From Macrostomum lignano (taxonomy: Eukaryota): a DNA stretch of 64,000 nucleotides. Within the stretch, counting starts at the first letter, position 1, and the number at the start of each line of letters is the position of its first letter. The DNA is taken from NCBI GenBank assembly GCA_002269645.1, contig NIVC01000127.1, forward strand, positions 372,001-436,000. The letters are read 5' to 3'. Position numbers and translations under genes: made by a program. Below the pieces are notes generated by a model. That model saw nothing but the letters and a program-made list of their open reading frames with translations. It did no database searches and was not told the origin of the DNA. Shown piece by piece: positions 1 to 64,000 of the stretch.

Positions 1-55
1 ATAATAATAATAATAATAATAAGAAAAGAAGAAGAAGAAGAAGAAGAATACTAAT
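1..55. repeat. (AAT)n(AAG)n microsatellite
   Basis: Directly visible. Confidence 0.85.
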
Positions 56-3000
56 AAGAAAAACAAAATTATAATAAAAAACAATTGATTATACCTGCCT
101 TAATGGACAGATGTGCAACCGACAGCTCGCTCGATCAGCCACCGCTATTTGCGTGGCGCATCTGAAGGCTTTCAGATGCTAATTCGGTACTCGATCGTAG
201 ATGCTGGGTACTGTACTCGCGGACACCCCCGGGTTAGACTGCTCGGTGCTCGATGCTCGGAATGAAATGACTGAACCAATTACGATCGCCCAACCCGGGC
301 TGTACCTCAACAGTTTATTTTCTGCGTAATACTGCAGGCCTGCTGGAGACCCCACCAATTGATTTAGCCTTTCCCCGGATTGCGACATCTGCCTGTCGAG
401 TGACATCAAGTTATTAGAAGACAATATCTTCGCCGTCAACAGTTATTTAGAACTCATAGATCATATATATATTCCTGATAGGCCACTCCCAATGCATTCA
501 ATTCAGTAGCAGCTGCAGTTCTTCACACTATAGCTTCATTATTGCTGAAACTTTCTGATTTTTATCGTTTCTTGTATATTTCGTTTACATTTTAACTGTT
601 TTGTTTGAATAACGATTTTTCATTCGCTCATCCTCATGGTTCAAGTGAAAATACACATCATTTGCAAGAATTATACTAAAAAATGAAAATAGCTATAAAT
701 ATGCCTTGATACGCGCATAAGCTACTGACCTGATACGTGGTCGCTAAATTTTCCAAGAAATACAAAGGCTCTATGGGCGCGCCATAGGCGTAAGAACGGG
801 GGGGACAGTAGGGCCATGCCCCCCCCACTTTTTAAAGTTGTAGGGCCAGTATGGTATCTGCATGTGGCCCCTCCACATTTTAAATGCAAAATGTAGACTT
901 TTTGCTTATTTTTTACTCTTCTTTCTGGTTTTGCTGCTTCGCATGAATGCATTTTGCTGCAGGACGACAAAACATGCGCCAAAATGAGTACCTGCGGCGC
1001 CAAAATGAGTGCCTGCGGCGCCAAAATGAGTGCTGACAACACCGATTCTGAAAGTAATCGGTACATGATAATGTGCATTTCCCATGTAAAAAATAAAAAA
1101 TCTTACTCGACGGGGGGGGGGGGGGCGGGGGGCGTGCGCCTGTGGAAAGCCGATTTTGAGAGAGCTGGTTTGGTGAGCCAGGTAGCGGATTAGCTTAATC
1201 TCCGGATTAGCTGATGTCTGCTTTTGAAATTCTCGCCGTCTTTTCTTAGCTACCGCGAGACCTTCGGCTGCTCGCCATATCTATGCTACCTTGAGGATCA
1301 CCATCTGACGGAACTGGGAGGCCAGAGCATTAGGTGATCGATTTCTATGCTCTCAGGCCCGACAAGCTTCCATTCAAGAGCTTAAGAAGGCCGAACCCAT
1401 CAATTTATTGGTGATGCTGAGGCTGGAGGTTGAAGAATTAAGCAGAAGAATGGGATGGAGAGTGGCATTATTATGCTGATGCTGAAGGTTGACTAAAATT
1501 ACCAGTATTTATGCTATTTATTCTGCTAAAAAATTTGCTGACCCAGTCTGGGAAAAGTTTACAAATTGCAATAATAATAATTAATAATGGCCTGGGCTTT
1601 TGATTATGCCGATGCCTAGGCGTGCAGATATCTAATTATTGATAAAATAGTGAGCATACCCCATGCAGATTGCAGACGCCTCGTGGGACATAGCTGGATT
1701 TAAAATTAAATGGAAGTGGCGCTCTTCAAATTCAGCAGCGCATAATAAACCGTTTTAGACCAATGACTAATACTGCCTGGCTGAAAGTGTAATTACCGTA
1801 TAATTGGCCTGCCTATTTTATTGCAGGCTATACATTTTTTATGTCCGATAATAACACGCATACGTAATTGATTTTTCAGTCTAAGAGCAAGTCCCGTTAA
1901 ATAGCTTATCTAATTGGCTAGCCTGCGGCATGCCCTTATGACTTTTATCTTGAAGATAAGATTGCGCTAGACTATACGCAATCGATGAACACTTATATTT
2001 TGTCGGCTTCTTCTCGTGAAATCCTGATTTTGTCGAAAGCTGCTACTGCAGTCTGCAAATTCACTACTAATAGTAAGTAGGACGTCTCTCCTTTTTATTC
2101 TTAATTGAGAAGTCTTGACATTCGACATTACATTTGAGATCACTGCTTGAGAGCTATCTATCCGAGCTGCCTCTTAGCGACTGAAAATAGGGGCCCCACT
2201 GACAAATTTTTCGAGGAAGCGGGAAGCCATGCTAATTATGAGCAGGTGCGCCAATTGCGCGCGGTCAGTTGTCTCCTACGAGTATATTCGCAATCGAGTG
2301 GTTTCACTTGTGTATGTATCAACTAGATTTATTAATCATTAATCTACTAGATTGATTTATTAATCATAGCACTTCACAAAAATTATGAAAGAAAATTAAT
2401 TTAGTTCAATATAAGTTGCAAAACTGCAAACCTTCAATCAACCCTTTGAAACAATAATATTATTTATGATTATATTTAAAAAATTCATTCGAATAAATAT
2501 AAATTAATAAATAGGTACAAGCAACAATTGAAACTAATTGATATTAATTCATAACGAGGCTACTTAATTAATCGAAGAATCATCAGTGGCGGCGCAGGCG
2601 GGGGGCAGTGGGGGCTGCGCCCCGGGTGACCACCCTCCCAATCCCAACCCCTGGGGGAACATTTAAAGATTTAGCAACACTAAAAAACAATGTTAAACAT
2701 GCTGCATCGCGTCAAATAATGCATGCCAAACAAAAAATAAGCCGCCAGGTGCGATAGAAATTTAATTTAAATATTTTAGTTGAGATGTACATTCGAATTC
2801 GAACTGTACTGACTTCAGGTTTATAAAAGTACTTTCACTTCTGTATGAAATATTCAAATTTAAATGTTGAAACTTAAGTTAAGAGGATAGTAACGTAGTA
2901 CGATCTTAACGAGAATTTTCTGGATAGCCTCAGGGAAAAATTCAGCTATGAAGTAATGTCGGATACATCAAAGGGTTGGAATATTGTCACGCCTACAAAT

Positions 3001-3144
3001 AAAAAAATAAAGCTGAGGACTAACCGAAAAGGACAAAAACAGTCATGACTCATAAAGTATATGCTTACTTCGCCGGTACAGTTTAAATTCTTGATTCATT
3101 GTCTGTGAAATATTTTCAGGAATTCTTGTTCTTCAATGCTTCAA

Positions 3145-4323
3145 TTAATGTTGGCGAAAGGCCACCAACGGAGGTGGCGGCAAGACTTCAAAGTAGCCCA
3201 CTTGGCGAACGGAGCCAAGCCGACGCGTGAGGAAGCGACGCCGTTTTGCGGCGGGACTCGTGCTGCTTCTGCTGCTGTTGCTTCTGCTGCAGTCGCGCTG
3301 GCGCTGCTGAGCAATCACAGGCGCGCGCCGAGAAGCAGTAGAGCGAGTAGGCGTAGGGCAGGTCGTTGCGTTGAATAGTACCGGTGGCGGCGACCTTCTA
3401 CTAGCGTGCTGCTGACTCTGCTGAAGGCGTGGACTGCGGCTGCGCGATCGGCTGGCGATGCGGCTGACCGCCCGGCCGACCAGACGCAAGGCCCGCTGAC
3501 CAAACGAGGCGCTGCGACTTCGGTTACTGCAGGCTTCCTGTTGTTGCTGTTGTTGGATCGGCTCAGTCCACGGCTCAACCCACGGCTCCAGTCGCTCGAT
3601 CCAATTAGTAGGATAAGAGCCGATTTCGTGAGCGAAATCTATTAGCAGGGTCGATATGCCATTGATGCGACCCAACAGCTCCATCGTAGCGTCCATAGGC
3701 TGAATGAGGCTGGGGCCGAGACAGGCACCCAGATTCGGCGCTGGCATACGATTGATTTGGCTGTGCGAAGAAACACGCTTCAGAAACAGGCAGAGATAGC
3801 GCATGGCTGTAAGTTGGCTACTCGGCAATAGCAGACAGCCGAGGCGAAGAATCTTGACTTGCTTCTCCAGGGTTCGCCTGTTTGTTGCCTGTAGCAAAAT
3901 CTTGGACAATTCACGAGGTACAAGGGGCTCTGGAAGCTCTCTCAGCCAGGCTTTTAGCACCGAACAGACATCGTGAACTGGAGTAGCATCTAGTATAGGC
4001 AGTCCCTTGTCCAGCCGCAGTCTTAAATCTCTCTGACGCACCTTCGAGCCTTCAATTCGAAACAATCCTTCGACTTGTAGATGATCGCTGATAAAGGAAC
4101 AGCAGGCAACGAGGACAGTCGGGACTTTACCTATTCCCTCAATCTCGGTGGATGCCTGCTGCAGCAGAGGTCGTCCAAAGCATTGTGTACTTCGTTCTGT
4201 GTAAGCTGGTAGTCTGGCCTTGGGTAGCTGGATGCCTAGCTGAAGCAATTCTTTAACGGCAAGAGCGCAGACCTGCCGCTGCTTTGCTTCGCTGAGTTTT
4301 TCGCAGTAAGTTGTGCCAGACAT
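3145..4323 (-). CDS. ARHGAP11: Intronless RhoGAP-domain protein, ARHGAP11-like
   Basis: 392-aa ORF with RhoGAP motifs FGRPL, VPTVLVACC..HLQVEGLFRIEGS (arginine finger), VCSVLKAWLRELPEPL, NRMPAPNLGACLGPSL. The N-terminal segment resembles ARHGAP11A; basic low-complexity tail. Confidence 0.8.
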   Translation of the reverse strand: MSGTTYCEKLSEAKQRQVCALAVKELLQLGIQLPKARLPAYTERSTQCFGRPLLQQASTEIEGIGKVPTVLVACCSFISDHLQVEGLFRIEGSKVRQRDLRLRLDKGLPILDATPVHDVCSVLKAWLRELPEPLVPRELSKILLQATNRRTLEKQVKILRLGCLLLPSSQLTAMRYLCLFLKRVSSHSQINRMPAPNLGACLGPSLIQPMDATMELLGRINGISTLLIDFAHEIGSYPTNWIERLEPWVEPWTEPIQQQQQQEACSNRSRSASFGQRALRLVGRAVSRIASRSRSRSPRLQQSQQHASRRSPPPVLFNATTCPTPTRSTASRRAPVIAQQRQRDCSRSNSSRSSTSPAAKRRRFLTRRLGSVRQVGYFEVLPPPPLVAFRQH

Positions 4324-4394
4324 TTCTCATGCTTTGTCTAAACTAGGATTGAGAGATTTTTTAATCCTTCGGGTGACTTTAAGAAGGGGGTGAC

Positions 4395-4440
4395 TTTGAG
4401 CCAATCCAAAGAGGCGAAACCGGCTCCACCAATCCGGGCC
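4395..4440. promoter_or_regulatory. Candidate promoter of the RhoGAP gene with two CCAAT boxes
   Basis: agccaatc (~4399) and accaatc (~4428) in a GC-rich patch 75-110 bp upstream of the ATG at 4323. Confidence 0.3.
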
Positions 4441-5191
4441 GGGCTCGATTGTCAGACACCCCTTCCCTCCAGCCAGCCCTAGGGATGGGTTTTTATTCAA
4501 TCGTAAACAAGGCCTGGCCCACCCAGCAAACAGCAGCTCTCCCCGCCGCCAGACAGCCGCCTAAACTTATATTGGTCTTCACACGGGTTTTAATGCGAGA
4601 TTAAGTAGGCCAGGACCCGGCTTTAAGTTCAGACTATTGTTGCGGCTGGACTGAAGAGTACTGTATTTTGTAAACAGCTTTATAGACAGCCAGATAGCAA
4701 CGGCTGGCAATGTAATCTGGGTCTTATGCCAACTATCTTCGCTTTAATTAAATCAAAGCTTGAATTTAAACTGAAATTCCAGTCCAGCCCCTGTCTGTGA
4801 GTCTATAGTAGGGAATAAAAATACCGGGCTTTGCTGAAACCCGGAATTTTGCCAATACCAGTATTAAATACCGGTTGGGAAGGCAAAGTTCTTGTAAGGA
4901 TTAGCCTTTAGTTTTTTCTAAAAAAATAAAAAAATAAAAACCTGTAACGGGACTTTTTCCTTTTGTCAAATTTGTTCAAAATTTATTCATTAGGTTTAAA
5001 CTTTAAATTACAATTTTTACTTTTATTGTTTTCTTGCTTGCTTTGTTTAACTTGTGCTGTACAGAGTTTTACGTTTTACATAAGACAAATGGGCAGCGGT
5101 GGTAAACACTAATTTGGGGGATTTTTGTAAAAAAACGATACCCCACTTTGCGAGACCGAGAGACCGATCCCGCCCAGCGCTATTAACAGTA

Positions 5192-6889
5192 GAACTACCA
5201 AGAGGGGGGGAAATTCCCCCCCCCCTGACAATTTTTTTCGCTGCGCCAGAACGGAGCAACGCAAGCACACGAAATTTAAGAAAACGGGCTAACTTTTTGT
5301 AGCGCACCTTCTCAAACAAGAATCAAGTCGCCAGCCCTTCGGACCGTCGAGATATTCGACGATTCTGCCAGAAGGTCGGATTTTTCCCATATGTGCTTTG
5401 TATTCAGTACATCCCTGTGCGCCAATCAGCACTGCGCCTCAGTGCAGCCTTGCCAAGTCTCCAAATTTCATCAGCACGTCGAACACATGTGTCTGCATCA
5501 GTTCTGACTTCGTTGGTCACTAGCCTTCACCCAAGTGGAGCTTCTGGACCCTCAACAGCTGTGGCACCAGGTGACTATAGACACCCTGATGCGGATTTCT
5601 CTAGTTTCGCCGATCAAGCCTCGAAAGTGGGCAAGAATCAACCGCCAGAAATTCTCAGCTAGTCTCTCAAGCATTCCGTCATCATCCCGACGCCGTCGGC
5701 TCCTTCAACAGATTACACCAGGTGACTATGGACAGCCTGTTGCAAATATGTCAGGTTTTTCTTATCAAGCTTCAATAATGAGCAAACCTAAACTGCTGGA
5801 CATCCTCAGCTAGTCAGTCAAGCATTCAGCCATCACCCGGACGCCGTCGGCACCTTCAACAGGTGGCACCAGGCGAGTAAGGACACCTGAGCGTGATTTT
5901 TCATCATGCTCTTAACATTTCTGAATCATTAAAAAATGAAAAAACCGATTGAATTTACTGGATTCTTAAAAGCATAACCCTTTCTGGATAAGAATTCGGT
6001 TCAATTATTATAGTTGAATAAACTAAACAGCTTTTCGAATAAAATTTGTATGTAGCTCGTATGCATAAAAGTATGTGTAATAATAATATAAATGTACAGC
6101 AACATAAGTTCAAGCTTAACTATAGCAATGTCCGTGCTTTAAAAATTTTGAGAGCTTCAGAAATGTTAAGAGCATGATGAAAAATCACGCTCAGGTGTCC
6201 TTACTCCCCTAGTGCCACCTGTTGAAGGTGCCGACGGCATCGGGGTGATGGCTGAATGCTTGACTGACTAGCTGAGGATGTCTGGCAGTTGATTTTTGCC
6301 CACTGTCGAGGCTTGATCGGCGAAACTAGAGAAATTCTTATCAGGCTGTCCATAGTCACCTGGTGTAATCTGTTGAAGGAGCCGACGGCGTCGGGATGAT
6401 GACGGAATGCTTGAGAGACTAGCTGAGAATTTCTGGCGGTTGATTCTTGCCCACTTTCGAGGCTTGATCGGCGAAACTAGAGAAATCCGCATCAGGGTGT
6501 CTATAGTCACCTGGTGCCACAGCTGTTGAGGGTCCAGAAGCTCCACTTGGGTGAAGGCTAGTGACCAACGAAGTCAGAACTGATGCAGACACATGTGTTC
6601 GACGTGCTGATGAAATTTGGAGACTTGGCAAGGCTGCACTGAGGCGCAGTGCTGATTGGCGCACAGGGATGTACTGAATACACTAGCACTTATGGAAAAA
6701 TCCGACCTTCTGGCAGAATTGTCGAATATCTCGACGGTCCGAAGGGCTGGCGACTTGATTCTTGTTTGAGAAGGTGCGCAACAAAAAGTTAGCCCGTGTT
6801 CTTAAATTTCGTGTGCTTGCGTTGCTCCGTTCTGGCGCAGCGAAAAAAATTGTCAGGGGGGGGGGAATTTCCCCCCCTCTTGGTAGTTC
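5192..6889. mobile_element. Foldback-type non-autonomous DNA element with ~734-bp terminal inverted repeats
   Basis: 5192-5925 is the reverse complement of 6156-6889 (GAACTACCAAGAGGGGGGG...CATTTCTGAA), with a 230-bp AT-rich spacer. The arms contain a 151-bp subrepeat (caccagg at 5565, 5716, 5867). The mirror ORFs in the track reflect this symmetry. Confidence 0.8.
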
Positions 6890-8399
6890 GACGGGCGGAA
6901 AAATGGCTTGGTATTCCTACTGTTAAGCCAATCAAACCGGGGGGGGGGGGGCGGCATGTCACCCGCACGTGACCTAGGCAGGCCGGCCACCTCCCCCCCG
7001 CAAGCACCACGCCTCACCGGTTTAACACCCAACCAAAGCTACGCATGGTCGGAGCGAAGTACATGCATATAAAAATGACCGAAAGGATCGAATAAAAAAA
7101 TCAAAACTCAATTTTTGAGATTAAAAACTAAAAAATCATTCAGAGGAAATCTAAACTCAATCGCCTTATCAGTTTACCATAAGTATTGCGACAGCTGCTT
7201 ATGTGCATCTCAATCATCTAAAGTATGATCGATCCGTGAATCTTACTCTAAGAAACAGGTAGCTGTTTCGCCTTCCACACTAAAAAGTCGTGGCTTTTTA
7301 AGCTCTAAGCCAGTGGCGTAGCCAGCATTTTCATCTGAGTGCGAGGGGTCACAACAAATTACACTTGTATTTGTCGTATTACTAGTGCGTTTAGTATGAG
7401 CAACTTAGTAGAGAACGCATATCGCTGAATGGGGTTTCGCCACTAGTAGACGCAAATTCGGTCGAGGAAAATCCGCGCTGGAAAAATCTTATTTACCGCG
7501 AGGGGCGAGACCGCGGTTTTTTTTAATTTTTTAATTACATGCATATAGTTTGTGAAAACCTGATACGCGTAAGAGTACCTTCGTACCTACTTATAGTAGA
7601 AAAAAAGTAAATAACTTACATAAACTATGCTTTGTCTTGTACGAGTTAATGTATCTTTGATTTGTACGAGTTAAAAATGGAATCACGGTCAGATTTTACT
7701 TGTAGTTATTACATGTACAGTTTTAACTTTTCATCTTCAGCAAACAGCAAGGTACATCAAACAGATTTTGGCAGGAATAACAGCTAACTTAATATTCCTG
7801 CATGACAGAATGTGTAGTGCTTTCACGCGTAGAATGACGCATATAGCACCTGAGAGTGCTGCTTCCGTTGCAATTGCAACAAGCCTGATGCAATGCAGTG
7901 GTGCATTTTGCCGGGAAATAAATGCTTGCATGTATATAGTAAACAAACCTGCCTTGGTGAATGCGCGTATTAAGCGTTGCGAGAGGAGAAGCAACCAAGA
8001 AGCCATATAATAGGTCGGACTGATGCGAACAACAGGATACTGCAGTAGCACACCATTGCTACATAAATCTTCGCTGATTACGTATACACATACCGTTGCT
8101 GCAGTAACTGGTATGCATATGCTATCTTTCATCTTGATCTGTATACTACTATATAAACATATATTCACTTCGGTGTCGTGTGGCTTGGTTTTCAATTGAA
8201 GCAGTTTGTTTGACTGTAAACTTCGGTAATTGTGCAATTATAACGAGCGCAGCAGGGCACAATTGCCTTTGTAGTAACAGTGGCAAATTTCTGGCATTTT
8301 TAAAAAAATGCAGAAAGCACCCAAAGATCGCTTTAGGGACCTCTCAGACCAGTCAACATGGCCCTTAACTAGGCATCGATGCTTCACTCGACACGTTTC

Positions 8400-8775
8400 C
8401 TCCAGGACCAGACCTCAGAGGAGCGATGCCCTTTTTGCCGCTCAGACAGTGAGACAGCACTGAGCACTTTGTACCTGCCACTATCGAGTTTTCACTCATC
8501 TCAGAGCCAAACTCGGTTTTCTCTCACGTTTGCAGGCCTGAGAACATACCGCTGCTCGCCCGGTACCCCAAGGACAACGGGATGAGCTGAGTCTTCCCCA
8601 ACGCTGGTAAAGGAGGACCGCGCTGCAGGCGGGACAGCGGGCCCCCGAGCGACATACTTCGCTGAAAGTTATTGGTCGCCAGGGGCTAGCGGAATGAGAG
8701 ACTCTCTCCTCCGCCTCCCCGCTGCATCACCCGGTCGATGCCCCCCCCCCACCTGCAGCCAACTCAACTCAAGAA
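8400..8775 (+). mobile_element. Decayed 3' fragment of a non-LTR retrotransposon
   Basis: Frameshifted CPFC..ET.EHF zinc-knuckle-like peptide resembling the LINE C-terminus at 31440-31500, followed by a GC-rich tract and a short (AACTC)n tail. Confidence 0.35.
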
Positions 8776-10970
8776 TCGCTTGCTCCCAATTCCTAATAAA
8801 ACTTCATCGCCGTTGTACATGAACCACTAGAAAAACCGGATGGCATCATTGAATACAATAATTGCGTTAACTAAAGAAATGTTCTATTTCGGTGATTTGC
8901 AAAAGGCCTTCAAAACTAGTTTCCAAGAAAAGATTGGTATCGATCCTTCTATTTATACTGGCGCTTGCCTTTTAATTTACTTTAAAAAGATGAACTCGTA
9001 TAAGACTGCATGAGGGTCAGTTAGTCGCAATTATAAGCATTAAGCTAGAATTCTAATCTTAATTTTGAGCCCAGCAAACTGCAGCTCAAAATAATTGCCC
9101 ACTGTCACTGATAAGGCCGAGCTTGCCACTTTGCCCTGTGTTAAACTAATCGAACTTTACACAAAAGAGCACAATATAATGATTAGCAATTTAGAGCCCC
9201 GCAGTGCCAGTCAGCACCAGTCGAATCTTTGAACTGCGATACCAGCTACACTGCATGGGTCAAAGTTATGCAGCTAAGATTACCTCAAGCGACCTTCTTT
9301 ACCGCTATCTCTAATCACTTTAATATTATAATAACTATAGCTTATTTATTTGAGTTACTTTCGAGTGCCCGGGTCTATCTGACGGTACTATTACTGCAGA
9401 AGACACTATAGAAGAATTAGATAGACCCTCAACAATTTTCTGCGCACATTCTATATAGACATGAGGCGTCGCGTGCTCAGCACTGACCCTGCGACCTGGT
9501 GCGGCCAGCGCGCCCCTAGCGGTGCGGTTAGTCAGACAGACCGATATGGACGCATTATCGGGGCCAATGCGGGCCTCAAGTCTCGATAAGGCCGGGGCAC
9601 ATGGGCAGCATCATGGCACAAGTCAATGCTAGAAATGCAAAAGTCTGGCCCCAAAAGCCAATAGCAGTGATGCCATGCCAGCCCTGTTGAAGCAGCAATC
9701 TGACAAACGGACAAGCAGCCACCCCAAGGGAGGGGGGTGGTCGGCGCTTCATATCGCCACTCCTACGGGGCGGCGGCTTATTTATGCCAGCGCCTGCGGC
9801 GGACGCCAACAGCACAGACTGGTCTGCCTGAAAGAAGACTAGTTGCAGACAATTATAGTCGCGCATTTTACACGGAGCCGAATGAACAATAAGCCAGGAT
9901 TATTAGGTGAGTTTGCCCGATTATAACAAGCAGCTCGGCAGTGGTCAGCTGTGTACATTTCCTCCCGAGACTGGCAATAATTTAGCCTCAGCCTCCGCAC
10001 CTGCGCCTATACTATACTCAGGAGGATGTGTGCACAGTCTGTCAGACTCTGAGCAATAATCAACTACTGCTAGTAATTAATAAGACTTTTGTTCTTCTTT
10101 CGGCGAAAATAAACGCAACCAAACGTATCTGACCTACTGACCTACGCTATAAAACTATCGCCGCTTGCCTTATTTTAATTTTTAATAAAGGAGCAACAAC
10201 CAGAGACCCAAACAGGGTAATTATAATTTATGGCAGAGCTGTGAGACACGAAGAGGCCAAAATAAAACAGTGGGCTGCTTTTAATTTTTATTAAACAGCA
10301 GAGCTGAAGGGGTAAGCTGCAGCAATACAATGGGCGGCGAATTCAACAGCAATTATGCAGAATAGATCGAATTAAAAGATCAAGCTTGCACAGAGACTTT
10401 TTGAACATGCTTGATATTGCACAATGAACATGTAGTCAGATACAAGAGATTAATCAGTAAAAGCAATGCATACAACACAGAGGCTACACGTAATCATAGC
10501 AGAAAAAGCAAAATTAAAAAGAATAAGATACAAGCAATATTCTAGCGGTTGTCAGCCATGCACTTTAATACATGGCTTTATTTGCAGTTAACCCCAATAT
10601 ATGATGCAATTACACCATGGATTGAATAATAAAAAATGCGACGCGCCACAATGCATATTGCAACAGTATGAATCGGAGAATTAATTAGGCGAGCGAAACT
10701 ATTTAATCGTTAATAAATAAATAAATTATCGACTCCGATTTAATGAGTGCTGCAGTTACAAATTATTATTTATAATATTAATAGAATTAAAGAACTGATA
10801 GTGTTATAAAAATACGACAGAATTCAGAAAACAGCCTGGCGAGTGGCGTTATAAACATTTGACAAAGGTGACAAACGACTGAGAATTTGTGAGTAGCGCA
10901 TGCACTGAGCACGACTGTCTAAGAACTGCTGCGATACTGTGAAATTTGGGGCGATTTTCTAGGGGGGGGG

Positions 10971-11181
10971 GGTTAGGGGCGATTCTCTATGAGGTTAGGG
11001 ATGATTCTCTATGAGGTTAGGGGCGATTCTCTATGAGGTTAGGGGCGATTCTCTATGGGGTTAGGGACGATTCTCTATGGGGTTAGGGGCGATTCTCTAT
11101 GGGGTTAGGGGCGATTCTCTATGGGGTTAGTGGCGATTTTCTATGGGGTTAGTGGCGATTTTCTATGGGGTTAGGGGCGAT
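10971..11181. repeat. Minisatellite, 21-bp unit ggggttaggggcgattctctat-like, ~10 copies
   Basis: Tandem units visible; each contains TTAGGG or a variant. Confidence 0.9.
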
Positions 11182-11266
11182 TATCAAGCAGAAAAGCGGT
11201 CAAAAAAAGAAAACGCCAACGGACTGCGAAATGCTATAGGCTGTTTTGTTCATAAAAGTACATCAA

Positions 11267-14200
11267 TCAGTTTTTCCTCATAGGCGGCTTCAGCGCCCAG
11301 TTCGGCGCCCCGTCAGGAGGCGGCCGCTGCGACCTGGAGCGCAGCGGATCCCGGATGCAGCGGCCCAGCTGCTGCTTCTGCTTGGTGGTGGCGCAGTTGT
11401 CCATGTAAACCTGGTCAAGCTGGCGTTTCAATCGTTTCACTTCGTCCGATTCCCAGGCGAGCTCGCGGACGCGCAGCTGGTCGGAGCCGCCGGAGCCGCA
11501 CTCCTCGTCGGAGCTGGTGTAGTCCCGGGTGAGGATGACGCGGAACTTCTCCAGCTCGTCCGAGCTGAGGCTGGTGGCCACGAGTTCGAAGCTTTTCTGG
11601 CGTCGGTTCAGCTTCTGGAAGGTCGACGATGAGGATAAGAGGTTGGCGGAGAATGTGATTTGGGGACTCTGATGGGAGAATGGGATTTGGGGATGCTGAT
11701 GGGAGAATGGGATTTGGGATGCAGGTGGGAGCATGGGATTTGGGGTGCTGTTGGGACAATTTGATTTGAGGATTCAGGTGGGAGAATGGGATTTGAGGAT
11801 GATTGTGGGAGAATGGGATTTGGGGATTCTAATGCGAGAATGGGATTTGGGGATGCTTGTGGGAGAGTGGGATTTGAGGATTCTGGTGGGAGAATGGGAT
11901 TTGGGGATGCTGATAAGAGAATGGGATTTGGGGATGCTTGTGGGAGAGTGGGATTTGGGGATTCTAATGCGAGAATGGGATTTGGGGATGCTTGTGGGAG
12001 AGTGGGATTTGAGGATTCTGGTGGGAGAATGGGATTTGGGGATGCTGATGGGAGAATGGGATTTGGGGATGCTTGTGGGAGAGTGGGATTTAAGGATTCT
12101 GGTGGGAGAATGGGATTTGGGGATGCTGATAAGAGAATGGGATTTGGGGATGCTGATGGGAGAATGGGATTTGAGGATTCTAATGCGAGAATGGGATTTG
12201 GGGATGCTGATGGGAGAATGGGATTTGAGGATTCTAATGCGAGAATGGGATTTGGGGATGCTGATGGGAGAGTGGGATTTGAGGATTCTAATGCGAGAAT
12301 GGGATTTTGGGATGCTTGTGGGAGAGTGGGATTTGAGGATTCTGGTGGGAGAATGGGATTTGGGATGCTGATAAGAGAATGGGATTTGGGGATGCTTGTG
12401 GGAGAGTGGGATTTGAGGATTCTGGTGGGAGAATGGGATTTGGGGATGCTGATAAGAGAATGGGATTTGGGGATGCTGATGGGAGAATGGGATTTGAGGA
12501 TTCTAATGCGAGAATGGGATTTGGGGATGCTGATGGGAGAATGGGATTTGAGGATTCTAATGCGAGAATGGGATTTGGGGATGCTGATGGGAGAGTGGGA
12601 TTTGAGGATTCTGGTGGGAGAATGGGATTTGGGATGCTGATAAGAGAATGGGATTTGGGGATGCTGATAAGAGAATGGGATTTGGGGATGCTGATAAGAG
12701 AATGGGATTTGGGGATGCTGATAAGAGAATGGGATTTGGGGATGCTTATGGGAGAGTGGAATTTGAGTATTCTAATGCGAGAATGGGATTTTGGGATGCT
12801 TGTGGGAGAGTGGGGTTTGAGGATTCTGGTGGGAGAATGGGATCTGGGGATGCTGATGGGAGAATGGGATTTGGGGATGCTGATGGGAGAATGAGTTTCT
12901 TCAAGGAATTTAGAATCTCGATTTGGACCGGAGCATATTTATGGAGGAATGGAATGAGAAATGGTTTCGATACGGCAATTATCGGTACCTTACCATCCGG
13001 TTTTGAGTGGTAGTCACAAAGCTAATCAAATAATAATGCAAATTCTATACAATATGACACTGCACTAAAGTAGAAGCGCCCCTAAAGAATCCCACGGGCC
13101 AAGTCTGCAGACTAGAAGTAGATTTTTAATCTGAACAGGCAGATAAGCAAGCAGTATTGGACGATTGGCCAAATGGAATAACTCATTACTGTTAGGCGAA
13201 GCTTGCTGCGCATCTGCTTTCTAAAATCCCAGAAAATGTCAGTCAGCCGGCTAGTTTTAGGCAGTCCTGCGCGCAAAGATAACAGTTGCTTATTGTAAAT
13301 CGGGGCGAATTGAATTTTTGATTTTAAACTTGCACTGCTGGAGCCAGAGAGGACGATAAGTAGAATAGAATGCTTTTATTCCGACAAAATTTTGCTGGAG
13401 GTTAATAGACTAAGCAAGTGAGCAGTCTGATTACATTATGGCGCAGTTTGATCCGAATCTGCTTCCCAAAGTCCCAGAAAATCTCCGACAGTCGGCCAGC
13501 CTTTGGCAGCCCTGCGAAGTTTAAATAATTCATTATAATAATTTGCATTATTAGCTATGGTCTGCGTTGTTTAATTCGGGCAAGGGTGAAGAGTGAACAA
13601 GAGAGTGAACAGAAAGGTGAATAGAATGAACAAGAGAGTGAACAGAAAGGTGAATAGAATGAACAAGAGAGTGAACAGAAAGAAGAAGAGAGTGAACAAG
13701 AGAGTGAACAGAAAGGTGAATAGAATGAACAAGAGAGTGAACAGAAAGGTGAATAGAGTGAACAAGAGAGTGAACAGAAAGGTGAAGAGAGTGAACAAGA
13801 GAGTGAACAGAAAGGTGAATAGAGTGAACAAGAGAGTGAACAGAAAGGTGAATAGAGTGAACAAGAGAGTGAACAGAAAGGTGAAGAGAGTGAACAAGAG
13901 AGTGAACAGAAAGGTGAAGAGAGTGAATGAGAGAAAGAACAAGAGAGTGAACAGAAAGGTGAAGAGAGTGAATGAGAGAGTGAACAGAAAGGTGAAGAGA
14001 GTGAATGAGAGAGTGAACAGAAAGGTGAAGAGAGTGAATGAGAGAGTGAACAAGAGAGTGAACAGAAAGGTGAATAGAATGAACAAGAGAGTGAACAGAA
14101 AGAAGAAGAGAGTGAACAAGAGAGTGAACAGAAAGGTGAAGAGAGTGAACGAGAGAGTGAACAGAAAGGTGAATAGAGTGAACAAGAGAGTGAACAGAAA

Positions 14201-17200
14201 GGTGAATAGAGTGAACAAGAGAGTGAACAGAAAGGTGAAGAGAGTGAATGAGAGAGTGAACAGAAAGGTGAAGAGAGTGAATGAGAGAGTGAACAGAAAG
14301 GTGAAGAGAGTGAATGAGAGAAAGAACAAGAGAGTGAACAGAAAGGTGAAGAGAGTGAATGAGAGAGTGAACAGAAAGGTGAAGAGAGTGAATGAGAGAG
14401 TGAACAAGAGAGTGAACAGAAAGGTGAATAGAATGAACAAGAGAGTGAACAGAAAGAAGAAGAGAGTGAACAAGAGAGTGAACAGAAAGGTGAAGGGAGT
14501 GAATGAGAGTGAACAGAAAGGTGAAGAGAGTGAATGAGAGTGAACAGAAAGGTGAAGAGAGTGAACAGAAAGGTGAAGAGAGTGAACAGAAAGGTGAAGA
14601 GAGTGAACAAGAGAGTGAACAGAAAGGTGAAGAGAGTGAACAAGAGAGTGAACAGAAAGGTGAAGAGAGTGAACAGAAAAGTGAAGAGAGTGAACAAGAG
14701 AGTGAAGAGAGTGGTGAAGAGAGTGAACAAGAGAGTGAAGAGAGTGGTGAAGAGAGTGAACAAGAGAGTGAACAGAAAGGTGAAGAGAGTGAATAAGAGA
14801 GTGAACAGAAAAGTGAAGAGAGTGAACAAGAGAGTGAAGAGAGTGAAGATGAAGAAGTCCTCATTTTGGCTTTAAGCAGTTACAAAAAATTGCAAATACA
14901 AGCACAATGCAGCCCTTCTTGCCAATCCTAGTTGGAAACAGGGATAAAATATACGACTAGAATTGGTCCCACGGTTGGCACACAGGAGAAGGAAAAGCAT
15001 TGAAATCAAAATTACACTTAGGCGAAATTTAGTCCGAATCTGCTTCCCAAAGTCTCTGAAAATCTCGCACATTCGACCGGCTTTTGGTAGCCCTGCGAAA
15101 AAAACGCATTTAGATGGAAGAGATACAGGCTTTGTTTCAATCGTTTTTTGCGCTTGCATTATTGATTCGAGAAGAGCGGTGGATGGTGTAAAAGATAATA
15201 AAGATGCGAAAATGTTACGAAATCGATCTATTGATTTAGACTAGGCTATGCTCAAATAAGTTAGGACAGTTGGATCCTATTCTATGTCTATTCTCAGTGG
15301 TAATCAAGGTCTACTCTCTTGATGATGAAGGGTCTATCCTCAGGGGTAATCAAGGTCTACTCTCTGGGTGATGGTCTATTCTCGGGGGTATTCAAGGTTA
15401 CTCTCTTGATGATGAAGAGTCTATTCTCAGGTGTAATAAAGGTCTACTCTCTGGGTGATAAAGGGTCTATGCTCAAGGTGACGGAGGTCTATTCCCAAGG
15501 TGATAAAGGGTCTAGGCTCAAGGTGACGGAGGTCTATTCCCAAGGTGATAAAGGGTCTATGCTCAAGGTGACGGAGGTCTATTCCCAAAGTGATAAAGGG
15601 TCTAGGCTCAAGGTGACGGAGGTCTATTCCCAAGGTGATAAAGGGTCTATGCTCAAGGTGACGGAGGTCTATTCCCAAAGTGATAAAGGGTCTAGGCTCA
15701 AGGTGACGGAGGTCTATTCCCAAGGTGCTGAGGGTCTATTCTCAGGAATAATGAAGGATGGATTCTGGATGGTGATAGGGCGATTTTGCATAGACTAGAT
15801 TCCAGAATTAACTAAAAAATGGCAGATTTGAGCGCAAGGAAATCAGAAAAAGCAGAAAATGCGATGTAAGTAATATAAATATTAAACTCGTTTCTTTGGC
15901 TTCAGCAAGTGTTATTGGTATTTTTGTTCCAAATTTTTTATTGGAATAAAGTTGATAAATGCCAAAATTTGATACGCAGGCATTAGTAGATTAAAACTAT
16001 GCTTTTCGAAGAATAATATATCCCTTACTAAGCCGCGATATTTGTCGTGCACTTGTCGCTTAAAGTCGCTAAAAATGACGGACAGTCTGCCAGACTTGGG
16101 CAGGTCTACAATATAGCGCATAGTTTTTATGGGCACAAATGCAAGCAAGCTACTGAAAGTAGTACAATTTGGCGGCACTATTGCCTGCTGATTTGGAATG
16201 GAAACGTCTGAAACAAACAGCTACAGTAGAGCTGGGGCTATCCTATTAACTATAGCGAGAACATAACTCACAAGCTGCTTAAACTTGCATCTGGCCTTCA
16301 GGGCAAAATCGGAAAACATGTACAGAATACGACCGCGACAAGGAATCCCTGAAACACAGACGGAGTCAATAATCTCTGAAAACAGTGCAGAGTATATACT
16401 GCTCTTGACCAGCTGTGCTAGAACGACACCATGCTCGTTGGAAACGGCGCTTTTCTTTGGTTCAAAGAATTATTTCCTGGATTACTAAGCACTAAATAAC
16501 TTACAGACAGTCTCATTTTCAAACGACTTGCGGAACGAAAATTTTGAAATATATACAGCAGCCTACACGAGGTGGGGATTCCTTCGGATGGAGGGCGGCG
16601 ACCGCGATTATTTTTTTATATCGAGATTTATATGTGCAGAGATAAGAAAGTCGCAAGTGCTTTGTGACCCGGCAGTAGTAGACTATTACTAGCAGTAGGT
16701 AGTCTCGGGTTTAACTTAAAAAGACAGACTCACGCTAATCCGATATTTGGCCCGAATTTTGGTGCCAAAATTGGAGTGCAAATAGTTAATCCGACTGTCC
16801 TTAGGGAGGTCTGCAATCGATGCCAGTAAAATCAATAAGCGATACGCTTCGGTAGGAGTAAAGAGCGAGGGCCAAGGAAGGAAAACATCGCAAGCTGCTG
16901 AGGCGCTAAGAAATTTGAAAATGCCTACTTAAACTTAGTAGTAGTATGTATGAAATTGCACGTATTTATCAATCTTACAAAGCTTCTAAACCGGAAGCGC
17001 ATTTTCCGGCGCAAATCGATAAATAGGAAGATAGTGCGCGATGCGTAGGGCAGCTCTGAAATCAAGTGTTTTATGGTGCTGCTTTGGGGCCGGAATCTGC
17101 CGCTAAGGTAGACAGGCCTAATTGCCTACTGAAAACGTCGCTAGAGATCAATTTACGGAGTTCAGACAGACGAAGCACTGAACAGGTGATTTTCGTTTAT

Positions 17201-20200
17201 AAGTTTATTAACTTCGATCCAAACTACAGATACTAGAATAACTAGATGGACCACTCAGCACATTTGCGTGTAAGCTACTTGCAGTTCAGTAGAAAGTTAT
17301 ACAGAAGCATTTTAATGTATTTTTCAAGACAAGGCTTATTTATTTTCTATGAAACACTAAAACCTACCCCAAGCTGCCAAGTACATTTCAGTGGGGTGTT
17401 GGCCAATGTACAATACGAGTGAACCAATTAGCAAGTTGTTTACGTCTGCAAGCTTTGTTTGTTTGTTTGGCTTCTAAACTTATCAAAGTCATTTGAGCTT
17501 ATGTTTTCTTCTTTGCTACTGAACTGGAAGTAGAAAGCTGTTTTACTAAATAAATATTCACAAGTGGCCTTATCTAGTTATTTTAGTATTTTGTGCACTA
17601 AACAGAGTAATGATCTTGATTAGACCTCAATACAGAGTTCCATTGCATCGAGATTCACCCCTAGAATCCTAAGCATCCCTTGACAGGAACGGATCCCGAG
17701 ACTTCTACCCTCACAATCAAGCTAATAGCTTGCTAAAACAAAGAAAAACAAGAGAGCCACAACACCAAAAAACCATGACAGCTGCTCATCCTGTCTTACT
17801 GTCTCTCTGTACTTGGCCCTAAGCGCGCTGCGTATGTGACAAAACACCCTGTCAGGCCGGGATTTGTACGGCAAATCTGTAAGCATTAAATATTTTGTTA
17901 AATAATAATTCCTAGCCTCTAATCAGCATTTAGCCGGAACCAAATTAGACGAAATGGATTAGAAACGTCACAAGAGCACCTATTGATTAAATTGAACAGA
18001 AGAGACCAGATTGACTAAATCAAACCAACTTGGGTCTCACATTAAGTTTCAAAGCGTGCCTAGACTCGAAGCGCATCTTAGAGAATGCTGTTGAGATTCG
18101 AAATTCGCTTCGCAGTCCTGAAATTGAACAGGTCTGAACTATGCCGCTCTGCCTTGTTTCAAATTCACTTTTTCTCATTGCTCAGCACTTGTTGGAAGGA
18201 GAAACCGCCATTTGCCCGGCTAATCCCAACTTACTAGCGCTTTGAAACGCTTTTTAGCGTCGGTTCTAAACGAAATGAAAATCATTGAGATCCGCGCCTC
18301 TTTCGGCAGCCCTGCAAACGCGCGCAATTGTTAAGGCGGGGCATTGAGCTTAAACAAATAGGGGAGATCTGAACTCGGCTTTCACAGGCCTGGAAACGGC
18401 TTTGCTTCATTTCTGTTATCATTTAAACAGAAAATATTTAATACTACTGTAAAAATGCGACATCTACTACTTACGCAAAGTTTAAGTCGCGTTCTGGCGT
18501 TTAGTTTAAACGACTTGAATATAAAGTTAATTCGGCCATCTTTAGGCAGCCCTGGAAATCGGCCAATCGGTTGTTGCCTCTTGTATATTAACTAAGAAGA
18601 GATATTTGCATCTGGAAACGCTGCATGCAGCTCAGTGGACTCAAGCTCAAGGCGAATAATAGGGAAGCCAGAACTAGTTAAAGTTTGATTCTTCAGTTAA
18701 GCAAGAGTATATATCCCTATCCGTTGCCCCATCAACACTTACACACAGTTTAAGCCGGGCTCTGGCATTCCGTCTAAAGGACAGAAATATAAAATTAATT
18801 CGGCCCTCTTTTGGCAGACCTAAAAAAACAGATTGCATACGAATAAATTGGATTCTCTTGGCCCAGCAGCTGACAGAGTCAGGCTACATTTTTGTCAGTG
18901 TCAATTGACTTGACCGGAGAATCTGGAAACGCTGCAGCTAAAGTTTAAGCATTCGAATCCATAGCAGCCGGAGTCAGACTGGAGGCGACACGCAATGACA
19001 CATAACTTGATAAATACTAATTAGTCGCAGCACTTACAGAAGTTTTCAATCTAAGCCGCATATCGCGACGGAATTCAGCGAACATGGCGACAGTACGCCT
19101 TAGCAGTTCTACAATTTTTTTCAATAATTTAAATATAGTAACAGTGCACAAATATCCTTTTAATACTACTATCCAGCGGCCTAGTTAGTAGCAGATGCAC
19201 ATGGTGTACTATAAAATGTCAGATCTATAAAAAACTGGGTATAAACAGCTGACAAGGGCAGAATAGCGGGACGTTACCAATTGGTGAAGAAAGACAGCAG
19301 TCAGAACCCCATTTTTATTGAAAATAATAGTTAATTAGGTAATTAATTCATACGCGACTTATATTGATGGCAGCAATTTTATTGCCATTACTCAACAATT
19401 TATTGCTGAATATAATATATAAAAACAAATAATAATATTATTTAAAAGTGAGTGCATTGCTTCGAAAGGTGAAAGATATAGTGTTTTAAAATTATAAATG
19501 AAATTATTGCCTCTGAATTATATGTCATATTTAGTAAATTTTAACATAGATAATTTAATTTGCTCAAGCCAAAGAACTTGCGACGTTTCCAGACCAAGTA
19601 GGCAAGGAGAAAAAGTGACACATTTGGAATTACACAAGCTGCTTATATAATAATTATTAACAGTGCTTGTACTTGCTATCAGTAGTAGTATGCAGAGAAT
19701 ATTGTTTCAAATGCACAAATTCGCAAGCAAGATATTCAACTAGTTAGTAGGCTTAAGGGAGGCGACCAACAAAGAGTTAAAGAGTTAAATTTATTGATTT
19801 TTTTGGTGCACCAATATCTCAGCTTTGCATCCCTGCCAACTTAATAAGCACCAATTCTTATTAAATGCATCATATACACAAAATTATCATTCCGTTTTGG
19901 ACACCCATCGTATTTATCCAGCTATAAAAATAATTGATTTTCAATATCAAGCCGCCAATCTCAAGCCTACACTAATATGCTCAATACTACGGTAGCTAAC
20001 AGCTGCACATTAAGTGCCAAAAAATGCCAAACTCACTCTGCCAGACGTCGTCCGGCCAGCCTTTGCCTTCGGCCATCTCTTTAGCCTTAGCCATGACCAT
20101 GGCGGCAACTTGTTGGTTGGGCTCCGCGGAGAAGCTAAGCGAGAGGACAAGTGGGAATCGACAGGAGCAGGAATTAGCCAATTTAATGCAGCCATACATT

Positions 20201-23126
20201 ATTAATAAACAATGGGGACGGCAACTCACTGAAGGATTTGGGCACGGCAACCCACTGAAGGATTTGGGGACGGCAACCCACTGAAGGATTTGGGGATGGG
20301 GACGGCAACTCACTGAAGGATTTGGGGACGGCAACTCACTGAAGGATTTGGGGATGGGGACGGCAACCCACTGAAGGATTTGGGGATGGGGACGGCAACC
20401 CACTGAAGGATTTGGGGATGGGGACGGCAACTCACTGAAGGATTTGGGGACGGCAACTCACTGAAGGATTTGGGGATGGGGACGGCAACTCACTGAAGGA
20501 TTTGGGGATGGGGACGGCAACTCACTGAAGGATTTGGGGATGGGGACGGCAACTCACTGAAGGATTTGGGGATGGGGACGGCAACCCACTGAAGGATTTG
20601 GGGATGGGGACGGCAACCCACTGAAGGATTTGGGGGTGGGGACGGCAACCCACTGAAGGATTTGGGGATGGGCACGGCAACCCACTGAAGAATTTGGGCA
20701 CGGCAACCCACTGAAGAATTTGGGGATGGGGACGGCAACCCACTGAAGGATTTGGGGATGGGCACGGCAACCCACTGAAGAATTTGGGCACGGCAACTCA
20801 CTGAAGGATTTGGGGATGGGGACGGCAACCCACTGAAGGATTTGGGGATGGGCACGGCAACCCACTGAAGAATTTGGGCACGGCAACCCACTGAAGAATT
20901 TGGGGATGGGGACGGCAACCCACTGAAGGATTTGGGGATGGGGACGGCAACCCACTGTAGGATTTGGGGGTGGGGACGGCAACCCACTGAAGGATTTGGG
21001 GATGGGGACGGCAACCCACTGAAGGATTTTGGGGATGGGGACGGCAACCCACTGAAGTATTTGGGGATGGGGAGGGCAACCCACTGAAGGATTTGGGGAT
21101 GGGGAGGGCAACCCACTGAAGGATTTGGGGATGGGGAGGGCAACCCACTGAAGGATTTGGGGGTGAGGACAGCAACCCACTGAAGGATTTTGGGGATGGG
21201 GACGGCAACCCACTGAAGTATTTGGGGATGGGGAGGGCAACCCACTGAAGGATTTGGGGGTGAGGACGGCAACCCACTGAAGGATTTTGGGGATGGGGAC
21301 GGCAACCCACTGAAGGATTTGGGGATGGGGACGGCAACCCACTGAAGGATTTGGGGGTGAGGACGGCAACCCACTGAAGGATTTGGGGATGGGGAGGGCA
21401 ACCCACTGAAGGATTTGGGGGTGAGGACGGCAACTCACTGAAGGATTTTGGGGATGGGGACGGCAACCCACTGAAGGACTCCGCATTCAAGCTTTACTTA
21501 CGGCATGCTAAAATCGAATAGGTGAGGTCCGTTTCCTTTAAGCATTTTGTAGGCTCGTCGCATGATAGTCTTGCACTCGGGAGGCACGTCGCCGCCGCTT
21601 CCACCGCCGCCGCCGCCGCCGCCGCTGCCGAAGCCGCTGACGCCGGCTCCGGAATAATCGGCGGACAAGTCGAGTCGAGGAATTTTGGCATAGGGGAATC
21701 CGGCGCTAAGACTGTCGTCGTTCAGCTCCTCCGTGATGATGCAATCGTCTTCCTCCTCTTCGTCGGCTTCGTAATCGTCGCCTTCCACCTGTGATTCGAC
21801 ATTCGTACATAACGGCTGCGTTTTAGACACAACATTAATGTGCTCGGGCGATCAAATGACCTTGAGTAATAGCAGAGTCAAATGACCTTGAGTGATAGCA
21901 GAGTCAAATGACCTTGAGTGATAGCAGAGTCAAATGACCTTGAGTGATAGCAGAGTCAAATGACCTTGAGTGATAGCAGAGTCAAATGACCTCGAGTGAT
22001 AGCAGAGTCAAATGACCTTGAGTGATAGCAGAGTCAAATGACCTCGAGTGATAGCAGAGTCAAATGACCTCGAGTGATAGCAGAGTCAAATGACCTCGAG
22101 TGATAGCAGAGTCAAATGACCTTGAGTGATAGCAGAGTCAAATGACCTTGAGTGATAGCAGAGTCAAATGACCTCGAGTGATAGCAGAGTCAAATGACCT
22201 TGAGTGATAGCAGAGTCAAATGACCTCGAGTGATAGCAGAGTCAAATGACCTTGAGTGATAGCAGAGTCAAATGACCTTGAGTGATAGCAGAGTCAAATG
22301 ACCTTCAGTGATAGCAGAGTCAAATGACCTTGAGTGATAGCAGAGTCAAATGACCTTGAGTGATAGCAGAGTCAAATGACCTTGAGTGATAGCAGAGTCA
22401 AATGACCTTGAGTGATAGCAGAGTCAAATGACCTTGAGTGATAGCAGAGTCAAATGACCTTGAGTGATAGCAGAGTCAAATGACCTTGAGTGATAGCAGA
22501 GTCAAATGACCTTCAGTGATAGCAGAGTCAAATGACCTTGAGTGATAGCAGAGTCAAATGACCTTCAGTGATAGCAGAGTCAAATGACCTTCAGTGATAG
22601 CAGAGTCAAATGACCTTCGGTGATAGCAGATTCAAATGACCTTCAGTGACGGTGGCAACACAGTTATAAAACGACTAACCTTAATGGCGCCAAGCGCCGC
22701 GCCCAGCACGCTACTGGCGCCCATGTCGCCAAGTACAGACGCCTTCTCTTCCTTAGTTGAAGCATTGGCGCCACCAGACAAAGACGAGGCGGCAGTTGAT
22801 TCGCGATGCAGCTGCTGATGCTGCGATGGCGGCGGCTGTTGCTGCTGGTGCTGCTGCTGTCCGGACACGCTGGCGACAAGGCCGGCAGCTTCTAGCTCGG
22901 CGAGGCGGTCGCTTCGATCGAATGCCCGACAATACCTGGGCTCCATGGAGTGAACCACGTGAGTGTGCAGATTGCCGATGATTTTCAGTGCAGAGAACAG
23001 TTCGCGCTCGGCCATGGACTCTACGAGCATTTGCGCGTTAGTGATGGTGGATTCGAACAGGGTGAGAGGCGAGAAACTGTTGCCAGGCGGCAGCAGGCTC
23101 GAGTGCGGGCTGAGTACGTCTGCCAT
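11267..23126 (-). CDS. Gene A: uncharacterised C14orf93/DUF4616-like protein with a mutually exclusive exon array. Constitutive exons 23126-22680, 21788-21502, 20134-20037; one variable exon; then 11614-11267.
   Basis: GT-AG sites with consistent phases. Homologous to gene B (FSPLTLFE.TITNAQML.ESMA.REL; LKGNGPHLF.FSMP; KL.RRQKSFEL; RDYTSSDE; LRVR.LAWES; LD; RPPP..P.WAL). The family call rests on recalled similarity of these motifs to C14orf93. Confidence 0.75.
11665..12890. repeat. Intronic G-rich minisatellite, ~21-bp unit gggagaatgggatttggggat-like
   Basis: Tandem units in the last intron of gene A; source of the EWDLG/MGFGD repeat ORFs. Confidence 0.95.
13190..13266 (-). CDS. Gene A variable exon 14: (R)LPKTSRLTDIFWDFRKQMRSKLRLT
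   Basis: 77 nt, gcgcag/gtaatg, phase 1 to phase 0. Confidence 0.85.
13435..13511 (-). CDS. Gene A variable exon 13: (R)LPKAGRLSEIFWDFGKQIRIKLRHN
   Basis: 77 nt, tcgcag/gtaatc, phase 1 to phase 0. Confidence 0.85.
13587..14850. repeat. Purine-rich minisatellite (agagtgaacaag / agagtgaacagaaaggtgaag units)
   Basis: Tandem 9-12-bp modules, between variable exons 12 and 13. Confidence 0.95.
15016..15092 (-). CDS. Gene A variable exon 12: (R)LPKAGRMCEIFRDFGKQIRTKFRLS
   Basis: 77 nt, tcgcag/gtaatt, phase 1 to phase 0. Confidence 0.85.
15290..15760. repeat. Minisatellite, 45-bp unit ctcaaggtgacggaggtctattcccaaggtgataaagggtctatg
   Basis: About 6 near-perfect copies plus degenerate flanks, between variable exons 11 and 12. 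Confidence 0.9.
16029..16105 (-). CDS. Gene A variable exon 11: (N)LPKSGRLSVIFSDFKRQVHDKYRGL
   Basis: 77 nt, ttgtag/gtaagg, phase 1 to phase 0. Confidence 0.85.
16272..16348 (-). CDS. Gene A variable exon 10: (R)IPCRGRILYMFSDFALKARCKFKQL
   Basis: 77 nt, tttcag/gtgagt, phase 1 to phase 0. Confidence 0.85.
16505..16581 (-). CDS. Gene A variable exon 9: (R)IPTSCRLLYIFQNFRSASRLKMRLS
   Basis: 77 nt, weaker aag acceptor, gtaagt donor, phase 1 to phase 0. Confidence 0.75.
16734..16810 (-). CDS. Gene A variable exon 8: (N)LPKDSRINYLHSNFGTKIRAKYRIS
   Basis: 77 nt, ttgcag/gtgagt, phase 1 to phase 0. Confidence 0.85.
16979..17055 (-). CDS. Gene A variable exon 7: (K)LPYASRTIFLFIDLRRKMRFRFRSF
   Basis: 77 nt, tttcag/gtaaga, phase 1 to phase 0. 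Confidence 0.85.
17800..17876 (-). CDS. Gene A variable exon 6: (N)LPYKSRPDRVFCHIRSALRAKYRET
   Basis: 77 nt, ttacag/gtaaga, phase 1 to phase 0. Confidence 0.85.
18041..18117 (-). CDS. Gene A variable exon 5: (R)LRSEFRISTAFSKMRFESRHALKLN
   Basis: 77 nt, tttcag/gtgaga, phase 1 to phase 0. Confidence 0.8.
18235..18311 (-). CDS. Gene A variable exon 4: (R)LPKEARISMIFISFRTDAKKRFKAL
   Basis: 77 nt, ttgcag/gtaagt, phase 1 to phase 0. Confidence 0.85.
18475..18551 (-). CDS. Gene A variable exon 3: (R)LPKDGRINFIFKSFKLNARTRLKLC
   Basis: 77 nt, ttccag/gtaagt, phase 1 to phase 0. Confidence 0.85.
18743..18819 (-). CDS. Gene A variable exon 2: (S)LPKEGRINFIFLSFRRNARARLKLC
   Basis: 77 nt, ttttag/gtaagt, phase 1 to phase 0. 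Confidence 0.85.
19038..19108 (-). CDS. Gene A variable exon 1: (K)LLRRTVAMFAEFRRDMRLRLKTS
   Basis: 71 nt, ttgtag/gtaagt, phase 1 to phase 0, open frame. Confidence 0.75.
19575..19598 (-). promoter_or_regulatory. Putative intronic docking site for RNA-structure-guided exon choice (pre-mRNA CUUGGUCUGGAAACGUCGCAAGUU)
   Basis: Lies between constitutive exon 20037 and the first variable exon. It is in opposite orientation to a motif family recurring upstream of about 10 variable exons. Confidence 0.75.
20213..21478. repeat. Intronic minisatellite, ~32-bp unit ggcaacccactgaaggatttggggatggggac
   Basis: Tandem units in a gene A intron. Confidence 0.95.
21853..22650. repeat. Intronic minisatellite, 26-bp unit gcagagtcaaatgaccttgagtgata
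   Basis: About 30 near-identical copies. Confidence 0.95.
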
Positions 23127-23187
23127 TCCGGAGCGGCGGGCATGAACGGAACAGTAATGGATGAATTAATTAGTGACGAGTTCAAGT

Positions 23188-24150
23188 GAACCTGTAAATC
23201 CCTAAATTGAACTTGTAAATCCCTAAATTGAACCTGTAAATCCCTAAATTGAACCTGTAAATCCCTAAATTGAACCTGTAAATCCCTAAATTGAACCTGT
23301 AAATCCCTAAATTGAACCTGTAAATCCCTAAATTGAACCTGTAAATCCCTAAATTGAACCTGTAAATCCCATAATTCAACCTGCAACTACCATAATCGAA
23401 GCTATAAATCCCATAATTGAACCTGCAACTCCCTAAATTGAACCTGCAACTCCCTAAATTGAACCTAAAACTCCCTAAATTGAACCTGTAAATCCCTAAA
23501 TTGAACCTGCAACTCCCTAAATTGAACCTAAAACTCCCTAAATTGAACCTGTAAATCCCTAAATTGAACCTGCAACTCCCTAAATTGAACCTAAAACTCC
23601 CTAAATTGAACCTGTAAATCCCTAAATTGAACCTGTAAATCCCTAAATTGAACTTGTAAATCCCTAAATTGGACTTGTAAATCCCATAATTCAACCTGCA
23701 ACTCCCTAAATCGAACCGGTAAATCCCTAAATTGAACCTGCAACTCCCTAAATTGAACCTAAAACTCCCTAAATTGAACCTGTAAATCCCTAAATTGAAC
23801 CTGCAACTCCCTAAATTGAACCTAAAACTCCCTAAATTGAACCTGTAAATCCCTAAATTGAACCTGCAACTCCCTAAATTGAACCTAAAACTCCCTAAAT
23901 TGAACCTGTAAATCCCTAAATTGAACCTGCAACTCCCTAAATTGAACCTAAAACTCCCTAAATTGAACCTGTAAATCCCTAAATTGAACCTGTAAATCCC
24001 TAAATTGAACTTGTAAATCCCTAAATTGGACTTGTAAATCCCATAAGTCAACCTGCAACTACCATAATCCAGGCTGTAAATTCCATAATTGAACCTGTAA
24101 GTCATAATTGAACATGTAACTACCATAATCAGAGCTGTAAATCATAAAAT
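23188..24150. repeat. Minisatellite, 21-bp unit tgaacctgtaaatccctaaat
   Basis: About 40 copies directly upstream of the first coding exon of gene A. Confidence 0.95.
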
Positions 24151-25080
24151 TGTACCCATAAAATCGACTTTATACACCCTGTAACTTTACAACTGTGCAA
24201 TTGTCAAATTCGCTAACCCAAAGCCAAAAATCTATCAAAATGAAACAATGGAAGCAATCCAAATGTGATATGCTGTAAACTATTTGTTGAACCCCCTATC
24301 AGCTAATACTACCTAAGCTAAGCACTTCTACGGATTGAATTAAATAAACAATAGTTAAAAACGCAGTTCTCAACACATTCATAAAACAGCATGTGATAAG
24401 TGGACTTATTGCGAGAATTAGACGAGAATCAATTTTATAAAAAAATGGATAATGATACAAGGTCGCCTAGCAAACAAGACGGAGATGCAACCCAAGTCGA
24501 ACAGACATATCGATTAGCAATTAGATGTCTCTGTATTCAACACTAATAATAAGACACAGTAGAAAATAATGTAGTGATTTGTTGGCAACAAACAGATAAC
24601 TGGGAGCTTGGGACTCGGTCAGCACAGTATCGCACAAAGCTATGTATGCATTGAGTAGATAAGGGATAGCACTGCAAGCTAAATGCCGATGTTTGCTAAA
24701 CTGCATAGAATACGAGCTTATATAACAGTAGCTTATATAGTGTATACTAGATATTATTTGCTAATTACACAAAGGCAATTTTATTTTAGTTATCATCAAT
24801 ATACAGCAAAGCAGCCGATAAAATCATTAATTACGGAACCGCCTACTCAGAAGATTAGTTTTTATAGTATAGTATGCTACTAAAAGAGAATATTATAAAC
24901 AAATCTACAGACAGGAGAATAATTGCCACTAACGATGATGGGATAAGTTTTTGACAGGGAATGTCTGCTGCACATCTAACCTACATTATTTTATAATGCT
25001 ATAGCTGGGGATTATAGGGGTATAGCTGCAAAAATTTACACCTGTTTACTAACAGTAATATTATTATTATTACACATTTA

Positions 25081-34475
<9,395 letters not shown>

Positions 34476-36047
34476 TGCTGAGTTTGTTGCAGAAGCCTGG
34501 TAGAGAGCAGCTGTCAAGTGTTATGATTGGCTTTAGCGGGTTTCTATCGACAGAGGAGCTGGAATTGGCAGCAATGGTTAACCAAAAACTGTCAATCAGT
34601 TATGTCACTGTCATATACATGCATACATGCACAACCTCCAAAATTCGGTCGGCCGTGTGACTTAGTTTTAACAAAATGCGACAGTTTTTGGCCAAAAATG
34701 CGACTTACAGGTAAAAAAAACTGTAAAGCAAATTTAATGCAACTTTGGGTAAACTGCGTTAAACTCTTGCTTGGCCAAATTGCCGTCTTGTGCTTTTGTG
34801 GGGGCTAGTCACTAATTGCAGATTGTAATGCTCTTGGAAATAGCAATTTTACTAATCTATAAGTATTCTATGTAATGTATAAATACACTATATTGTATGC
34901 AATGTTATATTACTAAAAAACTCAACTAATTACAAAACTTGGAAATTGAGTATCCAAGAAAATGGTTGAGTTACTCAACAAAAAATTGTCAAGCCAGATA
35001 CTCAACAGGCACAATAATAAAGTACTATAGTTAATAAGCTAAATATCTGCTAGATAATATTAACTTTAAAGAAACTAACATTAACAATAACCTATAATGT
35101 TATAAATATATAACAGAATTCAAAACTTAATATAGATAATAATATATAAACCTTTACCTTAGCACCATAGTTTAGGTGACATATATGCCAAGATTTCTTG
35201 GTGTACAACAAGGGTCTTATATTTTTAGCATACATAAGGGTATATCCCGGCATATATGACAGTAGATACATGCCAAATAATAAATTTTTGTATTGGCGCA
35301 CAAACCTAGTATACAAACAAGGTTTCATCAATTTTTCTAGCATTAAACCTGGGCATATACTAATATATGATTTGAACTATGGCCTTAGTAGCTATACTCT
35401 GGATCATATAGTATATGCCCAAAAAATTTGGACATGCATTGGCCTTGCATGCCAAAAGTAGGCATGCACAATTGGCATATATCATTCTTACAAAAATCAT
35501 GTATGCACACCTAGCATATACTTTATAAAATCAACACAGAATAGTTATTGTGAAATGGAAAAAAAGATGAAAAAAGTTTATTTTAAGTATAATTTTCAAG
35601 CTTTACAGGTTTTTAAGCTTGTAATAAAGCATTGATTTTCCACTATGAATAATATTGCTGAAAAAGCAGAAAAATAAAATAAATGATTTGCCATTAAGGT
35701 TCCATGGTATTATGCAATTCAAAAATGGAGTACTTATAGGAATGGCGGCTGTGTCTATAATATTTAGCTTATAGGCATGGCTATTATCATCAATATAAAA
35801 TGCATGTTCTATAGGGCTCTCTTATAAGCAAATGGTGGCTTAGTAGATATGTCAATTGCCTTGTGATTGGGTGTAGGAAGGTTTAAATCCCAAGAGGTTG
35901 GTCTTTTTTAATTGAAAATTTTTTAGCAAATAGATTTTTTCCATCTTGAACTTTTTAAGTTTTTTATTAAATTAAAAAAAAAATAAATTAAATTTTTAAT
36001 AAGAATAATTTGCTAAATCCTAGTGCAGCTGCAAATATATATGTAGC

Positions 36048-37162
36048 CCATAGTCAGGAAGGTGGCCTTTGCCATGGAAAATTCCGGCACAATACAAGGG
36101 GTCCTTGGCATACTTGGCACACAATCATGGTGCACACTAAGGTCCCTGGCACCCTATTGGAATAAGTTGACAAAACACAGACAACCGTCTGTTACATTTT
36201 CAGATTCTCCTGGTGTCGCGTTGCGCGACAATGGTGTCAAGTAGTGTGTCGCGTCACGCGACACTGTGGAAACCTGGTGTCATCATGCGTTGCATTGTGC
36301 AACGCAACAGTGTGGCAACTTGGTGGCTGGCGTTGCGGCTTGGATCTGTAGCCAAAACCTTGCAAATTGTGTTTTATTGTAATATGTTCACGGTTGTTTC
36401 TTGGTATTTAAATGTTTCAAACATGTTTGATAATAACTAGTTCTTGAATTGTTCTTTTTTACTTTGACTGTAAAGTAACTAATACTTCAAATATAATTTT
36501 TAGAAATGTTACTTGTTAGTTACAATGCGTGCTGTAGTGTTGTACCTTTGTTGTTCTACTGTTTTTTTTTAATTTCATTTCTTTTTCTGCGAAATTGAAA
36601 GGAATACTCTCATCTCTTGCCCCATGGTCTTGGTGTCGGGAGTGAATGGCAGAATGGGAATCATCAATTGCAATGTGGCTGCTATGGCATCCTCCCCCCG
36701 GTCATTTGGTCAATAGACACCAGTGTTGCATTGCGCATCGCCACCCCCTAGTCAACAAAATTTGGTGTTGCATTGCGCTTTTGAGGGCACAATTTTGGCA
36801 CCCATGTCGCGTGTCTGCGGGTTTTTGAAACTTATTCTAATAGAGCCCTGGCGCATGCAACGCATAATCATGGCACACACTAAGGTCCCTGACATACAGT
36901 GCTATGTACAACTTCAAATCAGAATAGAATCTTTATTAGCATAAAACTGGCATAGCATATTGAGTCTGCATGAATTCTAAGAATTTTATAAATTTGTCGT
37001 AAAATATTTAATTTACATAAAATACATAAAATAAGAGCATAGACATATTGCACAAATGGCACAAAGATGGCACACAAATGATGCATAGACGGCGCATAAA
37101 CGGCACACAGATTGTCCCAAAAAATTATTCTGGTGCACATTGTACTACCTTCCTGACTATGG
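36048..37162. mobile_element. Non-autonomous TIR element (~1.1 kb)
   Basis: 16-bp TIR CCATAGTCAGGAAGGT / ACCTTCCTGACTATGG; flanks tatgtagc and taaatagc (possible degenerate 8-bp TSD); internal ~30-bp direct repeat near 36123 and 36866. Confidence 0.6.
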
Positions 37163-37396
37163 TAAATAGCTATATCTATAAGTATTTGAACTTACAGATT
37201 ATTACAAATTTTATATTATAAGATAAGAAGTTTGCCACATTTTTGTTTATGCTCTTTAGTTATTGCTAGATTTTCATTTATTCTCAAGTTGCTTAATTAC
37301 ACATTTAGTAAGGCTATATAATGTTTAACTTATGACAAAGTGCAAGCGATATGTATTTAAAAATTAATTTTTTTCAGTAGCTACATATATAATTGC

Positions 37397-38214
37397 TAGT
37401 GTTCCGCCGTAATTACGGCTACAGCTACGGCAAATTATGGCTACGACACTTTTGAAGCCGTATTTTCATTACGGATTATGGTTATGGATTATGGAGATTT
37501 TTCTAGACTTGCTGTAATTGGTAGCCGTAACAAAAATTATTTATTTTTAACTGTTTAGTGTTATAAAAGAATTTTTTTTATATCAACTTCAACCAGTTTT
37601 CATTTTGTTTTACTAGTTATTATTATTTTTTACATTTGTTAAGTTTCTAAATATCTACGAAACTTTTTGAAAACGTAAAATGAATTTTTTCACGAATTTT
37701 CTTATTAGGCATATGGCATAGCATAGCATAGCAATAGCATGATAGCAGCGAGACAGAGAGAGCCAGTCAAAGCCTGCAAGAGACTAAGAATCTGGCATTC
37801 TTATTTCTTAGCCATATGTAGTATTTAGCTCCTTAGCATATTGTAGTGAAACAAAACAGAATCACGACACAGAAAACTGAAAAAGGCACCAAGCACACAA
37901 TTGCATACAACAATGCTATAGAATACTTAGATAAAGATATTATATTTACAAAAAATAAATGAATATTAATGCATGAACTTACAAGTAGGTTTTATTGCTA
38001 TCCTTTTATCCTTTTTATCTGTCATTTTCTATCTGCCCTACTTTTCATGCAAAAATATCAATTTTTGTTATACATTACGACTACAGTTATGGCAAATCAC
38101 GGTTATGGACTTTTTTAGCCTGTAATGATGGCAAAATTTGGCTACAGAAGTTGCTTCTTTTTTATGGCTACGGTTACGGTTACGGAGGTCAAAACTCGCA
38201 GCGGTAGAACACTA
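37397..38214. mobile_element. hAT-type non-autonomous element (818 bp)
   Basis: TIR TAGTGTTCCGCCG / CGGTAGAACACTA; perfect 8-bp TSD ATAATTGC (37389-37396, 38215-38222); subterminal ggctac/ggttac repeats. Confidence 0.8.
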
Positions 38215-38685
38215 ATAATTGCAGCCACCTTTTAAGATTTAGTGTTACTCTTCCTACTGTGTCTCTAAGTGTGAACCTATTCACTATTAACAATATGGCC
38301 TGGCTGCCATGCAAGTTTCATTGACATAATAGTTGTGTCTAATAATGACTAGGTCTTTAGTTTAGGCCTACTTATAGACATGGCAGCCATGTCTATAATG
38401 CAGAAACTTATACACACAGCAGCCATGTCTATAAATATGTACCTAGTCACTATTAGAGACACAACTGCCATGTCTATAAGTTTTTGCATTCTAGACACAG
38501 CCGCTTGGTCTCTAGTCTTAGTGTGGCAATTCAAAAGGTCATTCATTGTAATAATATAAAAAGGTCATTTATTGTTGCAACACTGGCATAGTTTTGAAAA
38601 TGGATAGCCTATGCATTCCATTTTGGCATGCATTTATAATTATTCAATTTTTGTTTAAGTTTTCACCTAGTGTAAGTGTAATCTG

Positions 38686-38956
38686 GGACTTCTTCAAGTT
38701 TATGTTGATAAAATACTTCCGATTTTTCGATTTTTTTGAAACTTGCGGTGGAGACTTATGGGGCACCCAAAATTACAAAATTCCTCAAAATTCCCCATGC
38801 CCCGGTGGTTGGTTTTAAGCTACATATAATTGGGTTAAAGCTACCTAAAAATGGAGCTCAAATTTGAAATCAGCACCATCAAAAACCTCTATAGAGACAA
38901 AATTATGATCCTATCCAAATTGAAACTATTTTATCAACATAAACTTGAAGAAGTCC
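38686..38956. mobile_element. MITE (271 bp) with perfect 30-bp TIRs
   Basis: GGACTTCTTCAAGTTTATGTTGATAAAATA at 38686 and its reverse complement at 38927-38956; flanks gTAATCTG and aTAATCTG (7/8 TSD). Confidence 0.8.
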
Positions 38957-40174
38957 ATAATCTGGACTATGGTCTAATTTGGTATATAGGGCCTATTAGT
39001 ATTAGGTATAAAATTATAATCTTAAATAGAAAACTAAGGCACTAGCTAGTAATGGTTACAAAAATCAAAATTGAATAAAAACTATAAATATTTTAACCTC
39101 ACTTTGCTACAGGAATAAAAACTCTCTCTGTCATCAATTCTCTTTATCCCAATCTCTATATCTCTTCATCCCAATCTCTATATCTCTTCATCCCAATCTC
39201 TATATCTTCTTTACCAAACTTTCTAGTTTTGCTTTCTAGGATAGCTTTAGAATGGTAACCAATAACATTGGGCCTAGTTTTGGTAATGATAGTTAATTAT
39301 AGTCAAAGTAATCATTTAACATGAGGCCTATTACTTTAGGCCCCTACCCTAGCCTATGAAAGTGTATTGAAGTTGATAAATCTTTGATTGAATCTTATTT
39401 ACAAAACGAAAAGGCGTTATTGTACTAAATTATTTCATAATTTTAATACTCCTTTCAATAAAGAACAGTCGCATTATACTTTTATACGTTTCTGTAGATA
39501 ACATCAAGCACACTTAATAAACCATACAATCATACACACCTTTACCATGAAGTTTTCTTTATTCGTAGAATATAATTTTTGTGCATTTGAAACCTACTCG
39601 TCTAATTGGACAATGCACCTTGCAGAAATGAGACGTATAACAAAATAAGAGTAGTTAATATTTATTTTCACCAGGATTAGGAATAATATAGATTTCGTTT
39701 AACGTTAAAAATAATAATAAAGTGTAGAGGACAATAGCTACAAATATTTTAAATATCTTTTTGCACATTTATAGTTAAAATGATATACAAGTGTCCGATA
39801 CACTACTGTAAATGGACCGTACCGTACAGTTTATTATTTTTTTATTTATAGCTATCTAATGAATTTAAGTGATTTATTAACTGTTTAATGCGTTTTCCCT
39901 TTACTGGGGAATTTTAAATAGTACTTAATCAGTGGCTACTTTTTACGCAAGATAAGCGCAAGAGTAATACTAATACTTTATTACTCCGTTTACGCGACCG
40001 ATATCACGATATGTTGTGTAGTATGTTTAATGTAGCATAAATTTGTATGTTTAAGTTTTTATTTTTAAGGATGGCAAGTAACTCCACTAATAATATTTTA
40101 ATGTTTAATGATATGAATAGCGATTGGATTACTTTGATATTTATGAAACAAAAAATAATTTAAAAAATTTCAGT

Positions 40175-40256
40175 CGACGAGGATGGGATTCGAACCCACG
40201 CGGGGAAACCCCAATGGATTAGCAGTCCATCGCCATAACCACTCGGCCACCTCGTC
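40175..40256 (-). tRNA. tRNA-Ser, anticodon GCT
   Basis: 82-nt GACGAGGTGGCCGAGTGGTTA...CTGCTAA...GGTTCGAATCCCATCCTCGTCG with A/B boxes and long variable arm, followed by a T6 Pol III terminator. Confidence 0.95.
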
Positions 40257-40522
40257 TGACTTCATTGGCTTCATTTTTAAAGATATAACTTAAACGTAAA
40301 AATATTTTTTTTCTGCTGCGCAAGCCGGGACCAAGGATGCATAAAATACGATTTGATAGCTTTTGCTATTTTGACAAATGGCACATGGGAGCTCCAGCAA
40401 AAAGGCTCTTGCTAAGGCAAAAACATTTAGAGCTGAAAAATTCTGTCACAACACACTCAGTCTCTTCTCTATATCTGGCGTCACATTCCCGATCTGAACT
40501 GACCCTGCCCCTGCCCTGCTCG

Positions 40523-43500
40523 TCAAGCCTGCTCTTCGGTGCTGGATTCCCCAACCTTCTCCTTATCAGTCTGACTATTTGGTAAATCTTCTAGTGTTAA
40601 TTCTTCAGCTGTATTGGTAGGCTGCTCAGATGCCGATGCCGGCTTATTGGGGTCACAGAAGGCGCAGACACCGCTGGTGCCCGCGTCGCTGATCGACTCA
40701 ATGTCGCCGTTGCCAGCTTCGCCTACCCGCCGAATTTCTGGAACTGACGAGTCGGGTCTAGGCGACTGATTAGTCAGCTTAGCAACCAACTGATTGTCGC
40801 CGTTGGATTGCGCAATTTGGGTGCCCTTCTCCATGCCCACCTGTACGGCATTGATTAGCCCGGAGACGAACAGCATACCCAGGAATATCCACACGGCCAA
40901 GCTGAACCTGTACACGTCTGATGAGTACGTCTGGCCTGTGAGTGAGCAATAGCGAGTATTAACACCAGTTTTGAGTTTAGATGTTTGGACTAAAAATGTG
41001 AGACTGGACTGTTGGTGAACAAAAATACAAGCTTTACCTGGATCTGTTTTTATGGCTGCTATCTGTGATTGGCTGCTATCTTTGATTGGCTGCTATCTAT
41101 GATTGGCTGCTATCTTTGATTGGCTGCTATCTATGATTGGCTGCTATCTTTGATTGGCTGCTATCTGCGATTGGCTGCTATCTATGATTGGCTGCTAACT
41201 GTGATTGGCTGTTATCTGTTATTGGCTGCTATCTATGATTAGCTGCTATCTGTGATTACCAGCTATCTGCAGTGACGGCCTGCCATCATAGAATAGAAAT
41301 GGGTCTACAGTGCAATTTTTGTTGGCTAAGCATCAACCTTCATCTCTGATATCGCCGTGACATGCTGTGTGTAGTGCATTGTAAAATTACTTAGATTATA
41401 ATTATCCAAATTACACAATAGTACAGATGTACTTCTATTTCTGGTACATCTAAAGACCAGAAACAGAGCGCTGAGTGCAAGACTAAAAGAAACAGTTAAG
41501 AAACCCTGGTGCACACCCAATGCATCCCTAAGCCTCTGTTTCATCAAATTCTCTGCAAGCCGCATTGAGTGAGAGAAAAAACCAATAATAAGAGTAGCCA
41601 AGAGGTCCCATCCCCAATTCAAGCCCGATATTCAGGGCTGGAGTGGCATCATCTCAAATAGTGTTAAGATGTTTATTTACGACTCTCAAGCTGTCTTGTT
41701 CTGAACAGGCCGAATGATACAAGTACAATTCTGATATTTTCCGAAAATGAAGCTCCCAATTTCAATGACAATTCCCACATGTGCCATTTCCAGGGGTGCC
41801 ATTCCCAGCTAGGGGTGCCATTCCAGGGGCGCCATTCAGCTAGGGGTGCCATTCCCACATGTGCCATTTCCAGGGGTGCCATTCCCAGGGGTGCCATTCC
41901 CAGCTAGGGGTGCCATTCCAGGGGCGCCATTCAGCTAGGGGTGCCATTCCCACATGTGCCATTTCCAGGGGTGCCATTCCCAGGGGTGCCATTCCCAGCT
42001 AGGGGTGCCATTCCAGGGGCGCCATTCCCAGGGGCGCCATTCCCAGGGGCGCCATTCAGCTAGGGGTGCCATTCCCACATGTGCCATTTCCAGGGGTGCC
42101 ATTCCCAGCTAGGGGTGCCATTCCCAGCTAGGGGTGCCATTCCCAGCTAGGGGTGCCATTCCCAGCTAGGGGTGCCATTCCCAGCTAGGGGTGCCATTCC
42201 CAGCTAGGGGTGCCATTCCCAGCTAGGGGTGCCATTCCCAGCTAGGGGTGCCATTCCCAGCTAGGGGTGCCATTCCCAGCTAGGGGTGCCATTCCCAGCT
42301 AGGGGTGCCATTCCCAGCTAGGGGTGCCATTCCCAGCTAGGGGTGCCATTCCCAGCTAGGGGTGCCATTCCCAGCTAGGGGTGCCATTCCCAGCTAGGGG
42401 TGCCATTCCCAGCTAGGGGTGCCATTCCCAGCTAGGGGTGCCATTCCCAGCTAGGGGTGCCATTCCCAGCTAGGGGTGCCATTCCCAGCTAGGGGTGCCA
42501 TTCCCAGAGGTACCATTTCCAGGGGTGCCATTCCCAGCTAAGGGGTGCCATTCCAGGGGCGCCATTCCCAGGGGCGCCATTGAGCTAGGGGTGCCATTTC
42601 CGAGGGTGCCATTTACAGGGGTGCCATTTCCAGGGGTGCCATTTCCAGGGGTGCCATTTCCAGGGGTTCCATTTCCAGGGGTGCCGCCCACTTAGCTAGT
42701 ATTCGGGCAGCTCTTGACCGCGCAGTCTCCTGACTTACCGGCAACATAGTCGCCGAATCCTATGGTGGACAGGGTCACCAGGCTGTAGTACACGCCCACC
42801 TCGAGGCTCCAGCCCTCGGTGGCGGTGAACACAGAGGCTGGCACGATGAAGAATATCACCAAGCCGATCAGGGTGTACACCACTGAGGAGGCAGCTTTGG
42901 GAAGTCGGCCGCGGTTGCGCCAGCAGGACAACCGGTGGAGTCGCAGCTGGACGCCTTTCACTCGGTCGGCGATGCCGCTGAGGAACACCGCCAGCATGGG
43001 AATGCCGATCAGGGCGTACACACAGCAGACGGACTGGCCAGCCGGGGTGGTCGGCGACAGGTTGCCGTAGCCGATGGTGGTGATTACGGTGAGGCAGAAG
43101 AACACGGAGCCCGGATAGTCCCACTTAGACGGCGGCGCGGTCAGCGAACCGTTCTCGCCCAGACTGAAGCCGGCGCGAAAAGCTTTGCTAACCCGAGTGA
43201 GCAGTTGGCTTAGATTTTTCGAATCGATGCCGGGATTCTGGGCTAGAATGACATTGGGAAGTAAACCAGCCAATCAGCAATCGACCTTGATATGGAGTGA
43301 GGTGTCTGGCTGCCTAGTGTAAGGAAGGAAAGAACGGAATATACAAATCGAGGGAGGCATGGCAGAGTACTTTTGCACCAGCCAATCAGCGAGCGACCTT
43401 TACATGGAGTGAGGTGGCTGGCTGCATAGGGGAAGGAAGGAATGAATGGAATACACAGAAGAGAGGCATGGCAGAGTAGTTTTGCACCAGCCAATCAGAG

Positions 43501-43737
43501 AGCGACCTTGACATGAAGTGAGGTGGCTACAATTGGAAATGGCTGAAACTGAAAAGAATGGGTGGGAGCAATAAATTCACATTAACATAACTAACCAAGA
43601 AACTCATTGAGAGCTACCCTGACTCCATCGTGACTGGATGATTCGTTCGACTGCTCTAAAAATTGAAAAAGCACTCCACCGAGAAGCAGGTAGGCAAAAA
43701 CTAAAACGCCCATCACCAGCATGGTTCGCCAGTTCAT
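40523..43737 (-). CDS. Two-pore-domain (K2P) potassium channel, TREK/TRAAK-like. Exons 43737-43596, 43242-42739, 40935-40523.
   Basis: M1 MNWRTMLVMGVLVFAYLLLGGVLFQFLE; pore 1 TVITTIGYG; pore 2 VTLSTIGFGDYVAG; M4 VYRFSLAVWIFLG; consistent splice phases. Confidence 0.9.
41060..41260. repeat. CCAAT-containing minisatellite, ~17-bp unit tgattggctgctatcta
   Basis: Tandem units in a K2P intron. Confidence 0.85.
41770..42690. repeat. Intronic minisatellite, 19-bp unit ggggtgccattcccagcta
   Basis: Tandem units in a K2P intron. Confidence 0.95.
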
Positions 43738-43829
43738 GCTGCTGACAACTGGCTCTGCGGGTAATAGATGGGATTATAAGATAGACGATGAGGCTGCAGC
43801 ATAAGTCTAGATTCTAGATCCTAGATTCC

Positions 43830-44400
43830 AGAATAGAAACTAGACTCTAGAATAGAAACAATGAAGCCTCTAGGATAGAAACTATGGAGACCATAGAATA
43901 GAAACTAGAGACTGTAGGATAGAAACTAGAGACTGTAGGATAGAAACTATAGAGACTCTACGAAAGAAACTATAAAGACTATAAACTATAAAAATAGGAT
44001 AGAAACTATGGAGACTCTCGGATAGAAACTATAGAGACTCTAGGATAGGAATTAGGTACACTATAGTCTATAGTCAATAGAGACACTAGGTTAGAAACTA
44101 GAGACACTAGGATAGAAACTATAGAGACACTAGGATAGAAACTATAGAGACACTAGGATAGAAACTATAGAGACACTAGGATAGAAACTATAGAGACACT
44201 AGGATAGAAACTATAGAGACACTAGGATAGAAACTATAGAGACACTAGGATAGAAACTAGAGAGACACTAGGATAGAAACTAGAGAGACACTAGGATAGA
44301 AACTAGAGAGACACTAGGATAGAAACTATAGAGACACTAGGATAGAAACTAGAGAGACACTAGGATAGAAACTATAGAGGCACTAGGATAGAAACTGGAG
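43830..44400. repeat. Minisatellite, 23-bp unit ctatagagacactaggatagaaa
   Basis: Tandem units upstream of the K2P start codon. Confidence 0.9.
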
Positions 44401-45039
44401 ATTCCAGAGAAGCCCCTACCGTCCTGATGGGCGACGTCCTCGAGTCTGCTCCGATCGAACAGGTGAGACACAGCTGGCGAAGTCATAATTTAGTTTGAGA
44501 AGTCAGAGTACAACACAGCAGGCAACACAACAGCATAAGAACTTACAACAGAAAACAGGCTGCTGCTGAAAGGCTACAATCGTATACAGATGGTGGGATC
44601 AAATAGGGTTTATAGTAGCAGACAGGTGGGAGAGATGCATCACTCTATACTGGTTGGTTAGCCTGCCGAATCCCAGTGCAGTGCAGAAGCAATACTCAAT
44701 TTTATTAACTTAGGTGGGCAGAGATAGGCTATGGGGTTGTTAACGATGTACATATATGACAGGTTGAGCCATATACATGTACACTTATCAGCTTCCTATC
44801 ACCCACCCAGGACAGTGTGCCTTTGACGCGAGTAAAATTAATTGAATTATTTATTGGTAGCGATAGGCAACAGGGACGGCAGTTTTATTAGCATTTTAAT
44901 ATAACTAATTCCCCATTTATATTATCCAACGAGCCCACTTCCGTAAATTGACAGCCCGGCTGCCTGCTGACTGCCTTATTCACTGCTATAAGTCCACTTT
45001 AGTGTATGAAATTTTCTCACTATGAAATGATGAGTTCAG

Positions 45040-45425
45040 GGGCAGCAGCAGTTCAGCTACTGTAGGGCAGCAGTTCAGCTACTGTAGGGCAGCAGTTCAG
45101 CTACTGTAGGGCAGCAGCTCAGCTACTGTTGGGCAGCAGTTCAGCTACTGTAGGGCAGCAGCTCAGCTACTGTAGGGCAGCAGCTCAGCTACTGTGGCTG
45201 CAGTTCAGCTGCAGTAGAGCAGCTCAGCTACTGTAGGGCAGCAGTTCAGCTACTGTAGGGCAGCAGCTCAGCTACTGTAGGGCAGCAGCTCAGCTACTGT
45301 AGGGCAGCAGCTCAGCTACTGTGGCTGCAGTTCAGCTGCAGTAGAGCAGCTCAGCTACTGTAGGGCAGCAGTTCAGCTACTGTAGGGCAGCAGCTCAGCT
45401 ACAGTAGGGCAGCAGTTCAGCTACA
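45040..45425. repeat. Minisatellite, 22-bp unit ggcagcagttcagctactgtag
   Basis: Tandem units. Confidence 0.9.
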
Positions 45426-46809
45426 TGCACTATAAGGCTACTGAAGCGATTTAGCAAAATCAGAAATCAGCTTGGCAAAGGCCAGTCTATCCCAGCCCGA
45501 TTCTCACAGCTCGAATGCAACAGGTGCAGAATGGTATGTCATAGGGATAAATAATGCAGATTGAATAACAAATGTGAGCAAAAGCAGGGATAATGCCTGG
45601 TTAGCAGCAGCTCCAATGTTGAACAAAGGCAGTCAATTGCATGGCAAACATTGATGCATAGCAAAGTGCAGAAAAGTGCAATTGCACATAGGGAATGCAC
45701 CTACAGTGTACACATGCAGCTTGAAGCTTTACCCACAAGCTCCAGAGTTAAGCAAAATCGTGATTTTTTCGGCGATGTGAAACTTCAAGCTGCTGAGTAG
45801 ATCGATTGAATTGATCGTCTGCTCCGAGCGTATTGGCGAGCCAGTCTGAACGACCAAATGGCAGAACACTGCTCATTAATTCAGCATTCATGAAGTATGG
45901 CAGCTCACTCTCGGAGTCGTGAAGGCCAAGATTACTGCATGTACAGCTTTATTAGTCTTAGTCTTATAAGCTTCATCAAATAATTGAGCACACTCTGAAC
46001 GCTGATGCATGAATGACAGACTTAATCGAGAAGGCCGCAGCAAAATGAGGTCTAACCAAGGTCCAACATGTACTTTTGATTAGGGGCCATATTCACCTGT
46101 GCGGCTGGTGTGCACGCTTATATTGATGACGCTTACATGAAAACCTTATTGAGCAATATTAATTATGATTAATGATTCAGCAGAGTCGCATATGGTGCAA
46201 GCAGACTGCCTGTTCCTCATACACAGTATATTTGTGTTAGATTTGCCGCAATTCACAAAGCAATTTACATAAAAAAATTTAACAACCTGAATACGCTACT
46301 AGAAACGGGAAGTAGAAATCTAAGCATAATAGCAGTATATTTTGTTTCGTCAAGAAAAAAGCACTGTTCTTATCCTGCTTCGGTATGTCTGGTCTGATGG
46401 TAACCATGGAGCTTGAGAAACAATAAAAGATGACGATTAAAGCACAAAATGATGAAAAACTACAAATGAGTGTTTTATAAATGAATAACATAAAATATTA
46501 AGGCTCCGATGAGCCAGCGATCTTTGTTGTACTATCATCCATAGGGTGCTTGCGTGATGCATCTTAAACTGCATAAGCAATATTTTAAAGCATTTGCATT
46601 AGCTTATGTACAAGCAAAAAGTGAAGACACGGCTTTGATAGACAGATTTGGGCGAAAGGTTTGGGCGAAGATGCAACGGGTTTAGAGAAATTAAAACTGC
46701 AGTTTTACATTTGCTGCAGTTTGAACTGCACCTGTCGGCTGCACCTGTCAGTTAGAAATCGCCACATGACCAGACTAGACGAAAAAATGCCTGCTTGCTA
46801 CGGTGGGGA

Positions 46810-47770
46810 AAACTTGCTCTGATTGGCTGGGGGGAGACTGGGTTGAGATTGGAGCTTAGTTCCAATTGGCTGGCGAGGAGACTGGGTTGAAATTGGAGCT
46901 CAGCTCTGATTGGCTGGCGGAGTTTGGTTAGGAATGGAGCTCAGTTTTGATTAGCTGGTGGGAAGACAGTGAATTGAGCTCAGTTTCGATTGGCTGGCGG
47001 AGAGTGGGTTGGGATTGGAGCTCAGCTCTGATTGGTTGATGGGATGAACAGGCTGGGAAGTGCGCACAGCGCTATATGATAACAAAATAATGCTCTTAGC
47101 CCATGACAGTAAAAGCAGGCAAATTGAACCAGAAAAAATAACCAAAACAACAAATTATAGTATTTATGGTTTGATTTATCGTTTTCTAGAACGATATGTA
47201 CAAACAAACAGCTGGTATAAAAGCAGTACAGAAACGGAACCAGTTTTATAGCTAATATACAAAAATGTAATCAGGATCGACTTAATGCATTTACTAGTTT
47301 AAGTAGTATTACAGGAGCTCACGCGATAAAGAGGAAGCAAGATTGGCTCCGTTAATATGGACAGCTTGTTATTGACTGGCTGTAAGACAGCTCAGCTGAA
47401 CTCTGATTGGCTGACACTGGAGATGGGGTCGGACAGCTGAGCTCTGATTGGCTGATGTTAGAGATGGGGCCGGGTATGACAGCTGAGCTCTGATTAGCTG
47501 ACACTGGAGAAGAGGTATGACAGCTGACCTCTGATTGGCTGACACTGGAGGTTGGATGGGACAGCTGAGCTCTGATTGGCTGACACTGGAGGTTGGGTGG
47601 GACAGCTGAGCTCTGATTGGCTGACACTGGAGGTTGGGTGGGACAGCTGAGCTCTGATTGGCTGACACTGGAGTTTGGGTGGGACAGCTGAGCTCTGATT
47701 GGCTGATGTTGGAGATGGGATATGACAGCTGAGCTCTGATTGGCTGACACTGGAGATGGGGCGGGGCAGC
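46810..47770. repeat. Two blocks of CCAAT-containing minisatellite (cagctgagctctgattggctgacactggag core) at 46810-47060 and 47385-47770
   Basis: Tandem ~41-bp units. Confidence 0.85.
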
Positions 47771-48000
47771 CGATCTTCACAGAATAGCTGTTTTATTAGC
47801 AACGAAAAAGTAGGATAATGAAAGAAACGAAAACAGGCCCCCTAAAAAGCCTTCAAAGTGCATATACTAACTAATCAGTAGTCAGCTACAGGCATGCATT
47901 CAAAATTGTCATTTTTGTGAAAGCATCAATTATCGAAGTTTCCAAAACAGCGAAGAACACTTGCCATTTGTTAATGAAAAATTTTTCAATTGATGTACGG

Positions 48001-51000
48001 TTACGACTGGATACACCGAGCCCCAGAATCGCCGTCCGAGTCTGACTCTGTGTCCGACATCATGTCGCTGTCCGTTGCCTCGCCCGCCTCTTCATCATCA
48101 TCGTCGTCGTCGTCATCGTCATCTTCGCCATCGGCAGCTCGTCTACGGCGAAGCAAATGGCGAGACTGAAAGGTATGGGACGGCAAAGTTAATGTAAATT
48201 ACAATTTACGAATCAAAAGTTTGGAAGCGGCTCTGATTCATTGGCTGAGAGACAGACTGACTAGAGGAGCGGCTCTGATTGGCTGAGAAACAAACACTGA
48301 CTAGCGAGGAGCGGCTCTCATTGGCTGAGAGACAGACACTGACTAGTGAGGAGCGGCTCTCATTGGCTGAGAGACAGACACTGACTAGCGAGGAGCGGCT
48401 CTCATTGGCTGAAAAACAGACACTGAGTAGCGCGCAGCGGCTCTGATTGGCTGAGAGACGTAGTATATGCATACTATGTGTTTAATTCAACAATCGCATG
48501 AAGAACACAGCGCAGCATTAATTACCCGTCTTTCTCGCCGATTCAGTTGTCGCATAAGCATCAGCAGCAGATTGGGTTCCATAGGCTGCACCCTGGCGTC
48601 CCTAGCCCGCTCAGTAAGATTGTTGAACACCCGGTCGCGCAACAGCCTAGCCGAGGCGCCGCTCTTCCGATCGGTCAGCTGCTGTTCCGTACAGCCGGCT
48701 TGCCAAAGTTTGAAATCGTTGTCCAGGCCGCTGGTGGCCAGGATTGGATGTTGCGGGTGCGGCTCCAGGACGTTCACAATGCCCGTCTCGTCAGCCTGCG
48801 AGAGGTTTGAAGGGATTAAGGATGAGATTATTGGGGTAGCTTCGGGCCGAGTTTGAAGGATTAGGGAGGGGATTATTGGGACAGCTTAGGGCCGAGTTTG
48901 AAGGATTAGGGAGGGGATTATTGGGGCAGCTTAGGGCCGAGTTTGAAGGATTAGGGAGGGGATTATTGGGGCAGCTTAGGGCCGAGTTTGAAGGATTAGG
49001 GAGGGGATTATTGGGGCAGCTTAGCGATGAGATACACAGAGCCAGCAAGGTTGCGGCTAACACAGACTTTGCAAACCTTAAAGCTATGCATGAGCCTGGC
49101 GGTGGCCGTGTCCCACAGGTAGACGTAGCCGCAGTCACTGCCGGACACCACGTACTCCGAATGGGCCCCGTAGAAATTGACGCCCTTAACCGTGGCATTG
49201 TTCCTATGCCCCTGATAGGTGCGAACAACTCGCTTAGTTGACCACTCAATCAGGTGGATATTCTCGTCATTATACGAGGCCAGCACGCAATCGCCCGTGT
49301 GATTGAAGCAGGCGGCGGTCACGTGAGTGCCGGGCAGGAGGCCGGGCGCGGCCAGACGGGCCAGCGGGTTGGACATGACCATCCGCTTGTCGAACACGTA
49401 GACACCATCGTCGCGGCCGCAGACGCAGTAGATATTGGGCCGGAGCGGGTGCTGGTGCACGGAGTAGAGCGGCACCCGGTCGCGGTTAGTTGGCGAACGG
49501 ACCACCGTCAGCTTGGTGGCAGCCGGCTGCGGACCGTCGGCGCCAGCCTGGCGAACGTCGATAAGAAGCACCCGGGCGTCCTCGCCGGCGCTGAGAATCT
49601 CGTGCGGCTCGAACAGCGGCGCGGCGCTCAGCTTGTGACAGGCGGCTGCGTGTTTGGCCAGCCGGCTGGTGTGACAGTCGCCAGATGGCGAGAAATGGCA
49701 TAAGCGGACCTTTAGGGAGGAGGGGGAACTGCTAGTCATGCTCATTTCTAATCCATTGTATACTACTCTTAGTGAGTAGCTTACATGTAAAAACAAGGGG
49801 AACGAGGTTTAGATAGATCGATTGCTTGTTATAACTACTATCTATTAAATCATAGGATACTTTTGAGTATCTTTGGGTACTTATGAGTATCAATGGGTAG
49901 TTTTGGGTATCATTAGGTAGTTTGAGTATTATGGCCTATGGGGTACTTTTTGAGTACCATCGAGTACTTTTAAGAATCATGGGGTACTTTTTGAATATCA
50001 TGTGGTACTTTTAGGTATCATGGAGTACTTTTAAGAATCATGGAGTATTTTGAGAATCATGGGGTACTTTTAAGAATAATAGGATACTTTTCGGAATCAT
50101 GGGGTACTTCTGCAGATCATTAGGCACTTTTAAGGATAGGCCAGTACTTGCGAGGATCATCATGCACATGAACTGTGTACAGTTAAAAGCATCAAGGTTG
50201 CTGACAAAGCTGTAGCAACTTCCAACTGCAGTCAGCTTTTTACCTGTCCGTCCCTAGAAGCCGTGACAACGTGATTCTCGCTGATGAACTTGCACTGGAA
50301 CACGTTGGCATGGTGACCGGTGGCGCCGGTCGTGAGAACTCGTTTACGGCGCACGCTGCTCAAACAGCAATTGAGATCGTCTGAGCCGCTAGCGATCAAA
50401 TCCGAGTTGAACGGGCAGAAGCTCAGCGCGTTTACGCAGCCATTGTGCGCCGCGTAGGTGTGCATGAGGGACAGGTGGCACACCACTGTCGGGCAGGTGT
50501 ACACCTGCAGGTTCGGGGTCATCATGGACAAATTATAGACTAGCCCACATCAACATAGATCCCCGATCCCATCAATAAAGATACCCGATCCCACCAACTA
50601 ATCTAGATACCCGATTCCATCAATCTAGACAAACGATCCCCTCGAATCTAGATACCCGGACCCCACCAATCTAGATACCGATCCTATTTCAATCTAGATA
50701 CCAGATCCCCACCAATCTAGATACCGATCCTATTTCAATCTAGATACCAGATCCCCACCAATCTAGATACCAGATCCCCACCAATATAGATACCAGATCC
50801 CCACCAATCTAGATACCAGATCCCCACCAATATAGATACCAGATCCCCACCAATATAGATACCAGATCCCCACCAATCTAGATACCAGATCCCCACCAAT
50901 CTAGATACCCGATCCTATTTCAATCTAGATACCCGATCCCCACCAATCTAGATACCAGATCCCCACCAATCTAGATACCCGATTCCATCAATCTAGACAC

Positions 51001-52951
51001 CCGATCCCCACCAATATAGATACCCGATCAGCATCAATCCAGATACCCGATCCCTTCAATCTAGATACCCGATCCCTTCAATCTAGATACCCGATCCCTT
51101 CAATCTAGATACCCGATCCCTTCAATCTAGATACCCGATCCCCACCAATCTAGATACCCGATCAGCATCAATCCAGATACCCAATCCCTTCAATCTAGAT
51201 ACCCGATCCCCACCAATCTAGATACCCGATCAGCACCAGTCCCCCATCAACCTAGGATTCCTAGAAACGCGAGGCCGGACCCACCTGTCTGGCCCACTGT
51301 CCCGGCCTGGCCAGGTGCCGTTCCCGCATGAGGCCGAACAGTCCGGCGTGATGGGTCAGCGGTGCATCCCAGTTCAGGCAGGCGTCAACTTCTCGGTCGG
51401 TGATGCCAGCATCGGCGCCACCGACGCCGCCGCCAGCTGCCGGCCGACCGAAGCTGTTGTCATCATCGTCGCTGTCGTCCTCCTCGTCGTCGTGGTCTTG
51501 CTCTTCCTCGAGGACCACTTCTTCGATGTCCTCGGCGCCGCCAGACCGCCTTGACGCGGAGGCGGCGGCGGCGGCGGCAGCGGCCCCGTCGGCTGAGGCG
51601 TCGCCCTCCTCGCCGGCCGAGGTCTCCACGGACTCGATCCGGTAGAAGCCGCGCCTGGTGCGCCGGCCGGACTCAATAGAGCCGTCGGCCGACAGGGCGG
51701 CCGGACTGTCCACCCGGCTGCTGCCGCACTCGGCCGCGGACGAGTCGCCAAGCAGCAGGCGTTCCCGGCGCAATCGGGAGCGCTGCAATTGAAGGCGGCT
51801 GCTGGCGCGACTGCCGCTGTTCACGTTGGAGTCGTCCGTCTCCTCCTGGGTTGAAGCAGAAAAACAGCTTTGATCACTGTGACTACTTTGAGCACTAGGG
51901 CAATCAGGGGATTCTGCTGAACGATTAACTATATAACTGGTGGTTGGCACCCGTGCCCTCAATTACCCCAGCTAATTTTACAGCTGGGTGAACTGAAGCA
52001 ATGCAGAGTTAAGTGTCTTGCCCAAGGACACAAATTGTTTCGAATGGATCGAGAATTGAACCCCCGACCGTCCAGTCGTGAGTCCGATGCTCTAACCACT
52101 AGGCTACAACCCCTAATAGGCTACAACCCCCTACTAGGCTAAAACCACATTGACAACCAGTTGATTCCCTTGACAACCAGTTCATTCCATTGACAACCAG
52201 GCAATCACGTTGACAACCAGTTGATTCTCTTGACAACCAGGTAATCACATTGACAACTAGATGATTCCCTTGACAACCAGGTAATCACGTTGACAACTAG
52301 ATGATTCCCTTGACAACTAGGCAATCACGTTGACAACCAGTTGATTGCCTTGACAACCAGTTGATTGCCTTGACAACCAGGTAATCACATTGACAACTAG
52401 ATGATTCCCTTGACAACCAGGCGAGTACTTTGATAACCAGGTAAATTCCTTCACAACGGGGTGATTTCATTGACAAGCAGATTAGCTTAGCAAGCTAAGC
52501 AGTTACAATACATGCCAGTAGGGTACTTGCTGGTCAGCTATGTTACTCCCTTGTAAAAAAGTGACCCAAAAATTCGGGTGATATCCTAGCAATCTTGATC
52601 CAGCGGGAAGTTATGAGAACCCTACAAGAAGTGTATACTTGAGTACTTCAAAAGTCATTTAAGGACAAGCCAGCTGTCAACAGAACACATCAAATAGGCA
52701 TAGCAGGCTCGGCTTACCCCGCCAGCAATTGGAATGTCGATTTCATCCTCGGCCCCATCGACATCCTCGGCATCATAATCATCTTCGAGCTCCATAGCCG
52801 CTTCATCGGGCACAGGAGGCTGCTGACAGCAATCAACGCCAGCAACCTGCCCCAGCTGCTCCATCATGTTTTCACCGTCGGATGAAGCTGCCTGGGTTGG
52901 CAAGTCCTCCTGCTGCGCCGGTTGCTGGGAATTCCCAGCCGAAGAGGATTC
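48001..52951 (-). CDS. DCAF8: DDB1- and CUL4-associated factor 8 (WD40 protein). Exons 52951-52718, 51845-51285, 50504-50244, 49709-49077, 48795-48526, 48165-48001.
   Basis: HNGCVNALSF..ASGSDD, GHHANVFQCKF, ILSAGED, YQGHRNNATVKGVNFYG..SEYVVSGSDCG, VNVLEPHP..LATSGLD, acidic N-terminus, C-terminal RCIQS; all junctions in frame. The start codon is uncertain. Confidence 0.88.
48230..48460. repeat. Intronic CCAAT-containing minisatellite, ~43-bp unit
   Basis: gagcggctctcattggctgagagacagacactgactagcgag-like units. Confidence 0.85.
48820..49025. repeat. Intronic minisatellite, 45-bp unit ttagggccgagtttgaaggattagggaggggattattggggcagc
   Basis: About 4 copies filling a DCAF8 intron. Confidence 0.9.
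50560..51240. repeat. Intronic minisatellite, ~23-bp unit atctagatacccgatccccacca
   Basis: Tandem units. Confidence 0.9.
51930..52113 (-). mobile_element. tRNA-derived SINE
   Basis: Head GGGGTTGTAGCCTAGTGGTTAGAGC...GGTTCAATTCTC (A/B boxes, no closing acceptor stem), followed by GTGTCCTTGGGCAAGACACTTAACTC, typical of CORE/Deu-like SINE bodies. Confidence 0.7.
52150..52470. repeat. Intronic minisatellite, 20-bp unit ttgacaaccagttgattccc
   Basis: Tandem degenerate units. Confidence 0.85.
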
Positions 52952-53309
52952 CTGCAAAAGTACATGTTGTTAGTGCTTTTATAATGCGCGAAGTATAGCA
53001 CTTCTTGGGTAAATATTAAATTCACTAATGCTCATTAGTAACAAAGCACAAAGCACAAGTTCAGAAAGACAAACATGAAATATTTTTTTTGTCCAAGAGC
53101 CTTAATCAGGGCTGTAGCCAATGTTTATTTCTGTTTGTCAGTAATTTACTACTACTAAGAACATTCCAGTAGCATATTAGACGCACTGCAACAAATTTTT
53201 AGAAAATGCACGAATAATTTAAGAAGCAAATGATATGAACTGCAACTGTCAGGCGAGGAAATAATGCAGCGGAAGTCCTGGACGCTCTCTGACTTGGTTC
53301 CTGTAGCTG

Positions 53310-53900
53310 AATCTGGCACTTGGAACTTGAAAAATGGCCACCAGGTTTTCAAATCTGGCACTTGGAACTTGAAAAATGGCCACCAGGTTTTCAAATCTGG
53401 CACCTGAAACTTGAAAAATGGCGGCCCGGTTTTCAAATCTGGCACTTGAAACTTGAAAAATGGCGGCCCGGTTTTCAAATCTGGCACTTGAAACTTGAAA
53501 AATGGCGGCCAGGTCTTCAAATCTGGCACTTGGAACTTGAAAAATGGCGGCCAGGTTTTCAAATCTGGCACTTGGAACTTGAAAAATGGCCACCAGGTTT
53601 TCAAATCTGGCACTTGGAACTTGAAAAATGGCCACCAGGTTTTCAAATCTGGCACTTGGAACTTGAAAAATGGCCACCAGGTTTTCAAATCTGGCACTTG
53701 GAACTTGAAAAATGGCCACCAGGTTTTCAAATCTGGCACCTTGAGTTTTGAAAAATGGCGGCCAGGTCTTCAAATCTGGCACCTTGAGTTTTGAAAAATG
53801 GCGGCCAGGTCTTCAAATCTGGCACCTTGAGTTTTGAAAAAATGGCGGCCAGGTCTTCAAATCTGGCACCTTGAGTTTTGAAAAATAGCGACTAGGTTTT
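53310..53900. repeat. Minisatellite, 42-bp unit aaatctggcacttggaacttgaaaaatggccaccaggttttc
   Basis: About 14 copies between the POLR1B stop and DCAF8. Confidence 0.95.
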
Positions 53901-53996
53901 GAAATCATTTAATCACGATTTCCACATAATTGAAACAATTCACAACCTCAATTAATTAATATGCAAATCACGAAGGACGCCAAAAACGCTAAATCG

Positions 53997-56900
53997 TCAC
54001 TGCTTGGACTTGACATCCATGACAACTCGAATGCCCTGGCCGGCCAGTTCTGAGCACAGGTAGCGCCACACGTGACCGACTCGCACCGTGACGATGCCAG
54101 GACTTCCAGCGCCGTCTCGCTGCTGCTGCTCCCGGCTGCTGCTCTCGTCGCAGGCGCTGCACACCCAGCCTTCGTCGTCGGCGCCGGCCTCAGCGGTGGC
54201 AGCGGCGAACATCGGGGCCAACAGGCTGCCGCAGGCGGAGCAGACGCGAACGAAAGCGCCGTCAGAACAGTCGACAAGCCTGTCCTGGATGACGTAGGCG
54301 GCGCCGTGCGAGATTAGCGAGTCGCGTTCCATCTCGCCTAGTCGAACGCCGCCGCCAATTTTGCGACCTTTGGCCGGCTGGCGGAATGTGTTGTCTATTG
54401 GGCCGGTTGATCGCACCTGGAGTTCCGGTTCGCTTGGATTCTTAGAATTCTTGGAAGCTACAGGTATAAAACGGACAGGTGAAAGGGAGAAGATAGGGCT
54501 TCTAATGACAAGTGGGAAAGAGGCTCTTGAGAGCAGAGAATTCAACGGCAAAGGGGTCATTTATAAGGGGCAAGCAAAGGGGTCATTTAACGACACGAGA
54601 AGGGGGTCATTTAAGGACAAACAAAGGGGGTCATTTAGGGACAAGAATAGGGCGTCATTAAAGGACACGAAAAGGGGTTTATTTAAGGACAAGCAAAGGG
54701 GTTCATTCAGGGACACGAAAGGGGGTCATTTAAGGATGAACAAAGGGGTTTATTCAGCGAAACGAAAAGGGGTCATTTAAGGACAAACAAAGTGGGTCGT
54801 TTAAGGACATGAAAAGGGGTTCATGAAAGAACAAGCAAAGGGGTCATTCAAGGACAAACAGGGGGATCATTTAAGGACACGAAGAAAGGGGGGGCCGGGG
54901 TCATCTCGGTCATTTAAAGAATAGGGGGTCATTCAAGGACACGAAAAGGGATTCATTTAAGGTCAAGCAAAGGGGTCATTCAAGGACAAAATGACACAAA
55001 GGGATCATTTAAGGACACGTAAAGGGTCATTACCAACAGTTAAATGTTTCTACAGACGGGTGAAAATGAGATCACTCAAGGACAGATGAAGGTCAGTACA
55101 GACTGGGCCATACGCGGCCATATACGCAACAAAAGCCCCAAAAAGCAGCAAGCACCGCACTGCCGCAGTGAAAAAAGCAACTTGCCTGGAACTTGTCGGC
55201 AACCATGTGGCGCAGGCGCTGATAATAGACCATGCCGACAAAGATCTGCGCCTCCAGCAGGCGGCCAGTGAAGCCGCAGTACATCGGCTCCGTGCACCAT
55301 CTGTCGAAGCCGTGCCGCTGAAGCACGTCGGCGTAGTCTTCAAATAGCGGGGCGTCGATTTCGCCGTCGCGTTGAAAAGCCGTAGCGTCGACGCAGTCGC
55401 CAGACAGTGCGGCGGATTTGCCGGCGAGGAATTCCAGCATCATGCCGACAGTCATGCGGGAGGGGAACCCGTGCGGATTGAAGATGATGTCTGGCACAAT
55501 GCCAGTCGGAGTGAACGGCATGTCCTCGGCGGGCAGCAGCAGACTGTTGACACCTTTCTGGCCGTGCCGAGAGCTGAACTTGTCGCCAATGTCGGGCCTG
55601 CGAGGCAGACGGACGGTGAGGGTGGCCCGGTGCGGCTGACCGGCGGTGCTCACGCACTCCAGGTAGCCCGGGTCGCCTTTGTACCGGACTACCGTGTGGT
55701 GCCGGGTCTCGTCGCTGGGGGGGGGGGGTTGAGACGGCAGCATGGAGATTAAACACAGCAGCGAGATGGCGCTTGAGAGTGACATTTCCTGCATACATGA
55801 GCCGATAGGGAGTGACATTTCCCTGCATACATGAACCGATAGGGAGTGACATTTCCCTGCATACATGAGCGGATAGGGAGTGACATTTCCCTGCATACAT
55901 GAGCCGATAGGGAGTGACATTTCCCTGCATACATGAGCCGATAGGGAGTGACATTTCCTGCATACATGAGCCGATAGGGAATGACATTTCCCTGCATACA
56001 TGAGCGGATAGGGAGTGACATTTCCTGCATACATGAGCCGATAGGAAATGACATTTCCCTGCATACATGAGCCGATAGGGAGTGACATTTCCCTGCATAC
56101 ATGAACCGATAGGGAGTGACATTTCCCTGCATACATGAGCGGATAGGGAGTGACATTTCCCTGCATACATGAGCGGATAGGGAGTGACATTTCCCTGCAT
56201 ACATGAGCGGATAGGGAGTGACATTTCCCTGCATACATGAGCCGATAGGGAGTGACATTTCCCTGCATACATGAACCGATAGGGAGTGACATTTCCCTGC
56301 ATACATGAACCGATAGGGAGTGACATTTCCCTGCATACATGAGCGGATAGGGAGTGACATTTCCCTGCATACATGAGCGGATAGGGAGTGACATTTCCCT
56401 GCATACATGAGCGGATAGGGAGTGACATTTCCCTGCATACATGAGCCGATAGGGAGTGACATTCCCTGCATACATGAGCCGATAGGGAGTGACATTCCCT
56501 GCATACATGAGCCGATAGGGAGTGACATTTCCCTGCATACATGAGCCGATAGGGAGTGACATTTCCCTGCATACATGAGCCGATAGGGAGTGACATTTCC
56601 CTGCATACATGAGCCGATAGGGAATGACATTTCCCTGCATACATAAGCCGATAGGGAGTGACATTTGCCTGCAAACAACACGGGGCAGCAGTTCACCTGT
56701 AGTAGCAGTAGACGGGATCGCCGGGCTGCAGCGGTGTCCCAATCGGCGGGAAGCCGTCCGCCTCGATGCCCGAGGCCGCCGGCTCCGGGCCGAACACGCC
56801 GAATCGCAGCGGACAGGCCGGTGCTGCCGCGCCGCTGCTCGACTGCTGCTGTCGACGACCACCGCCACCGCTGCCACCGCCGCCGCCTTCAAGCTTGGTG

Positions 56901-59900
56901 AGGTCGATGACCTGCGACTTGTAGATGCAGGCGTCAGCTAAGCCGCGGTCGTAAGCCGCTTTGTTGATCACCATGGCGTCCTCCATGTCGTAGCTGCGAG
57001 TGGAGCGTTTGATGCACCGTTTTGGATTAATGTCTAATACAGCACAGCTGCGGTGCCACTAATACAGCACAGCTGTGGTGCCACTAATACAGCACAGCTG
57101 TGGTGCCACTAATACAGTACAGTTGTGGTGCCACTAATACAGCACAGCTGTGGTGCCACTAATACAGCACAGCTGCGGTGCCACTAATACAGTACAGCTG
57201 TGGTGCCACTAATACAGCACAGCTGTGGTGCCACTAATACAGCACAGCTGCGGTGCCACTAATACAGCACAGCTGTGGTGCCACTAATACAGTACAGTTG
57301 TGGTGCCACTAATACAGCACAGCTGTGGTGCCACTAATACAGCACAGCTGTGGTGCCACTAATACAGTACAGTTGTGGTGCCACTAATACAGCACAGCTG
57401 TGGTGCCACTAATACAGCACAGCTGCGGTGCCACTAATACAGTACAGCTGTGGTGCCACTAATACAGCACAGCTGTGGTGCCACTAATACAGCACAGCTG
57501 CGGTGCCACTAATACAGCACAGCTGCGGTGCCACTAATACAGTACAGTTGTGGTGCCACTAATACAGCACAGCTGTGGTGCCACTAATACAGTACAGCTG
57601 TGGTGCCACTAATACAGTACAGCTGTGGTGCCACTAATACAGTACAGTTGTGGTGCCACTAATACAGTACAGCTGTGGTGCCACTAATACAGTACAGCTG
57701 TGGTGCCACTAATACAGTACAGCTGTGGTGCCACTAATACAGTACAGCTGTGGTGCCACTAATACAGTACAGCTGTGGTGCCACTAATACAGTACAGCTG
57801 TGGTGCCACTAATACAGTACAGCTGTGGTGCCACTAATACAGTACAGCTGTGGTGCCACTAATACAGTACAGCAGCACGGTACAGCAACAACAAAGGTTA
57901 AAAACAAAAAGAAGCGAGCCTCACCCAGTGTAAGAGACCACAGCCACAATGGCATTGAACCCGAGCGCATTGTCGCTCATGCCGTACTTATCAAAGGTAT
58001 TAGTTTTAACCATAGGCTTCTGCGGACACAGTAATCTGTACAGTTTATTGTCAGACCGATGCCTGTAGCTGTTATAACTGTGACCCATGGACTGCTTGCC
58101 CATCTGACACTGGTAGATATTTCTGGGACTCTGATTGAAATCAGGGAACGGGGTTAGGCCGGCAACGAAGCTAAATATAGCATTCTTATCGCACTCGCAA
58201 TGGGTCGAGTCTGGCTGCAACGATTTTTCATCAATTGCGATGCCCAGAAAGCACTGCTCGTAGGGCCCGATGTACTCTAAGCAGTTGCTGACCAGATTGC
58301 GGACCGGCCGGAGCAGCCGAGCCGAGTCGCTGAATAGGTAAAGGCCCGGATAGGGGCCAGCAGAGCCGGCGCCGCGCGGCGTTACCAAGGCAACCTCCAG
58401 GGTTCGGGGCACTAGGCGGGCTCGCCGCGAACCCGACGGTGGCGACGTCTGCAATGGTGAAGAAAGTCTTAGAGATGCCAGTGGGTTGGAAGCGTGGGAG
58501 TACGGAATGAAATAATCACGTGACTAATTTATAATTTCAGTGAAGTACTGTCTACAATCACGCGACTGAACTTGGCCTCGATTATCACGTGACTGAACTT
58601 GGCCTTGATAATCACGTGACTGAACTTGGCTTTGATAATCACGCGACTGAACTTGGCTTTGATAATCACGCGACTGAACTTGGCTTTGATAATCACGTGA
58701 CTGAACTTGGCTTTGATAATCACGCGACTGAACTTGGCTTTGATAATCACGCGACTGAACTTGGCTTTGATAATCACGTGACTGAACTTGGCTTTGATAA
58801 TCACGTGACTGAACTTGGCTTTGATAATCACGTGACTGAACTTGGCTTTGATAATCATGTGACTGAATTTGGCCTTGATAATCACGCGACTGAACTTGGC
58901 TTTGATAATCACGCGACTGAACTTGGCTTTGATAATCACGCGACTGAACTTGGCTTTGATAATCACGTGACTGAACTTGGCTTTGATAATCACGTGACTG
59001 AACTTGGCTTTGATAATCACGTGACTGAACTTGGCTTTGATAATCACGTGACTGAACTTGGCTTTGATAATCACGCGACTGAACTTGGCTTTGATAATCA
59101 CGCGACTGAACTTGGCTTTGATAATCACGTGACTGAACTTGGCTTTGATAATCACGTGACTGAACTTGGCTTTGATAATCACGTGACTGAATTTGGCCTT
59201 GATAACCACGTGACTGAACTTGGCCTTGATAATCACGCGACTGAACTTGGCTTTGATAATCACGTGACTGAAATTGGCCTTGATAATCTCGTGACTGAAC
59301 TGGATTATCCCGTGATTGAAGTTTGGCATAAAGGTAGTTGTGATTAACCATGCAAGGTAAAATTGGTGTCGCAAGAAAATCGCTATTAACAGCCGGTTCA
59401 CCTTTTGCAGCCGCAGCCAGTTGGCCAGCCCGACAGCCAGCCGGGGCGGCACCAGGCCGCACAGCACGCCGTCCAGTAGCACAGGCAAGCAGGTCTGCAG
59501 GTCCTGACTGAGCGCGGATGCTTCATTTAACGGCACCAGGCCGCGCAGGCACATCTCGGCGGTCAGGCTGGCCCGATCCGGTCGCTCCGGCGAGCTGACT
59601 ACCAAGCAGGCGGCGGTGAGATGATTCAACAAGCCGCAAGGTGTACCGTCTGGCGTGTGCACCGGACAGATGAAGCCCCAGGTCTCCGGTAGCAGGCGCC
59701 TAACCGCGGTAGTTCGCATCTCGGTGAAAAAAGCGCCCCGATGTACGGCGCGAAAATGGGCGGCAAATCTTAGCCGATTGATATTGTCGCCGGGCACCAC
59801 CAGACCGGTGTTCTGCAGCAGCAGCAGGCTCTGGCTGTTCAAATTGCCTGTGGCCATGAAATTCTCCATCGCGGCCGTGATGTCGTGCGAACACAGGCCT

Positions 59901-60789
59901 ACTGCCGTTTTTATTGCGTCGCTTATGGCTGCCTGGTTGCCGGCTTGGGCCTTGGCCAGCTTCTTCTCCATCAGGCGCTGCAAGGTCAGCAGCCATCTGT
60001 AGAGAATGTCGCGGAGCACCTGCGACGGAGCGGAGGTAGGGAGGCAATGCAAGAGCTTAAGCTCTGACTCTGCGATGAGATATTATGCTCGTGAAGTGAA
60101 TCTATATGAAATCTCATTCTCGGTTTGCAACTAGGAGCGTATATAAGATAAAATCTAACCGTGAGATTTCTATTCTAAAAATCTCACTATGAGATTTTGA
60201 CCCTAGCATGCGATCTCACCAAAAGATAACGACCCTAGAATGAGATCTCACCATGAGATTACGACCCTAGAATGAGATCTCACCATGAGATTACGACCCT
60301 AAAATGAGATCTCACCATGAGATTACGACCCTAGAATGAGATCTAATCATGGGATTACGACCCTCGAATGAGATCTAACCATAATACTCCGATCCTAGTA
60401 TGAGATTTGATCATGAGATTACGACTCTAGAATGAGATATAGATTGCATCACTAGGTGTAAGCATTGTCCCTCTCCAGCCGCACACCTGCAGATAGAGAT
60501 GACCGGGCAGCAGCAGCTCCTGGAACATCAGGCTATCGTTGGATTCAACGGCGCACAGGCCACGTACGCTGGCGTGCAGTTTGCGCAGCATCAGGCAGAG
60601 CAGGTAGAACTTGTCAGCATCCGATTCGCAGTGGGTGAGCACGGAGCGCTGCATCAGATGGCGGCCAAGGTCCAAGTCGCTGGCGTCGGCCGGTACGCGC
60701 AGCTTTTGCCTGGCAACCGGGCGACGGGGAATAAATGTACAGAGAGCTACAGGTGCGGCGTCAGTTGCTGATTGACTAACTAACTAGCC

Positions 60790-60854
<65 letters not shown>

Positions 60855-60921
60855 GCTAACTAACAAACTAACAAACTAACAAACTAACGAACGAACGAAC
60901 GAACTAACTAACTAACTAGCC

Positions 60922-60974
<53 letters not shown>

Positions 60975-60977
60975 GCC

Positions 60978-61032
<55 letters not shown>

Positions 61033-61061
61033 AAACTAACTAACTGACTAACTAACTAGCC

Positions 61062-61094
<33 letters not shown>

Positions 61095-61169
61095 GCTAAC
61101 TAACAAACTAACAAACTAACGAACGAACGAACGAACGAACGAACTAACTAACTAACTAACTAACTAGCC

Positions 61170-61258
<89 letters not shown>

Positions 61259-61261
61259 GCC

Positions 61262-61334
<73 letters not shown>

Positions 61335-64000
61335 GCCAACTAACTAACTAACTAACTAACTAACGAACGAACGAGCTAACTAACTAACTACCGAACTAAC
61401 TAACGAACTAACTAACTAACTAGTGAAATAACTAACAAACTAAGTCAAGACTGTTTCTCACCTGAAAGAGTGACCAATATACTTCAACACAGACTGGCGC
61501 GTCTTGAACTGGTCGGAAGACTGCAGATACAGCAGTGCCTGCTTGGCCATGAATAATAGTGACGGGTCACCGCTGCCGCTGCCAATGCCCGTGTGGCTCA
61601 GCACAATGGCCTGGTACATCTCGGCTGGCGAGCCATCGAACAGGGCCCGCAGCAGAAGCCCAACTGGGGCGTAGAACTGCTCCTTCTCGTAGGTGAAAGC
61701 CATCACCGGGTCCGAGCCGTTGCGCCAGTGTAAAATGTTTACGCTGGCGGTCTGATGGCGTTTTTCAATCATAATAATTATTTTTACTGTTTTAATGGGA
61801 TTTAGGATGACGGAGAGAGGGGTCAAGGAGGTGGGGTTGGAGGGACAAGAATGGAAACAACCGAGAGTGAATGAGCGATTGGGAAGCCAATTAAGCGATG
61901 GGATCAATGAGGACATTGGATCATTCAGGTGATGGGATCAATGAGGACATTGGATCATTCAGCTGATGGGATCAATGAGGACATTGGATCATTCAGCTGA
62001 TGGGATCAATGAGGACATTGGATCATTCAGGTGATGGGATCAATGAGGACAATAGATCATTCAGGTGATGGGATCAATGAGGACATTGGATCATTCAGGT
62101 GATGGGATCAATGAGGACATTGGATCATTCAGGTGATGGGATCAATAAGGACAATGGATCATTCAGCTGATGGGATCAATGAGGAAATTGGATCATTCAG
62201 CTGATGGGATCAATGAGGACATTGGATCATTCAGCTGATGGGATCAATGAGGACATTGGATCATTCAGCTGATGGATCAATGAGGACATTGGATCATTCA
62301 GCTGATGGGATCAATGAGGACATTGGATCATTCAGCTAATGGGATCAATGAGGAAAATGGATCATTCAGCTGATGGATCAATGAGGACATTGGATCATTC
62401 AGGTGATGGGATCAATGAGGACATTGGATCATTCAGCTGATGGGATCAATGAGGACAATGGATCATTCAGCTGATGGGATCAATGAGGACAATGGATCAT
62501 TCAGGTGATGGGATCAATGAGAACAATGGATCATTCAGCTGATGGGATCAATGAGGACATTGGATCATTCAGCTGATGGGATCAATGAGGACATTGGATC
62601 ATTCAGGTGATGGGATCAATGAGGACAATGGATCATTCAGCTGATGGGATTAATGAGGACAATGGATCATTCAGCTGATGGGATTAATGAGGACAATGGA
62701 TCATTCAGCTGATGGGATTAATGAGGACAATGGATCATTCAGCTGATGGGATCAATGAGGACATTGGATCATTCAGGTGATGGGATCAATGAGGACATTA
62801 GATCATTCAGCTGATGGGATCAATGAGGACATTGGATCATTCAGCTGATGGGATCAATGAGGACATTGGATCATTCAGGTGATGGGATCAATGAGGAAAT
62901 GGGATCATTCAGGTGATGGGATCAATGAGGAAATGGGATCAATGAGGAAATGGGATCATTCAGCTGATGGGATCAATGAGGACATTGGATCATTCAGGTG
63001 ATGGGATCAATGAGGACATTGGATCATTCAGCTGATGGGATCAATGAGGACATTGGATCATTCAGCTGATGGGATCAATGAGGACATTGGATCATTCAGG
63101 TGATGGGATCAATGAGGACATTGGATCATTTAGGTGATGGGATCAATGAGGAAATGGGATCAATGAGGAAATGGGATCATTCAGGTGATGGGATCAATGA
63201 GGAAATGGGATCATTCAGGTGATGGGATCAATGAGGACATTGGATCATTCAGCTGATGGATCAATGAGGACATTGGATCATTCAGGTGATGGGATCAATG
63301 AGGAAATGGGATCATTCAGGTGATGGGATCAATGAGGAAATGGGATCAATGAGGAAATGGGATCATTCAGGTGATGGGATCAATGAGGAAATTGGATCAT
63401 TCAGGTGATGGGATCAATGAGGAAATGGGATCATTCAGCTGATGGGATCAATGAGGACATTGGATCATTCAGGTGATGGGATCAATGAGGAAATTGGATC
63501 ATTTAGGTGATGGGATCAATGAGGAAATGGGATCAATGAGGAAATGGGATCATTCAGGTGATGGGATCAATGAGGAAATGGGATCATTCAGGTGATGGGA
63601 TCAATGAGGACATTGGATCATTCAGCTGATGGGATCAACGGACATTGGATCATTCAGCTGTTGGGATCAACGTGGACATTGGATCATTCAGCTGATGGGA
63701 TCAACGTGGACATTGGATCGTTCAGTTGGATAAAAAATGAAGAGACATATCAAGATTCCAGATCAGGTCAGGATAATCCCCCAGCTTCACCTCGTCGTCG
63801 GTAACGCAGCGCACAATGACGGCCTTGTCGGAGAACCATTTTCCTTTCTTAACAAAGGAAGGCCGACACACGGATATGGGATAATTCCTCCTGGGCATAA
63901 TTAGCATTCGGATAATCCGCTCGTTGCCATTGACAATAAAATAACCGCCTGCCTCGTTGTGCTCCTCGTGAGCCGCGACCAGCTCGGCCCCAGATTTGCC
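53997..64000 (-). CDS. POLR1B: RNA polymerase I second-largest subunit (RPA2/RPA135), 5'-truncated by the window. Exons >64000-63791, 61751-61462, 60709-60487, 60019-59402, 58448-57925, 56993-56697, 55714-55186, 54416-53997.
   Basis: [119 protein letters not shown]; Pol I-type signatures. Confidence 0.95.
54550..55030. repeat. Degenerate intronic minisatellite, ~22-bp unit aaggggtcatttaaggacaaac
   Basis: Fills the GC-AG intron of POLR1B. Confidence 0.85.
55778..56667. repeat. Intronic minisatellite, 34-bp unit tgacatttccctgcatacatgagccgatagggag
   Basis: About 26 copies. Confidence 0.95.
57035..57875. repeat. Intronic minisatellite, 25-bp unit aatacagcacagctgtggtgccact
   Basis: About 33 copies. 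Confidence 0.95.
58545..59320. repeat. Intronic minisatellite, 27-bp unit tgataatcacgtgactgaacttggctt
   Basis: About 28 copies; unit length divisible by 3, giving the QSRDYQSQV-type repeat ORFs. Confidence 0.95.
60190..60440. repeat. Intronic minisatellite, 32-bp unit gagattacgaccctagaatgagatctcaccat
   Basis: About 7 copies. Confidence 0.85.
60775..61430. repeat. (TAAC)n microsatellite filling a POLR1B intron
   Basis: Tetranucleotide repeat with TAGC/GAAC variants. Confidence 0.95.
61900..63720. repeat. Intronic minisatellite, 34-bp unit gatgggatcaatgaggacattggatcattcagct
   Basis: About 50 copies. Confidence 0.95.

Follow-up and report, generated by a model that had tools for sequence, protein, structure and literature searches.

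A tandem array of 14 homologous exons with a putative docking site and selector sequences in an uncharacterized gene of Macrostomum lignano

Gene A and its variable exons

Gene A (BOX15_Mlig011614g1 of Macrostomum lignano) lies on the minus strand of the window, the whole 64-kb stretch of DNA that was analyzed. Its spliced open reading frame agrees with GenBank PAA90078.1 / P0021, and its constitutive exons are as follows.

22680..23126 (-), exon 1, read from the sequence, with ATG at 23126; ends in phase 0
21502..21788 (-), exon 2, 287 nt; ends in phase 2
20037..20134 (-), exon 3, constitutive, upstream of the array, 98 nt; ends in phase 1; encodes ...AKAKEMAEGKGWPDDVWQ
11267..11614 (-), coding part of the last exon; starts in phase 0; ends ...PPMRKN, stop included

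Between exon 3, which leaves one spare base, and the last exon, which begins at 11614 in phase 0, 14 homologous minus-strand exons were located, thirteen of 77 nt and one of 71 nt, exactly as the initial annotation had placed them. All 14 are preceded by AG and followed by GT, are entered in phase 1 and left in phase 0, and are free of stop codons.

19038..19108 (-), v1, 71 nt, KLLRRTVAMFAEFRRDMRLRLKTS
18743..18819 (-), v2, 77 nt, from exon borders and HMM
18475..18551 (-), v3, 77 nt, from exon borders and HMM
18235..18311 (-), v4, 77 nt, from exon borders and HMM
18041..18117 (-), v5, 77 nt
17800..17876 (-), v6, 77 nt, from exon borders and HMM
16979..17055 (-), v7, 77 nt, from exon borders and HMM
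16734..16810 (-), v8, 77 nt, sole variable exon in UniProt A0A1I8JJF2
16505..16581 (-), v9, 77 nt, from exon borders and HMM
16272..16348 (-), v10, 77 nt, sole variable exon in the RNA-seq-guided model PAA90078.1
16029..16105 (-), v11, 77 nt, from exon borders and HMM
15016..15092 (-), v12, 77 nt, donor GTAATT, satellite in the upstream intron
13435..13511 (-), v13, 77 nt, donor GTAATC
13190..13266 (-), v14, 77 nt, donor GTAATG

The six-frame translation of the 64-kb window was scanned for missed copies with an HMM of the 14 peptides, and the same 14 exons were recovered (E 1e-6 to 2e-12) with no extra copy; the other matches listed, at 43816-43851 and 8287-8337, were no better than chance (E 6, negative bit scores). 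Among 57 candidates in a 9.3-kb region that were bounded by AG and GT, phase-compatible and stop-free, a significant HMM score was obtained only for the 14 exons and for overlapping versions of them with alternative boundaries. The peptide consensus is LPKxxRxxxIFxxFRxxxRxKxRxx, the LP start being missing from v1. The peptides are about 30-50% identical to each other, and the introns between the exons are unalignable. The donors of v12-v14 are of the weaker GTAAT type. Satellites are inserted in two of the array introns.

The resulting isoforms would be 416 or 418 aa long and differ solely in a basic segment of 24-26 aa, which forms the first half of a long alpha-helix in a moderate-confidence model. 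The predicted structure of the protein consists of helices and long disordered linkers, acidic and Gln-rich. The family is metazoan and uncharacterized. Gene A and eight M. lignano paralogues gave no Pfam match, nor did the amphioxus, sea star, hemichordate and bivalve homologues (DUF4616 checked to E 10), and for this reason the initial label of gene A as C14orf93/DUF4616-like (Pfam PF15394) was rejected. The Pfam search of the gene A protein returned no domain whatsoever, Ig and fibronectin type III domains included, and the family has an intracellular look. The description "Dscam-like" can therefore be kept for the layout and the likely mechanism, but not for the protein, which is unrelated to Dscam.

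Paralogous loci, reading frame and transcript models

Two paralogous loci carry similar arrays, with five exons of 77 nt in L002 and seven in L003, and for most of their variants the best match in the window follows the same order along the array. A further paralogue, L004, carries a single 77-nt exon of the same phase with short introns, which looks like the ancestral state. A fourth locus, L001, is a copy 98.1% identical to the window locus; its variable exons (1,072 nt) differ by four substitutions, each of them synonymous. These four substitutions are allelic or homeologous.

When the spliced open reading frame was computed, the use of zero or two variable exons shifted the frame, as had been proposed; the accompanying argument that exactly one must be used needs a refinement, since frame alone would also allow 4, 7, 10 or 13. 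Upon phase-2 entry, however, each of the 14 exons contains at least one stop codon, so that a premature stop falls in the third exon whenever three or more are spliced in series. Since a wrong number of exons leads either to a frame shift (zero or two) or to a stop (three or more), aberrant products should go to nonsense-mediated decay, and the reading frame may in this way form a second layer of control.

The GenBank models of M. lignano were built with RNA-seq guidance (PMC5730564), and a single variable exon is present in PAA90078.1 (v10) and in PAA65011.1 and PAA81625.1 (both variant 3 of L002). In UniProt, A0A1I8JJF2 contains v8 alone, and v8 and v10 are the only window variants (2/14) that are present singly in any database model. 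Other models join several variable exons, namely A0A1I8J016 (v5 and a truncated v8), A0A1I8HCJ5 (v1, an extended v5 and a truncated v8), A0A1I8H780 (a paralogue) and several models of L003, as would be expected if inclusion in series were the norm and the array encoded tandem repeats of the basic segment, not alternative isoforms. We regard this reading as very improbable. If the conserved AG/GT borders are used, the frame is lost with two exons and a stop is met with at least three; the chained models stay in frame only through shifted, non-conserved boundaries, e.g. by taking 66 nt from inside v8 or lengthening v5 by 108 nt. It is the older ML2 gene prediction that gave the chained UniProt models, and the models guided by RNA-seq carry one exon. 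The whole array is omitted from GenBank PAA59491.1 (a paralogue). Current annotations of the array loci disagree (single exon, skipped array, retained intron, chained exons), and the isoform diversity of the gene family is consequently invisible in databases.

Putative docking site and selector elements

Two conserved elements were found in the first intron of the array, downstream of exon 3.

19576..19592 (-), docking site, 17 nt, CTGGAAACGTCGCAAGT on the transcribed strand, 446 nt downstream of the exon 3 donor
19330..19347 (-), second conserved first-intron element, ATTAATTACCTAATTAAC

The docking site CTGGAAACGTCGCAAGT occurs once in the 64-kb window and once each in L001, L002 and L003, and was absent from the single-exon paralogue L004. 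No other k-mer of at least 10 nt is common to the three array loci in their first introns, and its 17 nt are identical across three paralogues with 46-77% protein identity, the first introns of which are otherwise unalignable. A search of the 64-kb window with up to two mismatches gave four matches (0.24 expected), which were the docking site itself and three selectors, all oriented for pairing in the transcript. The second element, of the form ATTAATTA(C/T)CTAATTAA, follows the docking site downstream at a distance of 245 nt in the window, 224 nt in L002 and 129 nt in L003, and has no obvious pairing partner.

Selector elements, i.e., reverse complements of the docking site with the core CGTTTCC, were located about 50-115 nt upstream of the acceptors of v2-v4 and v6-v11.

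18923..18932 (-), v2 selector, GCGTTTCCAG, extended pairing 18940-18919
18612..18621 (-), v3 selector, GCGTTTCCAG, extended pairing 18634-18605
18390..18398 (-), v4 selector, CGTTTCCAG
17960..17974 (-), v6 selector, CTTGTGACGTTTCTA
17129..17141 (-), v7 selector, GCGACGTTTTCAG
16881..16895 (-), v8 selector, GCTTGCGATGTTTTC
16650..16658 (-), v9 selector, ACTTGCGAC, one-base bulge, then TTTC
16439..16446 (-), v10 selector, CGTTTCCA, extended pairing 16459-16429
16199..16208 (-), v11 selector, GACGTTTCCA
14930..14941 (-), possible displaced v13 selector, CCTGTTTCCAAC, 1.4 kb from the v13 acceptor

Clear selectors precede 9 of the 14 variants in the window (v2-v4, v6-v11), four of five in L002 and all seven in L003. 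Upstream of v5 there is a weak selector-like GGTTTCT at about 18205 and nothing better; the v13 candidate is weak and distal, its present distance being due to an intervening 1.25-kb satellite; and no recognizable selector was detected upstream of v1, v12 or v14. Neither the docking site nor the selectors contain any substitution between L001 and the window.

Duplex energies for v2-v4 and v6-v11 were -22 to -28 kcal/mol, against -15 +/- 2.5 in shuffled introns, and contiguous helices of at least 9 bp with the docking-site core numbered nine within the 2.8-kb array, compared with 17 over the remaining 61 kb of the same strand. In an unbiased k-mer count upstream of the 26 variable exons of the three loci, the selector core alone was enriched (CGTTTC upstream of 15/26, GACGTTT upstream of 11/26). 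The stretches of the docking site to which the individual selectors are complementary differ and overlap, and jointly they span all 17 nt of it, the complementarity beyond the core extending in varying directions (ACTTGCGAC in v9, CTTGTGACGTTTCTA in v6, GCGTTTCCAGA in v2 and v3). Selector deviations comprised 22 G-U-compatible and nine incompatible transitions (p = 0.01), and 73% of cells paired in register compared with 35-47% when slid. Two-sided covariation was marginal and not significant (score 0.160 vs 0.145 in shuffles, with 35/500 shuffles as high), because the docking-site core is invariant, and the comparison of own with foreign docking sites was confounded. Part of the similarity among selectors reflects shared ancestry, since they descend from tandem duplication.

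The intronic motif might instead be a protein-binding site (an RNA splicing enhancer or silencer) or a double-stranded DNA element, its complementarity being incidental. The short core CGTTTCC being the best-conserved part, the covariation result and the second conserved element without an obvious partner in the same intron are in keeping with this, but it is improbable on account of orientation, one sense copy standing against at least 20 antisense copies, every one oriented as pairing needs. Nor is the G-U-compatible bias predicted by a DNA or protein motif, and the complementarity past the core runs in different ways in the individual selectors and jointly covers the docking site.

A different objection is that the array is mostly a relic of duplication, in which one or a few exons (e.g. 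v8 and v10) are spliced, the rest are pseudo-exons, and the selectors resemble each other through co-copying with the exons. That v8 and v10 alone occur singly in database models would agree with it, as would the missing selectors of v1, v12 and v14, the weak and distal v13 candidate, the weaker donors of v12-v14 and the satellite invasion of two introns. This explanation is nevertheless unlikely in our judgment: length, phase, AG/GT borders and open frame are kept in all 14 exons despite the low peptide identity and unalignable introns, the four exon substitutions between L001 and the window are synonymous, array order is kept in the best window matches of most paralogue variants, and exon-unit duplication alone leaves the identity of the docking site in the three paralogues unexplained.

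The layout of a mutually exclusive cluster between exon 3 and the last exon, put forward in the initial annotation, is backed by the docking site and selectors, the two paralogous arrays and the one-exon RNA-seq-guided models. We consider it probable that the 14 tandemly duplicated exons are mutually exclusive and that, as for Dscam1 exon 6, competition between RNA base pairings decides which of them is used; the pairing itself is inferred from complementarity and conservation. In the pre-mRNA, one docking site (CUGGAAACGUCGCAAGU) is present in the intron after exon 3, and selectors (core CGUUUCC, extended to either side in different variants) precede most variants. Formation of a duplex between the docking site and one selector would loop out the intervening variants and set one acceptor beside the exon 3 donor, whereupon that exon would be spliced in. 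A further factor, e.g. a repressor, would silence the remaining downstream variants, as proposed for Dscam1. The variants whose selector is absent (v1, v12, v14) or weak (v5, v13) may be chosen in another mode or not used, so that the predicted number of up to 14 isoforms stands as an upper bound, with v8 and v10 as the variants found alone in models.

Relation to known clusters

The arrangement resembles exon 6 of insect Dscam1 (PMC6071210) in its tandem homologous exons of equal length between constitutive exons, in having one conserved docking site within the intron that follows the upstream constitutive exon, and in the complementary selectors upstream of the variants (in M. lignano, of most variants). 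In both, the docking site is the most conserved intronic element and the selectors overlap on it, so that only one of them could pair at a time. The two differ in phylum (Platyhelminthes vs Arthropoda), in the gene, which is unrelated, and in exon number (14 vs 48); 4 or 5 of the 14 M. lignano variants are without a clear selector, and M. lignano has three paralogous genes, each with an array and the same docking site. As the variable exons measure 77 nt, the frame would also police exclusivity in M. lignano, unlike in Dscam1 exon 6.

In arthropod 14-3-3 zeta, Mhc, MRP1, Dscam1 exons 4 and 9 and srp (PMC6071210, PMC4691838), intronic pairing brings about a mutually exclusive choice among duplicated exons, as is probable for M. 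lignano; these clusters are mostly small (2-5 exons), those of Dscam1 excepted. For 14-3-3 zeta, Mhc, MRP1 and Dscam1 exons 4, 9 and 17, the docking site is placed downstream of the exons of the cluster, and for srp bidirectional pairs are described that share no docking site (PMC6071210), whereas the M. lignano docking site lies upstream, a layout peculiar to Dscam1 exon 6 in the account of PMC6071210. Mutually exclusive splicing is not new to the phylum, since cluster-8 of flatworm muscle myosin heavy chain has been reported (PMC3912159). That cluster has two mutually exclusive exons, is ancient and common to other bilaterians, and has no docking site or selector described; the M. lignano array has 14 and arose inside a Macrostomum gene family.

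The tandem-duplication model of Ivanov and Pervouchine 2018 for the origin of competing structures (PMC6071210) is paralleled by the single exon of L004 against the 5-14 copies in the arrays, most with their own upstream selector, and an origin of the array by duplication of an exon and one arm of an intronic stem fits the sequences. Unlike in that model, no ancestral stem-loop was found in L004, and as a docking site is also missing there, the origin of the first docking site and selector pair is not explained.

Large clusters under competing RNA structures are almost entirely arthropod (PMC6071210). An independent flatworm origin of a Dscam1 exon-6-type system in an uncharacterized family, kept in at least three paralogous genes (14, 5 and 7 variants), is moderately probable. 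A 14-exon flatworm cluster of this layout would show convergent evolution of the mechanism, and choice among many exons by RNA pairing would then be a general outcome that tandem exon duplication can reach again and again, and would not be peculiar to arthropods; between them, the three genes might give up to 14 x 5 x 7 combinations of the variable basic helix. Efficient transgenesis is available in M. lignano (PMC5730564), so that docking-site and selector mutants could be tested in the whole animal, and the three paralogous arrays provide built-in comparative data.

Variable exons, transcript models and protein family of gene A

Gene A (BOX15_Mlig011614g1) was modelled with the following exons.

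Constitutive exons of gene A
23126-22680, minus strand, exon 1
21788-21502, minus strand, exon 2
20134-20037, minus strand, exon 3, followed by one variable exon
from 11614, stop codon at about 11267, minus strand, last exon

The minus strand was read from 11000 to 20500, and all 14 variable exons claimed in the initial annotation (v1-v14, numbered in transcript order) were found, each flanked by AG and GT. Thirteen are 77 nt long and v1 (19108-19038) is 71 nt; all 14 are stop-free once exon 3 has supplied one base, and they leave in phase 0. The encoded peptides are gap-free internally except for v1, with the consensus LPKxxRxxxIFxxFRxxxRxKxRxx. An HMM of the 14 peptides, proposed in the initial annotation for finding missed copies, was searched against the window translated in all six frames and gave significant matches to the 14 exons alone (E 1e-6 to 2e-12), the other matches listed (43816-43851 and 8287-8337) being no better than chance (E 6, negative bit scores). 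Extraction and HMM thus bore out the claim of 14 homologous, stop-free minus-strand exons with AG/GT borders, phase 1 in and phase 0 out. Among AG...GT, phase-compatible and stop-free intervals in the array region, the only ones that scored were these exons and overlapping versions of them with alternative boundaries. The 14-exon pattern is far beyond chance, and no copies were missed.

With one variable exon, the open reading frame of gene A encodes 416 aa (v1) or 418 aa, and the last exon falls out of frame if none or two are used, as had been claimed. The further step that exactly one must be used does not follow from frame alone, which also permits 4, 7, 10 or 13 exons (a general caveat of PMC6071210), but every one of the 14 exons contains a stop codon when entered in phase 2, so that three or more in series always lead to a premature stop.

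The GenBank BOX15 models derive from genome-guided RNA-seq assembly (PMC5730564). PAA90078.1 (BOX15_Mlig011614g1), identical to the gene A model carrying v10, contains v10 alone, and the two copies of the gene of the L002 type (L002 being a paralogous locus with its own array; PAA65011.1 and PAA81625.1) contain variant 3 alone; in PAA59491.1 the array is skipped and the frame shifted, and several BOX15 models represent a retained intron. UniProt A0A1I8JJF2 has v8 as its sole variable exon. In other UniProt models, which stem from the older ML2 prediction, two or three variable exons are strung together, and the frame is kept only via non-conserved borders, e.g., a 66-nt piece of v8 or a 108-nt extension of v5; these are regarded as probable prediction artefacts. 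Names unrelated to the family (Exo70, Sec8, protein kinase, WASH, IMS_C) have been assigned automatically to its UniProt entries (protein models P0004, P0005, P0007, P0027, P0044 and P0185, from L003-type and window loci), whose variable exons are also chained with shifted borders; the two features together suggest that these ML2 models are chimeric or were predicted ab initio. The 14 exon 3-variant-last exon junctions were aligned and used to search a protein database for transcripts with other variants; there were no matches, and even the known models were missed.

All 20 matches in a protein-database search with gene A came from Macrostomum lignano, which bears out the flatworm origin guessed in the initial annotation, and a family profile search yielded 508 relatives, those named being uncharacterised proteins of sea stars, sea cucumber, hemichordate, amphioxus, brachiopod and bivalve. 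The earlier description of the gene as C14orf93/DUF4616-like was abandoned, since Pfam scans of gene A, eight paralogues and distant homologues matched no family, DUF4616 included. A PDB sequence search with the family profile found no relative of solved structure. The AlphaFold2 model of a paralogue (P0003) was poor overall (pTM 0.33) and, being too poor for a fold search, was used for local secondary structure only; in it the variable segment is predicted to form the first half of a 46-residue helix that extends into the constitutive sequence KLSRRQ....

Proposed docking site and selectors

The layout for exclusive splicing held up, and a docking site with complementary selectors, which the initial annotation had missed, was found in addition. 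The 17-nt docking site, CTGGAAACGTCGCAAGT (19592-19576), occurs once in the intron that follows exon 3, and upstream of variable exons its reverse complement recurs, whole or in part, about 53-111 nt from the acceptor.

Selectors of the variable exons
v2 and v3: GCGTTTCCAG(A)
v4: CGTTTCCAG
v6: CTTGTGACGTTTCTA
v7: GCGACGTTTTCAG
v8: GCTTGCGATGTTTTC
v9: ACTTGCGAC
v10: CGTTTCCA
v11: GACGTTTCCA

The 14-nt core of the docking site, searched through the whole window with at most two mismatches, gave 4 matches against 0.24 expected, namely the docking site and three selectors, each oriented for pairing within the transcript. Contiguous helices of at least 9 bp to the docking site numbered 9 in the 2.8-kb array and 17 in the other 61 kb of the same strand. 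RNAduplex runs on whole introns produced huge internal loops and inflated background energies, and were replaced by 34-nt windows and the contiguous-helix counts. Windowed duplex energies for v2-v4 and v6-v11 were -22 to -28 kcal/mol, compared with about -15 ± 2.5 for shuffled introns; v1, v12 and v14 showed no recognisable selector and v5 a weak one. The sole candidate selector of v13, CCTGTTTCCAAC (about 14939), lies 1.4 kb off, beyond a 1.25-kb satellite. For v12-v14, a second docking site and a downstream motif were searched for and neither was found. The donors of v2, v13 and v14 are each followed, after 20-45 nt, by a weak CTTGCTTA motif (about 18710, 13415 and 13150, minus strand), which is too short for a firm call and for which no partner could be identified.

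The motif is present in one sense and at least 20 antisense copies, and different selectors complement different overlapping stretches that jointly span the whole docking site. An origin of both elements from a MITE or inverted repeat was rejected, as neither the rest of the window nor the flanks of the fetched loci contain the motif. In 14 well-anchored selectors, departures from perfect complementarity comprised 22 G-U-compatible versus 9 incompatible transitions (p = 0.01). Pairing was found in 73% of cells in register, a register picked for complementarity, versus 35-47% with the partner slid. Two-sided covariation was marginal (35 of 500 shuffles as high) and limited to the flanks of the docking site because its core is invariant. 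A test for better pairing of selectors with the docking-site flanks of their own locus gave p = 0.012, but the G/U-rich flanks of the window docking site confound it and it was given no weight. From these data, RNA pairing between docking site and selectors is strongly inferred.

Paralogous loci and proposed mechanism

L001, a second copy of the gene A locus, is 98.1% identical to it: all 14 variable peptides are the same, the variable exons (1,072 nt) differ by four substitutions, all synonymous, and the docking site and selectors by none. The protein of L002 is 77% identical over the aligned region and that of L003, another array locus, about 46%; they have five 77-nt and seven variable exons, respectively. 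The first introns of both carry the identical 17-nt docking site, the only k-mer of at least 10 nt common to the three first introns (window, L002 and L003), which MAFFT could not align outside it; the docking site was therefore taken as an island of conservation. In L002, 4 of the 5 variable exons are preceded by a selector, and in L003 all 7 are; an unbiased k-mer count in the regions upstream of the 26 variable exons of the three loci found the selector core alone enriched (CGTTTC in 15/26, GACGTTT in 11/26).

The best window matches of most paralogue variants keep the array order: L002 v1, v2, v3 and v5 correspond to window v2/v3, v5, v6 and v8, and for L002 v4 the match is about as good to v7 as to v8. 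This sequence order points to an array older than the gene duplications, with variants kept apart since. In the more distant paralogue L004 there is just one 77-nt exon, of the same phase, with short introns on either side and no docking site. The tandem paralogue in the window has a single unrelated 33-aa exon at the array position, also without a docking site.

Tandem paralogue
25081-34517, minus strand, gene B (PAA90079.1, BOX15_Mlig001175g1), about 41% identical to gene A

Since L004 has a single exon without a docking site and the gene B exon is unrelated, the array with its docking site arose inside one subfamily.

All three array loci share a second conserved element, ATTAATTA(C/T)CTAATTAA (the ATTAATTAYCTAATTAA element), 129-245 nt downstream of the docking site.

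Second first-intron element
19330-19347, minus strand, window
12506-12524, L002
12016-12034, L003

Built of two TAATTA units, it is almost self-complementary and may help to control exon choice. Candidate identities are a site bound by a regulator, a counterpart of the Dscam locus control region and a DNA site of homeodomain type. A 25-nt satellite at L002 11462-11990, just upstream of exon 3, contains TGTTTCCTGGAAACCGC, which resembles the selector core and docking-site core back to back; the likeness may be a coincidence or a hint to the origin of the motif.

Exon selection is most likely of the type of exon 6 in insect Dscam1, as summarised in PMC6071210. One selector would pair with the docking site, the variants in between would be looped out and the acceptor adjoining the duplex used, and products with no or multiple variable exons would be cleared by frame and nonsense-mediated decay. 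Docking/selector clusters of flatworms or other lophotrochozoans did not turn up in a full-text literature search, nor did mentions of these gene identifiers in a text search. Mutually exclusive exons are already known in flatworms from Mhc (PMC3912159), in a cluster of two exons, whereas the gene A array is large. The find would extend a known mechanism to a new phylum, to another gene family and to an array of this size.

Other features of the window

The introns and flanks of gene A are taken up by seven distinct satellites with periods of 21-45 nt and up to 46 copies, which give rise to spurious long ORFs and a strong GC skew. They are not of the same length in the window as in L001, and two of them part v12 and v13 from whatever lay upstream.

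Satellites and further features
10969-11182, satellite
11648-12893, satellite
13585-14842, satellite
15286-15744, satellite
20212-21478, satellite
21852-22649, satellite
23187-24119, satellite
26757-31688, plus strand, apparently intact non-LTR retrotransposon in a gene B intron, opposite strand
3145-4323, minus strand, RhoGAP-like ORF
49008-49796, minus strand, WD-repeat-like ORF
55093-60052, minus strand, exons resembling RNA polymerase second-largest subunit, broken up by coding-looking satellites

The retrotransposon has an ORF1 of 372 aa; its ORF2, 1,149 aa long, includes endonuclease, reverse-transcriptase and RNase H-like parts.

What the first reader, a model, noticed from the sequence alone, without database searches (positions are those of the whole stretch)
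14931..19598. Docking-site/selector RNA pairing that could enforce one-of-14 exon choice
Seen: one intronic element at 19575-19598 (plus aacttgcgacgtttccagaccaag; pre-mRNA CUUGGUCUGGAAACGUCGCAAGUU) precedes the array. Its reverse complement recurs about 60-105 nt upstream of the acceptors: tctggaaacg 18922 and 18611, ggcctggaaacg 18387, agaaacgtcacaag 17961, ctgaaaacgtcgc 17129, ggaaaacatcgcaag 16880, gaaagtcgcaagt ~16646, tggaaacggcgc ~16439, tggaaacgtc 16199, tggaaaca 14933. Many deviations are G-to-A or T-to-C on the plus strand, which give G-U wobble pairs and keep the pairing. The selectors cover overlapping parts of the docking site, so only one could bind at a time. Established: competing docking-selector duplexes control the Drosophila Dscam1 exon 6 cluster. 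Inference: the same mechanism operates here, probably by convergence. No clear selector was found for exons 1, 5, 12 and 14.
Basis: partly seen in the sequence, partly recalled or inferred. Interest (0 to 1): 0.93.

Follow-up and report, generated by a model that had tools for sequence, protein, structure and literature searches.

The report
Docking-selector RNA exon switch in flatworm
A gene of the flatworm Macrostomum lignano has 14 interchangeable 77-base exons, one intronic "docking" sequence and complementary "selector" sequences in front of nine of those exons; this is the RNA-pairing layout insects use to pick one Dscam exon, it is conserved in two sister genes, and it has apparently evolved independently outside arthropods.

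Summary
The window is Macrostomum lignano DNA. On the minus strand lies an uncharacterised gene with 14 tandem alternative exons (13 of 77 nt, one of 71 nt) between constitutive exons. A single element in the intron before the array (19575-19598) is complementary to sites 58-100 nt upstream of the acceptors of exons 2, 3, 4, 6, 7, 8, 9, 10 and 11. Exons 1, 5, 12, 13 and 14 have no significant partner. The selector core is the most intron-recurrent 8-mer in the array, and its complement occurs only at the docking site. Two paralogous genes elsewhere in the genome carry arrays of 5 and 7 such exons. The only long sequence the three arrays share is a 17-nt docking core, CTGGAAACGTCGCAAGT, and each paralogue has exon-specific selectors at the same distance. 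A paralogue with a single homologous exon has neither element. A 97%-identical second copy shows 2.9% intron divergence but no change in the docking site or selectors. Compensatory covariation and G-U enrichment are weak, and exon usage and function are untested. Verdict: a new, probably convergent member of the Dscam-exon-6-type docking/selector class.

The parts
22680..23126 (-). Constitutive exon 1 of gene A (start codon at 23126)
   Evidence: ORF and GT donor; the assembled CDS is in frame; 92-96% identical to M. lignano proteins P0001 and P0002
21502..21788 (-). Constitutive exon 2
   Evidence: AG/GT boundaries and in-frame assembly
20037..20134 (-). Constitutive exon 3, the last exon before the array; its donor is the one joined to the chosen alternative exon
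19575..19598 (-). Docking site, pre-mRNA CUUGGUCUGGAAACGUCGCAAGUU. The core at 19576-19592 (CTGGAAACGTCGCAAGT) is identical in paralogues A2 and C. It is the only copy in the gene.
   Evidence: no differences from the 97% copy
19038..19108 (-). Alternative exon 1 (71 nt, divergent, no selector)
   Evidence: duplex not significant (21/100)
18920..18936 (-). Selector for exon 2 (UGCAGCGUUUCCAGAUU), 100 nt upstream of the acceptor
   Evidence: dG -24.6
18743..18819 (-). Alternative exon 2 (77 nt)
18610..18625 (-). Selector for exon 3
   Evidence: dG -27.6
18475..18551 (-). Alternative exon 3
18387..18398 (-). Selector for exon 4 (CGUUUCCAGGCC); pairs with the 5' half of the docking site
   Evidence: dG -23.5
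18235..18311 (-). Alternative exon 4
18041..18117 (-). Alternative exon 5 (no significant selector; its closest counterpart in paralogue A2 has one)
   Evidence: (14/100)
17960..17974 (-). Selector for exon 6 (CUUGUGACGUUUCUA); a 13-mer is shared with the selector of A2 exon 3
   Evidence: dG -27.0
17800..17876 (-). Alternative exon 6
17129..17144 (-). Selector for exon 7
   Evidence: dG -22.3
16979..17055 (-). Alternative exon 7
16881..16896 (-). Selector for exon 8 (AGCUUGCGAUGUUUUC); pairs with the 3' half of the docking site; a 12-mer is shared with the selector of C exon 2
   Evidence: dG -25.8
16734..16810 (-). Alternative exon 8 (the exon present in the UniProt model P0001)
16646..16664 (-). 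Selector for exon 9 (CAAAGCACUUGCGAC-UUUC); pairs with the 3' half and flank of the docking site, and with the core if one base is bulged
   Evidence: 5/100; 2/200; dG -25.7
16505..16581 (-). Alternative exon 9
16439..16460 (-). Selector for exon 10, bipartite: CCAAAGAA pairs with the docking flank UUCUUUGG, and GCGCCGUUUCCA pairs with the core
   Evidence: 4/100; 12/200; dG -26.5
16272..16348 (-). Alternative exon 10
16193..16208 (-). Selector for exon 11 (GACGUUUCCA...)
   Evidence: dG -21.8
16029..16105 (-). Alternative exon 11
15016..15092 (-). Alternative exon 12 (GTAAT donor, no selector)
   Evidence: (97/100)
14933..14940 (-). Weak 8-bp selector-like match (UGUUUCCA), cut off from exon 13 by a 1.26-kb minisatellite; not significant
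   Evidence: (9/100)
13435..13511 (-). Alternative exon 13 (GTAAT donor, no significant selector; its closest counterpart, C exon 3, has one)
13190..13266 (-). Alternative exon 14 (GTAAT donor, no selector)
   Evidence: 74/100
11267..11614 (-). Last constitutive exon (conserved C-terminal domain, stop codon)

Best explanation
What it is. Gene A (minus strand, 23126-11267) belongs to an uncharacterised metazoan protein family in Macrostomum lignano. A 26-residue basic segment of the protein is encoded by one of up to 14 tandemly duplicated 77-nt exons.

How it most likely works. In the pre-mRNA, one docking site lies about 440 nt after the exon-3 donor. It can base-pair with any one of at least nine selector sequences, each about 60-100 nt upstream of the acceptor of a variable exon. 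All selectors use the docking core GGAAACG(UCGC), so only one duplex (-22 to -28 kcal/mol) can form per transcript. The duplex loops out every variable exon upstream of the selector. That brings the exon-3 donor next to the acceptor just downstream of the selector, and this exon is included.

Safeguard. Including a second exon shifts the frame and gives a stop codon inside that exon. Skipping all of them also shifts the frame, so errors are unproductive.

Origin. The system predates the duplication that gave paralogues A, A2 and C, and it arose independently of the arthropod Dscam1 system.

Shown: the gene and array structure, the complementarity, its statistical excess, its position, and its conservation.

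Inferred: that the duplex forms in vivo, that it activates the proximal exon, and that unselected downstream exons are kept silent by a repressor or by weak splice sites.
For: 1. Array. There are 14 exons with AG/GT boundaries, 77 nt each (71 nt for the first), and homologous peptides. Only single inclusion keeps the frame.
2. Unbiased discovery. CGTTTCCA is the most intron-recurrent 8-mer, and its complement is found only in the docking intron. A window scan of that intron picks the docking site. 8 of the 10 best complementary sites in 64 kb are in the array.
3. Shuffle tests. 0/100 for seven introns and 4-5/100 for two more. The ungapped test agrees.
4. Selectors match different, overlapping parts of the docking site. 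Exon 4 matches the 5' half, exons 8 and 9 the 3' half, and exon 10 the core plus 3' flank. A shared protein-binding motif would not predict this.
5. Paralogues. A2 (L002) has 5 exons and C (L006) has 7. Each has one docking site with the identical 17-nt core, at 75 and 228 nt from the donor, and selectors 55-117 nt upstream of acceptors. The docking core is the only run of shared 9-mers across the three arrays.
6. Exon-specific selector variants are retained between paralogues: GCTTGCGATGTT in A exon 8 and C exon 2, and CTTGTGACGTTTC in A exon 6 and A2 exon 3.
7. Paralogues without an array have no docking site: gene B in this window, P0011, P0014, and gene D with one homologous 77-nt exon and about 90-nt introns.
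8. Between the window and a 97.3% copy there are 94 differences in 3244 nt of other intron, 4 synonymous differences in 939 exon nt, and 0 in 158 nt of docking site plus selectors (Poisson P about 0.01).
9. Across 20 docking-selector pairs, 66% of cells pair in register against 36-42% when slid. Duplexes are -17 to -30 kcal/mol against -7.5 to -12 for shuffled selectors.
10. The RNA-seq-derived GenBank model P0003 joins exon 3 of A2 to exactly one variable exon and then the last exons. UniProt model P0001 does the same for gene A exon 8.
Against: - Five of 14 exons in gene A (1, 5, 12, 13, 14), and one or two of 5 in A2, have no significant selector. The pairing therefore cannot by itself explain the choice among all exons.
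- Compensatory covariation is weak, because the docking core is invariant: covariation score 0.147 against 0.131 shuffled, 22/500 shuffles as high.
- G-U enrichment is marginal.
- No element was found that would explain silencing of the downstream exons. No conserved sequence lies upstream of the docking site that would correspond to the Dscam locus control region.
- No transcript-level data on exon usage could be obtained here. The NCBI models for A and C stop in the intron before the array.
- The selectors were chosen as best-pairing sites, so the per-pair energies are inflated by ascertainment.
Confidence: 0.8

Rival explanations
1. The pairing is real, but it mainly bridges introns. It shortens the effective distance across long, minisatellite-filled introns and biases the choice among a subset of exons. 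Exclusivity itself would come from the reading frame (77 nt) plus nonsense-mediated decay and from splice-site or repressor effects.
For: Only 9 of 14 exons have selectors. Two-exon inclusion gives a stop codon in the second exon, and skipping shifts the frame. The introns carry minisatellites of up to 1.26 kb.
Against: All selectors compete for one core, which is the arrangement expected for one-at-a-time choice. Most introns within the selector-bearing part of the array are only 117-220 nt and need no bridging. Decay of all multi-exon products would be wasteful for a 14-exon array.
Confidence: 0.12
2. The recurrent CGTTTCC-type element is a binding site for a splicing regulator protein upstream of each exon. 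The docking element would then be an unrelated conserved intronic element that happens to be complementary.
For: The selectors share a short core (GTTTC) at a fixed distance from the acceptor. Covariation is weak.
Against: Complementarity extends beyond the shared core in different directions in different selectors: 12-20 nt, with exon 9 and exon 10 reaching the docking 3' flank and exon 4 the 5' flank. The complement of the core occurs exactly once per gene, in all three genes. The docking site is absent wherever the array is absent.
Confidence: 0.05
3. The repeated motif is a neutral leftover of the tandem duplications that made the array. It has no function, and the docking match is fortuitous or is itself a leftover of an ancestral hairpin.
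For: The exons arose by tandem duplication, and duplication of a hairpin arm is the proposed origin of such systems (PMC6071210).
Against: The surrounding intron sequence has diverged beyond recognition between paralogues, while the 17-nt docking core and the exon-specific selectors persist. There are no substitutions in 158 nt against 2.9% in neighbouring intron between recent copies.
Confidence: 0.03

Closest known systems
Drosophila/arthropod Dscam1 exon 6 cluster docking site and selector sequences (Graveley model; summarised in PMC6071210 and PMC3535345)
   Same: One docking site lies in the intron between the upstream constitutive exon and the first variable exon. One selector lies upstream of each of many tandemly duplicated, equal-length variable exons. 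Each selector is complementary to an overlapping part of the docking site, so only one duplex can form. The docking site is the most conserved intronic element.
   Different: The gene is unrelated (no Ig/FN3 domains and no Pfam domain at all) and the phylum is different (Platyhelminthes). There are 14, 5 and 7 exons rather than 48. Five of the 14 exons lack a selector. The exons are 77 nt, so the frame adds a safeguard. [quoted passage not shown] Whether an hrp36-like repressor acts here is unknown.
Clusters with a docking site downstream of the array: Dscam1 exons 4 and 9, 14-3-3zeta, Mhc, MRP1 of insects (PMC6071210, PMC4691838)
   Same: Competing intronic RNA pairings choose among tandem mutually exclusive exons.
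   Different: Here the docking site is upstream of the array and the selectors are upstream of the exons. No complementary element was found in the intron after the array.
Bidirectional pairing model (Drosophila srp; Apis Dscam exon 4; silkworm exon 9; PMC4691838)
   Same: Long-range intronic pairing controls mutually exclusive exons.
   Different: That model uses pairs of complementary sequences flanking each exon, not a common docking site. No elements flanking individual exons were found here.
Mammalian two-exon competing structures, for example ATE1 exons 7a/7b (PMC7797038)
   Same: Conserved intronic elements compete for one partner.
   Different: Those clusters have two exons and more complex multi-element structures. 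Here one site serves nine or more selectors.
Ivanov and Pervouchine duplication model for the origin of competing structures (PMC6071210)
   Same: Exon plus upstream selector behaves as the duplication unit. The single docking site stays outside the unit. A single-exon paralogue (gene D) shows a state without an array.
   Different: Gene D has no residual hairpin, so the ancestral stem-loop that the model postulates is not visible.

Membership tests
Docking-site/selector competing RNA structures, Dscam1 exon 6 type | Tandem array of homologous, equal-length alternative exons between constitutive exons | tested here: met
   14 exons (13 of 77 nt, one of 71 nt), AG/GT boundaries, homologous peptides, in-frame assembly with the flanking exons
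Docking-site/selector competing RNA structures, Dscam1 exon 6 type | A single docking site in the intron between the upstream constitutive exon and the first variable exon | tested here: met
   Unique copy at 19575-19598. No other sense match of 8 nt or more in the array. The same holds in paralogues A2 and C.
Docking-site/selector competing RNA structures, Dscam1 exon 6 type | Selectors upstream of variable exons, complementary to the docking site beyond chance | tested here: met
   9 exons in A, 3-4 in A2 and 7 in C. Shuffle tests give 0/100 to 5/100. 8 of the 10 best sites in 64 kb lie in the array.
Docking-site/selector competing RNA structures, Dscam1 exon 6 type | Every variable exon has its own selector | tested here: not met
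   Exons 1, 5, 12, 13 and 14 of gene A, and exon 1 of A2, have no significant partner. The closest counterparts of exons 5 and 13 in A2 and C do have one, which suggests loss.
Docking-site/selector competing RNA structures, Dscam1 exon 6 type | Selectors overlap on the docking site, so only one can pair at a time | tested here: met
   All 20 predicted duplexes include the docking core GGAAAC; exon 9 of A and exon 5 of A2 need a bulge to do so
Docking-site/selector competing RNA structures, Dscam1 exon 6 type | Docking site and selectors conserved while the surrounding intron diverges | tested here: met
   The 17-nt core is the only shared run of 9-mers across the three paralogous arrays. 0/158 differences against 94/3244 between the 97% copies.
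Docking-site/selector competing RNA structures, Dscam1 exon 6 type | Compensatory covariation between docking site and selectors | tested here: inconclusive
   The docking core is invariant. The flanks give 9 pairs with changes on both sides, but the score is barely above shuffles (22/500).
Docking-site/selector competing RNA structures, Dscam1 exon 6 type | Exactly one variable exon per mRNA | not testable with these tools
   Only two models with a single variable exon are on record (P0003, RNA-seq-derived; P0001). No read-level data were available.
Docking-site/selector competing RNA structures, Dscam1 exon 6 type | Exon choice depends on the pairing (disruption and compensatory rescue) | not testable with these tools
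   Needs minigenes or transgenes
Docking-site/selector competing RNA structures, Dscam1 exon 6 type | [quoted passage not shown] | not tested
   No conserved sequence lies upstream of the docking site among the paralogues. Structure was not analysed.
Dscam1 gene family (homology) | Ig/FN3 cell-adhesion protein orthologous to Dscam | tested here: not met
   No Pfam domain. Relatives are uncharacterised proteins of flatworm, echinoderms, a hemichordate, amphioxus and a bivalve. Any similarity of mechanism is convergent.
Downstream-docking clusters (Dscam exons 4 and 9, 14-3-3zeta, Mhc) | Docking site in the intron after the cluster, with selectors downstream of the exons | tested here: not met
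   The docking site is upstream. No recurrent or complementary element was found in or toward the last intron.
Steric or spliceosome-incompatibility mechanisms of mutual exclusion | Intron between alternative exons too short to splice, or mixed U2/U12 splice sites | tested here: not met
   Introns between variable exons are 117-1504 nt, while introns of about 85-93 nt are spliced in paralogue D. All sites are GT-AG.
Frame/NMD safeguard | Exon length not a multiple of three, so that double inclusion or skipping is unproductive | tested here: met
   77 nt. Joining exons 2 and 3 gives a stop codon in the second exon. Skipping all exons replaces the conserved C-terminal domain.

The most novel reading that the evidence does not exclude
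A Dscam-exon-6-type docking/selector system evolved independently in a flatworm, in a gene family of unknown function. It is older than the split of three paralogous genes, and exon-specific selectors have been kept since that split. It also offers a natural experiment: exons that have lost their selector (1, 5, 12-14) sit beside exons that kept theirs. This would be the first large docking/selector array outside arthropods, in an animal where transgenesis is available.
Probability: 0.7. Interest if true: 0.75.

Novelty: new member of a known kind. Interest (0 to 1): 0.7.

Why it matters
Large docking/selector arrays have so far been described in arthropod genes: Dscam1 above all, and a few other insect genes (PMC6071210, PMC3535345). 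Full-text searches found no paper that links selector sequences with flatworms or other lophotrochozoans.

An independent origin in a flatworm, in an unrelated gene, would show that competing RNA pairing is a general and repeatedly evolvable answer to the one-of-many exon problem. The duplication model of Ivanov and Pervouchine predicts exactly this.

The system is small: 5, 7 and 14 exons, with mostly short introns. It exists in three diverged copies. Some of its exons have naturally lost their selector. The host animal can be made transgenic (PMC5730564). Open questions about Dscam could therefore be tested here directly, above all how unselected downstream exons are silenced and what sets the usage frequency of each exon.

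The finding also points to a protein family with a hypervariable basic helical segment whose function is unknown.

Tried and rejected
- Pfam on the gene's exons: no domain.
- AlphaFold model of paralogue P0003: mean pLDDT 58. The variable segment is helix-break-helix, and Foldseek against the PDB gave no match at E<=0.001. Protein function stays unknown.
- Profile search with all 26 exon-junction peptides, to find further isoforms: no hits, not even the known P0001, so it is uninformative.
- Search for a second docking site or exon-flanking pairings that could serve exons 12-14: no recurrent k-mers and no convincing duplexes. duplexfold on long segments gave only meaningless extended structures.
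- Docking-like sense copies as decoys: none of 8 nt or more in A or C, and one 9-mer in A2 at 12860.
- G-U enrichment: marginal.
- Formal covariation: weak.
- Local folding: the docking site is neither clearly exposed nor sequestered, with P(unpaired) 0.33-0.48 against a background of 0.50-0.56.
- Rfam: nothing in the array.
- Gene B in this window, as a possible second array: it has a single non-homologous exon and no docking site.
- The first attempt at dinucleotide shuffling timed out and was replaced.
- A DNA-level role, such as recombination signals, was considered and dropped: nothing supports it, and the elements are strand-specific in the RNA sense.

Full report
**What the window is.** A protein assembled from the minus-strand exons matches only Macrostomum lignano proteins. 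The best matches are 92-96% identical. The window is 100% identical to GenBank contig NIVC01000127.1 of the Mlig_3_7 assembly over the stretch compared (locus L003). The DNA is therefore from a free-living flatworm, not an insect. Almost every intron carries minisatellites (45 arrays in 64 kb).

**The gene.** On the minus strand I reconstructed gene A.
- Exon 1 is 23126-22680, exon 2 is 21788-21502 and exon 3 is 20134-20037.
- Then come 14 alternative exons: 19108-19038, 18819-18743, 18551-18475, 18311-18235, 18117-18041, 17876-17800, 17055-16979, 16810-16734, 16581-16505, 16348-16272, 16105-16029, 15092-15016, 13511-13435 and 13266-13190.
- The last exon is 11614-11267.

All alternative exons have AG/GT boundaries. 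Thirteen are 77 nt and the first is 71 nt. They encode homologous basic peptides of the form (R/N)LPKxGRxxxIFxxFxxxxRxKxRxx. With any one of them the CDS is in frame and gives 416-418 residues. With none the frame shifts and the conserved C-terminal domain is lost. With exons 2 and 3 together a stop codon appears inside the second exon. Introns between variable exons are 117-1504 nt, while a paralogue splices introns of about 90 nt. Steric hindrance therefore cannot explain exclusivity.

**Check of the observation.** The plus strand at 19575-19598 reads AACTTGCGACGTTTCCAGACCAAG. Each listed selector is present at or next to the stated coordinate.
- All five CGTTTCC on the minus strand of the 64-kb window lie in the array.
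- Among all 8-mers, CGTTTCCA is the one found in the most array introns (five). Its reverse complement is found only in the intron before the array.
- I scanned every 26-nt window of that intron against the 160 nt upstream of each acceptor. The docking site came out as the best window, with 9-10 of 13 introns at or below -20 kcal/mol.
- Duplex energies against 100 dinucleotide-preserving shuffles of each intron were beaten 0 times for exons 2, 3, 4, 6, 7, 8 and 11. They were beaten 5 and 4 times for exons 9 and 10, and 21, 14, 97, 9 and 74 times for exons 1, 5, 12, 13 and 14. An ungapped scoring scheme agrees.
- In the whole window, 8 of the 10 RNA-sense sites with an ungapped score of 27 or more lie within 2.8 kb of the array, each upstream of an exon.

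The significant selectors lie 58-100 nt upstream of their acceptors. It is separated from exon 13 by a 1.26-kb minisatellite.

**Why RNA pairing, not a shared protein motif.** The selectors do not simply repeat one motif. Exon 4's selector (CGUUUCCAGGCC) covers the 5' half of the docking site. Those of exons 6-8 cover the core plus the 3' half. Exon 9's covers GUCGCAAGUUCUUUG. Exon 10's is bipartite, with CCAAAGAA pairing to the 3' flank UUCUUUGG. All predicted duplexes still include the core GGAAAC, so only one can form at a time. Their energies are -17 to -30 kcal/mol, against -7.5 to -12 for shuffled selectors (these values are inflated by ascertainment).

**Comparative evidence.** Most M. 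lignano paralogues of this family have a single, non-homologous exon at the array position and no docking motif. These include gene B in this window (34517-25081). Paralogue D (L007) has one homologous 77-nt exon, introns of about 90 nt, and no docking site.

Two paralogues have arrays.
- A2 (L002, 77% protein identity) has 5 variable exons. Its docking site UCCUGGAAACGUCGCAAGUUCU lies 75 nt after the donor. Its selectors GCUUGUGACGUUUCU, ACUUGUGACGUUUC and UUUGCGACGUUUUCA lie 55-80 nt upstream of acceptors.
- C (L006) has 7 variable exons. Its docking site AGUCUGGAAACGUCGCAAGU lies 228 nt after the donor. A selector precedes every exon.

I compared the three arrays (8.4, 5.0 and 4.0 kb) for shared 9-mers. 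The only run is the 17-nt docking core CTGGAAACGTCGCAAGT, followed by selector words. Everything else is isolated chance 9-mers.

Exon-specific selector variants are kept between paralogues. GCTTGCGATGTT is shared by A exon 8 and C exon 2, and CTTGTGACGTTTC by A exon 6 and A2 exon 3. Both include their wobble-making substitutions. The closest counterparts of A exons 5 and 13 in A2 and C do have selectors, so their absence in gene A looks like loss.

A 97.3%-identical second copy of gene A (L001) reflects the duplicated chromosome of the sequenced DV1 line (PMC5730564). It differs at 94 of 3244 other intron positions and at 4 of 939 exon positions, with identical peptides. It differs at none of the 158 docking and selector positions. 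The expected number at the intron rate is 4.6, which gives P of about 0.01.

**What is weak.** Formal covariation on 20 docking-selector pairs is barely above shuffles, because the docking core never varies. 66% of cells pair in register against 36-42% when slid, and the covariation score is reached by 22 of 500 shuffles. Five exons lack selectors. I found no second docking site, no exon-flanking pairings and no conserved element in the last intron. How downstream exons are skipped is therefore unexplained.

Transcript evidence is thin. The GenBank annotation derives from a genome-guided RNA-seq assembly (PMC5730564). Its model P0003 joins exon 3 of A2 to exactly one variable exon. UniProt model P0001 does the same for gene A exon 8. 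The GenBank models for A and C simply end in the intron before the array.

**Mechanism proposed.** One docking site pairs with one selector. This loops out the upstream variable exons and brings the exon-3 donor next to the acceptor that follows the selector. That exon is spliced in. The 77-nt length makes double inclusion or skipping unproductive. The steps shown are the anatomy, the complementarity, its statistical excess, its position and its conservation. The steps inferred are duplex formation in vivo, activation of the proximal exon, and repression of the rest.

**Comparison with known systems.** The layout is that of the Dscam1 exon 6 cluster: the docking site lies upstream of the array, the selectors lie upstream of each exon, and the selectors overlap on the docking site (PMC6071210, PMC3535345). 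It is not the downstream-docking layout of Dscam exons 4 and 9, 14-3-3zeta or Mhc, and not the bidirectional srp layout. The gene is not related to Dscam. It has no Pfam domain. A full HMMER profile search finds 534 relatives at E<=0.001. The ten whose records I looked up are unnamed or uncharacterised proteins; besides one further M. lignano paralogue, the named sources are a starfish, a sea cucumber, a hemichordate, amphioxus and a freshwater mussel. A structure model gave no fold match.

Full-text searches found no report of docking/selector control in Macrostomum, flatworms or other lophotrochozoans. I therefore file this as a new, convergent member of a known kind. It has one departure from the type: a third of the exons have no selector.

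**Verdict.** The interest is substantial for the splicing field, because the system is small, exists in three diverged copies, and sits in a transgenic-capable animal.

Noticed in passing
window 19331-19346 (-), 32719-32734 (-); L002 12507-12522 and 5266-5281; L006 12017-12032: A 16-nt palindrome-like element, TTAATTAyCTAATTAA, is conserved in the intron after exon 3 of family members both with arrays (A, A2, C) and without (gene B and the B-like neighbour of A2). Shuffles of the window predict no matches. It is not specific to arrays. It could be an intronic enhancer (paired TAATTA homeodomain-type sites) or an RNA element.
   Followed up: partly
window 25081-34517 (-): Gene B is a tandem paralogue of gene A (protein P0006). 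It has a single non-homologous exon (31891-31796) where gene A has its array. The same B-then-A arrangement appears to recur upstream of A2 in L002.
   Followed up: partly
window 26757-31324 (+): An apparently intact non-LTR retrotransposon lies inside an intron of gene B. ORF1 is 372 aa. ORF2 is 1149 aa with endonuclease, reverse transcriptase and RNase H domains.
   Followed up: partly
window 13190-15092 (-): Alternative exons 12-14 form a subgroup. Their peptides are very similar, all three have GTAAT donors instead of GTAAG/GTGAG, and none has a selector. Large minisatellites lie in the flanking introns (15286-15744, 13585-14843). How they are chosen, if they are used, is unexplained.
   Followed up: partly
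L002 12860-12868: A second 9-nt copy of part of the docking sequence (AACGTCGCA) lies 144 nt upstream of the first variable exon of A2, an exon without a clear selector. About 0.02 such matches are expected by chance in 5 kb.
   Followed up: no
window, whole; for example 11648-12893, 13585-14843, 20212-21478, 21852-22649: Minisatellite density is extreme: 45 Tandem Repeats Finder rows in 64 kb (overlapping rows can describe one array), with periods of 17-150 nt. The ones I placed against gene models lie in introns. They produce long spurious ORFs on both strands.
   Followed up: no
window about 5393-5813 (+) and 6268-6664 (-): An inverted duplication: ORFs on opposite strands encode near-identical peptides.
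   Followed up: no
window 40175-40256 (-): A tRNA gene (Rfam RF00005, 64 bits).
   Followed up: no
window 3145-4323 (-), 42692-43273 (-), 49008-49796 (-), 55093-61916 (-): Neighbouring genes: a RhoGAP-domain protein, a two-pore-type potassium channel exon, a WD40 protein, and the second-largest subunit of an RNA polymerase (Rpb2 domains 3 and 6) whose introns are filled with minisatellites.
   Followed up: partly
L001 10001-11994; L006 10001-11689: The GenBank gene models for gene A (P0002) and gene C (P0010) end by reading through the exon-3 donor into the intron before the array. Either transcript assembly broke at the array, or intron-retaining or prematurely terminated transcripts exist.
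   Followed up: no
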